Of a stretch of DNA of 54,885 nt, positions 1-54,885 are shown in pieces. Below the pieces are notes generated by a model. The model was not told where the DNA came from and ran no database searches. It saw nothing but the letters and a program-made list of their open reading frames with translations. The stretch is from an uncultured Verrucomicrobiota bacterium (GTDB lineage: Bacteria; Verrucomicrobiota; Kiritimatiellia; PWTM01): positions 1 to 54,885 of the forward strand of contig CAYLTB010000002.1 in the NCBI GenBank assembly GCA_964386675.1, in the 5' to 3' direction. The position numbers and the translations under genes were made by a program. Each line of letters opens with the position of its first letter. Positions within the stretch are counted from its first letter, which is position 1.

Positions 1-52
1 CATACGAGATAACAGCGAGTGACTGGAGTTCAGACGTGTGCTCTTCCGATCT
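1..52. other. Illumina TruSeq-style index (P7-side) adapter remnant; not biological sequence
   Basis: 1-10 CATACGAGAT, 11-18 AACAGCGA (index slot), 19-52 GTGACTGGAGTTCAGACGTGTGCTCTTCCGATCT. This matches the known adapter layout exactly. Confidence 0.95.
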
Positions 53-53
53 G

Positions 54-614
54 ACCGAGTACTACGCGTACGCGAACCGGGCGATCGCGACGGCGGGTGT
101 GATCGCGGTGGGCGGCGACCACATCACGAACGACCTGGCGCTGGGCTTGAAAATACCGACGGCACGGGCGGAAAAGCTGAAGGTCGAACACGGCGCCGCC
201 GTTCCCGAGCCGGCCCAGCGCCACCAGGCGATCCCGCTGCCGGCGGAGAGCGGTTTTCCGGAGCGCGTCGTGCGCCTGGGCGACCTGCAACTGATCATTC
301 ACGCCCGGATGCAGGAAACGCTGCGGATCGTGCGGAAAGAGATGGAGCGGCAGAACCTGCTGGAGCGCTTCGGCGCGGGCGTGGTGCTGACCGGCGGCGG
401 CGCACTGTTGCGGCGGCTGCCGGAGCTGGTCGTCCGGGAGTTCAACCTCCCGTGCACGCTCGGCCGGCCGCGCGGCGTCAGCGGGCTTTCGGTCAACTTC
501 GAGCCCGAGTTCGCCACGGTCGTCGGGTTGCTGCTCTACATCGAGCGCGGCGGCCCGCGCGAGGGCACGGGGTGGAATATCCGGGAGTTGTTGCGCCGGT
601 TGTTCGGCGTTTGA
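54..614 (+). CDS. ftsA: Cell division protein FtsA, C-terminal fragment (5' end lost at the adapter/contig edge)
   Basis: Translation TEYYAYANRAIATAGVIAVGGDHITNDLALGLKIPTARAEKLKVEHG... is actin-like FtsA subdomain sequence. It lies directly upstream of ftsZ. The first 6 residues of the track ORF derive from the adapter. Confidence 0.85.
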   Translation, partial: TEYYAYANRAIATAGVIAVGGDHITNDLALGLKIPTARAEKLKVEHGAAVPEPAQRHQAIPLPAESGFPERVVRLGDLQLIIHARMQETLRIVRKEMERQNLLERFGAGVVLTGGGALLRRLPELVVREFNLPCTLGRPRGVSGLSVNFEPEFATVVGLLLYIERGGPREGTGWNIRELLRRLFGV

Positions 615-629
615 GGCACATTCGGACGT

Positions 630-1823
630 ATGGGCGACGGACGGGTACTGGTGGTAGGGGTCGGCGGCGGCGGCGGCCGCGCGCTGGCGCACTTGTACGA
701 GCATTGGCGCGAGACGCCGGACCTCGCGGTCCTGCACACGAGCGAGGCGCTGCTGCACGCCAATCCGGTGCCCCGCTGCCTGGCGATCGGCGGCAGCGCA
801 ACCGACGGCCTCAGCGCCGGCGGCGACCCCGAGATCGGCCGGCGCGCGGCGGAGGAAGCGGCGGACACGCTGCGGGAGCTGTGGGCCGGCGTCGAACTCG
901 CCGTGATCGTCGCGGGGCTGGGCGGCGGCACCGGCGGCGGCGCCGCGCCCGTCGTCAGCCGCATCGCGCGCGAATCGGGCGCGCTCACGCTGGCGGTCTG
1001 CACGCTGCCGTTCTTCTTCGAGGGCGTCGGACGGCGGCAGCGCGCGGAGGAAAGCCTGCGCGCGCTGCGCGCGGCGTCCGACGCGGTGATCGTGTTTCCC
1101 AACCAGCGGCTCTTCGAGTGGGTCGGCGAGGGCGCGCCGCTGGCACGCGCGTTCGGTGTGGTGGACGAGGTTGTCGCCGCCGGCCTGCGCAGCCTGTGGC
1201 GGCTGTTGACGCAGCGCTGGCTGCTGGAGGTGGATTTTGCCGACCTGCGCCGGCTCGCGCTCGGAGGGGAGCGCCAGCTCGGCCTGGCGGCGTTCGAGGC
1301 CGGCGGTCCCAATCGCGTGCCCGAGACGCTGGCCCACCTGCGCGAAAGTCCGCTGCTGGAGCGCGGGCAGACGCTGGCCGCCGCCCGCGGGCTCGTCGTC
1401 GCCGCGATCGCCGGCCCCGACCTGACCCTCAGCGAGTTCGACCGCCTGATCCACGGTGTTACCGAGCAGGTCCACCCGGATGCGGAGCTGCATATCGGCG
1501 CGGCCATTGATCCGGAATATGAGGGGCGCGTCGGCTTGACGCTGCTGACGGCGGAACAGGCGCCCGCGCCCGACGTGGATGCGCCGCCGGCGCCCGCCGC
1601 GGAATCCGCATCCGCCCCGGAGGCGGCCGCCGCCGCGCCGCCCGCGTCCGCTCCGAAGCCGCGCCGGGCGCGCGGCGCGGCGAAACCCGTGCAGGGCACG
1701 CTGCCCATCGAACCGTCCGGCAAGGGGCGGTTCAAGGACACCGAGCCGACCATTCTCGATGGCGAAGACTTGGATGTGCCGACCTACATCCGCCGCGGAC
1801 TGAAACTCTCCCCGACGTTATGA
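630..1823 (+). CDS. ftsZ: Cell division GTPase FtsZ (divergent)
   Basis: VVGVGGGGGRAL N-terminal glycine loop, tubulin signature variant GLGGGTGGGAAPVV, PFFFEG...R motif, EVDFADL T7-loop region. Ala/Pro-rich linker and C-terminal peptide DLDVPTYIRRG. Confidence 0.9.
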   Translation: MGDGRVLVVGVGGGGGRALAHLYEHWRETPDLAVLHTSEALLHANPVPRCLAIGGSATDGLSAGGDPEIGRRAAEEAADTLRELWAGVELAVIVAGLGGGTGGGAAPVVSRIARESGALTLAVCTLPFFFEGVGRRQRAEESLRALRAASDAVIVFPNQRLFEWVGEGAPLARAFGVVDEVVAAGLRSLWRLLTQRWLLEVDFADLRRLALGGERQLGLAAFEAGGPNRVPETLAHLRESPLLERGQTLAAARGLVVAAIAGPDLTLSEFDRLIHGVTEQVHPDAELHIGAAIDPEYEGRVGLTLLTAEQAPAPDVDAPPAPAAESASAPEAAAAAPPASAPKPRRARGAAKPVQGTLPIEPSGKGRFKDTEPTILDGEDLDVPTYIRRGLKLSPTL

Positions 1824-3304
1824 AGTTCACACCGCTCAACTACGGGGTCCTCGGCCTGTACTTGCTGGCCATGCTGGCGATCGGATGGCGTTTCGCGGGC
1901 CGCCAGCGCACCACGGAGGACTTCTTTCTCGCCGGCCGCCGGCTGCCCTGGCTGCCCGTGGCGATGAGCCTGTACGCCTCCGTCACCAGCGCCAACACAT
2001 ACCTCGGCCTGCCCGGCATGGCCTATCGCGTCAACACGGCGTTGATCATGGTCAGCCTGATGAGCCCCCTCATCGCACCCGCGCTGATCTGGCTATTCTA
2101 TCCGTTCTATCGCCGCTGGAACGTGGCAACCTCCTACGAGTACGCCGAGCTGCGCTTCGGACGCCCCGCCCGTCTCGCCGTCTCCGCGCTCTTCCTGCTG
2201 GCGCGGATCGGCTGGCTGGGCATGGTCGTCTACGCGCCCGCGCTGGCGCTTTCCGCGGTCACCGGGCTGCCGCTGTGGGCCTCAATCCTCCTGATGGGAC
2301 TGCTGGCGACCGCCTACACGATGCTCGGCGGCCTTTCGGCGGTCGTGTGGACCGACGTCGCGCAGTTCGTCATCATGGTCGGAGGCGCGGTCGCGCTGGC
2401 GATCCTGATCCCGCGCGACGTGCCCGGCGGCGTCGCCGCGGTCTGGCGCGAGGCGCGGGCCGCCGGCAAGCTCGCCGGGTTCGACCTGAAGTGGGATATC
2501 GCGGAAATGACCGGCCTCGCCGTGGCCGTGTCCTACTTCTTCTACCTGATGCAGGAGTACGGCGTGGACCAGGTCAGCGTCCAGCGCTTGCTGGCCGTGC
2601 GGACCCGCCGCGGGCTGGTCGGCGCCATCCTGTTCAACGCGGCGACCGACGTCGCCATCATCGGGACGCTCTCCTTCATCGGCGTCGGCCTGTTCGCATG
2701 GGCGGCCGCGCATCCCGGCGTCATCCCCGACGGACTCAAGGGCGACCAGGTGCTGCCGTGGTTCATCGTCCACCGTTTTCCGGACGGCATTTCCGGCCTT
2801 TTGATCACGGCCATTTTCGCCGCCGCGATGTCGAGCGTGGATTCCGGCATCAACTCGGTCTCCTCGGTCATCGTGAACGACTTCGTCCGCCCGTATCGCC
2901 GAGACTGGTCGGAAGCCTTCGGCCTGCGGCTGGCGCGGTGGTTGACGGTGGCGCTCGGTATTTTCGCCACCGGCATGGCGTTCTGGGCCACGCGCATCGG
3001 CGGCATCGTCAAGGCCTTCCTGACGATCATGGGATTGTTCAGCGCGCCGGTGCTGGCGCTGTTCCTGCTCGGCATGCTCAACCGCCGCGCGCGCTTTGGG
3101 GCGTGGGGGGGCGGCGCGGCGCTGGCGTTCGGCCTGACGCTGGCGGCCCGTGAATACGAGCTGATGGACGAGATCTTCTTCTTCCCGTTCTCCTTCTGCA
3201 CGACCTACGCCGTCGGATGGCTGCTCAGCCGGTTTGGCTCCGTACCACCGCCGCGGCCGGGGCTGACGGTGTGGGATCGCGGCGCGGCGCCGGCGGCGAA
3301 GTGA
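1820..3304 (+). CDS. Sodium:solute symporter (SSF) family transporter
   Basis: 494 aa with about 13 hydrophobic segments and SSF-like blocks (YFLAGRRLPW, GGLSAVVWTDVAQF). Start overlaps the ftsZ stop (ATGA). Confidence 0.8.
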   Translation: MKFTPLNYGVLGLYLLAMLAIGWRFAGRQRTTEDFFLAGRRLPWLPVAMSLYASVTSANTYLGLPGMAYRVNTALIMVSLMSPLIAPALIWLFYPFYRRWNVATSYEYAELRFGRPARLAVSALFLLARIGWLGMVVYAPALALSAVTGLPLWASILLMGLLATAYTMLGGLSAVVWTDVAQFVIMVGGAVALAILIPRDVPGGVAAVWREARAAGKLAGFDLKWDIAEMTGLAVAVSYFFYLMQEYGVDQVSVQRLLAVRTRRGLVGAILFNAATDVAIIGTLSFIGVGLFAWAAAHPGVIPDGLKGDQVLPWFIVHRFPDGISGLLITAIFAAAMSSVDSGINSVSSVIVNDFVRPYRRDWSEAFGLRLARWLTVALGIFATGMAFWATRIGGIVKAFLTIMGLFSAPVLALFLLGMLNRRARFGAWGGGAALAFGLTLAAREYELMDEIFFFPFSFCTTYAVGWLLSRFGSVPPPRPGLTVWDRGAAPAAK

Positions 3305-3312
3305 AACCCTAG

Positions 3313-4467
3313 ATGAAGCCGCTACATTCAAGGGCCATTGCCGCGCCGAGCGCAGCGATCGCAGCCGCCGAACGCGCGTTGCTGCGCGCGCTGCTGGAAA
3401 TCCCGACCGCGCCATTCCGCGAGGAGCAGGTGGCCGATTGGATCGGGCGCTGGGCCGCGGAACGCGGCCGGCCGGTGCGGCGCGATCCCGCCGGTAACCT
3501 TTGGATGGAGGGACCGCCGCCGCGAGGTGCGCGCGGTCGCCGGGCGAGTCACTGGGTCTATGTCGCACACCTGGATCATCCCGGTTTCGTGGCAGTCGCA
3601 CAGCGGGGCCGGCGGCTGGCCGCGCAGTTCCGTGGCGGCGTGGACGAGGCCTTCTTTTCGGGCGCGCGTGCCCGGTTTTTCACGCCCGGCGAAGAAGTCG
3701 TCGCCGCCGTGCGCTCGGTCGGACCCGACCCGGAGGGCCCGTTCCGGCGCTGCACGCTGGAGCTGCCCGCCGGCGCGCACGTTCCGCCGGGAACGATCGG
3801 AATGTGGGACTTTCCCGGCTGCCTTGTGCGCGGCGATTCGGTGATCGCGCGCGGCTGCGACGACGTCGCAGGGGTCGCCGCTGCGTTGTGCGCGCTCGAT
3901 CGGATCGCGGTCGGCGGTCCGCCGCGACATCGCGTGTCGCTGCTGCTGACGCGGGCGGAGGAGGCGGGCTTTGTCGGCGCGCTCTGGGCGGCGAAGCGGA
4001 GCCGGCTTCCGCCGGACGCTTTCTTCCTCAGCATCGAAACCTCGAAGGCCCAGCCGGCGGCGCCGCTGGGCGGTGGCGCAGTGATTCGTGTCGGCGATCG
4101 CGTCTCCGTATTCGACTCCGAGTTGACGACGCACGTGGCCGCGGCCGCGGAGCGTCTTTCGGCGGCCGATTCCACGTTGCGCTACCGCCGGCACCTGATG
4201 CCAGGTGGGACGTGCGAGGCGACCGCGTTTCAGGCCTTCGGCCGCCGCGCGGCGGGGGTCTGTCTGCCGCTGGGCGCCTACCACAACATGGGCGCGCGCG
4301 GCCGGATCGCGCCCGAGCGAATCCGGTGGAGCGATTTCCGCGCGCTGGTCGCGCTGCTGGCGGCGCTGCCGGGCGACCCCGGCGGCCCGGCCGAAACTGC
4401 GGCCGCGTTGCGCCGCCGCCTCGACCGCCTGTTGCGCGAACGCGGGCCGTATCTGCGGCGCGGGTGA
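3313..4467 (+). CDS. M42/M28-type metallopeptidase-like hydrolase
   Basis: Blocks AHLDHPGF, CDDVAGVAA, TRAEEAGFVGA and MPGGTCEA resemble the metal-ligand blocks of M42 aminopeptidase/endoglucanase-like proteins. Confidence 0.6.
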   Translation: MKPLHSRAIAAPSAAIAAAERALLRALLEIPTAPFREEQVADWIGRWAAERGRPVRRDPAGNLWMEGPPPRGARGRRASHWVYVAHLDHPGFVAVAQRGRRLAAQFRGGVDEAFFSGARARFFTPGEEVVAAVRSVGPDPEGPFRRCTLELPAGAHVPPGTIGMWDFPGCLVRGDSVIARGCDDVAGVAAALCALDRIAVGGPPRHRVSLLLTRAEEAGFVGALWAAKRSRLPPDAFFLSIETSKAQPAAPLGGGAVIRVGDRVSVFDSELTTHVAAAAERLSAADSTLRYRRHLMPGGTCEATAFQAFGRRAAGVCLPLGAYHNMGARGRIAPERIRWSDFRALVALLAALPGDPGGPAETAAALRRRLDRLLRERGPYLRRG

Positions 4468-4732
4468 CCGCAAGCCGCCGATCGAATCGGTGCGGAGCGT
4501 CGGCTATCGAATGTCGGACGAATCGGCCTAGCAACCTACCGTCCACGGCAACAGCGCGTAACCAAATCCTAATAACCCACTCACGCATTGCTAATCCGGT
4601 ATTAGTACGGTGCTAACGGACTGCAAACTGCGGCGCCGGATCGGAGGCACCGTGCCATGCCGGTCGGCGAGGTTTCCGCGGGGGCGGGTCCCGGCGGGCG
4701 CAGGCGCGCCTGCGGAAGGAGAGTTGAACGGC

Positions 4733-5842
4733 ATGAAGACTCCATGGATCGCGGCGGCCTTGGCCGTCGGGCTGGCCGCCGGCACGGCCGGGGCGCAGGA
4801 AGTGAAGAAATCGTGGACGGACACCCTGACCTGGAAGGGCGACGTGCGTTACCGTTTCCAATCCACGGACGAGGAGGGAAAGGAGGAGCAGCCGCGACTG
4901 CGGAACCGCTTCCGGGCCCGCCTCTCGCTGGATGCGAAGGTCAACGAGGACGTCAAGGCCGGCGTCCGGATCGTCACCAATGCGGGCGAACCGATCACCG
5001 ATCATGTGACCATGAGCGGATCCTTTGACGATAAGCCGGCCCGGATAGACCGCGCATTCCTCGATTGGAAGGTGGCGGAGGGATTGAACCTGGCCGCGGG
5101 CAAAATGGCCCAGCCGTGGATCGCCGTCTCCGACCTGGTGTTCTCGGCGGACATGAATCCTGAGGGCGTGGTTGCCCGCGCGAAGCTGGGGCTCGACGAG
5201 GGCGCGGACCTGATCGCGTCGGCGGGCTACTGGGTGGTGCAGGAGCGCGCGACGGCCGGGGAGACCTCGTTCGTCTCCGCACAAGCCGCGCTGCAGCTCA
5301 AACCCGCCGAGCAAACTTCCGTGGTCTTCGGCGCCAGCCTGTTCGCGTTCGACGGAGTCGAGGGGGAGCAGTTGCTCTTTGATGAAGCCAAGTCCTTCGG
5401 CAACACCACGCGCAAGGTCGGCGCTGGCGATGCGGCCTATCTCGTCTACGGCACCGGCTTTACAGTGGTGGAGGGTTTCGCGCGCGTGGAGTTCAACGCG
5501 GGCCTCCCCGTGGCGATCGGCGGCCAGTACGCCGTGAACACCGAGGCCGACCGCGATGACACCGCTTTTCTGGGCGAAATCCGCCTCGGCAAGGCCTCCG
5601 CGCCCCGTTCGTGGGAAGTCGGCTACCAGTACCGCGAGCTCGAGAAGGATAGCGTGCTGGGCGTCTTCGCGGAAAACACCGATACCGGCAACGGCACCAA
5701 CGTGCGCGCGCACATCCCCTACGTGCGCTATGCGGTGTCGAAGAACTTCGACATCAAGCTGCAGTACGCGATCGCCGAAAAGGGCCTGAACAACGGAACA
5801 GACCTGAACACATTCAAGGCGGACTTCACGGTCGGATTCTGA
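4733..5842 (+). CDS. Outer-membrane beta-barrel porin-like protein
   Basis: Signal peptide MKTPWIAAALAVGLAAGTAGAQE after a GGAAGGAG RBS. Alternating amphipathic strands and a C-terminal FKADFTVGF ending in Phe, typical of OMPs. The track ORF start at 4610 is probably an upstream extension. Confidence 0.6.
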   Translation: MKTPWIAAALAVGLAAGTAGAQEVKKSWTDTLTWKGDVRYRFQSTDEEGKEEQPRLRNRFRARLSLDAKVNEDVKAGVRIVTNAGEPITDHVTMSGSFDDKPARIDRAFLDWKVAEGLNLAAGKMAQPWIAVSDLVFSADMNPEGVVARAKLGLDEGADLIASAGYWVVQERATAGETSFVSAQAALQLKPAEQTSVVFGASLFAFDGVEGEQLLFDEAKSFGNTTRKVGAGDAAYLVYGTGFTVVEGFARVEFNAGLPVAIGGQYAVNTEADRDDTAFLGEIRLGKASAPRSWEVGYQYRELEKDSVLGVFAENTDTGNGTNVRAHIPYVRYAVSKNFDIKLQYAIAEKGLNNGTDLNTFKADFTVGF

Positions 5843-5857
5843 CGCATGAGTGAAAGC

Positions 5858-5893
5858 GATCGGGCGCGCGGGCTTCGGTCCGCGCGCCCGATC
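5858..5893. terminator. Perfect 14-bp GC-rich hairpin between convergent genes (candidate bidirectional terminator)
   Basis: GATCGGGCGCGCGG-gcttcggt-CCGCGCGCCCGATC, 16 nt after the porin stop. No clear U-tract. Confidence 0.45.
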
Positions 5894-5956
5894 CGTTCTC
5901 GCGCCGCCCCCCGCCCGCGGACGCGTCTGCTCAAGCTACCGCGTCCGCCTTTTCAA

Positions 5957-5998
5957 GCGTCGCAAAACACATCGCGATCGTGAAGTGTTTTGCGACGC
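5957..5998. terminator. Second perfect 14-bp hairpin in the same convergent intergenic region
   Basis: GCGTCGCAAAACAC-atcgcgatcgtgaa-GTGTTTTGCGACGC. Confidence 0.4.
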
Positions 5999-6094
5999 AG
6001 GTTCGAAGACGGGGAACTGCGGTCGTCACGCGGGACGGCGCCGGGCGGACCGAAACGCCGTCCGGCGCGGGATTGGTCGCCTTCGGAAGACGGC

Positions 6095-8461
6095 CTACCG
6101 CGGCAGGATTTCGTAGGGGATGGCGGGGAGTTGGCCGAGGACGACCCGGCGTGGGCCCTCGCGGCGGGACGGAGGAGCGGCGGGTGCCGGCGGGGCCGGG
6201 GGATTCGGCGCCGCCGGCGGCGTGTCGCTCCGTTCCAGAATGAGGTCGAAAATCAGATTGCCGCGCGCGCCGGCTTTGGCGTCGGCGGCCGCCGCCAGCA
6301 CGACCTCGATGCGGCCGCTGGACGCGTCCGCCTTTTCCAGCGTCACGCCCGGGGGCGGATCGTTCAGCGCCAGCGTCACGCGGCCCGCACGCCGCGCCTG
6401 CGGCGGCGTCTCGACCGTGAAACTCGCATTGCCGCCGGCCGGCAGCCGGACCGTCTGAACGGAAGCCGCCGGCGTCGCGATGCCGGGACGGGCCGGTCCC
6501 CCCGGCAGGACCAGCGCGGTGAAACTCGAGACGGGCGTCAGAAAGCGCCACAGAAAAGCCTGCATTTCGTCCTCGGCGGGCACCGCCGTACGCACGACGC
6601 GCTCGCCCGCAATTTCGGCCTCGCCCTCGAAAACCAGGTCGGCCGGGCCCGGCTCTTGTGCGCGCGTCGCGCTCAGCGTCAGCCGCACCTGTTCCTGGCC
6701 CGCCGGTATCCGGCCGCCCGCGATCGTGAATCCGCGGCCGTTTTTCAGTTTGACCTCGATCTCGCCGTCAAAACCGTCACGGCGCAGCGCGTGCACCGTG
6801 AGCGCCGCTGACGCGCCGCGGCGGACAGCCACGCCCGACGGCACGATGCGCAGCTCAAAGTCCGGCCGCGCCTCGGAGATCCGCAGCCGATACCGGTATT
6901 CCGGGCCGGCCTTGCCCTGGAGGTCGGCGATGCGCGCCTCATAACGGCCGTCCTTCGGCAGCGTGAACGCGATGCGCGCGTCGGCCTGGTGCGTGACGAG
7001 CCCCGCGCCGCGGTCCTCGGTGTCGTCGTTCAGCGCCAGCGTCGCGCCCGCGGCGTCGGCCAGCGTCAGCGCCGCGTCGAGCGGGCTGCCCAGCCGACGG
7101 GCCTGCACTTCCAGCACGACCGTCTGCCCGGCCTTGCCGGCAAAAGCATAGACATCCTGTTCGCCGGGCTTTTCGATCACCCCGTTGACGGTCGCCGGCA
7201 GCGTCACGCTTTGGCGAGTCGGTCCACCGCGCCGCCGCACTTCTTCGATTTCCGGCAGCGTATCCACCGCCCAGCGCAGGACCGGGTTTGCGAGCGCGCC
7301 CTTCGGCAGCGCCGGCAGCGGATGGATGCCGGGCGGCAGGTCGCCGGGGAAATCGAGCGCGGTTTTCGCGAGATTCCAGCCGTTCAGGGTTACCCGCGCC
7401 GGCGCCCCGGCGCGGCCGCCCAGCGGTTCGATATCGGTGACGTAGGGAATCTCGCCGACGGTCATGCGGTACACGAAATCCTCGCGGCCGCGGTAGATGC
7501 AATCGCGGATTTCCAGCGTATAGTCGCCGTCCGCCGGCGGGTCAAAGCGCAGCACCGGGTCGGGATGAAAGCGGAAATGATCGCTGCAGGCCAGCTCGCG
7601 GCCCTCGGCGTCGCGCACGGTCACGACCGGATCGCACCAGCCGGGCACGGCGTCGGCGATGTAGGGCCGCAGTTCACGCGCGGCGACGGCGATGACGATC
7701 CGCTGTCCGGCGCGCGCGGGGAAGCGGTAGCGGTCGCATTCGCCGGGGCCGAGCTGGCCGTTGACGACGACCGGCGGCGCCAGCCGGAGAGGCTGGCGTT
7801 CGGGCGCGGCCTGCCGTTGCAGCGGTCCGGCGCGCGGTCCGCCCACGGTGGCCATCACTTCGACCGCGGTCAGCGGCGGCTCGGACAGTTCCGGCAGTTC
7901 GCCGACCTGGAAGATCACGGGGGCGGAAACGCCGCCGTTGCCGGCCAGCCGGAACTCGCGGGTGCCCGGAGTGGCGTCCGGCGCGACGGCGATTTCGAGC
8001 TCGATGCGTTCGCCGAACGCCGGCGCGTTGCGCGAGCGGCCGAGCATTGCCATTTCCTCCGCCAACTGCGCCAGCCGCCGCTCGTTCTCGGCGGTCCAGG
8101 AGTTCGCGCCGGCGCGCGGACGTCCGGCGCTCGTGCGCTGGGATTCGCGCTGGCGCTGCAGCAGGTCGCGCAGCTCTTTCTGGCGCTCCTCCTGTTCCTC
8201 GGGCTTCATCGGGCGGAGATGCGCGACCACTTTCGCCGTGATGCCCGAGCCGGAGAAGAAAGGCGTCGCCTCTTCGGGCAGCCGCTGGCCGCCGACGACG
8301 GCGCGGATCGTCTCGCCCTGCCGCGCGCCGGCGGGATAGAGGTAAGCGACCGCCGGCGGGCGGTTCTGCGCGGCGGCGCCTCCGGCCCAGAGCAGCGCGA
8401 GACCCGCCGCCGCGCCGATCCGCCGACGACCTTGCGGCACGCCGGTGAATGCGCGGATCAT
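6095..8461 (-). CDS. Secreted multi-domain protein with two pre-peptidase C-terminal (PPC)-like domains
   Basis: Signal peptide ...LALLWAGGAAAQ. Two PPC-like blocks (GECDRYRFPARAGQRIVI..., EQDVYAFAGKAGQTVVLEV...LNDD). 4-nt overlap with the upstream DUF1501 gene. Confidence 0.55.
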   Translation of the reverse strand: MIRAFTGVPQGRRRIGAAAGLALLWAGGAAAQNRPPAVAYLYPAGARQGETIRAVVGGQRLPEEATPFFSGSGITAKVVAHLRPMKPEEQEERQKELRDLLQRQRESQRTSAGRPRAGANSWTAENERRLAQLAEEMAMLGRSRNAPAFGERIELEIAVAPDATPGTREFRLAGNGGVSAPVIFQVGELPELSEPPLTAVEVMATVGGPRAGPLQRQAAPERQPLRLAPPVVVNGQLGPGECDRYRFPARAGQRIVIAVAARELRPYIADAVPGWCDPVVTVRDAEGRELACSDHFRFHPDPVLRFDPPADGDYTLEIRDCIYRGREDFVYRMTVGEIPYVTDIEPLGGRAGAPARVTLNGWNLAKTALDFPGDLPPGIHPLPALPKGALANPVLRWAVDTLPEIEEVRRRGGPTRQSVTLPATVNGVIEKPGEQDVYAFAGKAGQTVVLEVQARRLGSPLDAALTLADAAGATLALNDDTEDRGAGLVTHQADARIAFTLPKDGRYEARIADLQGKAGPEYRYRLRISEARPDFELRIVPSGVAVRRGASAALTVHALRRDGFDGEIEVKLKNGRGFTIAGGRIPAGQEQVRLTLSATRAQEPGPADLVFEGEAEIAGERVVRTAVPAEDEMQAFLWRFLTPVSSFTALVLPGGPARPGIATPAASVQTVRLPAGGNASFTVETPPQARRAGRVTLALNDPPPGVTLEKADASSGRIEVVLAAAADAKAGARGNLIFDLILERSDTPPAAPNPPAPPAPAAPPSRREGPRRVVLGQLPAIPYEILPR

Positions 8462-9858
8462 ACCAGCTCCGTGAGGCGCCCGGCCGACGGCACTTTTTCC
8501 GAAGGATCCGGTGTCACCCGCACGTCGAGGCCCTGCGCGTTGGGCATCGGTCCGTCGGGGTCAATACCGAGCCGCGCGTAGAGGCTGCCGAGCAGGTCGC
8601 ACGGATACACCGGCCGGCGGACAATCTTCTCGCCGCGCTCGTCGGTCTCGCCAACCACGCGGCCGCCTTTGAAGCCGCCGCCGGCGAGCACGCAGCAATA
8701 GGCCGCGCCGAAGTGGTTGCGGCCGCCGTTCCAGGGGGGCTCCCACAGGATGCGCGGCGTGCGCCCGAACTCGCCGCCCCACCAGACGACCGTAGTCGGC
8801 AACAGTCCGCGCTGATCGAGGTCTTCCAGCAGCGCCGAGAAACCGCGGTCCATTTCGGGCAGTTTCCGGCGCATGATCTGGAAGTGCTGCTTGTGGGTGT
8901 CCCAGCCCTGGTAATTGATCGTGACGTACGGCACGCCCTTCTCGATCAGGCGGCGCGCGGCGAGGCACGACTGGCCGAAGGTGTTCTTGCCGTAACGCTC
9001 GCGGACGGCCTCGGGTTCCTGCGCGAGGTCGAAGACCTTGCCGCCGTCGCCGAGGATCAGTTCGTACGCCTGTTCGCGCGCGGCCGCGGCAGCGGCGAGC
9101 GCGGGGGCGTCGGGCGCGGCGCGGCGCAGCGTATTGAGTTCATCGAGCAGCGCGCGCCGCGCGCGCTGGCGGTCGTCGGACACGTCCGACAGCACGACGC
9201 CCTCCACGGCGAACCGCGGCTGGGCCGGGTCGCCGCCGGTGGCGAACGGCTTGTATTTCAGGCCGAGGAAGCCTTCCTCCGCAAACCGCCCCTGCGGCTG
9301 CGTCAGCACGATATAAGGCGGCACGAGGCCGGCGTAACCGGCGTCATAGCCTTTGAACAGGTTTACGACGGCGCCGGCGCACGGATAGACCAGCCGGCCG
9401 CCGGGCGGACGGCCCGTCTGCGCGATGTAGGCGGCCGTCTCGTGGCCGTTGATGCCGTGCGTCATCGAGCGAATGATGCTGTACTTGTCCGCCATCTTTG
9501 CGAGCATCGGCAGCAGCTCGTTGATCTGGATGCCGTCCACATTCGTGGGCAGCGGAGCGGTGAAGGGACCGGAGTAGTCGTTTCCGGCCTTGGGCTTGGG
9601 GTCGAATGTGTCAATATGGCAGGGTCCGCCCCAGAGCCAGATCTGGATGACGGCCCGGGCCGTCGCCGGTCCGGCGCTGGCGCCCGCGGCGGCACGGGCG
9701 GCGCCGTCTTCGCGTGCGGCCGGGGGGGCGGCGAACGCCAGCGGCGCGCCCCAGCGGTGCGCCAGCCAGCCGCCGAGGCCGAGAAGACCGGTCTGCAGAA
9801 ACCGGCGACGGGTAACGGATGATTCAAGCAGGCGTGACATTGACGGATGCGTATTCAT
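8458..9858 (-). CDS. DUF1501 (sulfatase-like fold) protein with twin-arginine signal
   Basis: TRRRFLQTGLLGLGG Tat motif. Downstream blocks (IQIWLWGGPCHIDTFDPKP, WDTHKQHF, FGRTPR) are typical of DUF1501 proteins of Planctomycetes/Verrucomicrobia. Confidence 0.85.
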   Translation of the reverse strand: MNTHPSMSRLLESSVTRRRFLQTGLLGLGGWLAHRWGAPLAFAAPPAAREDGAARAAAGASAGPATARAVIQIWLWGGPCHIDTFDPKPKAGNDYSGPFTAPLPTNVDGIQINELLPMLAKMADKYSIIRSMTHGINGHETAAYIAQTGRPPGGRLVYPCAGAVVNLFKGYDAGYAGLVPPYIVLTQPQGRFAEEGFLGLKYKPFATGGDPAQPRFAVEGVVLSDVSDDRQRARRALLDELNTLRRAAPDAPALAAAAAAREQAYELILGDGGKVFDLAQEPEAVRERYGKNTFGQSCLAARRLIEKGVPYVTINYQGWDTHKQHFQIMRRKLPEMDRGFSALLEDLDQRGLLPTTVVWWGGEFGRTPRILWEPPWNGGRNHFGAAYCCVLAGGGFKGGRVVGETDERGEKIVRRPVYPCDLLGSLYARLGIDPDGPMPNAQGLDVRVTPDPSEKVPSAGRLTELV

Positions 9859-10078
9859 TTCGGTCCGGCCGGCCGTGGCGGTATTCTGCGCGGAAAACGC
9901 ACCAGGGGCGAGTTTTATTATTGCCGGCGCCGGCCCGCCGCGCGCGGCGGCATCTGGGCAACAGGACGGCGAACAGGTATGCTTTCAAAATGAGTCTTGA
10001 TCATGGCTGTAGGCGCTGAGCAAAGTCGGCCCGACAGCCGCGGGATTGCCGGGATGGGGGCCGACAGGCGAAAGTGCC

Positions 10079-10624
10079 ATGAAGATCGTTTACTCGATAG
10101 TGCTGGCGGCCGGCCTATTGCTGGGCGCTTCCGCCCGTGCGGAATCCGACACGGCGCGGTGGGACTCCGTGGTGCTGCTCGATGTCCAGGGCCTGTTCGG
10201 GGGCCGGGACCTCTGGATCGCCGCAGACGGCAAAGCCGTCTGCCGCATCGTGTCGCCGCCCGGCAGGGGAGAAAAGGGGCTGCAGGAAACGCGCTACGAG
10301 TTCGATCTGTCGGAAGAGCAGCGCGCCGCCCTGAACGAGTTGCTTCGGAAGCACGATTTCTTCTCGATCCGCATCCGGGACCGCCCGGGTGTTCCGGACG
10401 AGGCACGCCCGACGGTCTTCGTGACGTCCGGCGCCCGGAGCCACGCCGTCGGCAAATGGGCCAACGACCGTCACAGGAATTTCGATCCGATATATCAGGC
10501 GTTGCTCGGCATCGCGGACTCCGCGAAGAAAGGCGAACCGGTCCACCGCGGAGCCTGGGATCGGACTTGGTGGCCGGAGGGCTTTCCGGAAAGCGGTCAG
10601 ATTCGGGAAGCCGCCGGAACATAA
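10079..10624 (+). CDS. Hypothetical secreted protein
   Basis: MKIVYSIVLAAGLLLGASARAE signal peptide and protein-like composition. No family recognised. Confidence 0.5.
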   Translation: MKIVYSIVLAAGLLLGASARAESDTARWDSVVLLDVQGLFGGRDLWIAADGKAVCRIVSPPGRGEKGLQETRYEFDLSEEQRAALNELLRKHDFFSIRIRDRPGVPDEARPTVFVTSGARSHAVGKWANDRHRNFDPIYQALLGIADSAKKGEPVHRGAWDRTWWPEGFPESGQIREAAGT

Positions 10625-10717
10625 GACCGGCAGCGGCGGTTGTGGCGGTGAATCGGAAGGAAAGAGAAGGAAACCACGACGAACACGAAAGAGCGCGGGA
10701 AGAAAATCATCGGCGGC

Positions 10718-11053
10718 GTGGTGCACGAGGTGCCGCCGGACCTCGGAGAGCGTCTCGCAGCGGATGGAGCGTTGCTGGCGCTGTGGGAGGATCTCACCCC
10801 GCTGGCGCGCAATGAGTGGATCGGCTGGGTGGAGGACGCCCGGAAGCCGGAAACGCGGCTCCGGCGCATCGGGCGCGTCCGGGCCGATCTCCGAGCGGGC
10901 AAGCGCCGGCCGTGCTGCTGGCCCGGCGGCCGGCACCGGGACCGCGGACGCCGGCCGCCTTCGGCGCCCCAGCATCCAGATGCCCCGCTGCCGGATGATC
11001 GCCCCCGAGTCGAAACGGCCGGCAGGCGGAAGAGGCGGCGGGATCCGTCATGA
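10718..11053 (+). CDS. YdeI/OmpD-associated (OmdA) family protein
   Basis: PPDL...LWEDLTPLARNEWIGWVEDARKPETRLRRIGRV...GKRRPCCWPG matches the characteristic YdeI C-terminal domain. GTG start is uncertain. Confidence 0.65.
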   Translation: MVHEVPPDLGERLAADGALLALWEDLTPLARNEWIGWVEDARKPETRLRRIGRVRADLRAGKRRPCCWPGGRHRDRGRRPPSAPQHPDAPLPDDRPRVETAGRRKRRRDPS

Positions 11054-12654
11054 AGAAACCGAGCCGGAAGCGGATCCATCGTCCGAAGGCGCGCGGAACG
11101 AAGGCCCCAGAGGGCCGCGGTCCGCCGGGCGCGGCATTGACGCCGGAGGAGAGGGCCTTCAACACCTTGTGGGACAGCGTGCCCGACGGAACCGTGTACC
11201 GGTTGGTTCATGCCCCGGACGGGCGGCAACATTTCGAATACGTAAGCGCGGGATTTGAAACCCTGTTTGAGCTGTCGAAGGACCTCGCCCTGCGGGATGC
11301 CGGTCCCCTCTATGCGCGACTTCATCCCCGCGATCGCGACGCGGCGATAACCGCCCAGCGGCGCGCCGCCGACCGCCTCATCCCGTTTCGCCATGAATGC
11401 CGATTCGTTTTGCCCAGTGGAAAGACCCGGTGGATTCGCTGGCATTCGAAACCCGAACGATTGCCGGGGGGCGGTGTGGTCTGGAATGGCGTGGCCCTGG
11501 ATGTCACGGAGCGCAAGGAGGCCGAAGCGCAATTGCGCCAATGGAACGAGACGCTCGAACGGCGGATTGCCGAACGTACCGCGGAATTGCAGGAAAGCGA
11601 AGAGCGCTACCGCGTCGTCGCCAGCAGCATTCCCGGCTACCTGGTCGTACAAGACGAACATCTCCGCTACAGACTGGCGGTGAATCCGCCGTGGGGTTTG
11701 ACCGAGCGCGATATGCTCGGAAAGACGGACCGCGAGATCTTCTCGAAGGCGGACGCCGAGCGAATCGCACGACCCAAACGACAAGTTCTGAGGACGGGCC
11801 GGGCGCGGCGCCTGGAGATCGCCACCACGTCCCAGACCGGCGCCCCGGTGTATTTTGAGGGCGATTATATTCCGAAGTTCAACCGACAGGGCGCCGTGGA
11901 CGGGATCATCGGCTATTTTCGGGACGTGACCTTGCGCAAGCAGGCCGAGGACGCCCTGGCGCAGCGCACCCGTCAACTGACGGCGTTGGCCACCCAAATC
12001 ATTTTGGTCGAGCAGCGCGAACGCCGCCGGCTCGCAGACCAACTGCACGATCATCTCCAGCAGTTGCTCGTCAGCGCCCGCATGGAGGTGCACGCGCTGG
12101 CGTCCACCGGAGCCGCGCGGTACCGTCGCGCCTTGGCGCGTATCTGCAAGACGCTTGACGAGACGCTCAAGGCCGCCCGCAGCATCTCTCATGATCTGGC
12201 GCCGCCCACGGACGTTTACGGGAACGTGTCCGACGCCCTTCGGTGGCTGGTGTCGGACGTTTGGGACCGGCACCAGCTCGAAGTTGCTGTCCGCATCCCG
12301 AACACACCGGTGTCTCTGTCGGAGGCCGATAGCATACTGTTGTTCACGGCGGCGCGGGAATTACTGTTCAACGTGGTCAAACACTCGGGTGTCCGGCGGG
12401 CGACCCTGGAGCTCGCCGATGGCGCCGGCGGGGTGGTTTTGCGGGTCAGCGACCGCGGTTGCGGTTTCGATCCCCAGCGATGGCGGTCGCAGCGCCCTCA
12501 AGGTTTCGGGTTGTTCAGTATCCGCGAGCGCGTGGAATCGTTGGGCGGTGTCTTCGCCTTGAATTCGCGGCCGGGGCGCGGCGTCCGTGTCACGGTGAAG
12601 TTGCCGCTTCGGGAGGACGCGATGCCGGCCCCAACGGGAAAAGCAAAACCCTGA
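11050..12654 (+). CDS. PAS-domain sensor histidine kinase (HisKA_3 / NarX-DegS-type H-box)
   Basis: Two PAS-like segments and a coiled linker. H-box RRRLADQLHDHLQQLL. HATPase_c blocks (LFNVVKHS, DRGCGFD, GFGLFSIRERVESLGG). ATGA overlap with the ydeI-like gene. Confidence 0.85.
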   Translation: MKKPSRKRIHRPKARGTKAPEGRGPPGAALTPEERAFNTLWDSVPDGTVYRLVHAPDGRQHFEYVSAGFETLFELSKDLALRDAGPLYARLHPRDRDAAITAQRRAADRLIPFRHECRFVLPSGKTRWIRWHSKPERLPGGGVVWNGVALDVTERKEAEAQLRQWNETLERRIAERTAELQESEERYRVVASSIPGYLVVQDEHLRYRLAVNPPWGLTERDMLGKTDREIFSKADAERIARPKRQVLRTGRARRLEIATTSQTGAPVYFEGDYIPKFNRQGAVDGIIGYFRDVTLRKQAEDALAQRTRQLTALATQIILVEQRERRRLADQLHDHLQQLLVSARMEVHALASTGAARYRRALARICKTLDETLKAARSISHDLAPPTDVYGNVSDALRWLVSDVWDRHQLEVAVRIPNTPVSLSEADSILLFTAARELLFNVVKHSGVRRATLELADGAGGVVLRVSDRGCGFDPQRWRSQRPQGFGLFSIRERVESLGGVFALNSRPGRGVRVTVKLPLREDAMPAPTGKAKP

Positions 12655-12701
12655 CCCGAATCGCCCTTGACCGCGGCGCTGGTTCGGCGGCGGGTTGTAT
12701 T

Positions 12702-12748
12702 TTCCAAGCCTTGGAAACGCCAGGAGGAAAGGCGTCCAAGGGTTGGAA
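12702..12748. repeat. Double-dyad repeat, copy A (TTCCAAGCCTTGGAA-N17-gTCCAAGGGTTGGAA)
   Basis: Two 6-3-6 inverted repeats, 32 bp start-to-start. Same architecture and orientation as 38354-38399 and 54581-54627. Confidence 0.8.
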
Positions 12749-12783
12749 GGACGGAGGCCGGCGCGGACTTCCGGCCCGCCGCC

Positions 12784-13302
12784 TTACGCCAGCCGGTCCT
12801 CGATCAGGCGGCGGCTGCGCGGGTCAAGGCGGGCGATGTCGTCCACGATGAACGTTCCGCCGGCGTGGTCCTTGAACGTGACGCGGCCGTCTTCGCGCAG
12901 CCGGATGTCCTCGGCGTGCTCGACCTGAAGCTCGAACGGGCCGCGGTCCGTCTCGACGTTCCAAACCATCACGTCGAAGCGGTCGTCCACGGCGTCCACG
13001 CGCGTGATCCGCGGGAAGAACTCCTGCGCGGCCAGCTCCTCGGCGATCAGCGCCGCCGTCGCCGGATCGAGTCCGGCGCGCGTGGCCAGCAGGTGGACTT
13101 CCGCGCCGTCCTTGTCGCGGATCGAGAGGTATTCCTCCGGCGCGGTCCACGGGAAGCAGCGGGCCAGCCGCACCGGGCAGACCGGTTCGGCGCCGGGGCG
13201 GTGAAGCGTCAGCCGCCCGCGCTCGTCGCGGGTCAGCCGGATCGGGCCCGCGGATTCCGCGGGACCGCCGGCGTTCTCGGCGCTGGGGGCGGGGTCGTTC
13301 AT
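12784..13302 (-). CDS. DUF1854 family protein
   Basis: 172 aa. RCFPWTAPEEYLSIRDKDG...FFPRITRV...WNVETDRGP...F.V typical of DUF1854. 4-nt overlap with the upstream ABC exporter. Confidence 0.7.
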   Translation of the reverse strand: MNDPAPSAENAGGPAESAGPIRLTRDERGRLTLHRPGAEPVCPVRLARCFPWTAPEEYLSIRDKDGAEVHLLATRAGLDPATAALIAEELAAQEFFPRITRVDAVDDRFDVMVWNVETDRGPFELQVEHAEDIRLREDGRVTFKDHAGGTFIVDDIARLDPRSRRLIEDRLA

Positions 13303-15542
13303 ACGGCGAAAAGGGCGTGCAGTTCGTTCTGGGTCTTGTGAAGGCCGGCGTAGACGCCGTTGAGGGCGATCAGCTCCTCGTGAGTGCCCTGCTCGACCAG
13401 CCGGCCCTTGTCGAGGATCAACAGCCGGTGCGCGCGGCGCAGCGTGCTCAGGCGGTGCGCGATCGCGAAGGTCGTGCGGCCCCGGACGAGGCGGTCAATG
13501 GCGGCCTGGATCTGACGCTCGGTCTGCGTGTCCACGCTGCTGGTGGCCTCGTCGAAGATCAGCAGGCGCGGATTGTTGATGACCGCGCGCGCGATGCTGA
13601 GGCGCTGGCGCTCGCCGCCGGAGAGGGTCTGGCCGCGTTCGCCGACGAGCGTGTCGTAGCCATCGGGGAAGCCGACAATGAAGTCGTGCGCATTGGCGGC
13701 CTTGGCGGCGGCGATGATGCGCTCGCGCGAGGCGTCGGGGCAGCCGTAGGCGATATTCTGCGCGACGCTGCCGCGGAACAGGTACGGCTCCTGCAGCACG
13801 ACGCCGATCTGGGCGCGCAGCTCATGCAGGTCATAGTCGCGCAGGTCCACGCCGTCGAGCAGGATGCGGCCCTCGAACGGATCGTAGAACCGGCACAGCA
13901 GGTTGATCAGCGTCGTCTTTCCGCTGCCGGAGGCGCCGGCCAGGCCGACGACCGTGCCCGGTTCGACCGTGAAGCTGACGTTCCGGAGCACGCGTTGGAC
14001 GCCGTCGTAGCTGAAGCTGACGTTGTCGAACTCGACGCGCCCGGCCAGCGTGCGCCCGCGGACGGCGCCGGCCTTGGTAAAGATCGTCGGCGGCGTGTCG
14101 AGCACCTCGAAGACGCGGTGGGCGGAGGTGATCGCGCGCTGGAACATCCGGTTCATCTGGCCCAGGTGCTCGATCGGGCCATAGAACATCCAGACGTAAC
14201 CCAGGAACATGACGAATGTGCCCAGCTCGAACGTGCGGTTCAGGATGCGCGGCGCCGCGTAGGTCCAGATGACCAGCGTGCCGAGGTTCAGCAGCAGCGT
14301 CAGCCGCGGCCAGAACCGCGTCCACTCGTCGGTCACCTCCATCGCGTCATCCACGACCGATTGGCTGCGCTCGCGGAACCGCCGCGCCTCGCGCCGCTCC
14401 TGCGTGAAGGCCTTGACGACGCGCGCGCCGGGGATCACGTCGCTGAGGATGCTCGTCATGCGCGACCAGTTCGTCCACAGCCGGCTCAGCAGCCGGTGGA
14501 TGCGCTTCACATGCGCCCACATCAGCAGCAGACCGAGGGGTACCGGCGCGATCGTCAGCGCCGCGAGTGTCGGCTCGCGCAGGAACAGAATGACCGCCAC
14601 GCCGGCCACCGTCACCAGCGAGAGCGCCGAGTCCACGACGCCGAAGGCGATGAAGTCCCAGAGCCGGTCAATGTCGTGCGTAACGCGGCTGATGAGGTTG
14701 CCGGTGGGCTTCTTGGCGTAGTAGTTGAGGTCGAGCTTCTGCAGGTGCTCGAACACCTGCGTGCGGAGGTCGTGCGTCATCAGCTCGCTCAACCGGGCAA
14801 AGCGATTGAGCCGGAGGTATCCGAACAGCAGCCGCGCCGCCGTGACGGCGGCCAGGATGCCGATCAGGGGCCAGAGCCGTTCCGGACGCCGGTGGGGACT
14901 GTCGGTCAGTACATCGTCAATCAGCAGCTTCGTCAGCAGCGGCGGCACCATCTGCAGGAACGTCAGGACGATTGCCGAAGCGAGGCCGACGATCATCAAC
15001 CGCCGGTGGGGCAGCGCGAAGGATAGCAGCCGCCACAGGATGCGGCGCCGGTGCAGGCAGCGCGGGCAGCTGTCGGCCCAGTCGGGAATCAGCTTGCCGC
15101 ACTTGGCGCAGAGCCGCTCGGCGGCCGGGGCCGCGGCGGCGGCCGCCGGCGGCGGGGTTTCCCCGCGGATGAACGCCTCGGCGCGGTGGCACAGCGCGCT
15201 GAAATCCCGCGCCTGCCGCGCGCTGTAGCGCAGTTCCGCTGCCAGCCGGCCGTCGCGCACCACGCGGAACCGGCTGGCGCCGGCGCCCGCCAGGATCTCC
15301 ACCTCGGTTCCGGCGTCCAGCGGGATGCACTGCGGCGGGGCGCCGGCCGGCGCGATGGCCAGCGCGCGGTCGAGGAGGGCGACCCAGGTTTCCGCAAAGC
15401 GGCCGTCCGCCGTTAGGTCGGCCAGCGCGCAGCGATCAGGCGCGGCGTCCGGCGCCCCGAACGCGGCGCGCAGCCGATCGAGGACTTCGGGCGGCAGCTT
15501 CGCGGCCGCGCCGGAGTTCGTTGAGGTTCGCTCGCTGATCAT
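13299..15542 (-). CDS. Fused permease/ATPase ABC exporter (type I, MsbA-like) with a roughly 165-aa N-terminal extension
   Basis: Six-TM exporter domain. Walker A GASGSGKTT, signature LSGGERQRLSIARA, Walker B LLIFDEATSSVD. The N-terminal extension contains CAKCGKLIPDWADSCPRC (zinc-ribbon-like). Confidence 0.9.
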   Translation of the reverse strand: MISERTSTNSGAAAKLPPEVLDRLRAAFGAPDAAPDRCALADLTADGRFAETWVALLDRALAIAPAGAPPQCIPLDAGTEVEILAGAGASRFRVVRDGRLAAELRYSARQARDFSALCHRAEAFIRGETPPPAAAAAAPAAERLCAKCGKLIPDWADSCPRCLHRRRILWRLLSFALPHRRLMIVGLASAIVLTFLQMVPPLLTKLLIDDVLTDSPHRRPERLWPLIGILAAVTAARLLFGYLRLNRFARLSELMTHDLRTQVFEHLQKLDLNYYAKKPTGNLISRVTHDIDRLWDFIAFGVVDSALSLVTVAGVAVILFLREPTLAALTIAPVPLGLLLMWAHVKRIHRLLSRLWTNWSRMTSILSDVIPGARVVKAFTQERREARRFRERSQSVVDDAMEVTDEWTRFWPRLTLLLNLGTLVIWTYAAPRILNRTFELGTFVMFLGYVWMFYGPIEHLGQMNRMFQRAITSAHRVFEVLDTPPTIFTKAGAVRGRTLAGRVEFDNVSFSYDGVQRVLRNVSFTVEPGTVVGLAGASGSGKTTLINLLCRFYDPFEGRILLDGVDLRDYDLHELRAQIGVVLQEPYLFRGSVAQNIAYGCPDASRERIIAAAKAANAHDFIVGFPDGYDTLVGERGQTLSGGERQRLSIARAVINNPRLLIFDEATSSVDTQTERQIQAAIDRLVRGRTTFAIAHRLSTLRRAHRLLILDKGRLVEQGTHEELIALNGVYAGLHKTQNELHALFAV

Positions 15543-15913
15543 GGGCGCAAATCAGCGCCGCATCATCGGCGTCCGCGGGCCCAAAGTCACGCAAGAAGCG
15601 GCTGCCGGCGAACCGCCGCCGGCGTGGGCGAACCGGCCGTTAGGAAGTTGTTGGCGGCGGCGTTGAGACCTGGGCGCGTCGTTCTCGACGCCCTGTTCTG
15701 GATCTGTCTTCGAAGGACGATCCCCGCCCGGGTGGCCTTTTGCCCACTCCCGCAGGGGGACCGGAAACGGAAGAAGAGTGACGGCGTGGTTAGAGTTGCG
15801 CTCGTCGAAGGAACGAGGGATGCGGGGAAGGATGGCGACGATGGGAAGCGATTTTGGAAGAAACCGACGCGAGCCAGGCCCGGCTGAAAAGCCGTGTTTC
15901 GCCGGGTAGACGC

Positions 15914-17314
15914 TTACTTTCCGGCGTCCGTCAACGGAGCCAGGACGACCATCTGCGTTGTGTAGGCCGGCGTGCGCGCCGCCGGCTCCGGCGGAGTGAG
16001 TCGAACCGGCATCGGCTGCACGTCGTTGATTTCCTGGATGACCAGTCGGCGGGTTTGGGATGCCGCGGGCAACCGCAGTCGCCAGGCAATCTCGTTCGGC
16101 GTGGGATTGGCTATTAGTAGCCGAACGGCGCCGTCCGCGTCGCGGCCGGCTAAAAGCCACAGCGCATTCGCTCCGGCGCCGGTTGCGGCAACCTCCAGCC
16201 GCTCGCGGCAGGCCGCCATTTGCGCCCACATCTCAAAGGCATAAGAGGCTTTTTTGCGGCGGTCCGACATGTGGAATAGACCGTACGCACGGGGCCGTTC
16301 ATCCATCGCCGGGTCGGCGCCACGATAGAAGAAGGCCGCCTGGACCCCCGTTTGCTGAAGGCCAATCCATCCGGCCGTCAGAAGGGCAGCGCCTGCCGCT
16401 CCGGCGCGCACCTGAGCAACGGTCATGCCCGCCGGAACGCGGCGCTCGTCGGTGTTGTATTCCGTCACGTGGCTTTCGATTTTCTTCCAGCCACGCCGAT
16501 CCAGCTCAGCGCGAAAATAGCGAGCCGCCTCCACAAAATCTTTCGGATCATTCGAATACAGATGCCACGAGAAGAAATCCCACGGCGTACGGCGTCGCGC
16601 CAGGTCATCAAGAAACGCCGCCAACGCCGCGCGCCCCTTGGGCGCCATCCATCCGGCCATAGTCCAGCCCGGGCCGCCCACCTTCAGCTCCGGCGCTTCC
16701 GATTTAATGGCGCGCACCGTCTCGTCGAAAAAAGGGAAGAATTCCTCTACGGGCGCGTCCCAAAACTGACGCAAGTCGGGCTCGTTCCAGATTTCGATAT
16801 AGCGCAACTTCGGTCCGCACATCTGCCGGTAGTGGCGCACGATTTCCACCGCCGCGCGTATCCATCGAGTGCGATCCGCCGGGATGCGCCGCTTCAAGGG
16901 CGCCCCGCCGTGACCGATTTGCCACGAATCGCCCAGGCGCAGATAAGGCTCAAAACCGCCGTCCAAAATACTGCGCATGGCGCGATCGCTGAGGCCGAAT
17001 TCCAGCGCACCGGGGGAATGCGGGTCTCGGCGGGGATCGGGATACAGGACCGCCATGTCCAGAGGACCATAGAAATCATGCGTGCGTATTTGCGCAACGC
17101 CGACACGTCGAAACGGTTCCGTGAAATCAACCCACTCGCCTTCTCGCGTCAGCACCTGCGGTCCGGCGTTGACACCGCACAATGGTTGAAGCGTGCCTTG
17201 GGGCTCGCCGATTTCGATGACGCATTCCTCGGCCGGAGCGCCCGGCGTTTCTCGGGACACCAGCAAGAGCGCCGCGCCCGCGCATGCCATTACCCTCCTC
17301 GCTCGAGATTCCAT
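15914..17314 (-). CDS. Clan GH-A glycoside hydrolase (GH39-like)
   Basis: Signal peptide, YIEIWNEPD (acid/base NEP motif) and HVTEYN (nucleophile-type motif). Start taken at MESRARR; the 658-aa track ORF runs upstream into the neighbouring gene. Confidence 0.65.
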   Translation of the reverse strand: MESRARRVMACAGAALLLVSRETPGAPAEECVIEIGEPQGTLQPLCGVNAGPQVLTREGEWVDFTEPFRRVGVAQIRTHDFYGPLDMAVLYPDPRRDPHSPGALEFGLSDRAMRSILDGGFEPYLRLGDSWQIGHGGAPLKRRIPADRTRWIRAAVEIVRHYRQMCGPKLRYIEIWNEPDLRQFWDAPVEEFFPFFDETVRAIKSEAPELKVGGPGWTMAGWMAPKGRAALAAFLDDLARRRTPWDFFSWHLYSNDPKDFVEAARYFRAELDRRGWKKIESHVTEYNTDERRVPAGMTVAQVRAGAAGAALLTAGWIGLQQTGVQAAFFYRGADPAMDERPRAYGLFHMSDRRKKASYAFEMWAQMAACRERLEVAATGAGANALWLLAGRDADGAVRLLIANPTPNEIAWRLRLPAASQTRRLVIQEINDVQPMPVRLTPPEPAARTPAYTTQMVVLAPLTDAGK

Positions 17315-17591
17315 GGAGCAGCCTCCGTCGCAGGACTCCGCCACTCTGCGCGTCCGGGCCCGCCGGATCGTGCCATTTCCGTCGAGTATGTGAGACGACG
17401 GCCGGAAAGAAAAGGCAAGACTCAAGCCGCGGGTGTTGTCGAAGACCACCGAACCTCGCCGTCGAGCCGCCTCGGAACGGGCGGCGGCCATCTCCCGGCG
17501 GACGGGCACAAGCGTTGACCGGCTCGGATGCGTGGCCTTCGGAGTCCGCTGCAGGTGTTCCGGCATCCGACGCATGGCGGAGACGTCGGGA

Positions 17592-19262
17592 TTACCGGCC
17601 GCGTTCCCGTGTCGCCAGCCACTCGACGGTCGCTTCCTCGACGCGTTGTTGCAGCGTCCGCCGCTCGGCCAGGCCGATGAAAACGCCGTCGGCGCCGACG
17701 ACCGGCAGCTCATCCGTTCCGGTGCGATCCATGGCGGCGCGGGCTTCGAGCAAGCTGGCATTTTCGTCCAGCACCGCCGTCGCCGGATGGGCCGCGTCGG
17801 CCGCGATGATGCCGGTCCAGAGGTGGGTTTCCGCGAGCAGCGGTCTGAGATCGGCGAGGTGAATGAGGCCGCGCAGGCGGCCGTGCGCATCCACGACGGG
17901 GAGCCGCTCTATCCGGTGGTCGGCAAATGCGCGCAACACATGCCGCAGATCGTGGTGTTCCCTCGCGACCACCGGGTCCGGATCGAGAATGTCCCGAACG
18001 GTCAGCCGCTGCAGCACGTCGCGCTCCGCGGCCGCCGTGTCGTGGTGTTCGGGGGCGACCAGTTCCTCGCGGGCGAGGACGCGGTCGCCCAGCACGCGGA
18101 CGGCCCACGCGCCGACCGGGGCGGTCAGCAGGATACTCAGGGCCGCCACGGCGAGGATCGTTTCGCCGGGACCGGTATTCATGCCGGCCGCCGCCATCGC
18201 CAACAGCGGCGCGCCGCCGATGGCCGCCTGCACGGTGGCCTTGGGGATGTAGGAGACGACGACAAACAGCCGCTCCGCAGCCGTGAAATCGCTACCGAGC
18301 AGGCAGACATAGGCGCCGATGCTGCGCGCCACGAGGGCCAGGGCGATCAGGAGCACGGCCGCGGGTCCGGCTTGGAACGCGACTCCGATATTCACCTTCG
18401 CGCCGACGAGCGCAAAGAGGACGATCTCCGCGAAGACCCAGAGCTTTGAGAGTTTTCGCGAGAGCTCGTGCGCCATCGGCTGGCTCTTTTCGAGGATCAC
18501 GAATCCAATGGCCATCACCGCCAGCAACGCCGCGAATGGAACGATGCCTTCAAGCCGCTGTTCGAGCGTCGTCAGCAGCACCGAAATGCCCAGCACGATC
18601 AGCAGCCGCTTGGTGGCGCGCGGATTGAAGCGGCGGAACAGCACGTAGAGCATCCATCCCACGGCCAACCCGGCGCCGGTGCCCAGCAGAATGGACAGCG
18701 GGATGCCGGCCGCCTTCCAGAACAGGTTGGACTTCTCGCCCGTGTACAACCCGATCAGGCCGCTGTAGACGACGATCACAAAGACGTCGTCCAGGGACGA
18801 GGCGGCCAGAATCAGCGTGGGAATGCCCTTCGCCGTCCCTTTTCGGCGTTCGATGAAATCCAGCATCAGCGGCACGACCACGGCCGGCGACACGGCGGCC
18901 ATCACCGAGCCCAGGATGGCGGATTCCAGGCGGGTCAATCCCAGCAGTCGGGGGCCCAGGAGCGTGATGGCCGCACCCTCGAACACGGCCGGCACAAAGC
19001 TCAACAGCAACGCCCGCATCCCGACCCGTCGGAGCGTGTCCTTGCTTAACTCGAAGCCGGCGCGCAGCAGGATGACAATCAGCGCGAGGCGGCGCAGATC
19101 GGAGGAAACCGCCGACAGTTCCGGTGGCAGCTGGTTCAGCGCGTAAGGCCCCAGTGCGACGCCGACCAGCAGCATGCCGACGAGGCCGGGAATTCGCCAG
19201 CGCCGAAAGAGCCAGTCCACCAGCAGGCAGATCACCATCAATTCCGCGATATTCAGTACCAT
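17592..19262 (-). CDS. CPA1-type cation:proton antiporter (NhaP-like) with C-terminal CBS pair
   Basis: About 12 TM segments with Na+/H+ exchanger-like N-terminus (IPGLVGMLLVGVALGP). The C-terminal roughly 140 aa has two CBS-like repeats (VRDILDPDPVV..., ...IGLAERRTL). Confidence 0.85.
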   Translation of the reverse strand: MVLNIAELMVICLLVDWLFRRWRIPGLVGMLLVGVALGPYALNQLPPELSAVSSDLRRLALIVILLRAGFELSKDTLRRVGMRALLLSFVPAVFEGAAITLLGPRLLGLTRLESAILGSVMAAVSPAVVVPLMLDFIERRKGTAKGIPTLILAASSLDDVFVIVVYSGLIGLYTGEKSNLFWKAAGIPLSILLGTGAGLAVGWMLYVLFRRFNPRATKRLLIVLGISVLLTTLEQRLEGIVPFAALLAVMAIGFVILEKSQPMAHELSRKLSKLWVFAEIVLFALVGAKVNIGVAFQAGPAAVLLIALALVARSIGAYVCLLGSDFTAAERLFVVVSYIPKATVQAAIGGAPLLAMAAAGMNTGPGETILAVAALSILLTAPVGAWAVRVLGDRVLAREELVAPEHHDTAAAERDVLQRLTVRDILDPDPVVAREHHDLRHVLRAFADHRIERLPVVDAHGRLRGLIHLADLRPLLAETHLWTGIIAADAAHPATAVLDENASLLEARAAMDRTGTDELPVVGADGVFIGLAERRTLQQRVEEATVEWLATRERGR

Positions 19263-19836
19263 GGGAGGCTCTCGCTGTGGTTATGGACGTCTCGAACCGT
19301 TGACCTCACCCTAGGCTAAAAGGACCCTCGACCGGCCCGCATCGAGCCGGCGCCCTGGCGAGATTCGCCTCGCGGAGCGCGCGGGCATTTTCCCGACCCT
19401 GCCGCCCGGATCGTTCCGGGCGACAAGCGCGGAGTTCCGCCATGCTCCCGCGGGAGTGCGCGCATCGGCGGATGTCGTTCGAAGGGCAGAGTCGCGAGCA
19501 TGGCCGCGGTATCGTGCCGGCGGTGCGATCGAATACCGGACCGTGTACGCCCAGGGCCATCCCCGTCGCAGCGGCGGCGCCGGGAAGATCCGCTCGGTCC
19601 GGGCGATGCCGGACCGGCTCCTTGGATCGCCCGACCCGGGTTGCGAATCCGGCCTGCACGCCGGCGATCGCGGCGTTGACCTTCGCGGCTGATGCATCGT
19701 TCATGACACAGCTCCCCAAGACCCGACTCGGAGGAAGCGCCCCGGCACAGGGGTTCGCTTTCCCGATCATCTTGTAGGAGTCATCAGCCCGCAGGGCGGT
19801 TGGATCGAAGGGGGGACTCCATCCCCGGGACGGACG

Positions 19837-20778
19837 CTACCGCGAAGATTCCGATGAATCAACTGCAAATGGCGTCCGTGGTCGCTCCGGGTAGAGCGCC
19901 AGCAGCGCCGGCGCAAAGTCGTCGAGGCGGCGGACGCCGGCGCGCAGGCGTGCGGCGCCGCGGCCCAGCGCGATCAACGGCACGGGATTCAGCGTGTGAT
20001 GGCGCGTCGTGAGGTCCTCGATATTACCGTGGTCGCTGATCAGCGCGAGCAGGCCGCGCCGCGTGCGTGCCCACGGGGCCAGCGCCGTCAGAAACCGGTC
20101 CAGCTTCGCGAGCACCGCCTCAACGTCGCGCCGCTCGCCGCGGTGCGCCGCCAGATCGCTCTCGAAAAATTCGAACAGCGTAAAATCATGGACGCGCGCG
20201 ATGCCCAGCAAATGCGCGGCGGCCGTTTCCGGCGTCAACAACGGCCCGTCGTAGCCGCGGGCGCGGAGCGCGGCGCGGGTGAGATCATGATAGACGGCGC
20301 GGCCGGCCAGCAAGTCGCCGCGGTCCCGCACGGCGCCGAAGGCCGCGAGCGCGGCCGCGGTGGTGACCGAGACGCGCCTCCGTCGCCGGACTTCCTCGAG
20401 GTCGTCCGTAAAGAAAGCGTTCGCGAACGTGGCCGCATACTGCCGGCGGACCAGCTCGGAGAACAGGTTGTGCCGTTCGACGAACGCCCGCAGGCGCGGC
20501 CCCGGCATTCCTTCGACGTGTCGGCCCATACAGGCGGCCGCATTGCGCCCGGTGTACAGCGAGGCTTGGCCGGTCGCGCTCTGCGGCAGCCCCGGCACGC
20601 CCAGGCGTGCATCCACGGGAACGGCGCGGCGCAGCCAGCGCTCAAGGGTCGGGCAAACGCCTTTCCGGATCGGGCCGGCCGCCGGATCGTTGGGTCCGAG
20701 CCCCAGTCCGTCCACAAATACGAGCAGCGTGCGCGGAGCGGGCGCGGCCCGGCAGGGCCTCGGGTCGGGCGCATTCAT
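19837..20778 (-). CDS. Metalloenzyme-superfamily (alkaline phosphatase core / iPGM-phosphopentomutase-like) protein
   Basis: LLVFVDGLGLG near the N-terminus and LISDHGNIED near the C-terminus. Start could instead be 20847. Confidence 0.6.
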   Translation of the reverse strand: MNAPDPRPCRAAPAPRTLLVFVDGLGLGPNDPAAGPIRKGVCPTLERWLRRAVPVDARLGVPGLPQSATGQASLYTGRNAAACMGRHVEGMPGPRLRAFVERHNLFSELVRRQYAATFANAFFTDDLEEVRRRRRVSVTTAAALAAFGAVRDRGDLLAGRAVYHDLTRAALRARGYDGPLLTPETAAAHLLGIARVHDFTLFEFFESDLAAHRGERRDVEAVLAKLDRFLTALAPWARTRRGLLALISDHGNIEDLTTRHHTLNPVPLIALGRGAARLRAGVRRLDDFAPALLALYPERPRTPFAVDSSESSR

Positions 20779-20940
20779 GGGGCACACTATAGTCGGTCCG
20801 GCGCGATTCGTCGCCGTGTCCTGCGCGCCGCGCCTTTCTTTCTCCAAGAGGCTTGCAATACGCCGTTCGGTCTGATAAGCGAAAAGCCCCGATTAGACTT
20901 CCGCGTGCGCGGTGATTCGCGGGCGTATAAAAAAGGCTGA

Positions 20941-22407
20941 ATGAAACCCATCGTCATCCAAGATCAGCCGCGATTGAGTTTCTTTCGCACGGTATGGATC
21001 GCCGTGGACGGCATTCGATACCGGCTGTTCCGCGCCTTGGTCACGGTGGCGGTCATTGCGGTGGCGGTCGCGTTCCTGATGAACATTCTGAGCGAAAGTT
21101 TCATCAAACGCGCGGTGGCCCGGGAGACGCGCGACCGCATCGCGCGCGCGCGCCTCGTGCACGAGTGGGTGGCGCGGTTGACGGCCCCCGGCGACGTGGA
21201 GGGCATCCTCCGCGAACTGGCTGCCGGCCGTCCGGAGGCGCTGGCGGAGGCCGCGCGGTTCGGCGGATTCAACGCGGACGAAGTCGGGACTTTGCGGGAG
21301 TCCGCCGTCCTGGCGGTTCGGACGCTGGACTATCTCAACAGCTTGAACTACGCGCGTCGTCGGCGCCTGGTCCATGCGACGGCCGGGGTGGATATGCTGG
21401 CTTACCTGGCGACCCCGGAAGGCGGCCGCGCCTTCTTCGAGACGCTGGACCGAACGGCGGCGCTGCGGCTGCCGTTCCCGCGCGAGGACCTGCAGCGGCT
21501 GCTCGACGGCTGGCCGGACACGCGCGGCCGCGTGGATCGCATCCTCTCCGGCCGACGCGCGGCCGTTGCCCGCGTGACGGAGGCGCGCGGTCCGCGCGCG
21601 GTGCTGGAGGCGCTGGCCGAGGCGGACGGTCCGTTTGGTGACGCGGTCCGCGCGGCCGGCTTCCGGTTCGATGCGGCGGTGGCGGCGGCGGTCGCGGCGC
21701 AGGCGCGTCGCGAACTGGATATCCGCGCCGTGGAACGCGGACTGGACGTGCGCGCCGTTCGCCAGCTCGTGGCCCAGCACTTCGACGCGTTGCCGGGCGA
21801 CGTGACGGTCATGCAGCTCTGGCGGTTCGCGGAAGCGCCGGAGCGCGCGGAACGGATGTTGGCGGCGCTGCGGTCGGCCGGCGAATCCCGCGCCGGGCTG
21901 ATCGCCGCGCGGATCGGCGAGCTGGCGGCGCACCGGCGGGAGGCCGCCGCGCTGGAGCGGGCCGCGCGGCTGACGATTGGCGTCGGCGGCGGTTGGATGG
22001 GCTTGGGCGAACGGCTCAGCTGGCTGCTGATGGTGTCGATGCTGGTGTGCGCGATCGGCATCAGCAACGCGATGCTGATGACCGTGACCGAACGGTTCCG
22101 GGAAATCGCGACGCTGAAGTGCCTGGGCGCGCTGGACGGCTTCATCATGCTGATGTTCGTGCTCGAGAGCTGCCTGTTGGGCATTGTCGGCGGCGTGGCC
22201 GGCGGCCTGATCGGCGGCCTGATCGGCGCCGGCCGCATGCTGGCGGGATTCGGCGGCGTGGCGGGCGCGGCAATGCCGTGGGGCGACCTCGCCGTCGGCG
22301 TCGGGCTAGCGGTCGCCGTCGGCGTCGGGCTGGCGGCGATCGCGGCCGTGTATCCTTCGTTTCGAGCGGCGCGGCTGGCGCCGATGGAAGCGATGCGCGT
22401 CGAATGA
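20941..22407 (+). CDS. FtsX/MacB-type ABC permease with an atypical all-helical roughly 300-aa loop (operon gene A)
   Basis: TM1 (LVTVAVIAVAVAFLM), then a long Ala/Arg-rich region. Canonical FtsX block follows: ISNAMLMTVTERFREIATLKCLGALDGFIMLMFVLESCLLGIVGG plus two further TMs. Confidence 0.8.
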   Translation: MKPIVIQDQPRLSFFRTVWIAVDGIRYRLFRALVTVAVIAVAVAFLMNILSESFIKRAVARETRDRIARARLVHEWVARLTAPGDVEGILRELAAGRPEALAEAARFGGFNADEVGTLRESAVLAVRTLDYLNSLNYARRRRLVHATAGVDMLAYLATPEGGRAFFETLDRTAALRLPFPREDLQRLLDGWPDTRGRVDRILSGRRAAVARVTEARGPRAVLEALAEADGPFGDAVRAAGFRFDAAVAAAVAAQARRELDIRAVERGLDVRAVRQLVAQHFDALPGDVTVMQLWRFAEAPERAERMLAALRSAGESRAGLIAARIGELAAHRREAAALERAARLTIGVGGGWMGLGERLSWLLMVSMLVCAIGISNAMLMTVTERFREIATLKCLGALDGFIMLMFVLESCLLGIVGGVAGGLIGGLIGAGRMLAGFGGVAGAAMPWGDLAVGVGLAVAVGVGLAAIAAVYPSFRAARLAPMEAMRVE

Positions 22408-23216
22408 CCGTCACGGCAATCCAAACCGGCGCGCCCGCGTCGGCGGCCCGCGGCACGGAGCGCCGCGTGCTGATCCGCACGGTCGGCCTGAAGAAGTCCT
22501 ACCTGAAGAAGGGCGTGCTGACCGAAGCGCTGCGCGGACTCGACGTCGAGATCTTCTCCGGTGAATTCATTTCGGTGATGGGCCCCTCCGGCTCGGGGAA
22601 GAGCACCTTTTTCAATATGATCGGGGCGCTGGACAGCCCCAGCCAGGGCCGCGTGTTCATTGACGAGGTGGACGTCGCGCAGTTGACCGCCGAGGAGCTG
22701 GCCTACCTCCGCTGCCAGAAGATCGGCTACATTTTCCAGTCCTACAACCTCATCCAATACATGACCGCCCTGGAGAACGTGACGACGCCGATGGCCTTCG
22801 GCGGCGTGATGCCGGACGATGCGCGCCGCCGGGGCATGCGGATTCTCGAGATCGTCGGCCTCAAGGAGCGCTGGTTCCACCGGCCCATCGAGATGTCCGG
22901 CGGCCAGCAGCAGCGCGTGGCGATCGCGCGCTCGCTGGCGAACAACCCCAGCGTGCTGCTCTGCGACGAGCCGACAGCCAACCTCGATCTGCACACCGGC
23001 CAGGAAATCCTGGATATCCTCGTGCGGCTGAACAAGGAGCAGAAAGTCACGATCATCTGCGCGACGCACGACCATCGGATGATGAACGTCTGCGACCGTT
23101 TGATGTGGGTGCGGGACGGCCGCATCGAGCGTGTCGCGCGCCGCGAGGATGTGAAGATCGAGATCGGCAGCATCGGCGGCAGGCGCGCGTCCGCGCCGGA
23201 GACGAAGCCTTCATGA
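22404..23216 (+). CDS. MacB/LolD-type ABC ATP-binding protein (operon gene B)
   Basis: Walker A GPSGSGKST, Q-loop IFQSYNL, signature MSGGQQQRVAIARSL, Walker B LLCDEPTANLD, H-loop ATHD. ATGA overlaps on both sides. Confidence 0.9.
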   Translation: MTVTAIQTGAPASAARGTERRVLIRTVGLKKSYLKKGVLTEALRGLDVEIFSGEFISVMGPSGSGKSTFFNMIGALDSPSQGRVFIDEVDVAQLTAEELAYLRCQKIGYIFQSYNLIQYMTALENVTTPMAFGGVMPDDARRRGMRILEIVGLKERWFHRPIEMSGGQQQRVAIARSLANNPSVLLCDEPTANLDLHTGQEILDILVRLNKEQKVTIICATHDHRMMNVCDRLMWVRDGRIERVARREDVKIEIGSIGGRRASAPETKPS

Positions 23217-26200
23217 ATTCCGCCGGCCACCTCCGACGTCTCGGATTCGCCGCCGCCCTGGCGGCGTTCGCCGGACGCGCCCCCGCCGCGCCGCCTTCGT
23301 CCCGGTTTGCCGCGGACCTTGCAGCGCTGACGTCCGCGCCCCACCGGCTGACCGGCACGCCCGAAGGCGGCGCGGCCGCGGCGCACCTCGAACGGCGACT
23401 CCGCGAGATCGGCGCCGAGTGGGTCGTCGTTCAGCCGTTTGCCACCGTGCGCGCGGAGACGCGGCGCTGCGAACTGCGCCGGGCGGAAGGCGCGCCGCTC
23501 GCCCTGCTGCCGATGCGTCCGAACGGGCTGATGCTGCCGACGACTCCGCCGGGCGGCCTCCGCGGGCGCCTGGTCCGCGTGGGCCCGGGCGAGGCGAGCG
23601 ACTTTGCCGAGCGCGAGGTCCGCGGCGCGATCGTCGTGATGGACTTCAACGGTTCCGAGGGCTGGCTGCGCGCCTTTCGGCTCGGCGCGCAGGCGGTGGT
23701 CTTCACGCCGTCCGTCCGGCTCCACGGCACGACGGCCTACCACCTCGACGTGCAGTTGAACCTGCCGCGCTTCTATTACGACGGGCCGGCCGCCGACCTG
23801 CCCGACGGGGTGGAGGTGACGATCGAAAGCGAGATCGTCTGGCAGCCGGCCGTCGGCCGCAATATCGTCGCGTTTTTCCGCGGCACAAATCCCGTCTTCG
23901 CGCAGAACCGCGAGGAGGCGATCGTGCTGAGCGCGGACTACGACAGCTACGGCGCTGTGCCGGAACGGAGTCCCGACGCCCGCGGTGCGGCCAATGCCGC
24001 CGCGCTGCTGAAACTGGCGGAATCGCTGCGCGCTCGCCCCCCCCGCCGTCATACGCTGATCGTCTTTTTCGACGCGCAGTGGAACGCGCAGGAAGGGTCT
24101 TCGACCTTCTACATGGCGCTCGAAGACAAGCACGATCTCGCTTCGGTGGCGAAACGGCGCATGTCGCTCGACGCGGAACGCCAGTTTCTCGACGCGCTGC
24201 GGGGCGCGCTGGCCGAGCCCCACCCGCTGACGACCGCATCGCGGGTGCGGCGCGCGCTGCTCAAGCGGGTCGAAGACGCCGCCAAGAGCGGCGCCTTTGA
24301 AATCGGCGACCGAATGGCCGAACTGCGGCGCGAGCGACTCGCGCTGCGCGCGCAGCTCGGCACGCCGCCGCGCTCGAACCCGCCGCCGGAGATCATCGCG
24401 CAGATTGAGGAGATCGGACGCGAGCTGGACGAGCAACTGCAACCCGAGAAGGACCGATGGAACGACCTGCGCCGGGCGCTGAGCCGCGACCGGTACACCG
24501 GCCTCGCCCCGGAGGTCGAGGCGAAGCTTCAGTTGGCGTATGCGAAAGTCCGCGAGAGCGTCGAGCGAAGAAGCGCCGAGTTGGAACTGGAGGGCGCGCG
24601 GCTGGCGGCCGACGAGCAGCTGCAGGCGAGCCTGAAATCGTACTGGCTGACGCTGCACCTGGCGCTGTTGCTCGGCGACGCGACCGATCGTTGGGGGCTG
24701 ATCATCGGCGGCGATTCCTATTTCCGGCATCCGGACGACAACCCGGGCCTCTACGGCCGGCTGCAGAACGTCTTTCTCCGGGCGTATCGCGACCTCGAGG
24801 CCGCCGGCCGCGCGCCGGAGGCATTCGAGACGGCCACGGCCGACCAGACCCTGACGAACACGCGCATCCTGTTCGCCGGCCGCGGCGGATTGCGGCACGG
24901 CGGCGAGCCGGCGGGCGCCTTCGGTTTCTTCAATGCCGCGCTGGGCACGGTGCAGGAGGCGGCCGGCCGCGACGGGACGCCGTTCGATACGCCCGACCGC
25001 CTGGACGCCGGCCGTATCGAGCGGCAGACGGACGCGATCGCCCGGTTGCTGTTCGGATGTGCGAGCCTCGATGTGGAGGCGTCCCGGCCGGACGCTGCGC
25101 CCGAACCCGGCGAAACGGCCGGCGTCGCGGACCAGGCGGGCCTGTCGTTGCGGCGCGGCATTGTCGGCGGGAAGGAATACGCGTGGAGCCGGTTCGAGCG
25201 CGAGACCACGGCCGGCCCCACCGTCATGGGCATGCTGCCCGGAAGCTCCGTACCCGACACGCCGGTGCCCGGTGCGATGGTATTTTTCATGAATCGGAAC
25301 CCGGCGAGCCTGACCTTCAACGCAGCCAAGCCGCTCAACAGCTCGCTATTTCGCATCCTGCGCACGGACGAAAACGGCAACTACCGCCTCGGACCCTCGC
25401 CGGGCGGCGCCGGCTGGACGGACGCGCGCGGCTTCGCGGCGGTCTTCGACGATCGCGGCGAACTGGTCCTGGCGTCGAACCAGCAGACCCTGCAGCAGGT
25501 CAAGCAGCGGCTCAACGCGTTCCGCGCCCGCGCCGGCGGGATCGTCCTGCCACCGCCGCTGCGCGCCACGCTGCCGGCCGGCTCAACCGTTCGTCTGCTC
25601 TCGGCCTTCGAAAACGGGGACCTGGACCCCCGGAAGCGGCTCCACCTCGTCAACGACGGCGCGATCGCATGGTTTTCGGAGCAGCGCGAGAAGGCGGTCA
25701 AGATCTTCAACTTGGATGCGGTCTCGATGCTCGGCATCGGCCCCGAGCGGTTGGAGGAGGCCGGCGCGGAGGATGCGGCGTTCAACTGGCTCGGCGATGG
25801 GTTCCCGATGATCCCGCGCTGGACGCCCGTGCCGGCGACGCGGCGCTCGGCGGTGGACCTGTGGCGGCTGAACGAGTCGCGGCTGCGCGTGCTGCAGGGC
25901 AAGAACATCATCGACAGCTCGCTGGCGGAATTGCACGGCCGCGTGGAGGACCTGCTGCTGGAAGCGCAGCGCCGGCCGGCAACGCTCCGCGCGGAGGCGC
26001 TCGACGCCGAAGCGCTGTGGGCAGCGCGCCCGGTCTATCGGAAGACCCGCGCGATCATTGACGACCTGGTCTTTGCCGTGCTGATCCTGCTGGGCCTCGC
26101 GGTGCCGTTTGCCTTCGCGATGGAGCGCGTGGTCGTCGGCGCGGTCACGGTGTACCGCCAGATCGGCTGGTTCGTCGTATTCTTCGCGGCCACGTTTGGG

Positions 26201-28126
26201 ATCTTGTTCGTCTCGCACCCGGCCTTCGCGATCGCGAACACGCCGATCATCATCTTCCTGGGCTTCGCGATCCTGACGCTGTCGGGCATGGTCATCTCGA
26301 TCATCATGCGCAAGTTCGAGGTCGAGTTGAAGGCGATGCAGGGGATGACGGCGACCGTCCACGCGGCGGACGTCTCGCGCGTGAACACGGTGCTGGCGGC
26401 GATGCAGATGGGGATCTCGACGATGCGCCGCCGCCCGCTGCGGACGGCGCTGACGGCGGTGACGATTATCCTGCTGACCTTCACGATCTTGAGTTTCGCC
26501 TCCTTCGGCACGCAATCGGGACTGCTACGGCTCTTCGTCGCGCCGGCGCCCGGCTATGCCGGCGCCTGGATGCACGATGCCAACTGGCAGCCGATCGCGC
26601 CGGAGCTGCTGGATACCGTGGAAGGCCGCTGGGGCGCCGACGCCGACGTATGCGGCCGCTGGTGGATCTCGCCGCGCGCGCAGGCCGCCGCCGGCGGCCT
26701 GCTGACGCGCGAGGACGGCACGCGCCCGATCGAGATTCCCGCGGTGCTGGGGTTCGATGCGCGGGAAATCCGCCGCCGGCCGGATCTCGCCGCGCTGGTC
26801 GAGAGCGATCTGGAAGGCGCGATCCAGATCACGCCGGCGGTGGCCCGCGCGCTGGGTGTCGCGCCGGGCGACCGGGTGCGGTTCCGCGGCAAGTCGTTCC
26901 GCGTCGCGCGGCTCACGGACGCGACGGCGTTCTCGTCGGTGCAGGACATGGACGGCGCGAGCGTCTTGCCGGTGGACTTCACCGAGGTGCGGTCCAGCCA
27001 GCCGGCGAGCACCCAGGTTAGCGAGGAAGCCTCGCTGCATGCCTCCGTCAACTGGACGAGCCTGCCGGTGGATTCCGTGGCGATCCTGTCGGCCGCGGAA
27101 GCGCGGGCCATGGGCGCGGCGCTGCACGGCATCGCGGTCTATGCGGCGGACGTGCCGGCGGCGCGCGAGATCGGCGCGGCGCTGGCGCGAATGCTGCCGA
27201 TGCCGGTGGCCGTGACGCAGGAAAACGGCGTCTACCGCCAGGTGCTCGGAACGCTGGTGGCGGCCAGCGGCGCGGCGGACCTGTTTTTCCCGATCCTGCT
27301 GGGCGGCCTGGTGATCTTCGGAACGATGCTCGGCTCGGTGGCCGATCGCGAGCGCGAAATCTACACGTTCAGCGCGCTGGGCCTGGCGCCGCGGCACGTC
27401 GCCACGCTGTTTCTGTCCGAGGCGCTCGTCTATTCGCTGATCGGCGGCATGGGCGGTTACCTGCTGGCGCAAGGCATGGTCCGCATCCTCACCGCGCTGG
27501 CCGAGCACGGCTGGGTGCGCGTTCCGGAAATGAACATGTCCTCGACGAACACGATCGTCACGATCCTGATCGTCATGGCCACCGTGCTCGTTTCGGCGAT
27601 CTACCCGGCGGTCAAGGCTTCGAAGTCGGCCAACCCGGGCTTGATGCGGACGTGGCGGCCGCCGGCGCCCGACGGCGACCGGAGGGACATGATCTTCCCG
27701 TTCACGGTTTCCGAGTACGACCTGACGGGCGTCGTCAGCTTCCTGAAGGAACACTTCGACAACCACAGCGACACGGGGCTCGGTCGCTTCATGGCGCGCG
27801 AGAGCGCGCTGGTCCGGCCGCAGGGCACGCTCGGACTCCGCTCCACGCTGATGCTCGCGCCGTTCGACCTCGGCGTCAGCCAGCGCTTCCACCTGCAGGC
27901 GGTGCCCAGCGAGATCCCGGGCATTGACGAGGTGCATATCCGCCTCGAACGGATTTCGGGCCAGCCGAAAGACTGGCAGCGGCTGAACCGCGTCTTCCTG
28001 AAAGACCTGCGCCAGCAATTCCTGATCTGGCGCTCGATCCCGCAGGAGGCCATGGAAACCTATCGCGAGCGGACGCTGACGCACTTCGGCGCCGCGGCGG
28101 CGGAGACGAAACCGACGGCGAACTGA
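23213..28126 (+). CDS. 1637-aa fusion: signal/anchor + PA/M28 peptidase-like ectodomain + coiled coil + large ectodomain + FtsX-type permease module(s) + C-terminal cytoplasmic domain (operon gene C)
   Basis: N-terminus MNSAGHLRRLGFAAALAAFAG. PA-like GAIVVMDFNGSEGW...GAQAVVF. M28-like blocks with altered ligands (see findings). TM cluster from about 26060. MRRRPLRTALTAVTIILLTF permease start at 26423. FtsX block EREIYTFSALGLAPRHVATLFLSEALVYSLIGGMGGY. Confidence 0.8.
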   Translation: MNSAGHLRRLGFAAALAAFAGRAPAAPPSSRFAADLAALTSAPHRLTGTPEGGAAAAHLERRLREIGAEWVVVQPFATVRAETRRCELRRAEGAPLALLPMRPNGLMLPTTPPGGLRGRLVRVGPGEASDFAEREVRGAIVVMDFNGSEGWLRAFRLGAQAVVFTPSVRLHGTTAYHLDVQLNLPRFYYDGPAADLPDGVEVTIESEIVWQPAVGRNIVAFFRGTNPVFAQNREEAIVLSADYDSYGAVPERSPDARGAANAAALLKLAESLRARPPRRHTLIVFFDAQWNAQEGSSTFYMALEDKHDLASVAKRRMSLDAERQFLDALRGALAEPHPLTTASRVRRALLKRVEDAAKSGAFEIGDRMAELRRERLALRAQLGTPPRSNPPPEIIAQIEEIGRELDEQLQPEKDRWNDLRRALSRDRYTGLAPEVEAKLQLAYAKVRESVERRSAELELEGARLAADEQLQASLKSYWLTLHLALLLGDATDRWGLIIGGDSYFRHPDDNPGLYGRLQNVFLRAYRDLEAAGRAPEAFETATADQTLTNTRILFAGRGGLRHGGEPAGAFGFFNAALGTVQEAAGRDGTPFDTPDRLDAGRIERQTDAIARLLFGCASLDVEASRPDAAPEPGETAGVADQAGLSLRRGIVGGKEYAWSRFERETTAGPTVMGMLPGSSVPDTPVPGAMVFFMNRNPASLTFNAAKPLNSSLFRILRTDENGNYRLGPSPGGAGWTDARGFAAVFDDRGELVLASNQQTLQQVKQRLNAFRARAGGIVLPPPLRATLPAGSTVRLLSAFENGDLDPRKRLHLVNDGAIAWFSEQREKAVKIFNLDAVSMLGIGPERLEEAGAEDAAFNWLGDGFPMIPRWTPVPATRRSAVDLWRLNESRLRVLQGKNIIDSSLAELHGRVEDLLLEAQRRPATLRAEALDAEALWAARPVYRKTRAIIDDLVFAVLILLGLAVPFAFAMERVVVGAVTVYRQIGWFVVFFAATFGILFVSHPAFAIANTPIIIFLGFAILTLSGMVISIIMRKFEVELKAMQGMTATVHAADVSRVNTVLAAMQMGISTMRRRPLRTALTAVTIILLTFTILSFASFGTQSGLLRLFVAPAPGYAGAWMHDANWQPIAPELLDTVEGRWGADADVCGRWWISPRAQAAAGGLLTREDGTRPIEIPAVLGFDAREIRRRPDLAALVESDLEGAIQITPAVARALGVAPGDRVRFRGKSFRVARLTDATAFSSVQDMDGASVLPVDFTEVRSSQPASTQVSEEASLHASVNWTSLPVDSVAILSAAEARAMGAALHGIAVYAADVPAAREIGAALARMLPMPVAVTQENGVYRQVLGTLVAASGAADLFFPILLGGLVIFGTMLGSVADREREIYTFSALGLAPRHVATLFLSEALVYSLIGGMGGYLLAQGMVRILTALAEHGWVRVPEMNMSSTNTIVTILIVMATVLVSAIYPAVKASKSANPGLMRTWRPPAPDGDRRDMIFPFTVSEYDLTGVVSFLKEHFDNHSDTGLGRFMARESALVRPQGTLGLRSTLMLAPFDLGVSQRFHLQAVPSEIPGIDEVHIRLERISGQPKDWQRLNRVFLKDLRQQFLIWRSIPQEAMETYRERTLTHFGAAAAETKPTAN

Positions 28127-28140
28127 TCCCTTGGCGCGAC

Positions 28141-30144
28141 ATGCACCCGGACAAAGAACTCGAACAATATCGCTCGATCATGGAGGTGCCCTCGACCTTC
28201 CAGGAGGGCTTCCGCTGGTCGTCGCTGCTGGGCGCGATCTTCGTCGCGTTCCTGATGGTGCCGGGGGCGATCTACATGGGACTGCTCGCCGGCACGATGG
28301 AGATCGGCGCGGCGGCGTCCTGGGTGACCGTGATCCTGTTCATTGAGGTGGCCAAACGCGCGCACCGCAATCTGAACAAGTCGGAAATCTTCGTCCTGTT
28401 CTACATGGCTTCGACAGCCATGGGCATGCCGTTTTCGGGCCTGCTGTATCAGCAATTCTTTATCAACAGCGATGCCGCGGCCGCCACCGGCATCGCCGAG
28501 CAGCTTCCGCGCTGGTATGCGCCGCCGCTGGGATCGGCCTCGTACGGCGACCGGACGTTCTTCCGGGCGGAGTGGCTGCCGGTGATCGGCATGATGATCT
28601 TCGGCTCGTTCTTCAGCCAACTGGCCAACATGGTACTCGGCTACGGGCTGTTCCGAATCGCCAGCGACGTCGAGAAACTGCCGTTCCCGATGGCGCCGAT
28701 CGGCGCACAGGGCATCATGGCGATGGCCGAGGACATGGAGGAAAAGACCCGGAAGTCGGCCGAGTCGTCCTGGCGCTGGCGCGTGTTCGCGATCGGCGGG
28801 GCGATCGGCCTGGGCTTCGGCTTCATTTACCTGTTGCTGCCGACGCTGACCGGTGCGCTGACCGGCACGCCGGTGCAGATCTTCCCGATTCCGTTCTCCG
28901 ATTTCACGCAGCAGACGGGCCGATTTCTGCCCGCCGTCGCCACCGGCATCACCTGGGACTTCGGCCAGGTCATCCTGGGCATGGTCATGCCGTTCTACGG
29001 CATTATCGGAGGCTTCATCGGCTTTTTGTCGATCCTGACGGCCAACCCGATCCTGTACCGGCAGGGGATCCTGCGCACGTGGAAGTTCGGGGACGACACG
29101 ATCGCGACGATCTTCAACAACAACATGGATTTCTATTTCAGCTTCCACATCGGCGTCTCGGTCGCCATCGCGGCGGCCGGCATCATCGCGGTCGTGGGCA
29201 GCGTCCGGAAAATGCGCCGCGCGCGCGCCTCCAACGTCGCGGCAACCGCCGGCTCCGCGGTCCAGGGTGGACGCGGCGATATTCCGTCGTGGGTGGTGAT
29301 CGCGGTATATGTCTTCATCGTGGTGACCTACATCTGGGTCTCCGCGGCCCTGCTTCGCTGGCACCACGGCGGCTGGACGCCCGGCATCCGCAACCTGGTG
29401 CTGATCTTGATCGTGCTCGGTTTCGCCTACACGCCGTTGATCAGCTATGTCACCGCGCGGCTGGAGGGCATGGTCGGCCAGGTGGTCGAGATTCCGATGA
29501 TCCGCGAGGCTGCGCTGATCCTCAGCGGCTACCGCGGCGTCGCCTGCTGGTTTCTGCCAATGCCAATCGCGAACTACGGCGCGATGACGGTGTTCTACCG
29601 GCAGTGCGAGCTGACCGGCACCCGGTTCACCAGCATCTGGAAGACCAAGTTCTTCCTGTACCCGATCATCCTCCTGTCCTCGATCTTCTTCATGAACTTC
29701 ATCTGGGGCCTCGACAAGGTGCCCTCCAACGCCTACCCCTACGCGCAGCGGATCTGGGAGCTGAACGCCGCCAACCAGACCATCATGTTCTCGGCGACGC
29801 TCGGCGAATTCTCGCGCTTCGAGCAGGCCTTCCGCTGGCTGTATGTCTCCATCGGCGCCGCCTTCGGCAGCGTGCTGTTCTTCGGGTTGCGCTGGTTGGG
29901 CGCGCCGGTCATGCTGACCTACGGCGTTGTGCGCGGGCTCGGCCAGAACGTCACGCATTCGCCGATTCCCCAGCTGGTGGGCGCGCTCATCGGCCGTTTC
30001 TATTTCCAGCGGCGGCTCGGTCTGAAGTGGCGGCAGTACATTCCCGTCGTCGCCGCCGGGTTCGCCTGCGGCATGGGTCTGATCACCACGGTCGGCGTCG
30101 GCGTCACCTTCCTGAACAAGGCGATCATCAAACTGCCGTTCTGA
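28141..30144 (+). CDS. Large polytopic membrane protein, family unassigned (operon gene D)
   Basis: 667 aa with more than 12 hydrophobic segments throughout and protein-like composition. 14-nt gap from gene C. Possible OPT-like transporter, but not established. Confidence 0.7.
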   Translation: MHPDKELEQYRSIMEVPSTFQEGFRWSSLLGAIFVAFLMVPGAIYMGLLAGTMEIGAAASWVTVILFIEVAKRAHRNLNKSEIFVLFYMASTAMGMPFSGLLYQQFFINSDAAAATGIAEQLPRWYAPPLGSASYGDRTFFRAEWLPVIGMMIFGSFFSQLANMVLGYGLFRIASDVEKLPFPMAPIGAQGIMAMAEDMEEKTRKSAESSWRWRVFAIGGAIGLGFGFIYLLLPTLTGALTGTPVQIFPIPFSDFTQQTGRFLPAVATGITWDFGQVILGMVMPFYGIIGGFIGFLSILTANPILYRQGILRTWKFGDDTIATIFNNNMDFYFSFHIGVSVAIAAAGIIAVVGSVRKMRRARASNVAATAGSAVQGGRGDIPSWVVIAVYVFIVVTYIWVSAALLRWHHGGWTPGIRNLVLILIVLGFAYTPLISYVTARLEGMVGQVVEIPMIREAALILSGYRGVACWFLPMPIANYGAMTVFYRQCELTGTRFTSIWKTKFFLYPIILLSSIFFMNFIWGLDKVPSNAYPYAQRIWELNAANQTIMFSATLGEFSRFEQAFRWLYVSIGAAFGSVLFFGLRWLGAPVMLTYGVVRGLGQNVTHSPIPQLVGALIGRFYFQRRLGLKWRQYIPVVAAGFACGMGLITTVGVGVTFLNKAIIKLPF

Positions 30145-30153
30145 CGGAGCGCC

Positions 30154-30876
30154 ATGAGCGAAGTCCTCATCCAGATCCGCGGCGTCCGAAAAGAGTTCGA
30201 CCTCGGCCGGATCGTCATGCATGCGCTCAAGGAGATCAACCTCGACATCTTCCGCGGCGAGTACCTGTCGGTCATGGGGCCCTCCGGCTCCGGCAAGAGC
30301 ACACTGTTCAACATGATCGGGGCGCTCGACCGCCCGACCGCCGGCACGATCCACGTCGCCGGCGTCGAGCTCACCGCGCTGCCGCCGCGCAAACTGGCGC
30401 ACTTCCGCGGCAACTACATCGGCTACGTCTTCCAGTCCTACAACCTGCTGCCGGCCTACGACGCCGTGACCAACGTCGCGATGCCGCTCCTCTTCAGCGG
30501 CCGGCGCCCCGACGAGGCGGCCGCGCGCGCCCGCGAAGTGCTCACCCGCGTCGGCCTCGGCGAGCGCCTGACGCACCGGCCCGACGAGCTCTCCGGCGGC
30601 CAGCAGCAGCGCGTCGCCATTGCGCGCGCGCTCGCGAACGATCCGGCGATCATCCTCGCCGACGAGCCGACGGCGAACCTCGACCTGCACACCGGCGAGG
30701 AGATCATCCACCTGCTGCGCCGCCTCTGCCGCGAGCTCGGTGTCACGGTCATCACCGCGACGCACGACCACAAGATGCTCGACGTCTCCGACCGGATCCT
30801 TTGGATCGAAGACGGCGCCATCGCCCGGCTCGAACGCCGCGAGAACCTGGAAATCTCCACCGGTACGGTCGAATGA
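30154..30876 (+). CDS. MacB/LolD-type ABC ATP-binding protein, paralog of gene B (operon gene E)
   Basis: GPSGSGKST, VFQSYNL, LSGGQQQRVAIARAL, ILADEPTANLD, ATHDH. Roughly half of aligned positions are identical to gene B by eye, including the C-terminal tail. Confidence 0.9.
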   Translation: MSEVLIQIRGVRKEFDLGRIVMHALKEINLDIFRGEYLSVMGPSGSGKSTLFNMIGALDRPTAGTIHVAGVELTALPPRKLAHFRGNYIGYVFQSYNLLPAYDAVTNVAMPLLFSGRRPDEAAARAREVLTRVGLGERLTHRPDELSGGQQQRVAIARALANDPAIILADEPTANLDLHTGEEIIHLLRRLCRELGVTVITATHDHKMLDVSDRILWIEDGAIARLERRENLEISTGTVE

Positions 30877-30892
30877 GCCGGGGGGCGGCGAC

Positions 30893-33295
30893 ATGAGCCG
30901 ACGCAGCGTTCTGGCGGCCCTGCTGGGCGTTGCGGCGCTGTCGGCGGTCTCGTTCTACAACCTCTACGTCCTCCGCAATACGAACCTGGTCGGTTCGTAC
31001 CTGCCGGTGGGCGTGTTCGGGGGCCTCCTCCTTCTCGCGATCCTTTCCCAGTGGTTCCGGCGCGGGGCGGGCTCGCCGGCCGGCGTGGGCGCGGCCGTCG
31101 CCGTGCTGCTGTTCGGGTGCGGCATCGTCGGCTCCGCGCTGCTGGACCACGCCTCGACGCTGGCCATGCTCCCCTGGCGGCTGGACCGGTTGTATCCGGA
31201 CTGGCGTGGCGACCCGGCGTTGCCGGACGCGGCGGCCATCCGCGACGAAGTGGCCCTCGCGCGGGCGCTGGCGAATGCCGCCACGGCCCCGCCCGGCGAT
31301 CCGGCCGGCGTCATCGCCCGACGGATTCCCGAGGCCCTTCGGACGCGGGTCCGCACCCGCGAGTATGCGTCGGATCTGGTCGGACGCGAGGCGTGGCGCG
31401 AGGCGCTGTACGTCGCGCTGTCCGATCCGACGCTGGCCGACGAGGTGCCGCCGGAACGCCGGCCACCGCTGCCAAACTACATTCGCCGTTGGTTGCGGCG
31501 TCCCCCACAGGAACGGACGCCGAATGAAACGCTCGCTGTGAACCGCGCCCTGCTGGACGCGGCCTTCCCGCGGGAGATCGTCCCGCGCCGTCCTTCCGCA
31601 CTGGACCTGGCGCCGCCGGTCATGCTGGCCGATCCGTCCGCGGCGCCGGCGGTTGCACTGGAAGGCTTTGCCACGGGATTGGGGGAACCGAATCGGCCCT
31701 TCTCCTTCCGGGAAGTGCCCTGGGCCGCCTGGCGGCGGACGTTCGGGTTTTGGGGGCCGATGATCCTCGCGATGATCGTCATCGTGACCGGCCTGGCCCT
31801 GGTGCTGCACCGGCAGTGGTCGGAACATGAGCGCCTGCCCTATCCGGTGGCGGAGGTGGCGCGCGCCCTGCTGCCCGAGCCGGGCCAGACCGTCGCCGAG
31901 GCGCTCCGCCGTCGAGCTTTCTGGGCGGCCTTCGGTCTGGTGTTCTGCGTTCACGGCGCCAATTACGCCGCCCAATGGTGGCCGGACTTCGTGATTCGCG
32001 TGCCGCTCGAAATCGATCTGCGGCCGCTGCTACAGATCGCGCCGGTGATGCAGCGCCATTACACAATGCAATTGTTCCGGCCCACGCTGTACTTCTCCGC
32101 GATCGGACTGGCGTTCTTCCTGTCCTCCGATGTTGCGCTTTCGCTCGGTATCGGGCCGTACCTATTCTCGGTCTTGGTTGGAATCGCGGCGGGTCTCGGC
32201 TATGCCTTTGGAGGCGGGTTCCTGACGCAGAGTCTGCAAAGCCAGTTCAACGCCGGCGCCTACACGGCCATGTTTTTCGCGATCCTCTATTCGGGACGCC
32301 ATTACTACCTTTCGGCGGCACGGCGGGCGCTGGGTCTGCCGGCCCGTGATTCCGTGGAAGCAGGGGCTGTGTGGGGGGCGCGTGCTGCGGCGCTGGGCAT
32401 GGCCGTTTTCGTCGGCGGGCTCATGGCGGTCGGGGTCGAGCCGGCGCTGGCGGTGCTCTACACGCTGGGCGTCGTGATGATCTACACTGTGTTGAGCCGG
32501 CTGCTGGCGGAGGCCGGCGTGTTCTATATGCACTCCGGTTTCTTTCCCTGCGTGGTTCTGTGGAGTTTTCTGGGCACGCAGGCGGTCGGCTACGAGCAAT
32601 TGCTGTTGCTCGGGCTGGTCACGGCCATGTTTTTGAGCGACCCGAAAGATGCCCTGATGCCGTTCGCGATGATGGGCCTGCGGATCGCAGAGCGCTGCGG
32701 CGCGCGTCCGGCGGCGGTCGCCCGCTGGGGTGCGATCGGCGCCGCGCTCGCGTTGCTCATCGCCGCTCCGACCATGATCTATCTGCAATACCGACACGGC
32801 GCTCTGACGGCGGGCCACCCGTGGATGCACACCCATGTTCCGCGCGGCGCGTTCGTCCGCGCTTCGGCGATGACCCGCACGCTCCAGGCGCAGGGCACGC
32901 TCGGAGAGGCCGCCGCCATCCGTGGCCTCGCGCGCTTCGGTCGCGCGACGCCCCAGCCGGAGCAGGTGGCCGCTTTCAGTGCGTTTTTTGCGCTCACGCT
33001 GCTCTTCACCTTCCTGCGTCACCGATTCGCGCGCTGGCCGTTCCACCCGCTGATCTTCCTGGTCATGGGCACCTACCAGTCCAGCCTGATGGCCTTCTCG
33101 GTGCTGCTCGGGTGGGCCGTCAAGGGATTCGTCATGAAATACGGCGGCGCGCGTGCCTACCAAGGACTCAAACCAGTGATGATCGGACTGGTCGCCGGGG
33201 AGATCATGGCCGCCACGCTGCCGCTGGCCGTTGGCGCGATCTACGCCGCTGTCACCGGTCAGGCGCCGCCCCAGTTCCGCATCCTGCCCGGCTGA
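30893..33295 (+). CDS. Large polytopic membrane protein with a roughly 200-aa soluble insert, family unassigned (operon gene F)
   Basis: 800 aa. Start MSRRSVLAALLGVAAL at 30893, downstream of the track ORF start. Many TM segments. The C-terminal block GWAVKGFVMKYGG..Y..KPVMIGLVAGE resembles GALIGRFYFQRRLG..W..IPVVAAGFACG of gene D. Confidence 0.7.
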   Translation: MSRRSVLAALLGVAALSAVSFYNLYVLRNTNLVGSYLPVGVFGGLLLLAILSQWFRRGAGSPAGVGAAVAVLLFGCGIVGSALLDHASTLAMLPWRLDRLYPDWRGDPALPDAAAIRDEVALARALANAATAPPGDPAGVIARRIPEALRTRVRTREYASDLVGREAWREALYVALSDPTLADEVPPERRPPLPNYIRRWLRRPPQERTPNETLAVNRALLDAAFPREIVPRRPSALDLAPPVMLADPSAAPAVALEGFATGLGEPNRPFSFREVPWAAWRRTFGFWGPMILAMIVIVTGLALVLHRQWSEHERLPYPVAEVARALLPEPGQTVAEALRRRAFWAAFGLVFCVHGANYAAQWWPDFVIRVPLEIDLRPLLQIAPVMQRHYTMQLFRPTLYFSAIGLAFFLSSDVALSLGIGPYLFSVLVGIAAGLGYAFGGGFLTQSLQSQFNAGAYTAMFFAILYSGRHYYLSAARRALGLPARDSVEAGAVWGARAAALGMAVFVGGLMAVGVEPALAVLYTLGVVMIYTVLSRLLAEAGVFYMHSGFFPCVVLWSFLGTQAVGYEQLLLLGLVTAMFLSDPKDALMPFAMMGLRIAERCGARPAAVARWGAIGAALALLIAAPTMIYLQYRHGALTAGHPWMHTHVPRGAFVRASAMTRTLQAQGTLGEAAAIRGLARFGRATPQPEQVAAFSAFFALTLLFTFLRHRFARWPFHPLIFLVMGTYQSSLMAFSVLLGWAVKGFVMKYGGARAYQGLKPVMIGLVAGEIMAATLPLAVGAIYAAVTGQAPPQFRILPG

Positions 33296-33415
33296 TCGGC
33301 GGCGGGGCCGGAATTCGGCGCCCGGTGGAACGGCGCTCCCTTCTTCAGGGCCGGTTTCCGCCATGATCCGCGGGCATCGCAGTGCCGTACGCGCGCCGGC
33401 CCGGCCTTTTTTTGC

Positions 33416-33444
33416 TTGCGAACCGCAGCGGCGGCCGCTATCTT
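33416..33444 (+). promoter_or_regulatory. Candidate sigma70-type promoter for tRNA-Ala
   Basis: TTGCGA-17 nt-TATCTT, ending 18 nt before the tRNA 5' end. Preceded by a T7 run (33407-33413). Confidence 0.3.
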
Positions 33445-33462
33445 GTTCGTCGAGTCAACTCT

Positions 33463-33539
<77 letters not shown>

Positions 33540-33559
33540 TCGTCGCCCGACGCGCCGGG

Positions 33560-34477
33560 ATGCCCATGAGCGATTCGGAAGGCAGCCGGAAGCCGCCGCC
33601 CGACGCCGCTCTCGCGGAGGGCGCGTCTGCATTGCTCTTCGCGTTCCTCGAGTGGCGGCGCCGCTGTGCGCTGGCCGCCTGCTCCGCTCCCTCCGCCGCG
33701 CGGCTCCGTGAATTCGCCGTGACGCGGTTCGACGCCTTCTGCCGCCGCTACGCGCCGTTTCCGGCCGCGCGCGTTCCCCATCCGCTCACGCCCGCGGCCG
33801 GCGATTGCTGGCACCTGTTCGAGACGCATTTGACCGTGGATGAGACCCGCGCGGGCAAGCGCTACAAACAATGGCTGTTCGAGGCCGCGCGCGCCGGCGA
33901 CGGCCCGCCGCTTGCCCGCCTGACCGGCGGCGCCGCGCTCCTGATGCGCGATGTTGTCCGCACCTGGCTCGCGCGCGAAGGACCGCGCCCCCGCACCGAT
34001 TCGCTTCAGGCGCCGCTGGGCGCGGACGTCGCCGGCGCCCGGCTGACGCTGGAAGACCTGTTGCCCGGCGAATCCGACCCCGCCGACGAAGCTGCGCAGC
34101 GCGACTTGGAGCGATGCGCGGCGGTGATCGCGGAGCGCGGCTGGCCGGATCTCGACCGCCGCGAGCGCATCGTGCTCGCGGCGCGGGAATGCGGGCGGAC
34201 GCTGTCAGACCCGGCGGTCGAGCGGGCGGCCGAGTGCCGAAAGAGCATGCTCTACGCCGCGTTCCGCGCCGTTCTCGCGCGACTGGCCGCGCAACTGCGC
34301 CGCGATTGCCGGGGCGAAGCCCCGTCAGCCCTGGCCGCGCTCGCGCGTTTGGCGCTGGCCGAGCTCAGCCGCCGCGCATTCCATTGGGCAAAATCGGAAA
34401 AGTCGTGCACCGCACTCTTCTCTAAAGCGGCAGCCCAGGCCGCGCCGACCGGGAAGCGGGGCGGATGCGCGATGTGA
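33560..34477 (+). CDS. Hypothetical protein (weak sigma-factor region-4-like segment; unconfirmed)
   Basis: Long ORF with plausible composition. The segment LDRRERIVLAARECGRTLSD faintly resembles an HTH/region 4. No confident family. Confidence 0.4.
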   Translation: MPMSDSEGSRKPPPDAALAEGASALLFAFLEWRRRCALAACSAPSAARLREFAVTRFDAFCRRYAPFPAARVPHPLTPAAGDCWHLFETHLTVDETRAGKRYKQWLFEAARAGDGPPLARLTGGAALLMRDVVRTWLAREGPRPRTDSLQAPLGADVAGARLTLEDLLPGESDPADEAAQRDLERCAAVIAERGWPDLDRRERIVLAARECGRTLSDPAVERAAECRKSMLYAAFRAVLARLAAQLRRDCRGEAPSALAALARLALAELSRRAFHWAKSEKSCTALFSKAAAQAAPTGKRGGCAM

Positions 34478-34602
34478 CGGCGTCGCGTCTGAAACGCCGT
34501 ACGGAGACGGAAAACGGCCAGGGTAGGGCGGAAACCGGATCCCATACAGATCTGGACCGAGCGGCAGGGCTTGGAATTCGGGATCCCACGAGGAAACGTG
34601 TT

Positions 34603-35373
34603 GTGAAGCAGAAGCGATTACCGGCGGTCCGTAGCTCGCGGCGGGACATGCGTCGGCGCGAGGCGCTCGCCGCGTGGTTACGCGAGTGGGAGATCGAGTG
34701 TGCGCTGGCCGAGGGCGTACGGTCGGAGTGCGCGGGCCCGTACCCTGCGCCGGCGCGGGCGCCGTTTTGCGGCCGCCGGCGAGCCGTGCGGGCGGGCGAG
34801 GTGCGTTTGCTGCGGCCCGCCGATAGCGGAGGGTATCTTCGATATTTCCTGGTGCTGGAGACGCCGGAGACCGGGCCGGTGCGCGCAGCGCCCTTCAGTC
34901 GCTTCGGCGCGCCGGCGTTTCCGGGGGAATGGCGCACCGGACATCCGGCGCCGGCACTCGGCGTGCTGTGCCTTTGGAATACGAGCGAGCTGCCGAGGAC
35001 GATTGCGGAGCGCGCGTGGCCGGTGGCCGACTTCGGGGCGGAGCGGTTGGCGGCGGCGCGCCAGGCGGCCGCGGCCGCCGTCGAGCTCGATCGGGATCCA
35101 CCGCCGGAATGGAGCGGCAGCGTCGGACCGCCCTTGCAGCACCCGGACGATCCGCGTTGGCGGTACCTCCAGGAAGAAGCGCAGGTTTGGGAGCGGATCG
35201 CTGCGCTCGAAGGCGAGGAAAACCGCGCCCGGCCAACCTTGGTGCTGCGCGACGGTCGGGCGCTGTATGGACCGGGCTCGGAGACCGCGCTGCCGCAGGC
35301 CGCTGAGCCAAAACCCGGTTATGCGTCGCGCGAACAGAAGAAAGGAGGTGGAACACGCGGTGCGGGGCGATAA
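34603..35373 (+). CDS. Hypothetical protein
   Basis: GTG at 34603 is preceded by AGGAAA 6 nt upstream. The track ORF begins at 34465. No family recognised. Confidence 0.35.
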   Translation: MKQKRLPAVRSSRRDMRRREALAAWLREWEIECALAEGVRSECAGPYPAPARAPFCGRRRAVRAGEVRLLRPADSGGYLRYFLVLETPETGPVRAAPFSRFGAPAFPGEWRTGHPAPALGVLCLWNTSELPRTIAERAWPVADFGAERLAAARQAAAAAVELDRDPPPEWSGSVGPPLQHPDDPRWRYLQEEAQVWERIAALEGEENRARPTLVLRDGRALYGPGSETALPQAAEPKPGYASREQKKGGGTRGAGR

Positions 35374-36003
35374 TACTGATCATCGTCATCATGGTCTGAC
35401 AAGGGTCGGGCAGGGTCGCCCCTCTCATAGCCGCTGTAGCCTTGGCGCGGACGGCAGTCGCCTTCGTTTGAACGGCGCTGGCGGAAGGGACCTCCGCCCC
35501 GGGGTGCAGAAAGCGGCGTCGCGGGAAGTGTGAGAATAGTAGTTCCGGTTTCTGCAATTGGGCAAATCCGTTGCGATTTCGCCGTGTTGGGATTACGCGC
35601 AATCCCCCGTTGCTCGTTTGCGACCCGACGGTTCGCGCTCATTTGACGATGTGGTTTTGACGGGCAGCGACGGCAGTCTCGCTTGCCTCGCCGGAAGCGG
35701 GTCTCGCCGCCGAGAACGGCCCAGGGATACGGCGCGCAAGGGATTGCGCGTCCTACCGTTCGCCCGGCGGAAGGGACAGCCCGACGATGGTAGGGACAGC
35801 AGTCCTTGCCGTCCGCGAACGCCACGCCGCCGTTGCCAAGGCTATGGCGGTCAGGGGGCGGCGCCCCAACCCGATCATGTTCAGACCATTGTGAGACGAT
35901 GGGCAACTTTCGGGGTGCCGGCCCAAAGCAAGCCGCACGTCGCGGAAGTGCGGCGAGACGGCCGGCTTTGTTGGCGGGCGGCCGGATCGTCGCTGAATCG
36001 GCG

Positions 36004-38346
36004 TCAGCCGATCGTTCGTGCCATGCCGGCGACCACGGCTTGGCCGAGCGCTATTACTCCGTCGTTGGGCGGCAGGTCGCGATGGATCAGGACTTCGAAT
36101 CCATCCCGCACCAATGCCGGGACCAGCAACTCGTTCAGCAGCCGGTTCATAAAACAGCCGCCGCCGAGCGCCACGCGCCGCAGGCCCGTGCGGGCCGCAC
36201 CGTAGTCGGCCATCCGGCGAGACGCCGTGGCGACGGCTTCGTGAAAACCGAGTGCGAAAGCCTCCGGATCGTCCGGTGGCGCCTCCGCGAGTTGCGCGAA
36301 CAGCGGCGCCCAATCCACGACGAACAGGCCGTCGCGCTCCGCGGCAACGAACGGGACGGCCTCGGCGCGCGCCGCTCGGCGCGCGAGCGCCTCCAGTCGG
36401 ATGGCGGGCCGGCCGTCATAGGTGGCCGCCCCGTTCGTCGCGCCCAGCGCCGCGGCGACGCTATCGAATACGCGGCCGGCCGCGTGGCTCCACGGCGCGT
36501 TGAGGCCGGAGGCGATCTGGAGTCGCCATACGTCGAACGCGTCCGGTGCAAGGCCCCAGCGGCGCAGCGCGGCCGCGTCCGGTTCGATGCCGGCGGCGAC
36601 GAGCCGCCCGACGAGTTGTCGTCGCGGGTCCAGCGTGGCGGCGTCGCCTCCGGGGAGTGGCGCCGGCGCGAACGTCGCGAGCCGTTCGAAGCCGGCGAAA
36701 TCCGCGCGCAGCAGTTCCGCACCCCAGATGCGGCCATCCGGGCCGTAGCCCGTGCCGTCGAAGACAAGCGCCAGCGCCGTCTCGCGGCCGTGTTCCGCGA
36801 GACACGCGGCGGCGTGCGCGTAGTGGTGCTGCACGGCGATGACCGGCAGACCGCGCGCCGCCGCCCACGCGCGGCCGATCCGGGTTGCGACATAATCCGG
36901 GTGCAAATCCACGGCGGCGACTTCAGGCGAAAGCGCGAGAAACCGCAAAAGCCGGTCCAGCGCGCGTTCCAATCCTTCGATCGCTTCCGGCGTGTCGAGA
37001 TCGCCGAGGTGCGGCGAGAGCACGACTTCATCGCCCGCGCCGAGCGCGATGGTGTTCTTCTGTTGCGCGCCGAACGCCAGCGCCGTACGCGCGAGCGAAC
37101 GGCGCAATGCGACCGGACGTGGCGCCCAGCCGCGGGCGCGGCGCCAGAGTTGCGGTGCGCCGCAGGGCAGTGCGCAGAGCGAATCGTCACACCGCAGTAG
37201 GGTTTCGCGGTCGTGCAAGAGAAAGCCGTCGGCAATGCCGGCGAGTCGTTCCAGCGCCTCCTCGTTGGCGATGGCGATCGGCTCGCCGCCGCGATTGCCG
37301 CTGGTCATCACGAGCCACTCGAACCGGGGCGTCGGATCGCCGTCGAGCGGCTGCGCCAACAGCAGATGCAGCGGCGTTGTAGGCAGCATCACGCCCAGGG
37401 TTCGCGTGTCCGGAGTCAGTGGGAGGGTCGGCAGCCGCGGGTCGGGGTTCGGGAGCAGGTCGAGGATGACGATCGGCGACGCGGGCGATGCCAGCAGCTC
37501 AACGGCGGCCGGCGGTACGACGCAGGACCGGCGCACGATATCGAGCGCGGCGGCCATGACCGCCAGCGGTTTGTGCAGACGGTGCTTTCTATCGCGCAGC
37601 CGCTCGATGGCATCCCGCCGGAAGGCGTCGGCGGCCAGCAGGTAGCCTCCAAGCCCACGCACGGCGACGATGCCGCCGGCGGCGATCAGCGCGCGCGCGG
37701 AGCGCAACGGGTCGCCCGGCGTCTCGCGCCCCGCCGAGTCCCGGAACCGCAAGCGGGGTCCGCAGGCGGGGCAGGCGATGGATTCGGCGTGGAATCGGCG
37801 GTCGGCGGGGTCTCCGTATTCGCGGGCGCAGTCGGCGCACAGGGGGAACGCGTCGAGCGATGTGCGGGCGCGATCGTACGGCATTCCGCGCAGCACCGTG
37901 TACCGCGGACCGCAGGCGGTACAGGTGGTGAAGGCATAGCCGTAACGGCGGTTCGCCGGGTCGAAGACCTCGCGGGCGCAATCGGCGCAGACGGCGAGGT
38001 CGGCGGGAATCACGACGCGGGGCGCGCCCGTTCCGTCGCTCGCGCTGATGAGGAAATCGCGCCGCGCGGGTTGGCGAAGCGCGACGCGCTCCAGCTCGCG
38101 CAGGCCGGTGATCGCGGCCGGGGGCGGCAGCCGGCAGGGCAACGCGGCGAGAAAGTGGTCGAGCGCGTCGGGCGGGCCTTCGAGCACCAGCCGGACGCCG
38201 TCGGGCGCGTTGCGGACCTCGCCGCCGATGCCGGCAGCGGTCGCCAGCCGGTGCAGCGCGGGGCGGAAGCCGACGCCCTGCACGATGCCGTGGAGCGCTA
38301 TCGTTCGCCGTTCCGCGCGGCCGTCGTTGGAATTGCCGCTATGCAT
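36004..38346 (-). CDS. hypF: [NiFe]-hydrogenase maturation carbamoyltransferase HypF
   Basis: Acylphosphatase domain IALHGIVQGVGFRP. Two zinc-finger pairs (CADCAREVFDPANRRYGYAFTTCTACGPRYT and CADCAREYGDPADRRFHAESIACPACGPRL). YrdC-like and Kae1-like C-terminal halves. Start at MHSGNS. Confidence 0.9.
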   Translation of the reverse strand: MHSGNSNDGRAERRTIALHGIVQGVGFRPALHRLATAAGIGGEVRNAPDGVRLVLEGPPDALDHFLAALPCRLPPPAAITGLRELERVALRQPARRDFLISASDGTGAPRVVIPADLAVCADCAREVFDPANRRYGYAFTTCTACGPRYTVLRGMPYDRARTSLDAFPLCADCAREYGDPADRRFHAESIACPACGPRLRFRDSAGRETPGDPLRSARALIAAGGIVAVRGLGGYLLAADAFRRDAIERLRDRKHRLHKPLAVMAAALDIVRRSCVVPPAAVELLASPASPIVILDLLPNPDPRLPTLPLTPDTRTLGVMLPTTPLHLLLAQPLDGDPTPRFEWLVMTSGNRGGEPIAIANEEALERLAGIADGFLLHDRETLLRCDDSLCALPCGAPQLWRRARGWAPRPVALRRSLARTALAFGAQQKNTIALGAGDEVVLSPHLGDLDTPEAIEGLERALDRLLRFLALSPEVAAVDLHPDYVATRIGRAWAAARGLPVIAVQHHYAHAAACLAEHGRETALALVFDGTGYGPDGRIWGAELLRADFAGFERLATFAPAPLPGGDAATLDPRRQLVGRLVAAGIEPDAAALRRWGLAPDAFDVWRLQIASGLNAPWSHAAGRVFDSVAAALGATNGAATYDGRPAIRLEALARRAARAEAVPFVAAERDGLFVVDWAPLFAQLAEAPPDDPEAFALGFHEAVATASRRMADYGAARTGLRRVALGGGCFMNRLLNELLVPALVRDGFEVLIHRDLPPNDGVIALGQAVVAGMARTIG

Positions 38347-38353
38347 TAGCCGA

Positions 38354-38399
38354 TTCCAAAGGTTGAAAACCGCGGGGCCGGTTTTCCCAAGGGTTGGAA
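38354..38399. repeat. Double-dyad repeat, copy B (TTCCAAAGGTTGAAA-N15-TTCCCAAGGGTTGGAA)
   Basis: Begins 8 nt from the hypF start codon. Same order and orientation as copies A and C, slightly degenerate. Confidence 0.75.
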
Positions 38400-38626
38400 A
38401 TAGAACCGGGCTCTTGATCCGAGCCAGGAAAGCGCGCCGGCCGGAACCGGACCCGGACCGGCGCGCAGACGATGCGCGCGCCACTCGCGGAACCGTGGGT
38501 CCTTCACATCGGCGCGTGACGCGCCTCGGCCTGAAGTCGGGGTCATGTGCTCGGGAAACATAGCGCATCGGCGCGGTCCGCGCCGAGCCGGGAAAGCGGA
38601 TCGAGCGGCGCGAAGCGCTCGGCCGC

Positions 38627-38650
38627 GGCGCGCAGGGACGGCGCGCCTTT
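38627..38650 (+). terminator. GC hairpin plus TTT immediately 5' of the group II intron (terminator-like insertion site)
   Basis: GGCGCGC-agggacg-GCGCGCC-TTT, then A, then intron GTGCG at 38652. Confidence 0.45.
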
Positions 38651-38651
38651 A

Positions 38652-40529
38652 GTGCGCCCGTGAGGGTGCTTGGTCAGGGAGGTGCGAGTCCTCCCGCGTC
38701 CGGATTGCCGTCCGGGCGATAGTGGAACGTAACTGCGTTCGTGCGAACGGAGGTGGGGAGCAACGGGAAACGAACAGGTCGTCCGCACGATAAGGAACTC
38801 GATACGGCCAGGCGACGGGGCGAGCCGGCTAGGGAACGAGCGAAGCCTGATTCCGCAGAGCGGGATCGAACGAACACGCTGAACAAAGCACGGCGGAGTG
38901 AAACAAAGCGATGTTCTCCGGCGTCGGGTGGGTGGAGGCGGAAGGCATGGAAGGCCAAGCGCAGTAAGCGGGGATACCCGCCGGGCGATGAAGCGTCGGG
39001 CGGGAGTCAGAGTCGCCATAGTAGCGTGGAACGCCGTGAAAGCGGTGGGAGCGAAGGGCGACAGGGAGGAAGAGACGGAATGGACACAGGCGAGGAAACG
39101 AGATCGGCGCGAGTGCCTGAAAAGGCTATCCCGGACGAAGAAGCCCAGGCCCGGCGGCAACGCTGGGCGTGGGTGGAACCGAGCGTGTGGACAGACCGGA
39201 TGCTGGCGGCCCTGGAAAACGGGGTCCAAAAGGGAAAATGGTTCAGTCGGATCGACAAGGTGCATCGGAAAGCGAACCTGGCCAGCGCGTTTCGAGAAGT
39301 GAAGCGCAACGGCGGCGCGGCGGGGGTGGATCATGTCAGTGTGGCGGCGATCGAGCGCGACCTGGACGGGGAACTGACCCGGTTGAGCGAAGCGTTGCGC
39401 ACCGACACATGGCAACCCCAGGCGGCCCGCCGGGTCTTTATAGATAAGCCCGGCACACGCGAGAAGCGGCCGTTGGGTATCCCGACGGTGCGGGATCGGG
39501 TGTGCGAGGGCGCGGTGCGACACGTCTTGGAACCGATCTTCGAGCCGGTGTTCGATGGGAACAGTTTCGGATTCCGCCCCGGACGCGGCGCGAAAGACGC
39601 GCTGCGGGCGGTGGATCGGGAACTGAAGGCGGGCAACGTCTACGTGGTGGATGCCGACATCAAGCGGTATTTCGACACGATTCCGCACGAACGACGGCTG
39701 GCGCGGGTCAGCGAGCGCATATCCGATGGGCGCGTGATGGCGATGCTGGAAGCGTTACTCAAGCGCGGTGTGCTGGAGGGGCGCGACTGGCAAGCCACGG
39801 AAACCGGGACACCGCAAGGCGGGGTCATCGGTCCGCTGCTGGCGAACGTGTATCTGCACCCGCTGGATCAAGCGATGCGGCGGGCAGGATATACGATGAT
39901 CCGGTGTGCGGACGATCTGGTGATCCTGTGCGTGAAACCGGAAGACGCGGCGGAGGCGCAAGCCCTGCTGAGAGCCTGGGTGGAGGAGCAGGGGCTCGTG
40001 TTGCACCCCGTCAAGACCCGTATCGTCAACCTGAACGAACCGGGACAGGGGTTCGACTTCCTCGGCTACCACGTTGAGCGCACGCGACGCGGGAAACTGG
40101 ATCGGTGGCCCCGGCGTAAAAGCCTGGCCAAACGGAAAACGGACATCCGCGCGGCGATGCATCGGGCCAACGGCAAGAGCCTGCCGGACATCATCGCGAC
40201 GGTCAATCGGACGACACGGGGATGGTACGAATACTTCAAGCACAGCAATATCCAAACGTTCCCCGAATTGGACGGATGGATCCGTGGACGCTTGAGGGCG
40301 ATACTCCGCAAACGGGCGGGCCTGCGAGGGCGCGGACGGGGGCGGGATCATCACCGATGGAACAATGCCTACTTCGCGGCGATGGGGTACTTCAGTCTGA
40401 CCGACACCCGCAGGGCCGCGAGCCAGTCCGCTTGACGGTAAGACTTCCGACTGGAGAGCCGTATGCGGGAAATCCGCCAGTACGGTTCGGAGGGAGGGGA
40501 GACGTTCAAACCGTCTTCCCTACCCCTAT
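38652..40529 (+). mobile_element. Complete bacterial group II intron (about 1.88 kb), compact and most consistent with class C-like
   Basis: 5' GTGCGCCCGTGAGGGTGC.... Domain V at 40456-40488: GAGCCGTATGCGGGAAATCCGCCAGTACGGTTC (AGC triad, 2-nt bulge). Domain VI stem with bulged A (40522) 7 nt before the 3' end ...CCCCTAT. RT/maturase ORF sits in domain IV. Confidence 0.8.
39080..40435 (+). CDS. Group II intron reverse transcriptase/maturase (no En/HNH domain evident)
   Basis: RT blocks: GAAGVDHVS, RRVFIDKPGTREKRPLGIPTVRDRV, FGFRPGRGAKDA, YVVDADIKRYFDTIPH, GTPQGGVIGPLLANVYL, xADD box (CADDLVIL). Maturase X: RGWYEYFKHS. Start taken at MDTGEE. Confidence 0.9.
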   Translation: MDTGEETRSARVPEKAIPDEEAQARRQRWAWVEPSVWTDRMLAALENGVQKGKWFSRIDKVHRKANLASAFREVKRNGGAAGVDHVSVAAIERDLDGELTRLSEALRTDTWQPQAARRVFIDKPGTREKRPLGIPTVRDRVCEGAVRHVLEPIFEPVFDGNSFGFRPGRGAKDALRAVDRELKAGNVYVVDADIKRYFDTIPHERRLARVSERISDGRVMAMLEALLKRGVLEGRDWQATETGTPQGGVIGPLLANVYLHPLDQAMRRAGYTMIRCADDLVILCVKPEDAAEAQALLRAWVEEQGLVLHPVKTRIVNLNEPGQGFDFLGYHVERTRRGKLDRWPRRKSLAKRKTDIRAAMHRANGKSLPDIIATVNRTTRGWYEYFKHSNIQTFPELDGWIRGRLRAILRKRAGLRGRGRGRDHHRWNNAYFAAMGYFSLTDTRRAASQSA

Positions 40530-40667
40530 CCGGTGTTCGCCGGCCGATTCTCCCGAGGCCGACGCCGCGCCGGAGGCATCGAAAGCCTTCGCGCTTGCCG
40601 GGGCCGCGGGCGGGGTTGTATGAGAGCAGCACCGCGCGCGAGGTCGCGCGCGGCGGGGGAACGAGCC

Positions 40668-42587
40668 ATGGAATTGTTCGTGCCGGGGCGGATTTGTCTG
40701 TTCGGCGAGCACACGGACTGGGCGGGCGGCTACCGGCGCATCAATGGCGCGATTGAGCGGGGGCTGGCGATCGTCGTCGGCACCAACCAGGGCATTTACG
40801 CGACGGTCCGTCCGCACCCGAACAAGCTGATCCTCCGCGCGGCGTTGCCCGACGGCACGCGCAAGGGGCCGTTCGAAGCGCCGATGGATCGCGCCCGGCT
40901 GCGCGAAATCGCGGAGGCGGGCGGCTTTTTCAGCTACGCGGCCGGCGTCGCGCACCAGATCCTGACGCACTATCGCGTGCGCGGGTTGGAGATAGACAAC
41001 CACCGGACGGATCTGCCGGTCCAGAAAGGCCTCTCTTCGAGCGCGGCGATCTGCGTGCTGGTCGCGCGCGCGTTCAACCGCCTCTATGACCTGAAGCTCA
41101 CGGTACGCGGCGAGATGGAGTATGCCTACCTGGGCGAGATTACGACGCCCTCGCGCTGCGGGCGGCTCGATCAGGGTTGCGCGTTCGGCAGCCGGCCCAT
41201 TCTGATGACCTTCGACGGCGACCGGCTCGACGTGGCGGAAATCCGCGTCGGCGCGCCGCTGCACTACGTCATCGCCGACCTGAACGCCTTCAAAGACACA
41301 AAGGAGATCCTCAGCAAGCTGAACCGCTGCTATCCGTTCGCCGAGAATGAGCAGCACCGCGCCGCGCAGGAATATCTCGGCCCGATCAGCGCTCGGATCA
41401 CGCGTGCGGCCGCCGAGGCGATCCGCGCCGGCGATCGGGACCGGCTCGGCGCGCTGATGAACGAGGCGCAGGCGGAGTTCGACCGCCACCTCCAGCCGGT
41501 CTGCCCGTCACAGTTGACCGCCCCGGTGCTGCACCGGACGCTGGCGCATCCCGCGCTGCAGCCGCATGTCCTTGGGGGAAAGGGCGTCGGCTCGCAGGGC
41601 GACGGCACGGCGCAGTTCCTCGTGCGCGACGCCGCGGCGCAGGATCGAGTGATTCAGATTCTTCGCGACGAACTCCACATGACGGGCCTCGCCCTGACCA
41701 TCGAGCCGGCGCGACGGCTGCGCAAGGCGGTGATTCCGGCGGCCGGCTTCGGCACCCGGCTGTTTCCGGCGACGAAGGCGGTGAAAAAGGAGTTGTTCCC
41801 GGTCATCGGCCGCGATGGGCGCGCAAAGCCAGCGATTCTGGCGATCGTCGAGGAGGCGCTGGCGGCGGCCGTCGAGGAGGTGGCGATCGTAACGCAGCCG
41901 GGCGACCGCGCGCTGTTTGAGCGTTTCTTCCACGAGCCGCCGCCGATCGAGCACTGGCAGAAGCTCTCCCCCGCCGATCAGGAGTACGCCCGGCAACTGG
42001 CGGATCTGGGCCGCCGGGTGACGGTGGTTGAGCAGGCTCAACAGGAAGGGTTCGGCCACGCCGTCTGGTGCGCGCGCGAGTGGGTCGGCGACGAGCCGTT
42101 CCTGTTGATGCTGGGCGATCACCTCTACGCGTCGGACCTCGCGGCGGCGTGCGCGCGGCAACTGGTCGAGGAATTCGAGCGCACAGGCCGCAGTGTCGTC
42201 GGCCTGGCGACGGCCCCGGTAGCGGAGTCGCGCCACTTCGGTTGCGTCACCGGCGTCTGGGAGTCGGACGGGCGGCTGGCGATCTCGGAGTTCATCGAAA
42301 AGCCGGACCCCGACTACGCACGCGAGCACCTGCGCGTTGAAGGGCTCGAAGATGGCCGCGTGCTGACGCTGTTCGGTCAGTACGCGCTGACGCCGCGGAT
42401 CTTCTCGCTGCTGGATGAAAACATCCGGCGCGGCCTGCGCGAACGCGGCGAGTTTCAGCTCACGTCCTGTCTGGACCGGCTTCGACAGGAGGAGGGATTC
42501 ACCGGCGTGCTCGTGCGCGGCCGCCGGTTCGACCTGGGCGCGCCGGAAGCCTACCGCCGTGCGCTGGCCGCGCTCGGCGGATCGTGA
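40668..42587 (+). CDS. Bifunctional GHMP sugar kinase (galactokinase-like) / UTP-sugar-1-phosphate uridylyltransferase (GalU-like) fusion
   Basis: N-terminal GRICLFGEHTDWAGG and GHMP motif PVQKGLSSSAAICV. C-terminal half has AVIPAAGFGTRLFPATKAVKKELFPV plus a GalU-like core. Confidence 0.8.
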   Translation: MELFVPGRICLFGEHTDWAGGYRRINGAIERGLAIVVGTNQGIYATVRPHPNKLILRAALPDGTRKGPFEAPMDRARLREIAEAGGFFSYAAGVAHQILTHYRVRGLEIDNHRTDLPVQKGLSSSAAICVLVARAFNRLYDLKLTVRGEMEYAYLGEITTPSRCGRLDQGCAFGSRPILMTFDGDRLDVAEIRVGAPLHYVIADLNAFKDTKEILSKLNRCYPFAENEQHRAAQEYLGPISARITRAAAEAIRAGDRDRLGALMNEAQAEFDRHLQPVCPSQLTAPVLHRTLAHPALQPHVLGGKGVGSQGDGTAQFLVRDAAAQDRVIQILRDELHMTGLALTIEPARRLRKAVIPAAGFGTRLFPATKAVKKELFPVIGRDGRAKPAILAIVEEALAAAVEEVAIVTQPGDRALFERFFHEPPPIEHWQKLSPADQEYARQLADLGRRVTVVEQAQQEGFGHAVWCAREWVGDEPFLLMLGDHLYASDLAAACARQLVEEFERTGRSVVGLATAPVAESRHFGCVTGVWESDGRLAISEFIEKPDPDYAREHLRVEGLEDGRVLTLFGQYALTPRIFSLLDENIRRGLRERGEFQLTSCLDRLRQEEGFTGVLVRGRRFDLGAPEAYRRALAALGGS

Positions 42588-42657
42588 CCGGCGTTTTTTC
42601 GGCTTGTTTGGGCGGAAGCGGCGGTCGAGAATGCGGCCGGAAAGGCTGGGCCGAACG

Positions 42658-43092
42658 ATGACGATAAAACGCAACTTGCAAGGCCGCCGCGCCGCCGCAT
42701 TCACGCTGGTCGAGATGCTGGCCGTGATGGCGATCATCGCCATCTTGGCGGGCATCATCGTCGCGGGGAGCTCCTTCATTCAGCGCGAGTCGGACCGCAA
42801 ACGCGCGCGCGCGGGCCTCGAAAAGATCAAGATCGCCCTCGAAGAGTTCCGGGTCCAGCGGGGCAAATATCCGGATCAGACGTTCAACGGTCCCATGACC
42901 AACGCGAACTGGGCTGTGCTTTCGACGATAGCGAAGGACTTTCGGCATCCGGCGGACGCCGAGGATCCCTGGGGCCGCCCCTACTACTACACGAACCGGT
43001 CCCGTTTTTCGTATCTGATTCTCTCGCGCGGTCCGAATGCGGACAATAATGCGACCTGGGACGACATCACCAACGAGCAGGCCGGCGAATAG
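42658..43092 (+). CDS. Type II secretion/type IV pilin-like pseudopilin (GspG-like)
   Basis: Prepilin cleavage/methylation motif AAFTLVEMLAVMAIIAILAGI. Followed by the GspG-like EEFRVQRGKYP...DPWGRPYYY. Start alternatives are 42631 and 42658. Confidence 0.75.
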   Translation: MTIKRNLQGRRAAAFTLVEMLAVMAIIAILAGIIVAGSSFIQRESDRKRARAGLEKIKIALEEFRVQRGKYPDQTFNGPMTNANWAVLSTIAKDFRHPADAEDPWGRPYYYTNRSRFSYLILSRGPNADNNATWDDITNEQAGE

Positions 43093-43151
43093 CGCGGCGG
43101 CCCGCTGCGGAACGGTCTGATATTGCCCGGCGCATCGCGCGCCGACCGGAG

Positions 43152-44246
43152 TCAGAGCCCCTTGAACCGTCCGTGAATCTCCCGCCATCGCGCGGGCGAG
43201 CCCCACATTTCCTTGCAGCGCCGGGCCACGCGGAACAGCCGCGGCACGGCCGGTTCCAGCGGCGGCATCTGGTCGTCCACGAAGCGCCGGAAGGCCTTGA
43301 GGTTGTAACACGGGATGGCGGCGAACATGTGGTGCTCGGTATGGTATTCCATCCGCCAATACAGAAACGACGTCAGCGGATCCAACCGCATGCTGCCGCA
43401 GGAGAGCCGGAAGTCCGGGGTGTTTGCCAGGCACGCCGCATGCTGTTGCAGGCCGGTCAAGAAGCCGAGAACGCCGGCCCCGTAGAACGGCGCGAGCGGG
43501 ACGAGCACGATGAGGAACCAGTGGCCGGCCGCGATGGCTGCGGCGGAGAAGGCGAGCACGAAGACCAGTGAGGCGATCGCATGGCGTCGCACCTGCCGGC
43601 GCTGCTCGTCGCTCGCGCGCTCGAGGATGAAGCGCTCCCAGTTGTCGAGCCGGTAACCGCGTCCTCGCCAGCCGGCGCTGGTCGGCTTCAAGGTGAACAG
43701 GCGGCCCAGATTGTGGATCAGCGCCTTGATTCTCAACACGCGGAAAAACAGATCGAAGATGAGCCGGGGCCGCAGATTGACGTAGTTGGGGACATCCTCG
43801 CCGTCGCTGTTCTCGTAGAGCGTATAGCGGTGATGGTAGCCTTGGTGGCTCAGGCGATACAGATGCGGGTTCTTCGCCCAGTTGAGCAGGCCGAAGAAAG
43901 TCGTGAAGCACACGTTCAGCCATCGGCTGGCGAAGACGGTGTTGTGGCCCAGCTCGTGGAGCGCGGGGCCGAAGAAGCTGTAGAACGTGCCGTGAACGTA
44001 AAGCGCCGCCGCCATCCATCCCCAGCGGCGGTTCAGAAAGGCATAGTAGGCCAACGCGCCGGTCGCGGTCACCAAGGCCAGGAATCCCAGGGTCTGCAGC
44101 AGGCCCCAGAAGTTGCTGCGCCGCGTGAATCGCCGGAGATCCTCCGGGCTGATCTTCACGCGAATCCAGGGCACATCAATGTGCTTCCAGTCCTCAAAGG
44201 GATTCCAAGGGGGCAGACGTTGGTCCTTTTCTCCGGCATTCTTCAT
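43152..44246 (-). CDS. Membrane fatty-acid desaturase family protein
   Basis: Three histidine boxes: HELGHN, HQGYHHRYT, HTEHHMF. TM segments lie between them. Confidence 0.85.
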   Translation of the reverse strand: MKNAGEKDQRLPPWNPFEDWKHIDVPWIRVKISPEDLRRFTRRSNFWGLLQTLGFLALVTATGALAYYAFLNRRWGWMAAALYVHGTFYSFFGPALHELGHNTVFASRWLNVCFTTFFGLLNWAKNPHLYRLSHQGYHHRYTLYENSDGEDVPNYVNLRPRLIFDLFFRVLRIKALIHNLGRLFTLKPTSAGWRGRGYRLDNWERFILERASDEQRRQVRRHAIASLVFVLAFSAAAIAAGHWFLIVLVPLAPFYGAGVLGFLTGLQQHAACLANTPDFRLSCGSMRLDPLTSFLYWRMEYHTEHHMFAAIPCYNLKAFRRFVDDQMPPLEPAVPRLFRVARRCKEMWGSPARWREIHGRFKGL

Positions 44247-44265
44247 GGCGGAAAAGGCGTCGGGT

Positions 44266-44829
44266 CTAGGGTTGGGGCGCGCCGCCGGCGTTCGGCACGA
44301 ACTTCAGCGCCGCGGAGTTGATACAGAAACGAAGCCCCGTCGGCTTCGGGCCGTCGGGGAAAACATGGCCGAGGTGCGCGTCGCACCGGCGGCAGCGCAC
44401 CTCAACGCGCACCATCCCGTGGCTGCGGTCTTCAAGCTGGTCGAGCGCATCCGGCGCGGCAGGTCGGAAGAAACTCGGCCAGCCGGTGCCCGACTCGAAC
44501 TTGTCGTCCGAGCGGAACAAGGGAGCCTCGCAACAAACGCAGTGGTAAATGCCGTTGCCCTTGTGCCGATAGAATTCACCGGTAAAGGCGCATTCCGTGC
44601 CGCCTTGCCGGGTCACTCGGTATTGTTCCGGCGTGAGGATCCGGCGCCACTCCGCATCGGTCTTGACGATCTTGTTCGTGTTCATGACAGGTTGCGCGGA
44701 ACGGGAGACCGAAGGCGGCGCCGCGGGACCCGCGCCCGCGGCGCCACACGCCGTCAACAGGCTCACGCCGAGCCATAGACCACAGACCCCGCGTGCCCTG
44801 TGTCCCTCGGCCGGACGGGGCGCACGCAT
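44266..44829 (-). CDS. msrB: Peptide-methionine (R)-S-oxide reductase MsrB with lipoprotein-type signal peptide
   Basis: SelR core: [36 protein letters not shown]-terminus [11 protein letters not shown] (lipobox-like). Confidence 0.9.
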
Positions 44830-44834
44830 CGGGT

Positions 44835-45329
44835 TCAGGCCGGCTTTCGCGCCGACAGCTCGTGGTCCACCATGAACAAGCCGTGCGGGTGCTCGCCGAC
44901 CAGCCGCAGTTTCTCAACGATGGCCGTCGCGTTCGCCTCTTCCTCGACCTGCTCGGTGATGAACCACTGGAGCACGATCTGCGTCGCGTGGTCCTTCTCG
45001 GCGATCGCCTGGTCCATCAGCTTGTGGATGGACTGCGTGATGAATTGCTCGTGCTTGAGCGTCGCCTCGAAGGCGGCGGTGGGCGAGGCGAAGGTCGCGG
45101 TCGGCGCCTCGATCGCCTGCAGACGGATGGCCGCGCCCTGCTCCTCCAGATACTTGTAGAACTTCAGCGCGTGGCCCAGCTCCTCCTTCGCCTGCGCGGC
45201 AAACCAGCCCGCGAAGCCTTTCAGGTTCTTCGCCGAGCTCCAGGCCGACATCGAGAGATAGAGGTAGGCCGAGTAGATTTCTTTGTTGATCTGGCCGTTG
45301 ATCGCGTCCGCCATTTTCTTGCTGATCAT
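44835..45329 (-). CDS. ftnA: Non-heme ferritin
   Basis: [30 protein letters not shown]...[13 protein letters not shown]...E..H.. ferroxidase-centre pattern. RBS GGGAGAA. The 244-aa track ORF is a 5' over-extension. Confidence 0.9.
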
Positions 45330-45459
45330 GCGGGTTCTCCCTTCGTGAGTTGCGTTGACCGATTCGAATGATACTCTAACCCCGAAAGGCGGTTTTTCAA
45401 TGTAGAATATCGCCGGCCCTCGCGGGGCGGCCGGCCCGCGAGGCCGGATTGAGCGACCC

Positions 45460-46932
45460 ATGAAATACGCTATCGTGTCCGACCTGCACGCGAACGGTCC
45501 GGCGTGGAAGGCCGTGCATCTCGATTTCGCGGCGCTCGGCGCCGAGCGCGTCATCTGCCTCGGCGACACGGTCGGCTACGGTCCTCATCCGGCCGAGGTG
45601 CTCGAAGCCGTCCACGCGGTCGTCCACCATTTCGTGCTCGGAAACCACGAGGCGGCCGTCGCCGGGCTGATGGACGAGGACTTGTTCAGCGATCGCGCCC
45701 GCATCGCGATTCGCTGGACGCGCGAGCGGCTCGACCGGAACGCCCTCCGCCTGCTCGCGGGGTGGCCGCTGATGTTGAAGGGGCCGGGCTTCCGCTGCGC
45801 CCATGGCGACTTTGCCGCGCCGGCGCTTTTCAACTACATCATCGAGCCGGAAGACGCCGCGCCCTCCTGGCGCGCCGCGCCCGAGCCGCTGCTGTTCGTC
45901 GGCCACTCGCATAGCCCCGGCCTCTTCCTGCTGGGCGCCAGCGGCACGCCGCGCCGCGTCCCCCCGCAGGATGTCCAGATCGAGGGCGGCCGGCGCTACC
46001 TCGTCAATGTCGGTTCCGTCGGACAGCCGCGCGACGGCGATGCACGCGCGTCCTACTGTCTCTACGACTCGACGGCACGCGCGCTGTACTTCCGCCGCGT
46101 GCCCTATGATCTCGATGCCTACGGCGACGCCTTGCGCGCGGCCGGCCTGCCGGCGGACGGCGACCCCGTGCTGCGCCACGATCCGCGCGCGGGCGTGCCG
46201 CCGCTGCGCCCCCAGTTGGGATTCCGTCCGCCGACCGATGCCACGCGCGGCGCGCGCGCCGCCGTTGCCGTCGCCGAGATCGAGGGACTGCGGCGGCAGG
46301 TGCGCGCGTGGAAGGGCCTGGCGCTGGCGCTGGCGCTGTTGGGGTTCGCCGCTGCCGCCCTCGCCGGCGCATGGACGTGGCGAAGGCAACGGGAACGCGG
46401 CGACACCCTGGAGGGCCGGCCGGCCGCTCCCGTAGTCGCCGCGGACCGGGCCGTGGACGAGAACCTCGCCCCGCTGCCCGCGCGCGCGTCGCTGCCCGGC
46501 GCGATCATCGAAGGCTGGGCAATCCACCGCGGCAACCGACGCCGGCAATCGGTCGCGGTCGAGCTCAGTCTGGAGGGCGCGCCGGTTCTGCGGCTACGTT
46601 CCGAGGCGGAGGATCGCGACCTTTTCGCGCGGGGGCCCGTGGTGCGCGTGGCATCGGGACAGCGGATCACGGTCGAGGCGCACTTCCGCCGGAGCGCGGA
46701 TTTCAGCGGCAACGTCGGCTGGGCCGTGTCGTTGACCCGCGCCACGGGCGCAGGCGAGGAAACCCTGCCGAATTTTGTCGCCAAGTTCCCGAACCAGCGG
46801 CGGCGCGAGAACTGGTGGGCCGCCGAGGGGACGTTTGACATTCCGGCGGGCGGGCGCGAGATCGAAGTCCGGATTGGCGGCCGGTTCACCGGCGAGGTCG
46901 AGGTCTCGCGCGTGACCGTCCGGCGGCGATGA
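45460..46932 (+). CDS. Calcineurin-like metallophosphoesterase with TM helix and C-terminal extracytoplasmic domain
   Basis: SDLHAN, GDTVGYG, GNHE and GHSH motifs. TM helix GLALALALLGFAAAALAGAW at about residue 290. Confidence 0.75.
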   Translation: MKYAIVSDLHANGPAWKAVHLDFAALGAERVICLGDTVGYGPHPAEVLEAVHAVVHHFVLGNHEAAVAGLMDEDLFSDRARIAIRWTRERLDRNALRLLAGWPLMLKGPGFRCAHGDFAAPALFNYIIEPEDAAPSWRAAPEPLLFVGHSHSPGLFLLGASGTPRRVPPQDVQIEGGRRYLVNVGSVGQPRDGDARASYCLYDSTARALYFRRVPYDLDAYGDALRAAGLPADGDPVLRHDPRAGVPPLRPQLGFRPPTDATRGARAAVAVAEIEGLRRQVRAWKGLALALALLGFAAAALAGAWTWRRQRERGDTLEGRPAAPVVAADRAVDENLAPLPARASLPGAIIEGWAIHRGNRRRQSVAVELSLEGAPVLRLRSEAEDRDLFARGPVVRVASGQRITVEAHFRRSADFSGNVGWAVSLTRATGAGEETLPNFVAKFPNQRRRENWWAAEGTFDIPAGGREIEVRIGGRFTGEVEVSRVTVRRR

Positions 46933-46978
46933 ACCCGGCGCAGCGTCGCGGCCGGGGTCGGCGTCGCCACGCCGCGCG

Positions 46979-47890
46979 CTATTCCTCCGAGAAAGCGATG
47001 ACCTCGTCCACTCGTTCCGCACCGATCAGAACCATGACCAGGCGGTCCACGCCCAACGCGGCGCCGCCGGATGGCGGCAGCCCGGCGGCGAGCGCGGCCA
47101 GAAAGGCTTCGTCCAGCGAATAAACCGGCTTGCCGCGCGCGGCCCGATCGCGGGCGCTCTGCTCGAAGCGGGCGCGCTGTTCGGCTGCATCCGCCAGTTC
47201 GGAGTAGGCGTTGGCGATCTCAACGCCGCCGAGATAAAGCTCCCAGCGCTCCGCGACCCGCGGATCGTCCGGTTTCAAGCGCGCCAGCGCTGCCGCCGCC
47301 GCCGGGTAATCCCGCAGCACGACCCCGCGGTCGCGCGGCAGCGCCGGTTCGACCCGCTCGACCAGATCGAGGTCGAAGCGGTCGGCATCCCATGCGGCGA
47401 CCGGGTCCCATCCGGCGTGCCGCCGAAAGGCCTCCGAAACCGTGAGTTCCAGCCAAGGCGCGTCGGCCCGGAACTCGCGGGCCGGCGGGGGCCTTGCAAG
47501 CGCCGCATCCGCGGCCTCCACGAGCGCGCGCGCGTCGCGGAGGATCTCGTCATAATCGGAATGCGCGCGGTACCACTCGAGCATCGTGTATTCCGGGCGG
47601 TGACGCGGGCCGCGTTCGCCGCGCCGGAAGCAAGGGCCGATCTGGTAGATTCGCTCGTAGCCCGCGGCCAACAGCCGCTTCAAGTGCAGCTCCGGCGAGG
47701 TGCGCAGAAACGACTCGCCGGACGGCTCGGCGTCAATATGGGTTTCGAGGGCGGGCGCGCGCAGGCGAACGGGCGTTTCCACTTCCAGGAAACCGCGCGC
47801 ATCGAAAAACGCGCGGATCGCGGACCGGACCGCCGCTCGCGCCGCGAGCGCGGGCCGCTTCCGGCGCAGGGACTCCAGGTCCGGGTTCAC
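46979..47890 (-). CDS. epmA: EF-P beta-lysine ligase EpmA (GenX/PoxA; truncated class II LysRS paralog)
   Basis: FLEVETP, LRTSPELHLKRLLAAGYERIYQIGPCFRRGERGPRHRPEYTMLEWY, GVEIANAYSEL, GGAALGVDRLVM. Lies adjacent to efp. Confidence 0.8.
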   Translation of the reverse strand: MNPDLESLRRKRPALAARAAVRSAIRAFFDARGFLEVETPVRLRAPALETHIDAEPSGESFLRTSPELHLKRLLAAGYERIYQIGPCFRRGERGPRHRPEYTMLEWYRAHSDYDEILRDARALVEAADAALARPPPAREFRADAPWLELTVSEAFRRHAGWDPVAAWDADRFDLDLVERVEPALPRDRGVVLRDYPAAAAALARLKPDDPRVAERWELYLGGVEIANAYSELADAAEQRARFEQSARDRAARGKPVYSLDEAFLAALAAGLPPSGGAALGVDRLVMVLIGAERVDEVIAFSEE

Positions 47891-47914
47891 GGCCGAGGGC
47901 GCGGGACGCGGGAC

Positions 47915-48484
47915 TCAGCCCTTGCTGACCCGGTCGGCGTACTCGCCGGTGCGCGTGTCAATGCGGACCCAATCGCCCTGGTTGATGAACAGCGGGACGC
48001 GCAGTTCGTAGCCGCTGTCTATTTTCGCGGGTTTGGTGACATTCGTCGCCGTGTCGCCGCGCACGCCGGGCTCCGTCTCGACGATCTGCTTCTCGACGAA
48101 CGGTTTTACGAATTCGACGCCGATCACGCGCCCGTTGTGGAATAGCAGGCTGACCTCGACGTCGTCCACGAGGAAGAAGCGCGCGTCGCCGAGCGTCTCC
48201 TCGTTCAGCGGAAATTCCTCGAAGGTCTTGGGGTCGCTGAACACATGGTTGTGGCCGTCGTGGTAGGAGTAGCGAACGGTGCGCTGTTCAAGGTCGGGCT
48301 TGCCGATCTGGTCTACCTCGCGAAACGTGCGGTCCTGGGTGGTCTGGGTGATAAGGTTCTTGATGCGGCACTTATACATCGCCTGGCCTTTGCCGGGTTT
48401 GACGAAGTTGTACTCGACGACCTCGTACGGCACGCCGTCGAGCTCGATCTTCAACCCTTTTCGCAAATCCGATGCCGTGTACAT
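47915..48484 (-). CDS. efp: Translation elongation factor P
   Basis: MYTASDLRKGLKIELDGVPYEVVEYNFVKPGKGQA... with Lys in the PGKGQA loop. Start at MYTAS; the track ORF adds 8 upstream codons. Confidence 0.95.
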   Translation of the reverse strand: MYTASDLRKGLKIELDGVPYEVVEYNFVKPGKGQAMYKCRIKNLITQTTQDRTFREVDQIGKPDLEQRTVRYSYHDGHNHVFSDPKTFEEFPLNEETLGDARFFLVDDVEVSLLFHNGRVIGVEFVKPFVEKQIVETEPGVRGDTATNVTKPAKIDSGYELRVPLFINQGDWVRIDTRTGEYADRVSKG

Positions 48485-48701
48485 GGTGCTGCTCTCCCAA
48501 CCCTGCATCTGCCGCCCGCGTCCGTAAAAGCGCGCAGCGGGCCGCGACTGTGCCCGATCCGCCGGACGTGTGCAAGAACTTTCAGGGGGAATCGTGACTC
48601 CGCTGGATCGGACAACAACACCGGCCTTCCGGCGGCCTGCGCCGCCGTCGCTCCGGTCCTTGGAACGGGCATATGGCCGCCCGTCGCCGTGCGCGGCACG
48701 C

Positions 48702-49601
48702 TCAAGCGGCGCGGCACCGATGCCGGCGCCGAGTGGCTCGGATCAGGGCCATGGCCAGCACCACCAGCGGCGCGCCAAACGTCGGCTCCGGGATGATCGT
48801 GATTCCGGCGCCGGATGCATTGAAGTCGTCGAAATAGAGTTGGCCGGCGCCGACCGAATACGTCGTCGTCGGCGGGTTTCCCGTCAAAGTTTGCGCGACG
48901 CCGCCCACGTTGATGAAGAAATAATCGCCGGCGACCATGTTCCATGCAGTGGTGTCCAATTCGTTCCCGAACTGGACAAAACCCGAACCGGTGTCGTAGA
49001 GGAATTTGAGCCGACGCGTCGTTTCGTTGTATTCGATGCGGAAACCCAGCATTACCGGGCCGGAAGAGCTCAACGACGCGATGACGTCGTTCTCAACGTC
49101 ATTGATTCGCCCGCTCTGACGCAGGGCATGGCCGAATCCTGAACCGCCGAAGATGGATCTGTCCACGTAGGCTAGATTCGCTTCAAAGGCGTGCTCGTCA
49201 TAAATGCCAGTGCCGAGATTTCCCGGTTCCACAATGAAATTGGCGGAAACGAAATCGTTGCTGCTCATTCCCGGAAACGGGAATGGATCCGTGCCACCGT
49301 CGAGCCGAATCTTGACCTCTGCGGACCAGCTCGCGGAGGTCAGCCCCAGCGCCCTGGATACTACACCGGCCCCCGCGCGACCGTAGACAGGGGAAACATC
49401 TCCTCGAAACTCCAATTGGCCCGCGGTTTGGACCAACTGGCCCTGGCCGGATTGATAGCTCGGCAAAAACCACTTGTTACCGTCTATCGCGGCCCCGGAA
49501 AAATCGTCGGTGAGTACATCGGCTCGAGCGATGCCGATCCACCCTGCCGCCATGCCGACGGCGACGACTCCTTGCCACAGACAATTCAAACGCTTCTTCA
49601 T
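48702..49601 (-). CDS. PEP-CTERM-anchored secreted protein (LamG/lectin-like body)
   Basis: Signal peptide MKKRLNCLWQGVVAVGMAAGW. C-terminus IIPEPTFGAPLVVLAMALIRATRRRHR (PEP motif, TM helix, Arg cluster). Confidence 0.75.
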   Translation of the reverse strand: MKKRLNCLWQGVVAVGMAAGWIGIARADVLTDDFSGAAIDGNKWFLPSYQSGQGQLVQTAGQLEFRGDVSPVYGRAGAGVVSRALGLTSASWSAEVKIRLDGGTDPFPFPGMSSNDFVSANFIVEPGNLGTGIYDEHAFEANLAYVDRSIFGGSGFGHALRQSGRINDVENDVIASLSSSGPVMLGFRIEYNETTRRLKFLYDTGSGFVQFGNELDTTAWNMVAGDYFFINVGGVAQTLTGNPPTTTYSVGAGQLYFDDFNASGAGITIIPEPTFGAPLVVLAMALIRATRRRHRCRAA

Positions 49602-49741
49602 TGGTCCAACCCTCCGGCATGTCTCAGCAGGCGTCGATCTTGGCCCAAAGATTTGCCGTGTCCGTGCTGTTTCACCGGCTGCGGTGCAGATCTTTTGGCC
49701 GACGCTCATGCGAGACCCTGGGCCAATAGATTCCGGCGCAA

Positions 49742-49770
49742 AGTATCATAATTGCTGAACAAACCGTCAA
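49742..49770 (-). promoter_or_regulatory. Candidate sigma70-type promoter for the PEP-CTERM gene
   Basis: On the minus strand, TTGACG-17 nt-GATACT inside a locally AT-rich patch. About 135 nt upstream of the start codon. Confidence 0.3.
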
Positions 49771-49936
49771 GTCTAACTATTACACTTCGCTTGCCTTTGT
49801 TCCGGCCGCAACAAGCGGCGCAGCTCCGACAAAAGACCGACGGTGCGACGCTGGGCGCGCGCCTCCGCCACCGTTGTGCCGTCCGCTTTTTTGAATCGGA
49901 ACGAGGGTGGGCCCGGTGGGTTGGCCGGCGTTTGCG

Positions 49937-50419
49937 TCAGTCCAGCCGCCGTGACATGCGGACATGAAGGATGCCGGCTTCGTAGAACCGCGGGCCGCGG
50001 GCGATGAAACCGTGGCGCGCATAGAACCCAGCCGCCGAGAGCTGCGCGTGGAGGTACACGCGCCGAAGTCCGCGCCGCCGTGCGGCGGCGACGAGTGCGC
50101 GCAGCAGCGCCGTGCCGACCCCCCGTCCCCGCCAGCGACGACGCACCGCCATCCGGCCGATCTTGCCATCGGCGCGCAGCCGCCCCGTGCCGATCGCGCG
50201 GCCTTCCGCCGACCGCGCGAGCGCCTGCACGCAGGCCGCGTCTTCGCCGTCCCAGTCCAGCGCGCGGGGTACATGCTGCTCGCGGCCGAAGACGGCGTCG
50301 CGCACCGACCGGATCGCCGCTTCCGCGCGATGGAAGGTGATGATCCGAACCCGGATTGCGCCGCGCGCCGCGCGCGCCCGCCCCGGGCTTCGGACGGCCG
50401 TTGGCGGTTTGGGGGGCAT
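49937..50419 (-). CDS. GNAT family N-acetyltransferase
   Basis: Acetyl-CoA motif A: RMAVRRRWRGRGVGTALLRALV. C-terminal FYARHGF. Confidence 0.8.
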   Translation of the reverse strand: MPPKPPTAVRSPGRARAARGAIRVRIITFHRAEAAIRSVRDAVFGREQHVPRALDWDGEDAACVQALARSAEGRAIGTGRLRADGKIGRMAVRRRWRGRGVGTALLRALVAAARRRGLRRVYLHAQLSAAGFYARHGFIARGPRFYEAGILHVRMSRRLD

Positions 50420-50435
50420 GAGACGGACCGGCCGT

Positions 50436-52454
50436 TCAGGGGCGGGGGCGGAGCGACGGCTGGCGCTGGAAACGCCAGGGATGGAAGATCATGTGCGAGC
50501 TGGTCGTTGACGCCTTTTCCAGCGCGCGCCGGTGTTCGGCCAGATCCGGGTAGGGGACGTGGTCGCTGAACGTCTGGTAATGGTAGAGAATCGAATAGGT
50601 CCGGCCGACCGGCATCGTGTTGAACGAAAAACGCCAGTAGGCGGTTTTCACGCGGTTCTGTTCCGTGGGCAGCGGGAGCTCGAACGGCAATTCGACCTTG
50701 ATCAGATGTCGAATCCGGACCGGGTAGGCCAGCGCTATGGGGCGCGCGATCGCCGATGCGCCGGGCCGCGCATGCAAATGGGGCGCGAAAATGGGCTCGA
50801 AGAACAGTCCCGGCATCCCTGTATCCGCATCCTCTTTCCAGGGATCGGCCAGCAGCCATTGCTCCTCGACCTCGATCTGGTTCTCGTCCTCATTGTCGCG
50901 CACGGCCAGCGGATGCCCGGCCTCGACCCGGTGGTAACGCCGGGCATAGAAATTGCGGTATTGATCCTGAATCTCCCGCGCCGGCGTCGCCGCCACTTGC
51001 GCGCGAATCCGGTCGGCCTCGACACCCGTGAACGTCGTGCGCACCTCGAGCCGCACCGGGTCGCCCTCGCGCTCCGGCAGGATGAACCGCTCGATGACAT
51101 CCATTGCGGAGCTTTCCGCCCCGCTGCCCGGAACCACGCTCAACGTCGTCGCCCCTTTCCGGACCGGCAGCGCAAAACCGTAGGCGGGCATGAAACGCCG
51201 GTCCAGCGGGCCGCGCTGGAACGGCGCGGTCGGATCCACCCACAGGGTTCGTCCGTCCTTCACGCGCGCCTCGACGATGACGTGGTCAAAAACGATCGGC
51301 GACGGCAGGCTGTTCGCGATCGTGTGGCGCAGATCCGTGTTCACGAGCGCCGGCCAGGCCTCGATGCCGGCGGCGCGCAGCAGGGCCACGAGCAGGATGG
51401 CCTTGTCCTTGCAGTCGCCGAAGCGCCGCCGCGCAACGTCCGCCAATGGATACGGCGCATGCGAGTGGATGCCCGACGCGACGGCGACATACCGCACCGA
51501 TTCCGACACGAATTGCAGCGCCGCCCGCAACCGCTCGTCGGGGTCGCCGGTCTGCCGCAACTTTTCGAGCACCGGCTGGAGTTCTTCGGGCAGCGGCTCA
51601 TCCCGCAGATAGAACGTCGACGCCCAGTCCGCGACGGCGGCCCAGTCCGTGAATTCGCTGATCTCGAACCGCGGATACGGGAAGAACCACGAGGGCGCGT
51701 ACGCCATCGGCCGCACGGCGCACGCGTCGCGCAGGTCCGCCCGGACGCTCGCGCCGTCGCGCTCCACCAGGCGATCCGCGCCATTGAATGTTTTCAGCGC
51801 GAAGGCCTCCACCCGGTCCTCCGGCAACCGGATCAGCGTCCGCCACCGGCGCACCGGAAGGGTTGCTGACAGGTTGAAGCTGTCCGCGTAGCGCCCGCCC
51901 AAAATCGGATTCCGGCCGCGAATCGAATAGGCCCATTCGACGACATCGCCGGGCCGCAGGTCCTCGATCAGGGCCTCCAGCGTGATCGTGCCGTCGTAGA
52001 AGTTCCGCTCCAGGTTCGGCTCGCGTTCCCGGACCGTGATCGCCTGCCGCTCCGTCAGCTCGATGCGCGTGCCGTCGCGTTGGATCCACAGCCGGTGCAG
52101 CGTGACACGCTGATAGGACGGATCGAAGACGATCAGCAGCTTGGACCAGCGCTCCAACCCGGCCGGATTCAGCAGCCGCACCGCCTCGTGGACGAATTGT
52201 GTTTCGGATGAAACATCCGTCTGTAGGTCGAGCAGCAGCATAAACCAGCCGCCCGCGTCCGCCAGTTCCTGTGGGGTCGCCGGCGCGAAGTCCGGGGTCA
52301 GCCACTCGACCCATGCAGGCGCGGCGCCGCGCGCGACTTCCGGTGGCCGTTGGGCGGCGGCGCGGCCGGCGTTCAGTGCCCAGGAGGCGGCGAGCGCAGC
52401 GGCAACCAGGCGCGGAGAAGGGGACTTGCGCAGGATGGCCCCGGAGGAAATCAT
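50436..52454 (-). CDS. DUF3857 / transglutaminase-like / DUF3858-type secreted protein
   Basis: Signal peptide. Transglutaminase core RRRFGDCKDKAILLVALLRAAGIEAWPALVN (Cys nucleophile context) with large flanking domains. Confidence 0.75.
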   Translation of the reverse strand: MISSGAILRKSPSPRLVAAALAASWALNAGRAAAQRPPEVARGAAPAWVEWLTPDFAPATPQELADAGGWFMLLLDLQTDVSSETQFVHEAVRLLNPAGLERWSKLLIVFDPSYQRVTLHRLWIQRDGTRIELTERQAITVREREPNLERNFYDGTITLEALIEDLRPGDVVEWAYSIRGRNPILGGRYADSFNLSATLPVRRWRTLIRLPEDRVEAFALKTFNGADRLVERDGASVRADLRDACAVRPMAYAPSWFFPYPRFEISEFTDWAAVADWASTFYLRDEPLPEELQPVLEKLRQTGDPDERLRAALQFVSESVRYVAVASGIHSHAPYPLADVARRRFGDCKDKAILLVALLRAAGIEAWPALVNTDLRHTIANSLPSPIVFDHVIVEARVKDGRTLWVDPTAPFQRGPLDRRFMPAYGFALPVRKGATTLSVVPGSGAESSAMDVIERFILPEREGDPVRLEVRTTFTGVEADRIRAQVAATPAREIQDQYRNFYARRYHRVEAGHPLAVRDNEDENQIEVEEQWLLADPWKEDADTGMPGLFFEPIFAPHLHARPGASAIARPIALAYPVRIRHLIKVELPFELPLPTEQNRVKTAYWRFSFNTMPVGRTYSILYHYQTFSDHVPYPDLAEHRRALEKASTTSSHMIFHPWRFQRQPSLRPRP

Positions 52455-52477
52455 GCTCCGCTTTGAGGTCCGCAGCG

Positions 52478-52834
52478 CTAACGGGTGTACACTATCAGCC
52501 GCAGCTTCGTCTGCCGTGCGTTGTCAAGATTCACGCCGATTTGGCCGGCGTGCCGGGGCGCATCCCACTTCTTTTCCAGGGGTTGGCCGGAACTGAAATA
52601 GGCGCCGACGCCCCATTCCTCGCCGCGCACCAGCTTGACTTTGTTGATGATGGGCCGGCCCTCGACGACCTCGACTCGGAAGCCGGTGATTTCGCGGTCC
52701 ACGTTCCAGACGATCGCCTCGCGTTCCTGCGTTGGCGCGATCGTTTCGAGAACGATTTCCTTCGCCGATACCGAGACGACAATGCCGGCGGAGCACAACG
52801 CGACAATACCCGCCATGATTTGATGCTTTGTCAT
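52478..52834 (-). CDS. Small secreted hypothetical protein (118 aa)
   Basis: MTKHQIMAGIVALCSAGIVVSVSA signal peptide and balanced composition. The rest of the 302-aa track ORF upstream looks non-coding. Confidence 0.5.
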   Translation of the reverse strand: MTKHQIMAGIVALCSAGIVVSVSAKEIVLETIAPTQEREAIVWNVDREITGFRVEVVEGRPIINKVKLVRGEEWGVGAYFSSGQPLEKKWDAPRHAGQIGVNLDNARQTKLRLIVYTR

Positions 52835-53104
52835 GAATCGCTCCCCGGGCGGCCCGGACGACCCGGCGCAGGCCCGCTTTATCCAGTATTCTAGACCGGG
52901 CGATCCGGGTTGTCGAACACGGAGATCGGCCGCATCGCGCACGGGCACCGGCCGCGGCCGTGTTCCGCGCCGTGCGCTTCGGATTCGGCTTCCACGGCGG
53001 GCGGGGACTCTTCCTATTGTTCCCGTCGGCCCTGCTCGTGGTATAAGCGGCCCAACTTTCGAAAGCGCCCCCTGGACGGGAGCGCCGAGAGGGCCAGGCC
53101 GACG

Positions 53105-53632
53105 ATGAGCGCTCCGAAACCGAAACAACTCGAAATGATCTGGCCCGAGGACCGGCCGGCGCCATCTCCCCCGCTGCCGCCGGATTTCGAATTGCGCCTG
53201 CTGGGGGAGGGCGAGGAGGAGGCGCACGCCGAGCTGATGCGCAGCGCGGGATTCGATTGGACGGCAAGCCGGCTGACGGAATGGCGGCAGCACCAATTGC
53301 CGGACGGGCATTTTGTGATCGAGCATCGCCCCGACGGGCGTCTGGCCGCCACGGCGATGGCCAACCATCGGCCGTCGGAACGGCATCCGTTCGGCGCGGA
53401 ACTCGGCTGGGTGGCCACGGCGCCGGAATTCCGCGGCCGCCGGCTCGGCGAGGCGGTCTGCGCGGCCGCCATCGCCCGCTGCCGCGCCGCCGGCTACCGG
53501 CGAATCTATCTCAAGACCGACGACTACCGCATCAGCGCGCTGCGGCTCTACCTGCGGATGGGCTTTCTGCCGCTCGAAACGGATGCGGACCAGGCCGCCC
53601 GCTGGCGCGCGATCCGTGACGCCGCGCGATAG
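53105..53632 (+). CDS. GNAT family N-acetyltransferase
   Basis: LGWVATAPEFRGRRLGEAVCAAAIARC (motif A) and LYLRMGF. Start at MSAPKPK. Confidence 0.7.
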   Translation: MSAPKPKQLEMIWPEDRPAPSPPLPPDFELRLLGEGEEEAHAELMRSAGFDWTASRLTEWRQHQLPDGHFVIEHRPDGRLAATAMANHRPSERHPFGAELGWVATAPEFRGRRLGEAVCAAAIARCRAAGYRRIYLKTDDYRISALRLYLRMGFLPLETDADQAARWRAIRDAAR

Positions 53633-53668
53633 GGTTCGCGGGTAACAGCGCCGGTGCGGATGCGGTGT

Positions 53669-54553
53669 TTACCGAGGGCCCCGGTCGCGGGCGCCCTGCG
53701 CCTCCACCCAGGCGGCCGCTTCCGGCATCTTCAGCGTGTGCCCGCCGGCGAAGATGTTCAGCGTTGCCCTTTGAGCGCCCGCGGCCTGTAGCCGTTCGAA
53801 CGCGTCCCGGCCGTGGTGTACGTCCACCAGGTCGTCCTGCTCACCGTGGTTGATCTGAATCCGCACGTCCTTCGCCTTCTCGATGAAGTGGATCGGCGAG
53901 CGTTCGGCGTATTCGCGATCCACCGCTGCACTGGCGCCCGGCGGCCCTCCGCACACCCGTTCGAGGTTCCGGATAATCCCCGCGGAAAATCCCTCCTTTT
54001 TCACGCGGCTGTTTTCCGGCCGATGCTCCCGGTGCCAGGCGACGAGATCGGAAATCGGGCACCACACCGAAACGGCCGCCCAGATCTCGGGATGCCTGGC
54101 GGCCATGACCAGCGCCATGTGCCCGCCGCCGGAGGCGCCGATGAGATAAATGCGCGAACGGTCGAGGTTGTAATTCGCGCCGACGTGCTCGATCGCGTCC
54201 ACGATATCCTGCACCGCAAACGGCGAGGCGCATGCCTTCGGGTGGTTGTTGCCGTTGCGGTAATCGGGCATCAGTGCAATCCAGCCCCGCCGCGCCGCTT
54301 CCGGGATCGCGAGCGCGCCCTTCTCGCGGTAATTGCCGCCCCAGCTATGGAGCGTCACCAGCAACGGGGTGGGCTTCGCGGGGTCGTAGTTGGATGGGAC
54401 GTAGAGGATGCACTTCTGCAGCTCGCCATCGAGCGTGGACTTCACCTCGATTTCCCGGCCCTCCGGAGGCGGGGACTGTTGCGCCACGGCCGCGGCAGCC
54501 CCGCACAGCAGGATCGCGGCGGCCCTGCGGAACTCTTTCGGTGAACTACTCAT
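53669..54553 (-). CDS. Secreted alpha/beta-hydrolase (esterase / S9-like serine hydrolase)
   Basis: Signal peptide ...AAILLCGAAAAVAQQ. Nucleophile elbow IGASGGGHMA. Conserved downstream His region (GGHTL). RBS GGAAAGAAGG. Confidence 0.75.
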   Translation of the reverse strand: MSSSPKEFRRAAAILLCGAAAAVAQQSPPPEGREIEVKSTLDGELQKCILYVPSNYDPAKPTPLLVTLHSWGGNYREKGALAIPEAARRGWIALMPDYRNGNNHPKACASPFAVQDIVDAIEHVGANYNLDRSRIYLIGASGGGHMALVMAARHPEIWAAVSVWCPISDLVAWHREHRPENSRVKKEGFSAGIIRNLERVCGGPPGASAAVDREYAERSPIHFIEKAKDVRIQINHGEQDDLVDVHHGRDAFERLQAAGAQRATLNIFAGGHTLKMPEAAAWVEAQGARDRGPR

Positions 54554-54580
54554 GCTGGCCTTCTTTCCGTGGTTGGGATG

Positions 54581-54627
54581 TTCCAAGCCCTGGAATTGCG
54601 GTCGCCGTCGGTTTCCAAGGGTTGGAA
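54581..54627. repeat. Double-dyad repeat, copy C (TTCCAAGCCCTGGAA-N17-TTCCAAGGGTTGGAA)
   Basis: 32 bp start-to-start. 28-74 nt upstream of the minus-strand esterase start and about 160 nt upstream of the plus-strand partial gene. Confidence 0.8.
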
Positions 54628-54784
54628 CCCGCCCCATGTTACTCCCGGAGGCCGCCCGCGAAAAGATCGGATAGCGCTCCGCCGTCCGCGGGTCGGCAGC
54701 GGGTGGCCGCGCGCCGCCGGCCCTGGCGCGCGGGTTTGACCTGGCCGCGGCCGGCCCGTAAGGTGGAGGGCGGACCCTTCAAGC

Positions 54785-54885
54785 ATGACGATGGAAGCCT
54801 CCAGCGCTTTCTCGGCCCGACGCCATGGCGTCGAGGAGCGCGTCACCGGCCGGCTGAAGTTTGCCGCGGACCTTGCCTTTTCGGG
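54785..54885 (+). CDS. 5' fragment of a CDS, possibly a xanthine dehydrogenase/aldehyde oxidase-family molybdopterin subunit; runs off the window
   Basis: MTMEASSAFSARRHGVEERVTGRLKFAADLAFS. The VTGR.K(F/Y)AAD pattern is typical of the N-terminus of that family. Only 33 codons are visible. Confidence 0.3.
   Translation, partial: MTMEASSAFSARRHGVEERVTGRLKFAADLAFS

Follow-up and report, generated by a model that had tools for sequence, protein, structure and literature searches.

What could two ABC ATPases and four membrane proteins, encoded by six nearly contiguous genes of an uncultured Verrucomicrobiota bacterium, be doing together? The genes, A to F, lie on the plus strand of the window (the whole stretch of DNA that was analysed, 54,885 nt) and specify an FtsX/MacB-type permease (A, 20941-22407, 488 aa), a LolD/MacB-type ABC ATPase (B, 22404-23216, 270 aa), a giant FtsX-type permease (C, 23213-28126, 1637 aa), a polytopic, putatively divergent OPT-family protein (D, 28141-30144, 667 aa), a second LolD/MacB-type ABC ATPase (E, 30154-30876, 240 aa) and a polytopic DUF6785+DUF6784 protein with a predicted OPT/Yellow-Stripe fold (F, 30893-33295, 800 aa). 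The A/B and B/C junctions are 4-nt ATGA overlaps, the start of B overlapping the stop of A, and gaps of 14, 9 and 16 nt separate C/D, D/E and E/F. A preliminary description of this DNA had reported the same six reading frames and junctions, and all of its positions match the ORF coordinates. Independent gene calls on a contig from a close relative (L085) gave proteins of 270, 1645, 669, 240 and 800 aa with identical overlaps. The unit is bounded upstream by a divergent gene (19837-20847, minus strand; Pfam Metalloenzyme, 8.3e-13) and downstream by a tRNA-Ala gene. The region between the divergent gene and A (20848..20940) is the presumed promoter region; scanning it revealed neither a sigma-70-like nor a sigma-54-like site. 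A scan inside the cluster detected no strong internal terminator or promoter, in line with the earlier proposal of a single transcript. A to F form one compact, operon-like unit.

Gene order was compared across 80 loci anchored on D, with the loci testable for each gene as denominators. C was present in 59/59, B in 54/55, A in 52/53 and E in 63/64, and A-B-C-D-E occurred in one order and on one strand in essentially all testable loci. These span Lentisphaeria, Kiritimatiellia, Verrucomicrobiota, Planctomycetota/Phycisphaerae, Omnitrophota and Fibrobacterota, while the genes flanking the cluster vary from lineage to lineage. D was never found outside the cluster, with C upstream and E directly 3′ in all of the testable loci but one for E, and a relative of D is encoded in at least 595 species genomes (confirmed genome stretches). 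The clustering is far beyond chance, and because the A-B-C-D-E synteny holds across phyla the adjacency is not fortuitous, which bears out the earlier view of a co-conserved neighbourhood. The system is kept nearly intact in hundreds of species of the PVC group and neighbouring bacteria.

F behaves differently. Of the 36 loci testable for it, 21 have F within 10 kb of the cluster, and in 18 of those 21 it lies upstream of A; since it is missing from that distance in the other 15 and is on the opposite strand in locus L050, F may be a looser partner. The preliminary description had divided the genes into two modules, each an ATPase between two membrane proteins; this reading is undercut because it needs a D-E-F order, which is not conserved. 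Most relatives carry two further genes, G1 and the PqqD-like G2, both absent from the whole 55-kb window. The proposed six-gene system thus holds as the operon of the window, but in most lineages the system is larger. In most lineages the PqqD/RRE-like domain (Pfam, 6.4e-10) is encoded beside the cluster, either by itself or as part of a fusion with G1. Its NCBIfam matches, to ScmD, PqqD and lasso-type chaperones, are weak; PqqD-like proteins are peptide-binding. Beside the cluster we found no conserved precursor-like small ORF, no modifying enzyme and no conserved downstream genes.

The ATPases B and E match Pfam ABC_tran (7.5e-30 and 6.4e-35), and the best NCBIfam match of both is LolD (TIGR02211; 214 and 226 bits, under the cutoff of 307.75). 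The PDB sequence matches of E are MJ0796 (4.5e-63), MacB and LolD. They share 53% of residues in an alignment of 236 aa (E 1e-94), in keeping with the earlier estimate of about half. The Walker A, Q-loop, signature, Walker B and H-loop motifs of B are canonical across 55 orthologs, and the catalytic motifs of E across 72. On these alignments B and E are paralogous LolD/MacB-type ATPases with intact catalytic motifs. Their shared C-terminal tail, previously singled out as unusual, is not so, as E aligns with MJ0796, MacB and LolD through residue 229.

As had been noted from the sequence, A and C carry FtsX modules (Pfam FtsX, 1.3e-12 for A and 3e-11 for C at aa 1359-1471). In A, hydrophobicity scans place TM1 at aa ~30-52 and TM2-4 of the FtsX domain at aa 364-470 (nt 22030-22350). 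Between them lies an Ala/Arg/Glu-rich periplasmic domain of ~300 aa (aa ~55-355, nt 21103-22005) that lacks a MacB_PCD match; residues 54-353 matched nothing in Pfam. Sequence matches of A in the PDB (a Spr0695-type permease, LolF, MacB and LolC) are confined to its C-terminal 130 aa. C starts with a signal-peptide-like N-terminus and an M28/PA ectodomain, followed by ~600 aa of periplasmic sequence without assignment, a highly conserved block of three TMs (aa ~945-1035, 26045..26317; conservation 0.69-0.76), the FtsX module (a TM, a ~240-aa periplasmic domain and three further TMs; aa ~1075-1475, 26435..27637) and a cytoplasmic C-terminal domain (aa ~1478-1625, 27644..28087). The FtsX module matches 5xu1_M (1.1e-6) and MacB (9e-5) in the PDB, and its periplasmic part has a weak MacB_PCD match (0.039). 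The C-terminal domain is strongly conserved, with a mean column identity of 67% among 13 diverse orthologs, and had no Pfam match and no PDB sequence match below E 0.1. The FtsX modules of A and C align with each other (hhalign probability 98.3%, E 2.7e-14) and both retain the coupling-helix motif, DREREIYTFSALG in C, and by this comparison A and C are paralogous FtsX permeases. The three-TM block was considered as a degenerate second FtsX domain and rejected, since hhalign against the FtsX modules of C and A gave only E 0.1 and 0.37.

Is the peptidase-like part of C a peptidase? Pfam M28 scored only 0.034 on the single C sequence. A profile of the ectodomain built from 12 orthologs, searched against PDB sequences, matched aminopeptidase 2ek8 (3.8e-11), YwaD (8.9e-8), the transferrin receptor (3.5e-4) and nicalin (2.3e-3), with nicastrin sub-threshold (E 0.14). 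By this profile, aa ~39-311 (23327..24145) are a true M28 homolog with a PA-domain insert. In the alignment the enzyme motifs HHDS, GANDD and GAEE stand opposite aalDs, pgarg and fDnq in C, and because the metal ligands are replaced the domain is probably non-catalytic. The peptidase-like ectodomain of the preliminary description is therefore retained, while the processing role suggested there is unlikely. Nicastrin, nicalin and the transferrin receptor likewise carry M28/PA ectodomains without catalytic function, tethered to a membrane complex; that of C differs in that it lies in the bacterial periplasm, joined to an FtsX permease in one protein. By analogy, it could act as a receptor or gatekeeper.

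D and F had been described as giant non-FtsX membrane proteins resembling each other; both now point to the OPT/Yellow-Stripe superfamily. Among 8000 candidates scored, D had 3377 homologs at E<=1e-3, the best 120 of these being 65-93% identical to it. D itself had no Pfam match and its sequence profile no relative in the PDB, but PF03169 (OPT) matched 11 of 13 D orthologs (best 1.1e-9). One of these, P0077, scored 35.9 bits, above the gathering score of 25.8, with a collinear match over profile positions 103-616 of 623. As the structure model of D was unusable (pLDDT 39.9), its fold rests on these weak matches of orthologs, by which D is a divergent OPT-family protein. F matches Pfam DUF6785 (3.1e-61) and DUF6784 (6e-20), and its AlphaFold2 model (pLDDT 94.9, pTM 0.94) superposes on barley Yellow Stripe 1, HvYS1 (Foldseek against PDB: 7wsr_A, E 3.7e-6, probability 1.00, target-normalised TM 0.69; see also 7wst). 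This was the only real match, the next and unrelated one having E 0.08, and the model thus indicates an OPT/Yellow-Stripe fold for F. D and F also differ from known OPT proteins. PF03169 does not match the sequence of F, which contains a helical insertion (aa ~101-276, nt 31193-31720) of variable length among relatives, and the gene for D is fixed within an operon, flanked by those for an FtsX permease and an ABC ATPase.

The likeness of D and F exists at the profile and fold level only: pairwise they are not recognisably alike (BLASTP E 0.027), whereas their profiles give a weak, collinear alignment (E 3.6e-4 and 5.6e-4) around a common E[KR]LP[FY]P motif. The L-P-[FY]-P part, retained in both after a TM helix, resembles an OPT/YSL signature. 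Known OPT proteins are characterised secondary carriers that work on their own, importing peptides, glutathione or metal chelates by proton coupling. The preliminary description would have been contradicted by a well-characterised transporter family with a known ABC partner; OPT is a characterised family, but we know of no ABC or ATPase partner for it. HvYS1, whose structure is the only one solved for the family, forms a homodimer through its scaffold domains, and the authors of that structure favour an elevator-like carrier mechanism (PMC9691689).

Known systems account for part of this gene set. In lolC-lolD-lolE the order is permease-ATPase-permease, as in A-B-C, which likewise has two paralogous FtsX permeases matching LolC, LolE and LolF in the FtsX domain. 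However, the equivalog cutoffs are far from reached (35 against 362 for A; 214 and 226 against 307.75 for B and E), the periplasmic domain of A lacks MacB_PCD similarity, C is extended by an ectodomain of ~900 aa, by three more TMs and by a cytoplasmic domain, and a second ATPase and two OPT-fold subunits are added here. The ADOP duplicated permeases are the best NCBIfam match of C, at 39.8 bits far under the cutoff of 622, and C has only one FtsX domain by hhalign. BceAB-BceS is a type VII mechanotransducer whose partner is another integral membrane protein. Other type VII systems with partners are MacAB-TolC, FtsEX-EnvC and YbbAP-TesA (PMC12646458). All four combine a MacB/LolD-type ATPase with an FtsX permease whose periplasmic domain does the work, as seems the case here. 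The present cluster differs from them: it has no conserved gene for a membrane-fusion protein, an outer-membrane factor, a kinase or a protein like EnvC or TesA, it has two distinct ATPase genes, and its conserved partners are putative OPT-fold proteins. To our knowledge, such partners have been reported for no type VII system.

We tentatively favour, at somewhat under even confidence, a model in which the six products are subunits of a single inner-membrane machine of PVC bacteria and a small number of neighbouring phyla, with D and F as the route. Its engine would be a type VII (MacB/FtsX-type) ABC module in which permeases A and C, most likely forming a heterodimer like that of LolC and LolE, work with ATPases B and E; ATP hydrolysed in the cytoplasm would drive movement of the large periplasmic parts of both permeases. 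The catalytically dead ectodomain of C would probably be a binding platform for a peptide or protein N-terminus, by analogy with nicastrin and the transferrin receptor, which have the same fold. D and F would most likely pair and supply the path through the membrane; such a pair has a precedent, as HvYS1 dimerises with itself. The cargo would, as a best guess drawn from family themes, be peptide-like: an OPT fold, an M28/PA fold and, in most relatives, an adjoining PqqD-like gene. We infer a single complex, as we do the docking of the ATPases on the membrane subunits, the substrate and the direction of transport.

Two alternatives divide the same parts otherwise. The cluster could encode two separate ATP-driven transporters, a LolCDE-like A-C-B2 and an E dimer directly energising D and F, as the preliminary description had it; the second would be an ABC transporter whose membrane domain is of a novel type. 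This possibility, which we regard as doubtful, draws on the fact that A-B-C alone has the full LolCDE parts list and gene order, leaving E spare, and that E keeps all its motifs and so must hydrolyse ATP for something. D lies immediately 5′ of E, and its invariant cytoplasmic N-terminal segment (DKELEEFR..MEVPSTFEEGF) could serve for docking. Yet F is not consistently beside E, no D-E or E-F fusion was found (long ORFs were frame artefacts), and the elevator-like mechanism favoured for HvYS1, with no ATPase partner of the OPT family known to us, argues against direct energising; we know MacB/LolD-type ATPases only with FtsX-type membrane domains. Distance co-variation, which is weak evidence, is highest for A-C (partial r 0.66) and C-D (0.49), in keeping with a single machine, and is 0.37 for C-E against nil for D-E (partial r -0.04). 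The excess of C-E over D-E fits better with one heterodimeric type VII transporter arisen by tandem duplication of a permease-ATPase pair (A+B, C+E), with which the A/C and B/E paralogies would agree, D having been inserted between C and E. D, and F where present, would then be ordinary proton-driven importers, only co-expressed or functionally downstream, without direct energy coupling; because OPT proteins are not known to need an ATPase and, as far as is known, carry out proton-coupled transport unaided, D could simply be a co-regulated importer. We consider this unlikely, since D is always in the cluster and is far better conserved than A, C or F (51-80% against 30-74% identity to the window proteins), which a permease that is only co-regulated would seldom be. 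In addition, heterodimeric ATPase pairs commonly have a degenerate site, and here the sites of both ATPases are canonical.

The PqqD/RRE-like domain raises the idea of RiPP-like peptide maturation and export, in which the PqqD-like protein would present a cytoplasmic precursor for export or processing by the ABC and OPT-fold proteins. This is improbable given the missing precursor-like ORF and modifying enzyme, the absence of G1 and G2 from the window, the lost ligands of C and a conservation of D, B and E across phyla (51-94%) that better fits a housekeeping machine. Most improbable of all is that unrelated transporters have come to lie together by chance, or that the cluster is a mobile cassette of the defence type. 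The PADLOC profile PDLC01991 (CARF_m8--CARF_LolE_TM) does match C residues 957-1514 (4.6e-48), but through positions 78-594 of 810, that is, the membrane part (three TMs and FtsX module) only; any CARF part is unmatched, as positions 595-810 and C residues 1515-1637 are unaligned. The other five proteins have generic ATPase matches at most and no specific defence match, synteny is invariant across several phyla with differing flanks, and base composition is uniform with the surrounding DNA.

A full-text literature search found no description of an FtsX-ABC and OPT-fold pairing or of this system, which agrees with its earlier designation as a candidate undescribed machine. What the cluster appears to represent is a conserved pairing of a MacB/FtsX-type ABC engine with two predicted OPT-fold membrane proteins.

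Translation of the cluster gave six uninterrupted + strand ORFs, A (20941-22407, 488 aa), B (22404-23216, 270 aa), C (23213-28126, 1637 aa), D (28141-30144, 667 aa), E (30154-30876, 240 aa) and F (30893-33295, 800 aa), and the layout in the preliminary description held exactly, with ATGA overlaps at A/B and B/C and gaps of 14, 9 and 16 nt at the remaining junctions. Because the G+C content of the window is ~69%, long spurious ORFs abound on both strands. The six proposed frames were singled out by codon-position G+C, and on a related contig (L085, in which F is 84% identical) genes called independently agree with them in both length and overlap. Very long antisense or out-of-frame ORFs at 28060-30894 (- strand; 944 aa opposite D/E) and elsewhere were rejected as artefacts of the high G+C content.

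The cluster is bounded upstream by a divergent metalloenzyme-family gene (19837-20847, - strand) and downstream by a tRNA-Ala gene with anticodon CGC (33463-33539, + strand), which lies 167 nt past the F stop codon. A T-run, CCTTTTTTTGC, is situated between F and the tRNA. No sigma-70-like promoter was found by consensus scan, sigma-54 pattern matches occurred at chance level with none upstream of A, and Rfam gave no match within the operon. Terminator-like stems inside the genes were weak (15 found vs. 7.8 +/- 3.0 expected, all short). With bounds on both sides, no promoter match and weak internal stems, co-transcription of the six genes is likely.

On the far side of the metalloenzyme gene, a fluoride riboswitch (19768-19835, - strand; Rfam RF01734, 53.9 bits vs. 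a gathering score of 34) precedes a 154-aa ORF without a Pfam match (19306-19770, - strand) and a Na+/H+ exchanger-CBS gene (17592-19262, - strand). Together these elements probably make up a unit that responds to fluoride, next to the gene that diverges from the operon. Past the tRNA, two + strand ORFs (33560-34477 and 34465-35373) are Ala/Arg-rich with coding-like codon bias; they had no Pfam match and no relative in any of 85 loci, and may be lineage-specific genes or high-G+C artefacts. Other neighbours are unrelated to the operon, and encode a PAS histidine kinase (11050-12654, + strand), a type I ABC exporter (13299-15542, - strand), a GH39-like glycosidase (15914-17890, - strand), the HypF carbamoyltransferase (36004-38568, - strand) and a GHMP-kinase/nucleotidyltransferase fusion (40533-42587, + strand).

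To assess conservation of the cluster, one genome from each species was scanned with the D alignment as query, and at least 595 genome stretches were confirmed to encode a relative of D. Eighty loci were then compared by tblastn of A-F, with A, B, C and E counted on contigs that reach far enough. These loci come from Lentisphaeria/Victivallales, Kiritimatiellia, Verrucomicrobiota (including Akkermansiaceae) and Planctomycetota (mostly Phycisphaerae), as well as Omnitrophota, Fibrobacterota and one Armatimonadota bin. Around D, the anchor of the loci (51-80% identical to D of the window, best tblastn segment here and below), A was present in 52/53 testable loci (30-60% identity), B in 54/55 (64-90%), C in 59/59 (32-74%) and E in 63/64 (52-94%). 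The order A-B-C-D-E on a single strand was found wherever the contig extends far enough, and A-B-C-D-E is thus the invariant core of a cluster whose genes are anciently linked and inherited together.

The position of F is less constant. Of the 36 loci flanked adequately on both sides, 18 have F upstream of A, 3 have it downstream of E and 15 lack it within 10 kb; in one related locus (L050, from Verrucomicrobia bacterium LW23) F is encoded on the other strand. Loci without F had no conserved additional genes downstream of E. Two further genes, G1 (~290 aa) and G2 (~130 aa, with a PqqD/RRE-like domain), are conserved beside the cluster in most loci (for example L003:1244-2524, L081:1161-2614 and L010:1553-2859), and in some genomes (L003, L072 and L057) they are fused into a ~430-aa protein. 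G1 has no relative in Pfam or PDB, and profile searches found neither gene in the 55-kb window. The remaining flanking genes vary between lineages. RiPP biosynthesis/export clusters combine a PqqD/RRE protein with a precursor peptide and modifying enzymes. The A-F cluster does not fit this pattern: no conserved neighbour besides G1 and G2 was found, and G2 itself does not occur in the window.

The two ATPases are 53% identical to each other, with best matches to LolD, MacB, DevA, FtsE and MJ0796 (NCBIfam and PDB). Both fall short of the LolD equivalog cutoff of 307.75 (B, 214.2; E, 225.8). Across 55 orthologs of B and 72 of E, all catalytic motifs keep the canonical form. The C-terminal tail shared by B and E, which had been singled out as unusual, proved to be common to MJ0796, MacB and LolD, and the MJ0796 alignment reaches residue 229.

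A and C both match Pfam FtsX (1.3e-12 and 3e-11, respectively), and their FtsX domains match those of MacB, LolC/E/F and YtrF among PDB sequences. Comparison of the two modules with hhalign (probability 98.3%, E 2.7e-14) makes their paralogy clear at the level of sequence profiles. A hydrophobicity scan gave A the standard topology of TM1, a periplasmic domain and TM2-4. The periplasmic domain is ~300 aa long and Ala/Arg/Glu-rich, and showed no MacB_PCD match and no Pfam or PDB relative (aa 54-353). C is a mosaic, in which a signal-peptide-like N-terminus is followed by an M28/PA ectodomain, ~600 aa of periplasmic sequence without assignment (no Pfam or PDB relative at aa 470-625), three TM helices that form a strongly conserved block (aa ~945-1035), an entire FtsX module (aa ~1075-1475) and a cytoplasmic C-terminal domain. 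The searches at aa 470-625 lent no support to reading aa ~480-600 as the second half of the M28 domain. The FtsX module has a weak, sub-cutoff match to MacB_PCD (aa 1081-1346, E 0.039), and its coupling-helix motif is DREREIYTFSALG. The idea that the three-TM block is a degenerate FtsX repeat, making C a pseudo-dimer, was ruled out by hhalign (E 0.1 and 0.37).

The ectodomain was searched against PDB sequences with a profile of C aa 30-345 built from 12 orthologs. M28/PA aminopeptidases were matched (2ek8, 3.8e-11; YwaD, 8.9e-8), along with the non-catalytic transferrin receptor and nicalin; nicastrin was weaker and sub-threshold. The zinc ligands of M28 enzymes are conserved His/Asp/Glu/Asp/His residues, accompanied by a catalytic Glu. 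Opposite HHDS, GANDD and GAEE of the enzyme, C has aalDs, pgarg and fDnq, and the alignment ends at aa ~311, before the last His. Since the metal motifs are replaced, by residues that are conserved among orthologs, the domain probably lacks catalytic activity and serves for binding or as a scaffold. The earlier reading of a peptidase-like ectodomain thus stands as homology, with a peptidase that is probably dead.

The C-terminal domain of C (aa 1478-1625, 27644-28087, + strand) comprises ~150 aa, is 67% conserved across phyla and carries the motifs FPFTVS, LAPFDLGV and QFLIWR. It has no relative in Pfam or PDB and is a candidate for a new domain family. The PADLOC profile PDLC01991 ('CARF_m8--CARF_LolE_TM') matched C at 4.6e-48 over aa 957-1514 (26081-27754), which is the membrane part of C, and over profile positions 78-594 of 810. 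It follows that a "three TMs plus FtsX" architecture related to that of C occurs in proteins annotated as CARF fusions. C aa 1515-1637 and profile positions 595-810 were unaligned, so any CARF part within the last ~120 aa of C or the last ~215 positions of the profile is unmatched. We treat the match as a lead for the C-terminal domain and not as evidence of a role in defence. The cluster was rejected as a defence system, as PADLOC yields only this membrane-part match and generic ATPase matches.

D and F had been described as membrane proteins of unknown type, a view that gave way to assignment of both to the OPT superfamily, through ortholog profiles for D and a model fold for F. D of the window itself has no Pfam match, and its sequence profile found nothing in PDB at E<=10. 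Its family is large and exceptionally well conserved (3377 matches with E<=1e-3 among 8000 candidates scored, the best 120 of which are 65-93% identical), and relatives bear the source names "peptide transporter" or "OPT/YSL family transporter". PF03169 (OPT) was matched by 11 of 13 D orthologs, with a best value of 1.1e-9; four orthologs scanned singly scored 27.6-35.9 bits vs. the OPT gathering score of 25.8, and the highest of these, P0077, was collinear over profile positions 103-616 of 623. These ortholog matches mark D, at the level of sequence, as a probable divergent OPT-family protein. An AlphaFold2 model of D built with 13 close homologs was unusable (pLDDT 39.9).

F matches DUF6785 (207.9 bits) and DUF6784 (71.7 bits; PF20581/PF20580) above the gathering score, as do 17/17 of its relatives, and its family has ~4900 cluster representatives at E<=1e-3; DUF6785 also extends beyond the PVC group, with archaea named in its Pfam description. 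No OPT (PF03169) profile match was found for F, and a second round of homolog searching, seeded with the alignment of F, recovered no additional relatives. The AlphaFold2 model of F, from a 69-sequence alignment, had a pLDDT of 94.9 and a pTM of 0.94. In a Foldseek search of PDB it gave only two significant matches, both to barley Yellow Stripe 1 (HvYS1), an OPT/YSL transporter (7wsr_A: E 3.7e-6, probability 1.00, target-normalised TM 0.69); all others had E>=0.08. F is therefore predicted, on its modelled structure, to have the OPT/Yellow-Stripe fold. An insertion at F aa 101-276 (31193-31720; compared with proteins P0159, P0175 and P0224) is a length-variable module, which is missing from relatives of ~680 aa and expanded to ~400 aa of coiled-coil-like sequence in relatives of ~1000 aa.

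The proposed resemblance between D and F holds at the superfamily level. Pairwise BLAST shows no visible kinship (E 0.027), but over the N-terminal third their profiles give a weak, collinear alignment (E 3.6e-4 and 5.6e-4, probability 30-37%). This alignment is centred on a common motif, E[KR]LP[FY]P, which we take to resemble the OPT/YSL signature L-x-[FY]-P-x-G.

Permease and ATPase features, as judged from sequence, place the system in the type VII ABC superfamily. Within it, LolCDE offers the nearest parallel to A-B-C, with the same permease-ATPase-permease order, the same parts list and two paralogous permeases. However, LolCDE equivalog scores are missed by A (35 vs. 362.45) and C (12.3 vs. 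the LolC NF008076 cutoff of 473). The conserved partners of MacAB, FtsEX and YbbAP are missing from the A-F system. The OPT/YSL family is represented by the PF03169 matches of D orthologs and the model fold of F. Stand-alone OPT/YSL proteins carry out proton-coupled uptake of peptides or metal chelates, and to our knowledge all characterised OPT members are stand-alone secondary carriers. D, in contrast, is fixed between C and E, a position that argues against a stand-alone carrier role. Full-text literature searches turned up no account of the cluster and no mention of DUF6785 or DUF6784. A-F is a real conserved system, consisting of type VII ABC components with OPT-fold partners and a second ATPase, for which we found no published description.

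The set comes in pairs, namely the FtsX permeases A and C, the MacB-type ATPases B and E, and D and F with their predicted OPT fold, and we propose that the products form a single inner-membrane complex. In such a complex, A and C with B, E or both would act as a type VII ABC engine that uses ATP hydrolysis to move large periplasmic domains, including the pseudo-aminopeptidase platform of C, and this engine would cooperate with an OPT-fold pair supplying the path through the membrane. HvYS1 is a homodimer (PMC9691689), which makes a D/F heterodimer a reasonable inference. A theme that the OPT fold shares with the M28/PA fold and the PqqD-like protein may point to a peptide-like cargo.

Two arrangements of the ATPases are candidates. 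The one proposed in the preliminary description, A-C-B2 plus D-F-E2, is consistent with the single ATPase gene that suffices for LolCDE and with the finding that E always follows D. Its division into two membrane-ATPase-membrane modules was not borne out as an established architecture, since the D-E-F order is not kept and F is mostly upstream of A or distant. Alternatively, A+B and C+E may be half-units of one heterodimeric ABC, with D and F as partners or merely as co-expressed carriers. The paralogy of A/C and B/E suggests duplication of a permease-ATPase pair, and we know of MacB-type ATPases only with FtsX domains, both of which favour the half-unit arrangement. As B and E are both fully canonical, there is no degenerate site by which to choose between the two. 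Crude mirror-tree partial correlations (A-C, 0.66; C-D, 0.49; C-E, 0.37; D-E, -0.04) are suggestive at best as evidence of wiring. Apparent Rosetta-stone proteins joining E to D or F were discarded, as the long "E" ORFs (up to 993 aa, in related loci) are out-of-frame extensions in GC-rich DNA; long F variants merely carry a larger insertion. The most far-reaching version, in which E docks on D, with or without F, so that ATP drives an OPT-type domain, and A-F (with G1/G2) are an unrecognised PVC-wide housekeeping envelope machine, we consider unlikely.

If E does drive D directly, the system would represent a categorically new class of ABC transporter. The system joins type VII ABC mechanotransducers to the OPT/Yellow-Stripe fold, two groups not known to be connected. 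The model of F also assigns this fold to DUF6785/DUF6784 and their ~4900 cluster representatives, and C appears to provide a bacterial pseudo-peptidase ectodomain, similar to nicastrin and the transferrin receptor, fused to an FtsX permease. The presence of D in at least 595 species-level genomes, and the 51-94% identity of D, B and E across phyla, fit a core cellular function. Understanding of the PVC envelope, and of how large substrates are taken up, is poor, and a conserved, group-specific, ATP-driven membrane complex would be a testable candidate for a part in them.

Follow-up and report, generated by a model that had tools for sequence, protein, structure and literature searches.

A giant membrane protein from a bacterial operon combines a metal-free, aminopeptidase-shaped domain with a single MacB/LolE-type permease module

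The window, a 54,885-nucleotide stretch of DNA from an uncultured Verrucomicrobiota bacterium of the Kiritimatiellia, contains a tight operon with ATGA overlaps. One of its genes encodes a real membrane protein of 1637 residues, here called the giant, in which a metal-free binding domain with the shape of an aminopeptidase is combined with one MacB/LolE-type ABC permease module. The features are as follows (aa, residues of the encoded protein; AF2, predicted structure).

20941–22407, plus strand: partner FtsX-family permease (FtsX488), 488 aa (Pfam FtsX, 1.3e-12), with TM1 at aa 32–50, an ectodomain of ~310 aa and TM2–4 at aa 362–470 (KD profile)
22404–23216, plus strand: ABC ATPase 1, LolD/MacB/FtsE type (Pfam ABC_tran, 1.9e-29)
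23213–28126, plus strand: giant fusion protein, whole gene, 1637 aa
23213–23284, plus strand: putative Sec-type signal peptide, aa 1–~24 (RR, LGFAAALAAFA, G), read from the sequence
23300–24127, plus strand: first half of an M28-like fold, with a PA insertion and vestigial metal-site blocks at aa 239–300 (profile, Pfam, AF2/Foldseek, ligand audit)
23510–23842, plus strand: PA domain inside the M28-like fold, aa ~100–210 (AF2/Foldseek)
24128–24640, plus strand: coiled-coil-like insertion of four helices inside the M28 fold, aa 306–476 (AF2, conservation)
24641–25060, plus strand: second half of the M28-like fold, aa 477–616 (Foldseek span, weak HMMER segment, column counts)
25130–25822, plus strand: beta-rich periplasmic domain, aa ~640–870 (AF2 strands, pLDDT mostly 80–92)
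25835–26062, plus strand: periplasmic helical stalk, aa 875–950 (AF2 helices 875–896, 902–920 and 925–976)
26063–26308, plus strand: highly conserved 3-TM bundle, aa 951–1032 (KD peaks, conservation, hhalign, AF2)
26309–26443, plus strand: conserved cytoplasmic linker/elbow ending ...GISTMRRRPLRT (near-invariant columns)
26444–27628, plus strand: single FtsX/MacB-type permease module, comprising TM1 (aa 1078–1098), a Porter/Sabre-type ectodomain (aa 1099–1355) and TM2, coupling helix, TM3 and TM4 (aa 1356–1472) (Pfam FtsX, PDB profile, Foldseek, AF2)
27635–28123, plus strand: family-specific cytoplasmic tail, aa 1475–1637, beta-alpha-beta4-alpha-alpha (conservation, profile, AF2)
28141–30144, plus strand: polytopic membrane protein, OPT-like, 667 aa (via the orthologue at locus L001)
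30154–30876, plus strand: ABC ATPase 2, LolD/MacB type, catalytic motifs intact, 53% identical to ABC ATPase 1
30893–33295, plus strand: polytopic membrane protein with DUF6785 (Pfam, 3.8e-61) and DUF6784 (6.9e-20), 800 aa

The giant gene runs uninterrupted from its ATG at 23213, which overlaps the stop of the ABC ATPase 1 gene immediately 5' of it (ATGA), to its stop at 28126. Codon bias is even, with GC3 at 0.84–0.93 across all 600-nucleotide blocks, and a composition break is therefore absent. About 95 of 106 homologues are full length (1550–1800 aa) with identical domain order in independent assemblies, which rules out the chimera or frameshift considered beforehand and establishes a single gene. 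Relatives are encoded in 173 GTDB species genomes, and the permease and tail half is 56–85% identical between phyla, implying strong constraint. An earlier note on this DNA called the architecture new. A literature search found no description of it, and in that sense alone the word stands, but public data already contain a large number of family members, annotated as 'FtsX-like permease family protein' or 'M28 family peptidase'.

The N-terminus of the giant looks like a cleavable Sec signal peptide rather than an FtsX TM1, judging from its sequence and model: homologues start with comparable short hydrophobic stretches, and the helix is predicted with pLDDT below 50, unpacked against the TM bundle. 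Beyond it, the ectodomain adopts the M28 fold with a PA insertion that had been proposed. The family profile matches PDB 2ek8 at E 5.6e-12 across aa 28–310 and YwaD at 1.7e-8, and Pfam M28 scores E 0.0077 on the window protein and matches 12 of 17 homologues (best E 7.9e-10). The AF2 ectodomain model (pLDDT 81.5, pTM 0.80) retrieves 2ek8, BSAP, PaAP, TfR1 and GCPII in Foldseek at E 1e-17 to 1e-12, and PA-like sequence is recognizable as GAIVVMDFNG...AQAVVF. The earlier note placed this fold in the first ~330 residues, but it extends to aa 616, with Foldseek alignments spanning ~600 query columns. A weak, colinear HMMER segment in the second half matches 2ek8 residues 372–400; searched alone, that half gave zero sequence matches. 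Its assignment, and with it the fate of ligands 4 and 5, is thus a prediction drawn from the modeled structure and the weak colinear segment. The heptad-like helices described at ~24100–24700 are present (nt 24146–24634), but as an insertion of ~170 residues inside the M28 fold, not after it. They are modeled at aa 312–333, 346–381, 392–424 and 433–474 with pLDDT mostly ~90; the motif WNDLRR (aa 416–421) is conserved, and W416, R421, R453 and E456 vary little or not at all.

The metal site of this domain has been lost throughout the family. The three degenerate motif blocks described earlier lie where they were read, as LSADYDSYG (aa 239–247), DARGAANAAA (aa 255–264) and NAQEGSSTF (aa 291–299), although in the profile alignment the canonical EE pair of 2ek8 falls on Q289-W290 and not on Q293-E294. 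The first His ligand is D in the window protein and N, H or P elsewhere, the bridging Asp is replaced by G or deleted, the catalytic Glu is Q, and the ligand Glu has changed to W in the window protein and to A in the family. The fifth ligand, His5, corresponds to G588, since EGTPxDT stands in place of the canonical HTxxDT. Only the candidate fourth ligand, D489, is kept (92 of 97 aligned full-length homologues). With four of five zinc ligands and the catalytic Glu replaced across these 97 homologues, the alignment supports a pseudo-peptidase, predicted to be catalytically dead as had been suggested. Other pocket residues are retained (D244 in 95 of 97, R257 in 92, N261 in 92, R279 in all 97 and D287 in 93), and the window clade has altered some that are otherwise conserved (G255D, A290W, R291N and H293Q).

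The best matches of this domain by profile and structure are the PA-domain M28 aminopeptidases of Aneurinibacillus (AM-1, 2ek8), B. subtilis (BSAP/YwaD, 6hc6) and P. aeruginosa (PaAP, 8acr), which share its fold and have the PA domain inserted at the same point. The His/Asp/Glu/Asp/His dizinc site and catalytic Glu that the giant family lost are intact in these enzymes, which are soluble, secreted proteins of ~400–500 aa with neither a helical insertion nor a membrane part. A parallel is offered by transferrin receptor 1 and nicastrin, in which an M28(+PA) fold without metal ligands serves as a membrane-tethered receptor or substrate gate. Matches to these proteins are weak but consistent in the family profile (nicastrin E 4e-3, TfR1 E 1e-2), Pfam Nicastrin is found in 6 of 17 homologues, and TfR1 reaches E ~1e-13 in Foldseek. 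The giant differs in being bacterial, in its fusion to an ABC permease, where TfR has a single TM anchor and nicastrin the gamma-secretase complex, and in its four-helix bundle insertion and further domains. The sequence relationship suggests common descent only at the level of the M28 family.

Between the M28-like fold and the membrane lie the beta-rich domain, unmatched in Pfam for the window protein and 17 homologues, and the stalk, which in the AF2 model runs on into the first TM helix. The cluster of three hydrophobic helices that follows (aa 952–1030, from nt ~26066) had been noticed earlier and read as a possible degenerate FtsX half. The helices are there, but the analysis does not support that reading of them: against the giant's own FtsX block and against FtsX488, the bundle has an hhalign probability below 0.3%, where those two score 98% with each other; AF2 places only a 3-residue turn where FtsX proteins have their coupling helix; and the N-terminus is signal-peptide-like. 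The giant therefore carries one FtsX module, nearest to LolE, LolC and MacB. The linker ends in ...GISTMRRRPLRT, which, judged against MacB/LolC N-termini, we take to be the canonical N-terminal lead-in of FtsX-family permeases. The module itself is the canonical MacB-type half that had been recognized, with TM1, an ectodomain of ~257 aa and an FtsX block (Pfam FtsX at aa 1359–1471, E 3e-11; 43.9 bits, cut-off 25.5). Its PDB profile matches are 5xu1, MacB, LolF, YtrF and LolC, and Foldseek ranks LolE best at 3.3e-12, then LolC, MacB, HrtB, YbbP and FtsX.

The C-terminal tail of ~160 aa, described before as belonging to no recognized family, indeed had no match in Pfam, NCBIfam or PDB sequences. 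It has 36 invariant columns among 21 sequences and AF2 pLDDT of 70–90. Its profile matched 1520 clusters (representatives at 50% identity), 1230 of them at E<=1e-10, and among the 150 clusters listed nearly all are 1550–2100 aa and end in this tail. Weak local Foldseek matches to SRPBCC proteins suggest a START/Bet v1-like fold, a label we use tentatively because Foldseek gives no query range.

Gene order around the giant is conserved across PVC bacteria. FtsX488, ATPase 1, the giant, the OPT-like gene and ATPase 2 are colinear in nearly all of 85 related loci from Lentisphaerota, Kiritimatiellia, Verrucomicrobiota, Planctomycetota, Brocadiia, Sumerlaeia and Omnitrophota; the distant giants P0100 (L003) and P0096 (L004) stand without adjacent ABC partners. 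The start codon of ABC ATPase 1, an ATG at 22404, overlaps the stop of FtsX488, and a GTG at 22467 is an alternative; the Walker A, signature, Walker B-Glu and H-loop motifs of this ATPase are intact. The OPT-like gene is immediately 3' of the giant in every locus compared. Its window product is unmatched in Pfam but 56% identical to the L001 orthologue, which matches Pfam OPT over almost its full length (9.3e-07, 28.3 bits against 25.8), weak evidence that it may be a distant member of the OPT (oligopeptide transporter) superfamily. In most loci the DUF6785 gene adjoins the cluster on either its upstream or its downstream side; against the OPT-like family, DUF6785 scored only 2.5% in hhalign. 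The cluster of most other lineages also includes a PqqD-like peptide chaperone, found in 49 of 58 loci with sufficient upstream flank, and a protein of ~300 aa, both absent from the window and its nearest relatives (L007 and L008). No candidate peptide, in the form of a conserved small ORF, was found near the cluster.

We propose that the giant is probably the larger component of a type VII ABC mechanotransducer of the MacB/LolCDE/FtsEX class, one that is asymmetric and has its ligand receptor fused in cis. The closest known arrangement is LolCDE, which likewise has two different FtsX-family permeases with Porter/Sabre ectodomains, LolD-type ATPase(s) and a permease-ATPase-permease gene order, but one ATPase gene where this operon has two distinct ones. 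The giant further differs by ~1075 extra N-terminal residues (pseudo-M28/PA, beta domain, stalk and 3 TM) and by its cytoplasmic tail.

This likeness raises the possibility, which we consider unlikely, of a Lol-like extractor, in which FtsX488, the giant and the LolD-like ATPases would remove lipoproteins, lipopeptides or some other hydrophobic component of the envelope from the inner membrane; the M28/PA domain would accept or sort this cargo in the periplasm, with lipid bound by the START-like tail. Structurally, the permease module is matched best by LolE and LolC from LolCDE-lipoprotein complexes, LolD is the best NCBIfam match of both ATPases, the gene order is that of lolC-lolD-lolE, the tail weakly matches lipid-binding folds, and the type VII systems YbbAP-TesA and HrtBA extract hydrophobic molecules (PMC12646458). 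Yet all Lol equivalogs fall far under their cut-offs: 35 bits against 362 for FtsX488, whose LolC/E, FtsX and MacB matches are each weak and far below threshold, 12.3 against 473 (LolC) for the giant, and 213–226 against 308 for the ATPases (212.6 against 307.75 for ABC ATPase 1). The cluster holds no LolA- or LolB-like gene, with OPT-like and DUF6785 partners instead, and the tail's START-like label is tentative.

Somewhat less probable still is a role in peptidoglycan remodeling or division in PVC bacteria, in which the dead peptidase and coiled coil would form an ATP-gated activator or scaffold of a separate cell-wall hydrolase, a cis-fused counterpart of FtsEX-EnvC. EnvC reportedly pairs a catalytically inactive LytM peptidase domain with an extended coiled coil, attaches to the FtsX ectodomain and is controlled through FtsE ATPase activity (PMC7668044). 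The FtsEX analogy with a hydrolase-like module in cis, drawn in the earlier note, is reasonable as an analogy: FtsEX with EnvC, PcsB or RipC also acts as a type VII motor through a hydrolase-related domain that lies in the periplasm and has a long helical element, the giant too unites a dead peptidase fold with a helical insertion bearing invariant surface residues (WNDLRR), and strong cross-phylum conservation would suit a housekeeping envelope role. The dead peptidase of the giant, however, is M28/PA and not LytM/M23 or CHAP, its helices sit inside the peptidase fold, and it is in cis with the permease where the FtsEX partners are separate proteins. Moreover, M28 is an aminopeptidase fold not known to activate peptidoglycan hydrolases, and the cluster has no conserved gene for an amidase or any other hydrolase. 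The permease module is nearer to LolE, LolC and MacB (Foldseek FtsX E 1e-4 to 1e-3 against 1e-12 for LolE; NCBIfam FtsX models ~20–31 bits against cut-offs of 225–255), and the conserved OPT-like and PqqD-like neighbors suggest peptides over cell wall.

We regard as very improbable a self-sufficient duplicated permease in the style of ADOP, YbbP or BceB, with a signal anchor, the giant ectodomain and the 3-TM cluster as a degenerate first half. A hydrophobic N-terminal helix followed by a large ectodomain and three TM helices does resemble an FtsX half, and ADOP (TIGR03434) is the giant's top NCBIfam match, but at 39.8 bits against a cut-off of 622 and confined to the true FtsX block. The bundle scores below 0.3% against the FtsX TM2–4 profile, its first two TM helices are not joined by a coupling helix, family N-termini look like cleavable signal peptides, and a separate FtsX permease is conserved beside the giant at nearly every locus. 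Least credible of all is an ectodomain that is still an active (amino)peptidase through a non-canonical metal site or catalytic residues: the vestigial pocket keeps acidic and basic residues (D244, D287, D489, E587, H293 and R257), with His at 242 in 13 and Glu at 289 in 14 of 97 members, but none of the 97 aligned full-length homologues has at least three of the five canonical ligands, Gly occupies the bridging Asp position in 77 and the His5 position in 95, and the residues on which single-zinc enzymes of the M28 fold such as glutaminyl cyclase rely correspond to three of the lost positions.

For the asymmetric mechanotransducer that we favor, the parts fit together as follows. After the putative signal peptide, ~920 periplasmic residues begin with a metal-free M28/PA 'receptor' domain of the transferrin receptor/nicastrin kind, carrying the four-helix insertion and leading through the beta-rich domain and stalk to the 3-TM anchor, the FtsX module and the cytoplasmic tail. 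The lone FtsX module would pair with FtsX488 as LolC does with LolE, and the pair would be powered by the two paralogous LolD-type ATPases; we infer this heterodimer and the use of both ATPases from gene content, gene order and coupling-helix count. ATP binding and hydrolysis would then shift the periplasmic domains and alter hold or release by the vestigial groove and coiled-coil insertion, and the OPT-like and DUF6785 membrane proteins may work with the complex.

It has been argued for YbbAP-TesA of E. coli that partner proteins define the function of uncharacterized type VII systems (PMC12646458). That system also has a periplasmic hydrolase-fold partner, but YbbP is a true duplicated FtsX permease, to which the giant's module is much less similar (Foldseek E 1e-5) than to LolE, and the partner TesA is an active esterase and a protein of its own. 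Here, the cluster holds families that handle peptides, namely the aminopeptidase-derived pocket with its conserved Arg, Asp, Asn and His, the OPT-like protein and, in most lineages, the PqqD-type chaperone. By analogy with these families, the ligand of the giant would most likely be a peptide or protein terminus.

We find that the giant fusion protein is the product of an intact gene, embedded in an operon on the plus strand and flanked by genes unrelated to it.

13299-15551 (-), type IV ABC exporter (ABC_membrane + ABC_tran), unrelated neighbour
17592-19262 (-), Na+/H+ exchanger with CBS domains, unrelated neighbour
20941-22407 (+), FtsX permease of 488 aa (FtsX488)
22404-23216 (+), LolD-type ATPase 1, with ATGA overlaps at both ends
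23213-28126 (+), the giant
28141-30144 (+), 667-aa polytopic membrane protein (the OPT-like protein)
30154-30876 (+), LolD-type ATPase 2
30893-33295 (+), DUF6785 + DUF6784 membrane protein
36004-38673 (-), HypF carbamoyltransferase, unrelated neighbour
40401-42587 (+), GHMP-kinase/nucleotidyltransferase fusion, unrelated neighbour

The giant gene runs uninterrupted from ATG 23213 to the stop at 28126 and encodes 1637 aa. Its ATG overlaps the stop codon of the upstream gene (ttcATGAat); the GTG at 23105 given by the ORF finder sits within that gene. GC3 is 0.84-0.93 in all 600-nt blocks, with no compositional seam. Searching 5.8 billion proteins yielded 106 relatives. Some 95 of these are full length (1550-1800 aa, 41-86% identity, coverage 97-100%); they were drawn from JGI, ENA, NCBI and Logan assemblies and, where named, carry the labels 'FtsX-like permease family protein', 'M28 family peptidase' or 'hypothetical'. 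We exclude an assembly chimera or frameshift, which the earlier note had named as a possible refutation, because the ORF is unbroken, GC3 is uniform and independent full-length homologues with the same domain order abound; every landmark that it had read in 23213-28126 also lies where it was placed. Two individual sequences deserve mention. The giant gene of one MAG (L005:10001-14940) is split into products of 1434 aa and 212 aa, apparently by a frameshift, and a JGI protein reported as 100% identical (P0001, on a 70,858-nt contig) has DRWDMIFPF for DRRDMIFPF of the window (around 27683, giant aa 1491) and is a near-identical sequence of another assembly or strain. When one genome per GTDB species was scanned, 173 genomes proved to encode a relative; the 80 listed belong to Victivallales and Lentisphaeria, Kiritimatiellia, Verrucomicrobiota and Opitutales, Planctomycetota, Brocadiia, Sumerlaeia and Omnitrophota; they include the cultured Oligosphaera ethanolica DSM 24202, which carries the whole cluster (locus L022).

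Profile and model evidence place the N-terminal ectodomain in the M28 alpha/beta fold with a PA domain. Pfam M28 (PF04389) matches the window protein at E 0.0077 (15.3-16.4 bits, under the gathering cut-off of 21.3) and 12 of 17 homologues at E<=1 (best 7.9e-10). A profile built from 17 family members over aa 1-1075 (A1) finds in the PDB the Aneurinibacillus AM-1 aminopeptidase 2ek8 (E 5.6e-12 over aa 28-310) and B. subtilis YwaD (1.7e-8), followed more weakly by the P. aeruginosa aminopeptidase PaAP, nicastrin (E 4e-3) and the transferrin receptor. The AlphaFold2 (AF2) model of the same residues (mean pLDDT 81.5, pTM 0.80) retrieves with Foldseek 2ek8 (2.8e-17), BSAP/YwaD, PaAP, TfR1 and GCPII as its best PDB matches, all of them M28 proteins carrying an inserted PA domain. 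Profile alignments to 2ek8 (residues 13-291) and YwaD run unbroken through the PA region, including GAIVV...GAQAVVF, and the beta-rich insertion of about 100 aa occupies the same position as in 2ek8, YwaD, TfR and GCPII; the Pfam PA domain itself matches neither the window protein nor the 17 homologues. The proposal of a PA domain inserted in an M28-like fold is thereby upheld by profile and Foldseek, but the domain boundaries that went with it are not. AF2 predicts long helices at aa 312-333, 346-381, 392-424 and 433-474, and the Foldseek alignments, to targets 410-480 residues long, extend over about 600 query columns; together these show the helices to be an insertion inside the M28 fold, which resumes at aa 477-616, and not a heptad-like stretch behind it, as had been suggested. 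Assignment of the second half rests on AF2 and Foldseek because a profile of that half (A3) gave no match in the PDB. In two relatives, P0067 (about aa 440-490) and P0167 (about aa 560-620), the helical insertion is much extended and contains two additional hydrophobic TM-like helices forming a hairpin, which suggests that the tip of the insertion may lie at the membrane surface.

The metal site of this domain has been lost. We audited the ligands by HMMER alignment to 2ek8 and by column counts over 97 full-length homologues, with His5 assigned from a colinear HMMER segment, individually insignificant, together with motif knowledge.

Canonical M28 zinc-ligand positions in the giant and its 97 full-length homologues
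His1: canonical HHDS, family A-x-(L/Y)-DS; position 242 is D in the window, elsewhere N (34), H (13), P (13) and others
Bridging Asp: canonical GAnDDASG, family GAR-GAAN with a one-residue deletion; position 258 is G in the window and in 77/97
Catalytic Glu: first E of FGAEEnGLiGS; position 289 is Q in the window, Q in 71/97, E in 14/97
Ligand Glu: second E of FGAEEnGLiGS; position 290 is W in the window, A in 72/97
Fourth ligand Asp: assigned by motif; D489 retained, 92/97
His5: canonical HTxxDT, family EGTPxDT; G588, 95/97

None of the 97 homologues has three or more of the five canonical ligands (His, Asp, Glu, Asp, His). The window protein, changed at four of the five positions, keeps D489 only, and its general-base Glu is replaced by Q289. 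That the ectodomain is a pseudo-peptidase, as the replaced ligand blocks had indicated to the earlier note, is thus well supported from sequence. The polar residues around the vestigial site, D244, R257, N261, R279, D287, D489 and E587, are near-invariant, which argues for a pocket that has retained a binding function rather than decayed. The window protein and its four closest relatives depart from the family consensus here, with FFDAQWNAQEG vs FFDxQARGHxG.

After the M28 fold, AF2 predicts a beta-rich domain (aa ~640-870), to which no Pfam family matched in the window protein or the 17 homologues, and then a helical stalk (aa 875-950) continuing into three highly conserved TM helices, the first of which it joins. 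Hydropathy places these at aa 952-970, 984-1002 and 1012-1030, after a short hydrophobic N-terminal segment, with further helices at aa 1080-1098, 1358-1376, ~1400-1425 and 1448-1466. The three-helix cluster had been taken for a possible degenerate FtsX half, a reading that we reject. In hhalign it scores below 0.3% probability against the giant's own FtsX block and against FtsX488, whereas those two match each other at 98%; in the AF2 model its first two helices are joined by a three-residue turn at the place of the FtsX coupling helix; and N-termini across the family resemble cleavable Sec signal peptides, unlike FtsX TM1.

The giant is a member of the FtsX/type VII permease family with one FtsX module. 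Its sole above-threshold Pfam match is FtsX (PF02687) at aa 1359-1471 (43.9 bits vs a cut-off of 25.5). A conserved cytoplasmic linker ending in GISTMRRRPLRT leads to TM1, a 257-aa ectodomain, TM2, a coupling helix, TM3 and TM4, and hydropathy, AF2 and Foldseek agree on type VII topology with a Porter/Sabre-like ectodomain. The AF2 model of aa 936-1637 (pLDDT 72.7, about 90 in the ectodomain) is closest in Foldseek to LolE (3.3e-12), then to LolC, pneumococcal Spr0695, MacB, HrtB, YtrF and YbbP, with weaker matches to FtsX and BceB; alignments to LolE, LolC, MacB, HrtB and YtrF cover 450-530 columns, and a sequence profile of the module matches the same PDB set. The canonical MacB-type half described earlier is therefore confirmed by Pfam, topology and fold. 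ATPases of the LolD/MacB/FtsE type are encoded on both sides of the gene, ATPase 1 immediately upstream and translationally coupled, ATPase 2 farther downstream.

The 160-aa cytoplasmic tail, previously noted as having no recognizable family, indeed has no sequence match in PDB, Pfam or NCBIfam. AF2 models it as beta-alpha-beta4-alpha-alpha (pLDDT 70-90), an order compatible with the SRPBCC/START/Bet v1 helix-grip fold. Local Foldseek matches to 3lyd, Ara h 8, CSBP, MSMEG_0129 and YPO0625 (E 2e-3 to 7e-3, 116-173 columns) probably refer to the tail, an assignment that is tentative because their query range is not given. An exhaustive profile search without a word index, over 1.84 billion cluster representatives at 50% identity, matched the tail in 1520 clusters, 1230 of them at E<=1e-10. 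Among the 150 matches listed the tail is essentially confined to the giant family, nearly all being 1550-2100 aa long with the tail at the extreme C-terminus; the shorter entries inspected proved to be fragments truncated at the N-terminus. Across phyla the permease and tail half is 56-85% identical, a very high conservation that suggests a constrained and probably important function.

The operon is distinctive and conserved. By tblastn of the window's proteins over 85 related loci, the order FtsX488, ATPase 1, giant, OPT-like protein, ATPase 2 recurs in virtually every locus with enough flank, with one or two DUF6785 genes directly upstream or downstream. ATPase 1 and ATPase 2 share 53% identity, and in each the Walker A, signature, Walker B-Glu and H-loop motifs are intact. 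Pfam gives no match for the 667-aa protein of the window; an orthologue 56% identical to it aligns with Pfam OPT along nearly all of its length (28.3 bits vs a cut-off of 25.8). Clustering of the remaining flanking ORFs revealed two more genes that recur upstream of the FtsX488 gene in most other lineages. The first encodes a soluble protein of about 300 aa, found in 42 of the 58 loci whose upstream flank is 2 kb or longer (L022:3379-4287 in O. ethanolica) and free of Pfam, NCBIfam or PDB matches; it is the sole cluster partner (L003:8970-9869) beside the distant giant P0100. The second encodes a PqqD-family (RiPP-recognition-element-like) protein of about 130 aa, present in 49 of these 58 loci (L022:4293-4679; 34-39 bits vs a cut-off of 23.4). 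Both genes are absent from the 55-kb window at hmmsearch E<=10 and from the surroundings of its closest relatives. A search around the clusters for a conserved small ORF as candidate precursor peptide returned only low-complexity or antisense artefacts. By sequence, no PDB structure was found for the OPT-like, DUF6785 or ~300-aa proteins, and a word-indexed search for distant DUF6785 contexts returned close relatives only. Homology between the OPT-like and DUF6785 proteins was considered and not established, hhalign giving 2.5% probability and the shared 'E-x-LP(F/Y)P' motif being all that was seen. This motif follows a TM helix in each (SDVEKLPFPMAP in 28141-30144 vs SEHERLPYPVAE in 30893-33295), and we take it to resemble the conserved 'L-x-(F/Y)-P-S-G-T-A' motif of OPT/YSL transporters.

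Directly upstream of the operon, a candidate gene at 19996-20940 (+) was dismissed as a spurious Arg-rich ORF lacking homologues; the genuine gene lies on the other strand at 19837-20847 (-) and is a Pfam Metalloenzyme superfamily member (8.3e-13) that is not conserved beside the cluster elsewhere. L005 carries a 23S-rRNA-intervening-sequence-protein gene (L005:17135-17566) between the OPT-like gene and ATPase 2. Two divergent giants, P0100 in L003 (35% identical) and P0096 in L004 (1386 aa), stand outside the usual operon, with neither an FtsX nor an ATPase or OPT-like gene next to them; P0096 is missing its C-terminal part and may be pseudogenic.

We propose that a metal-free M28/PA domain with conserved pocket residues and a conserved helical insertion, tethered through the stalk and three-TM bundle to a single LolE/MacB-like permease module, acts as a receptor moved by an ABC motor. 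Type VII ABC systems use two coupling helices, of which each FtsX module supplies one; the giant therefore most likely pairs with FtsX488, by analogy with LolC/LolE. ATPase 1 and ATPase 2 would form the nucleotide-binding dimer, and ATP-driven motion of the periplasmic domains would alter the state of the fused receptor. As ligand we favour a peptide or protein terminus, since an aminopeptidase-derived pocket, an OPT-superfamily neighbour and a PqqD-type chaperone all represent peptide-handling families; this is the weakest step of the proposal.

Two other readings are less likely. One is a lipoprotein or lipid extractor, as the similarity of the permease module to LolE and LolC and the possible START-like tail would allow. 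LolCDE works with LolA and LolB on triacylated lipoproteins; the cluster at the related loci contains no conserved gene resembling either, and the proteins miss the equivalog cut-offs of that system (giant 12.3 bits vs 473, FtsX488 35 vs 362, ATPases 212.6 and 225.8 vs 307.75 for LolD). The other is a cell-wall regulator, by analogy with EnvC, in which a dead peptidase is likewise joined to a coiled coil. Here FtsX488 reaches 20-31 bits against FtsX cut-offs of 225-255, the giant has no match to NCBIfam FtsX, the ATPases score 188-204 bits against 265 for FtsE, and the related loci hold no EnvC-, PcsB- or RipC-like gene in the cluster. A duplicated permease like ADOP, YbbP or BceB is rejected, the giant having one FtsX block (39.8 bits vs 622.3 for ADOP, TIGR03434, with one block covered) and a three-TM bundle with neither FtsX similarity nor a coupling helix. 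Likeness to nicastrin is one of kind only: PF05450 does not match the window protein and matches 6 of 17 homologues weakly (best E 1e-4), and no presenilin-type partner accompanies the giant. By membership criteria the giant lies outside active M28 peptidases, LolCDE, FtsEX, ADOP/YbbP/BceB and nicastrin. Full-text searches found no paper dealing with this architecture, DUF6785 or an M28-FtsX fusion, so that the earlier note's 'new architecture' is indeed undescribed in the literature searched, though not with the boundaries and degenerate FtsX half first drawn.

We rate the giant system as a type VII ABC mechanotransducer whose partner is a pseudo-peptidase receptor fused to it in cis, and whose operon is both conserved and distinctive. 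A recent paper on type VII systems names the identification of partners as the route to classifying uncharacterized ones (PMC12646458). A bolder reading, which we advance as a speculation and regard as somewhat unlikely, is that the six-to-eight-gene cluster encodes an unrecognized PVC-wide envelope machine. Its members would be the ~300-aa protein, the PqqD-like chaperone, the DUF6785 protein, the FtsX permease, ATPase 1, the giant, the OPT-like protein and ATPase 2. Two different ATPases and two different permeases would make a fully asymmetric type VII ABC motor driving a cis-fused pseudo-peptidase receptor of nicastrin/transferrin-receptor-like kind, and a peptide or protein substrate would be passed to or from the OPT-superfamily membrane proteins.

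If true, the machine would constitute a functional class apart from Lol, FtsEX, MacAB, Bce, Hrt and YbbAP. A type VII ABC system takes its definition from the periplasmic partner that it moves, such as EnvC, LolA, MacA-TolC, TesA or BceS; in the giant family this partner is built into the permease, as a pseudo-enzyme of the M28/PA class, whose best-known members are eukaryotic receptors (transferrin receptor, nicastrin and PSMA relatives). Fusion in cis fixes stoichiometry and proximity and therefore makes this a convenient system for studying mechanotransmission onto a receptor domain. The cluster also gives testable handles on three families that have no assigned function, namely DUF6785/DUF6784, the C-terminal tail domain and the divergent OPT-like protein. 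The family is large, with at least 1230 clusters at 50% identity and relatives encoded by 173 species genomes. Its strong conservation across PVC phyla and its near-constant operon suggest an important envelope function, so far unstudied, in bacteria already unusual in their cell biology.

Follow-up and report, generated by a model that had tools for sequence, protein, structure and literature searches.

A six-gene cassette combining FtsX-type ABC permeases with predicted OPT-fold membrane proteins in an uncultured Verrucomicrobiota bacterium

Type VII ABC systems such as MacB, LolCDE, FtsEX and YtrEF combine ATPases of the MacB/LolD type with FtsX permeases whose TM1 and TM2 are separated by a periplasmic domain. 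The E. coli operon has the order lolC-lolD-lolE, with a single ATPase serving two permeases, and some FtsX-type transporters operate together with one more polytopic membrane protein, as in B. subtilis YknWXYZ (YknW) and BceAB (the kinase BceS). The characterised proteins of the OPT/YSL family known to us are autonomous importers; to our knowledge none is encoded inside an ABC operon, and we know of no ABC ATPase that couples to an OPT fold. Inactive M28-like ectodomains, as in nicastrin and the transferrin receptor, act as binding or gate-keeping modules. The solved OPT/Yellow-Stripe member, barley Yellow Stripe 1 (HvYS1; PF03169; PDB 7wsr/7wst), is a homodimer with an elevator-like mechanism according to its authors (PMC9691689).

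The locus described here lies in a window of 54,885 nt, which is the whole stretch of DNA that was analysed, and comprises six genes on the + strand in the order A (FtsX)-B (ATPase)-C (FtsX)-D-E-F (Table 1). The initial annotation concerned the 3' half of this operon, and its coordinates and gene calls for D, E and F are correct. ATGA overlaps occur at the A-B junction (sequence at 22404 inspected) and at B-C, where the stop of B overlaps the start of C, and gaps of 14, 9 and 16 nt separate C-D, D-E and E-F. The mechanical open reading frame of F begins at 30620, and its start was set by homologs. A tRNA gene marks the downstream end.

Table 1. Genes, protein segments and downstream border of the operon, in window coordinates
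Feature	Residues	Position	Strand	Evidence
A, FtsX/MacB-type permease	488 aa	20941..22407	+	Pfam FtsX 1.3e-12
B, MacB/LolD-type ABC ATPase	270 aa	22404..23216	+	ABC_tran 1.9e-29
C, giant FtsX-type permease	1637 aa	23213..28126	+	FtsX 3e-11 at aa 1359-1471
C, M28/nicastrin-like segment of ectodomain	aa 217-301	23861..24115	+	Peptidase_M28, weak, E 0.034
C, three extra TM helices before FtsX module	aa 952-1031	26066..26305	+	Hydropathy
C, FtsX module	aa 1080-1472	26450..27628	+	Pfam, PDB matches, hydropathy
C, cytoplasmic C-terminal domain (predicted)	aa 1473-1637	27629..28123	+	Conserved across 60 homologs
D, divergent OPT/YSL-superfamily polytopic protein	667 aa	28141..30144	+	Homologs, Foldseek, synteny
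E, MacB/LolD-type ABC ATPase, paralog of B	240 aa	30154..30876	+	ABC_tran 6.4e-35
F, DUF6785 (aa 255-636) and DUF6784 (aa 697-783)	800 aa	30893..33295	+	Pfam 3.1e-61, 6e-20
F, Arg-rich helical insertion (~130 aa)	aa 105-235	31205..31597	+	Lineage-specific
tRNA-Ala (CGC)		33463..33539	+	Rfam and ARAGORN

E was initially described as a MacB-type ATPase without an FtsX partner, bracketed by two giant non-FtsX proteins. The assignment of E holds, with the ABC_tran match of Table 1 and LolD, MacB, DevA and FtsE as top NCBIfam matches, although it falls below the equivalog cut-offs for LolD, MacB and FtsE. B and E share 53% identity, both are fully canonical and keep every catalytic motif, and E showed no divergence from ordinary MacB-type ATPases. 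The absence of a partner is an error, since A and C are both FtsX/MacB-type permeases with intact coupling-helix motifs. The bracketing is literally true of D and F, which are hydrophobic throughout, polytopic and free of FtsX domains in the Pfam scan, but it is misleading as C, directly upstream of D, has a canonical FtsX domain. The fact that two FtsX permeases stand alongside two ATPases means that E is not orphaned. One related locus (L171) consists of a stand-alone trio of FtsX module, D and E adjoining a transposase gene.

Permease A has TM1, a periplasmic domain of ~310 aa and three C-terminal TMs; it matches the pneumococcal MacB-like permease 5xu1, LolF, MacB, LolC and YtrF by sequence in the PDB, and is found upstream of B-C-D in related loci. 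The cassette shares the permeases, the ATPases and the permease-ATPase-permease order of lolCDE with type VII systems. It differs in having two ATPase genes and an OPT-fold gene fixed between a permease and its ATPase, and neither in the operon nor in the neighbouring ORFs scanned was a gene for a membrane-fusion protein or a TolC-like protein recognised. The FtsX domains of A and C are only 27% identical, so with the closer similarity of B and E the cassette is more than a straightforward tandem duplication of one permease-ATPase unit.

From the hydropathy profile and a family alignment of 60 sequences, C is predicted to run from a signal-like N-terminus through a periplasmic ectodomain of ~920 aa and three TMs to a complete FtsX module and a cytoplasmic C-terminal domain; the ectodomain, the three TMs and the C-terminal domain are additions relative to type VII permeases. 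The FtsX module, for which PDB sequence matches include MacB and 5xu1, contains TM1, a periplasmic domain of ~245 aa and TM2-4. It is the best-conserved block of C, with a column identity of 0.91 at aa 1361-1400, where the TM2-TM3 motif DREREIYTFSALGL lies, which forms the NBD coupling helix in MacB-type permeases. In an hhalign comparison the three extra helices do not resemble the TM block of FtsX. The C-terminal domain has column identities of 0.66-0.78 among the 60 homologs, without a Pfam match in a scan of whole C or a PADLOC match when scanned alone.

The weak M28 match in the ectodomain is mirrored in some Planctomycetota, where C is divided into an M28-domain gene and an FtsX gene; the split homologs carry a recorded PF04389 (at the tool's strong level in L172), and one of them, P0371, additionally has PF05450 Nicastrin on record. 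When the zinc-ligand positions are located by the canonical M28 motif, the family alignment has N/P at the first His, R/G/A at the Asp and Q-A at the Glu-Glu position. Since the zinc ligands are not conserved, this segment is probably a pseudo-peptidase, which would bind rather than cleave. In this it resembles nicastrin and the transferrin receptor, which likewise have an M28-like core with replaced metal ligands, with the difference that here it is a bacterial domain that forms one protein with an FtsX permease or has its gene next to that of one.

D and F had been proposed to be distant paralogs. They are distant relatives at the level of the predicted fold, since monomeric AlphaFold models of both match only HvYS1 in the PDB: 7wst_A for D (1.3e-5, prob 1.0, from a model with a pLDDT of only 52.7) and 7wsr_A for F (E 1.1e-5, prob 1.0, target-normalised TM 0.69; next match E 0.1), for which the model has a pLDDT of 96.7 and a pTM of 0.95. 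This shared OPT/Yellow-Stripe fold, which is otherwise unique, supports the proposed distant relationship, whereas whole-protein hhalign of D against F is not significant (probability 4-9%). The shared C-terminal module claimed earlier is not borne out, as the modules alone align over 2 columns with E 0.17. Marginal signals lie outside these modules, at D 144-187 against F 286-322 (an E-x-L-P-[FY]-P motif; E 9e-5, probability 59%) and at D 64-103 against F 45-85 (E 4.4e-4). Both proteins are polytopic and similar in size to OPT/YSL members, although only 12-14% identical to HvYS1, and F is filed under DUF6785/DUF6784. The D of the window itself has no Pfam match and is below detection for PF03169, but 19 of 25 D-family members (66-94% identical to it) do match this family, and four that were rescanned score 27.6-35.9 bits, all above the OPT cut-off of 25.8 bits.

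A relative of D was identified in at least 592 species genomes. In the best 80 of these, which span PVC phyla, Fibrobacterota and Omnitrophota, D is the next gene after C in 80/80 loci and is never seen without a C-like gene, so that the initial option of D as an accessory of the A-B-C machine fits very well. Of the 73 loci with room for an ATPase gene after D, 70 have one within 1 kb. In L045, L066 and L169 the C-D pair is retained although no ATPase lies nearby, which indicates that the tightest link of D is to C and not to E; in L169 the two proteins are divergent, one C-like (30% identity) and one D-like (38%), and their genes are still adjacent. Across phyla the median identity of D is 66%, nearly that of the ATPases, as opposed to 45-48% for A and C, and D is also much better conserved than F.

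Membership of F in the cassette is facultative. Among D-centred loci, 40/80 have F adjoining the cassette, as do 18 of 37 informative F-centred loci; the other half or so of the latter (19/37) have no cassette genes nearby, and its place varies between before A, after E, or absent. Informative stand-alone loci of the F family never have an adjacent ABC ATPase. These stand-alone relatives are surrounded by genes of carbohydrate and sugar metabolism and not by peptide genes, a setting which counts against a peptide substrate. The soluble insert noted in F after its second or third helix is real as an extramembrane stretch (about aa 101-283), but it follows the fourth helix, and ~130 aa of it form a lineage-specific insertion that HvYS1 lacks. 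This insertion lies between helix 4 and a conserved P-x-M-L-A-D-P loop and is missing from ~680-aa homologs (P0131-P0136). It is no low-complexity linker, as AlphaFold models it as an ordered helical domain with pLDDT >95, and by the positive-inside rule and the even helix count it would be cytoplasmic.

Our working model, to which we give roughly even chances, sees the operon as encoding a type VII ABC machine of two modules (A-B and C-E) with D as a dedicated OPT-fold carrier and F as a facultative second one. The FtsX module of C would be the partner through which E is energised, with A doing the same for B, and D and F would have no part in this. ATP hydrolysis would move the large periplasmic domains, including the ectodomain of C, which may hold a peptide-like ligand, and D would bring that ligand through the cytoplasmic membrane. 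Import seems the likelier direction because the characterised OPT/YSL members known are importers; alternatively, D may export a cytoplasmic peptide delivered by the PqqD-like protein of most other cassette versions. F would be an exchangeable carrier of the same fold. That the substrate is probably peptide-like is suggested by the OPT assignment of D, the M28/nicastrin-like ectodomain and the PqqD-like protein, which is present in no fewer than 54 related loci. The window has neither this gene nor the gene G, both known from related loci, and the case for a peptide is thus taken over from relatives. That a MacB-type permease/ATPase pair can function together with a further integral membrane protein from a neighbouring gene is known from the YknW and BceS systems, though YknW is of Yip1 type and BceS a histidine kinase, neither having a transporter fold or homology to D or F. 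Conservation of D near the ATPase level would be unusual for a mere accessory carrier and counts against the two-module arrangement.

It is also conceivable, if unlikely, that D and F are ordinary proton-driven OPT-type carriers, co-expressed with the ABC machine outside any complex and serving, for example, in uptake or release of its product. HvYS1 does transport alone as a homodimer (PMC9691689), and the frequent solitary occurrence of F-family genes beside sugar-metabolism genes, as well as the variable position of F, speak for this reading. The C-D-E gene order is, however, invariant across several phyla, D always accompanies a C-like gene in the best 80 of the at least 592 loci, and its conservation far above that of F and the FtsX proteins points to fixed-partner constraints.

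The non-canonical pairing raised initially, in which A-B-C would be a LolCDE-like unit whose two different FtsX permeases share ATPase B and E would directly energise D, perhaps F, we consider improbable. The lolC-lolD-lolE-like order would leave E free for D and so argues against the two-module arrangement; the succession of D and E, the ATPase-like conservation of D and the unequal divergence of the A/C and B/E pairs agree with it. Against it, C retains a canonical, strongly conserved coupling-helix motif, E is like ordinary MacB-type ATPases, D can persist beside C where no ATPase lies close by, and no informative stand-alone F-family locus has an adjacent ABC ATPase. Residual covariation of E with D is no higher than with the FtsX proteins, the mirror-tree partial correlations (E-A 0.26, E-C membrane part 0.24, E-D 0.16) being not discriminating. 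The idea that the cassette serves in phage defence or signalling, D and F being its membrane effectors, is scarcely credible: C aa 957-1514, including the 3-TM cluster and FtsX module, does align with the PADLOC model PDLC01991 'CARF_m8--CARF_LolE_TM' (E 4.6e-48), but the match is confined to this membrane module with the presumed CARF part unmatched, D and F have no PADLOC match, the scan of neighbouring ORFs brought up no further defence genes, the context is neither CRISPR nor defence, and the cassette is vertically conserved and syntenic in whole phyla with high sequence conservation.

We found no description of this cassette in the literature searched, and with its D gene it is conserved across PVC-group bacteria. 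Should E power D after all, the result would be an ATP-driven transporter built on a secondary-carrier fold.

The six cassette genes are read from the forward strand, with ATGA overlaps at the A/B and B/C junctions and intergenic gaps of 14 nt (C-D), 9 nt (D-E) and 16 nt (E-F), in a window whose G+C content is approximately 68%. The coordinates and sizes first given for D, E and F are correct, and we regard A as the first gene of the operon because the real gene upstream of it runs on the minus strand. The ORF that abuts A on the plus strand was rejected as an operon member, being Arg-rich with no homologs and no Pfam match, and most likely arises from high G+C across from the metalloenzyme-superfamily gene that it overlaps. 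Further upstream, the fused ABC exporter and the GH39-like glycoside hydrolase appear unrelated to the cassette. A fluoride riboswitch and the Na+/H+-exchanger-plus-CBS gene downstream of it stand about 500 nt apart, with no convincing ORF between them, and a group II intron, in which the reverse-transcriptase/maturase ORF is followed by the Rfam intron element, lies elsewhere in the window.

Coordinates of the cassette genes, of other features in the window and of related genes at other loci (L-numbers)
Feature	Location	Strand	Description
A	20941-22407	+	FtsX permease, 488 aa
B	22404-23216	+	ABC ATPase
C	23213-28126	+	1637 aa, FtsX domain aa 1359-1471
D	28141-30144	+	667 aa
E	30154-30876	+	ABC ATPase, 240 aa
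F	30893-33295	+	800 aa
tRNA-Ala	33463-33539	+	closes the A-F unit
Metalloenzyme-superfamily gene	19837-20847	-	real gene upstream of A
ORF abutting A	19996-20940	+	314 aa, most likely high-GC artefact
Fluoride riboswitch	19768-19835	-	Rfam RF01734, 53.9 bits
Na+/H+-exchanger-plus-CBS gene	17592-19262	-	
GH39-like glycoside hydrolase	15914-17890	-	
Fused ABC exporter	13299-15542	-	ABC_membrane + ABC_tran
Group II intron	38741-40529	+	
Reverse-transcriptase/maturase ORF	38741-40435	+	RVT_1, GIIM
Intron_gpII element	40454-40529	+	Rfam
Split C	L172:6165-12292; L167:6894-12010; L170:527-6207		M28-domain gene + FtsX gene
G	L017:1300-2208; L068:1353-2225; L167:3213-4115; L172:2084-2953		examples
H	L167:4115-4546; L172:2953-3357; L068:~2310-2657		examples, PqqD-like
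F-family match	L150:4848-8944; L141:397-4124		~4 kb long
F-family match	L052:14128-18214	-	~4 kb long
F-family matches	L108:3092-5524 and 9123-11168		two on one contig

E is a canonical MacB/LolD-type ATPase and B is its paralog at 53% identity, with the Walker A, Q-loop, signature, Walker B and H-loop all intact in both as read in the alignment. The initial annotation had left E without an FtsX partner, which does not hold, since C, directly upstream of D, and A, further up, both carry the domain (Pfam, E 3e-11 and 1.3e-12, respectively). Both permeases also match the MacB, LolC, LolF and YtrF structures by sequence. An FtsX-domain permease is therefore encoded in the same operon for each ATPase (C for E and A for B), and from these domain assignments we infer that E with C and B with A form type VII (MacB/FtsX) ABC modules. 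A mirror-tree and partial-correlation analysis of A to E over 44 sequences (the window and 43 loci) did not separate the alternative pairings. Two known systems do not fit. For a tripartite MacAB-TolC-type efflux pump, no membrane-fusion (HlyD-type) domain was found in A to F or in the flanking ORFs scanned, and for LolCDE lipoprotein release the scores are below the NCBIfam equivalog cut-offs (225.8 bits against 307.75 for E with LolD, and 12.3 against 473 for C with LolC).

The predicted order of C is a signal-like N-terminus, an ectodomain of about 920 aa, three transmembrane segments (TMs) at aa 952-1031 and a cytoplasmic linker, followed by FtsX TM1 (aa 1080-1098), a periplasmic domain of about 245 aa, TM2-4 and a cytoplasmic tail of about 165 aa (aa 1473-1637), which is well conserved and for which nothing was matched. 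The first TM cluster shares no similarity with the FtsX block, so C is not a duplicated FtsX permease of the ADOP/YbbP-like kind. The ectodomain has an M28-like core, although the Pfam M28 match of the window's C is sub-threshold (E 0.034). The canonical peptidase M28 motif comprises His, Asp, Glu-Glu, Asp/Glu and His, which supply the zinc ligands and the catalytic Glu. In the C family, the first three positions of this motif are occupied by N/P, then R/G/A, then Q-A. On these ligand columns an active M28 aminopeptidase was rejected, and the ectodomain is most likely a pseudo-peptidase with a binding role. Some Planctomycetota encode C as two genes, one with the M28 domain (1047-1231 aa; PF04389 on record, joined by Nicastrin in one case) and the other with FtsX (660-760 aa).

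D and F, the large proteins on either side of E, had been described as polytopic without FtsX, and indeed neither has an FtsX domain. The window's D gives no match to Pfam OPT (PF03169) even at an E-value of 10, while 19 of 25 D-family members do match this model, the best at E 1.6e-11. Four of these relatives were rescanned and scored 27.6-35.9 bits, all above the gathering score of 25.8 bits, the match coming mainly from the C-terminal ~110 residues; in the homolog P0077, aa 150-645 align to model positions 103-616. The AlphaFold model of D, built with 25 close homologs, is poor (pLDDT 52.7), and we use it solely for the reason that the one significant match it gives is consistent with the Pfam result. 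Foldseek returned barley Yellow Stripe 1 (HvYS1; 7wst_A at E 1.3e-5 and 7wsr_A at E 4e-5, prob 1.0, TM 0.47-0.54), with the next match at E 0.1. Within a model of that quality, D has the Yellow-Stripe/OPT fold, in which core and scaffold domains are formed from inverted repeats. In database annotations C is an "ABC transporter permease", and D appears as an "OPT/YSL family transporter" or a "peptide transporter".

For F, Pfam gives DUF6785 (207.9 bits) and DUF6784 (71.7 bits) only, well above the respective gathering scores of 25 and 26.4, and PF03169 is unmatched. Among 70 F relatives, DUF6785 is present in all and DUF6784 in 69, with an OPT match in a single one (E 0.0023). The AlphaFold model of F, built from a deep alignment of 150 sequences, reaches a pLDDT of 96.7 and a pTM of 0.95, and its only significant PDB matches are the same two HvYS1 entries. 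The match to 7wsr_A (E 1.1e-5, prob 1.0, TM 0.69 normalised by target) spans 840 alignment columns, and the next PDB match has an E of 0.1 and a TM of about 0.1, so F too has the Yellow-Stripe/OPT fold. The soluble insert noticed in F is real, as aa 105-235 are missing in homologs of ~680 aa, but AlphaFold predicts an ordered helical domain there and not a linker. When searched against PDB sequences, the D-family and F-family profiles gave no relevant match; only the fold comparison succeeded.

The initial annotation had proposed that D and F are distant paralogs with similar C-terminal modules. These modules do not align (hhalign E 0.17), and comparison of the two family profiles, with shallow and deeper alignments, globally, locally and by sub-blocks, gave probabilities of 4% and 9.4%, which is not significant overall, although the low-stringency 9.4% alignment is collinear along the full length. 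The single block that BLASTP picks up is weak (EKLPFPMAP aligned with ERLPYPVAE, an E-x-LP[FY]P motif; E 0.027), and it is also the best hhalign sub-block (E 9e-5, probability 59%). The proposed paralogy thus fails at the level of profile similarity and survives in the common fold and the same exclusive PDB matches. Because D-family members match OPT and both models match only HvYS1, D and F probably belong to two lineages of the OPT/YSL superfamily that have diverged very far, with the common fold as the tie between them.

A pattern scan of species-representative genomes for D confirmed at least 592 relatives among 599 pattern matches, from Verrucomicrobiota, Lentisphaerota (Lentisphaeria/Victivallales), Kiritimatiellia, Planctomycetota/Phycisphaerae/Brocadiia, Fibrobacterota and Omnitrophota. 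Among the best 80 of these, C precedes D in every case, an ATPase gene lies no more than 1 kb downstream of D at 70 of the 73 loci that are long enough on that side (the exceptions are L045, L066 and L063), and B, nearly always with A, stands ahead of C wherever the contig extends far enough. F adjoins the cassette at 40 of these 80 loci, placed ahead of A at some and behind E at others. Measured against the window proteins, median identity is 45% for A, 78% for B, 48% for C, 66% for D, 71% for E and 37% for F, which places D, across several phyla, near the ATPases and far above the FtsX proteins and F. Such constraint on D is remarkable in a membrane protein, and charged residues are invariant at many of its positions, such as E69, R73, D176, E178, R378-G379-D380, R440 and E442. 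Reduced forms also occur: L171 has an FtsX module, D and E only, with a transposase gene alongside, and L169 has a divergent C-like/D-like pair on a 10-kb contig with no ATPase.

The cassette generalises to (G-H-)A-B-C-D-E(-F). G is a soluble protein of ~290 aa just upstream of the cassette at 40 of the 80 D-centred loci, with conserved Cys residues, the N-terminal motif W.W..L..P.DWEML.[YF]S...GRC.FADR and no Pfam or NCBIfam family. At no fewer than 54 loci a further gene, H, separates G from A; its product of 120-140 aa is PqqD-like (peptide-chaperone-type), which hints at a peptide ligand. Searched with family HMMs against all six-frame ORFs, both are absent from the window.

In the working that we propose for a two-module type VII machine with OPT-fold carriers, ATP hydrolysis by A-B and C-E would drive movements of the periplasmic domains, the pseudo-M28 ectodomain of C would grip a peptide-like ligand, and D, fixed between C and E, would move this ligand across the inner membrane, with F as an optional second carrier. 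The OPT/YSL proteins known to have been characterised are importers, and by analogy import by D is favoured for this reason; peptide export would fit the cytoplasmic PqqD-like protein of most other cassettes equally well.

The rival that we keep alive is a direct pairing in which ATPase E energises the OPT-fold D. The A-B-C order resembles lolC-lolD-lolE, and the high conservation of D would also be in keeping with such a pairing, but the coupling motif of C is conserved, some C-D pairs and F relatives occur without ATPases, and E is ordinary in character. We give little credence to a stronger proposal, that D, an elevator-type protein of the OPT/Yellow-Stripe fold, is not an autonomous carrier but is driven mechanically or energetically by the ABC machinery, docked to E or gated by C, such that C-D-E would be a new hybrid primary/secondary transporter class specific to the PVC group and Fibrobacterota and A-B-C a LolCDE-like unit. 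Co-expression of D and F with the ABC genes without any complex fits F well and D poorly; of the 37 informative F-centred metagenomic loci, 18 have cassette genes next to F and 19 have none there. A role of the cassette in defence is unlikely: the PADLOC model CARF_m8--CARF_LolE_TM matches C at aa 957-1514 (window 26081-27754; E 4.6e-48) through the membrane module only, the tail scanned alone matches no PADLOC model, which gives no support for seeing in it the CARF domain of that name, and no PADLOC model matched D or F.

The F family itself is large: its profile is matched by no fewer than 4900 clusters formed at 50% identity. At stand-alone loci (L120, L136, L160, L163, L164, L096 and L004), DUF6785/DUF6784 genes lie amid carbohydrate-related genes, the sampled neighbours being xylose-isomerase-like TIM barrels (AP_endonuc_2), GFO/IDH/MocA oxidoreductases, GDSL esterases, BNR, pectate-lyase-like and raffinose-synthase-like proteins and sulfatases. 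Because of these neighbours, a sugar-related substrate is suggested for this branch. The long or paired F-family matches on four contigs (see table) look like tandem or duplicated genes.

A full-text search of one library returned no paper mentioning DUF6785 or DUF6784, and none joining OPT, FtsX/MacB, PqqD or M28 in the sense described here. We read the cassette as a type VII ABC machine to which one OPT-fold protein belongs obligatorily. If our reading of a type VII machine with OPT-fold carriers is true, DUF6785 and DUF6784 gain an OPT/Yellow-Stripe fold that is missing from the annotations returned for them, and a conserved envelope system, encoded by 592 or more species genomes and without a paper in the library searched, is exposed. 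Since a gene of secondary-carrier fold strictly separates the gene of an FtsX permease from that of its ATPase, one would also have to ask whether an elevator-type carrier can be coupled to the mechanotransmission of type VII ABC systems. Finally, the stand-alone F relatives, because they are located among carbohydrate-active genes, may be overlooked importers in polysaccharide-degrading phyla.
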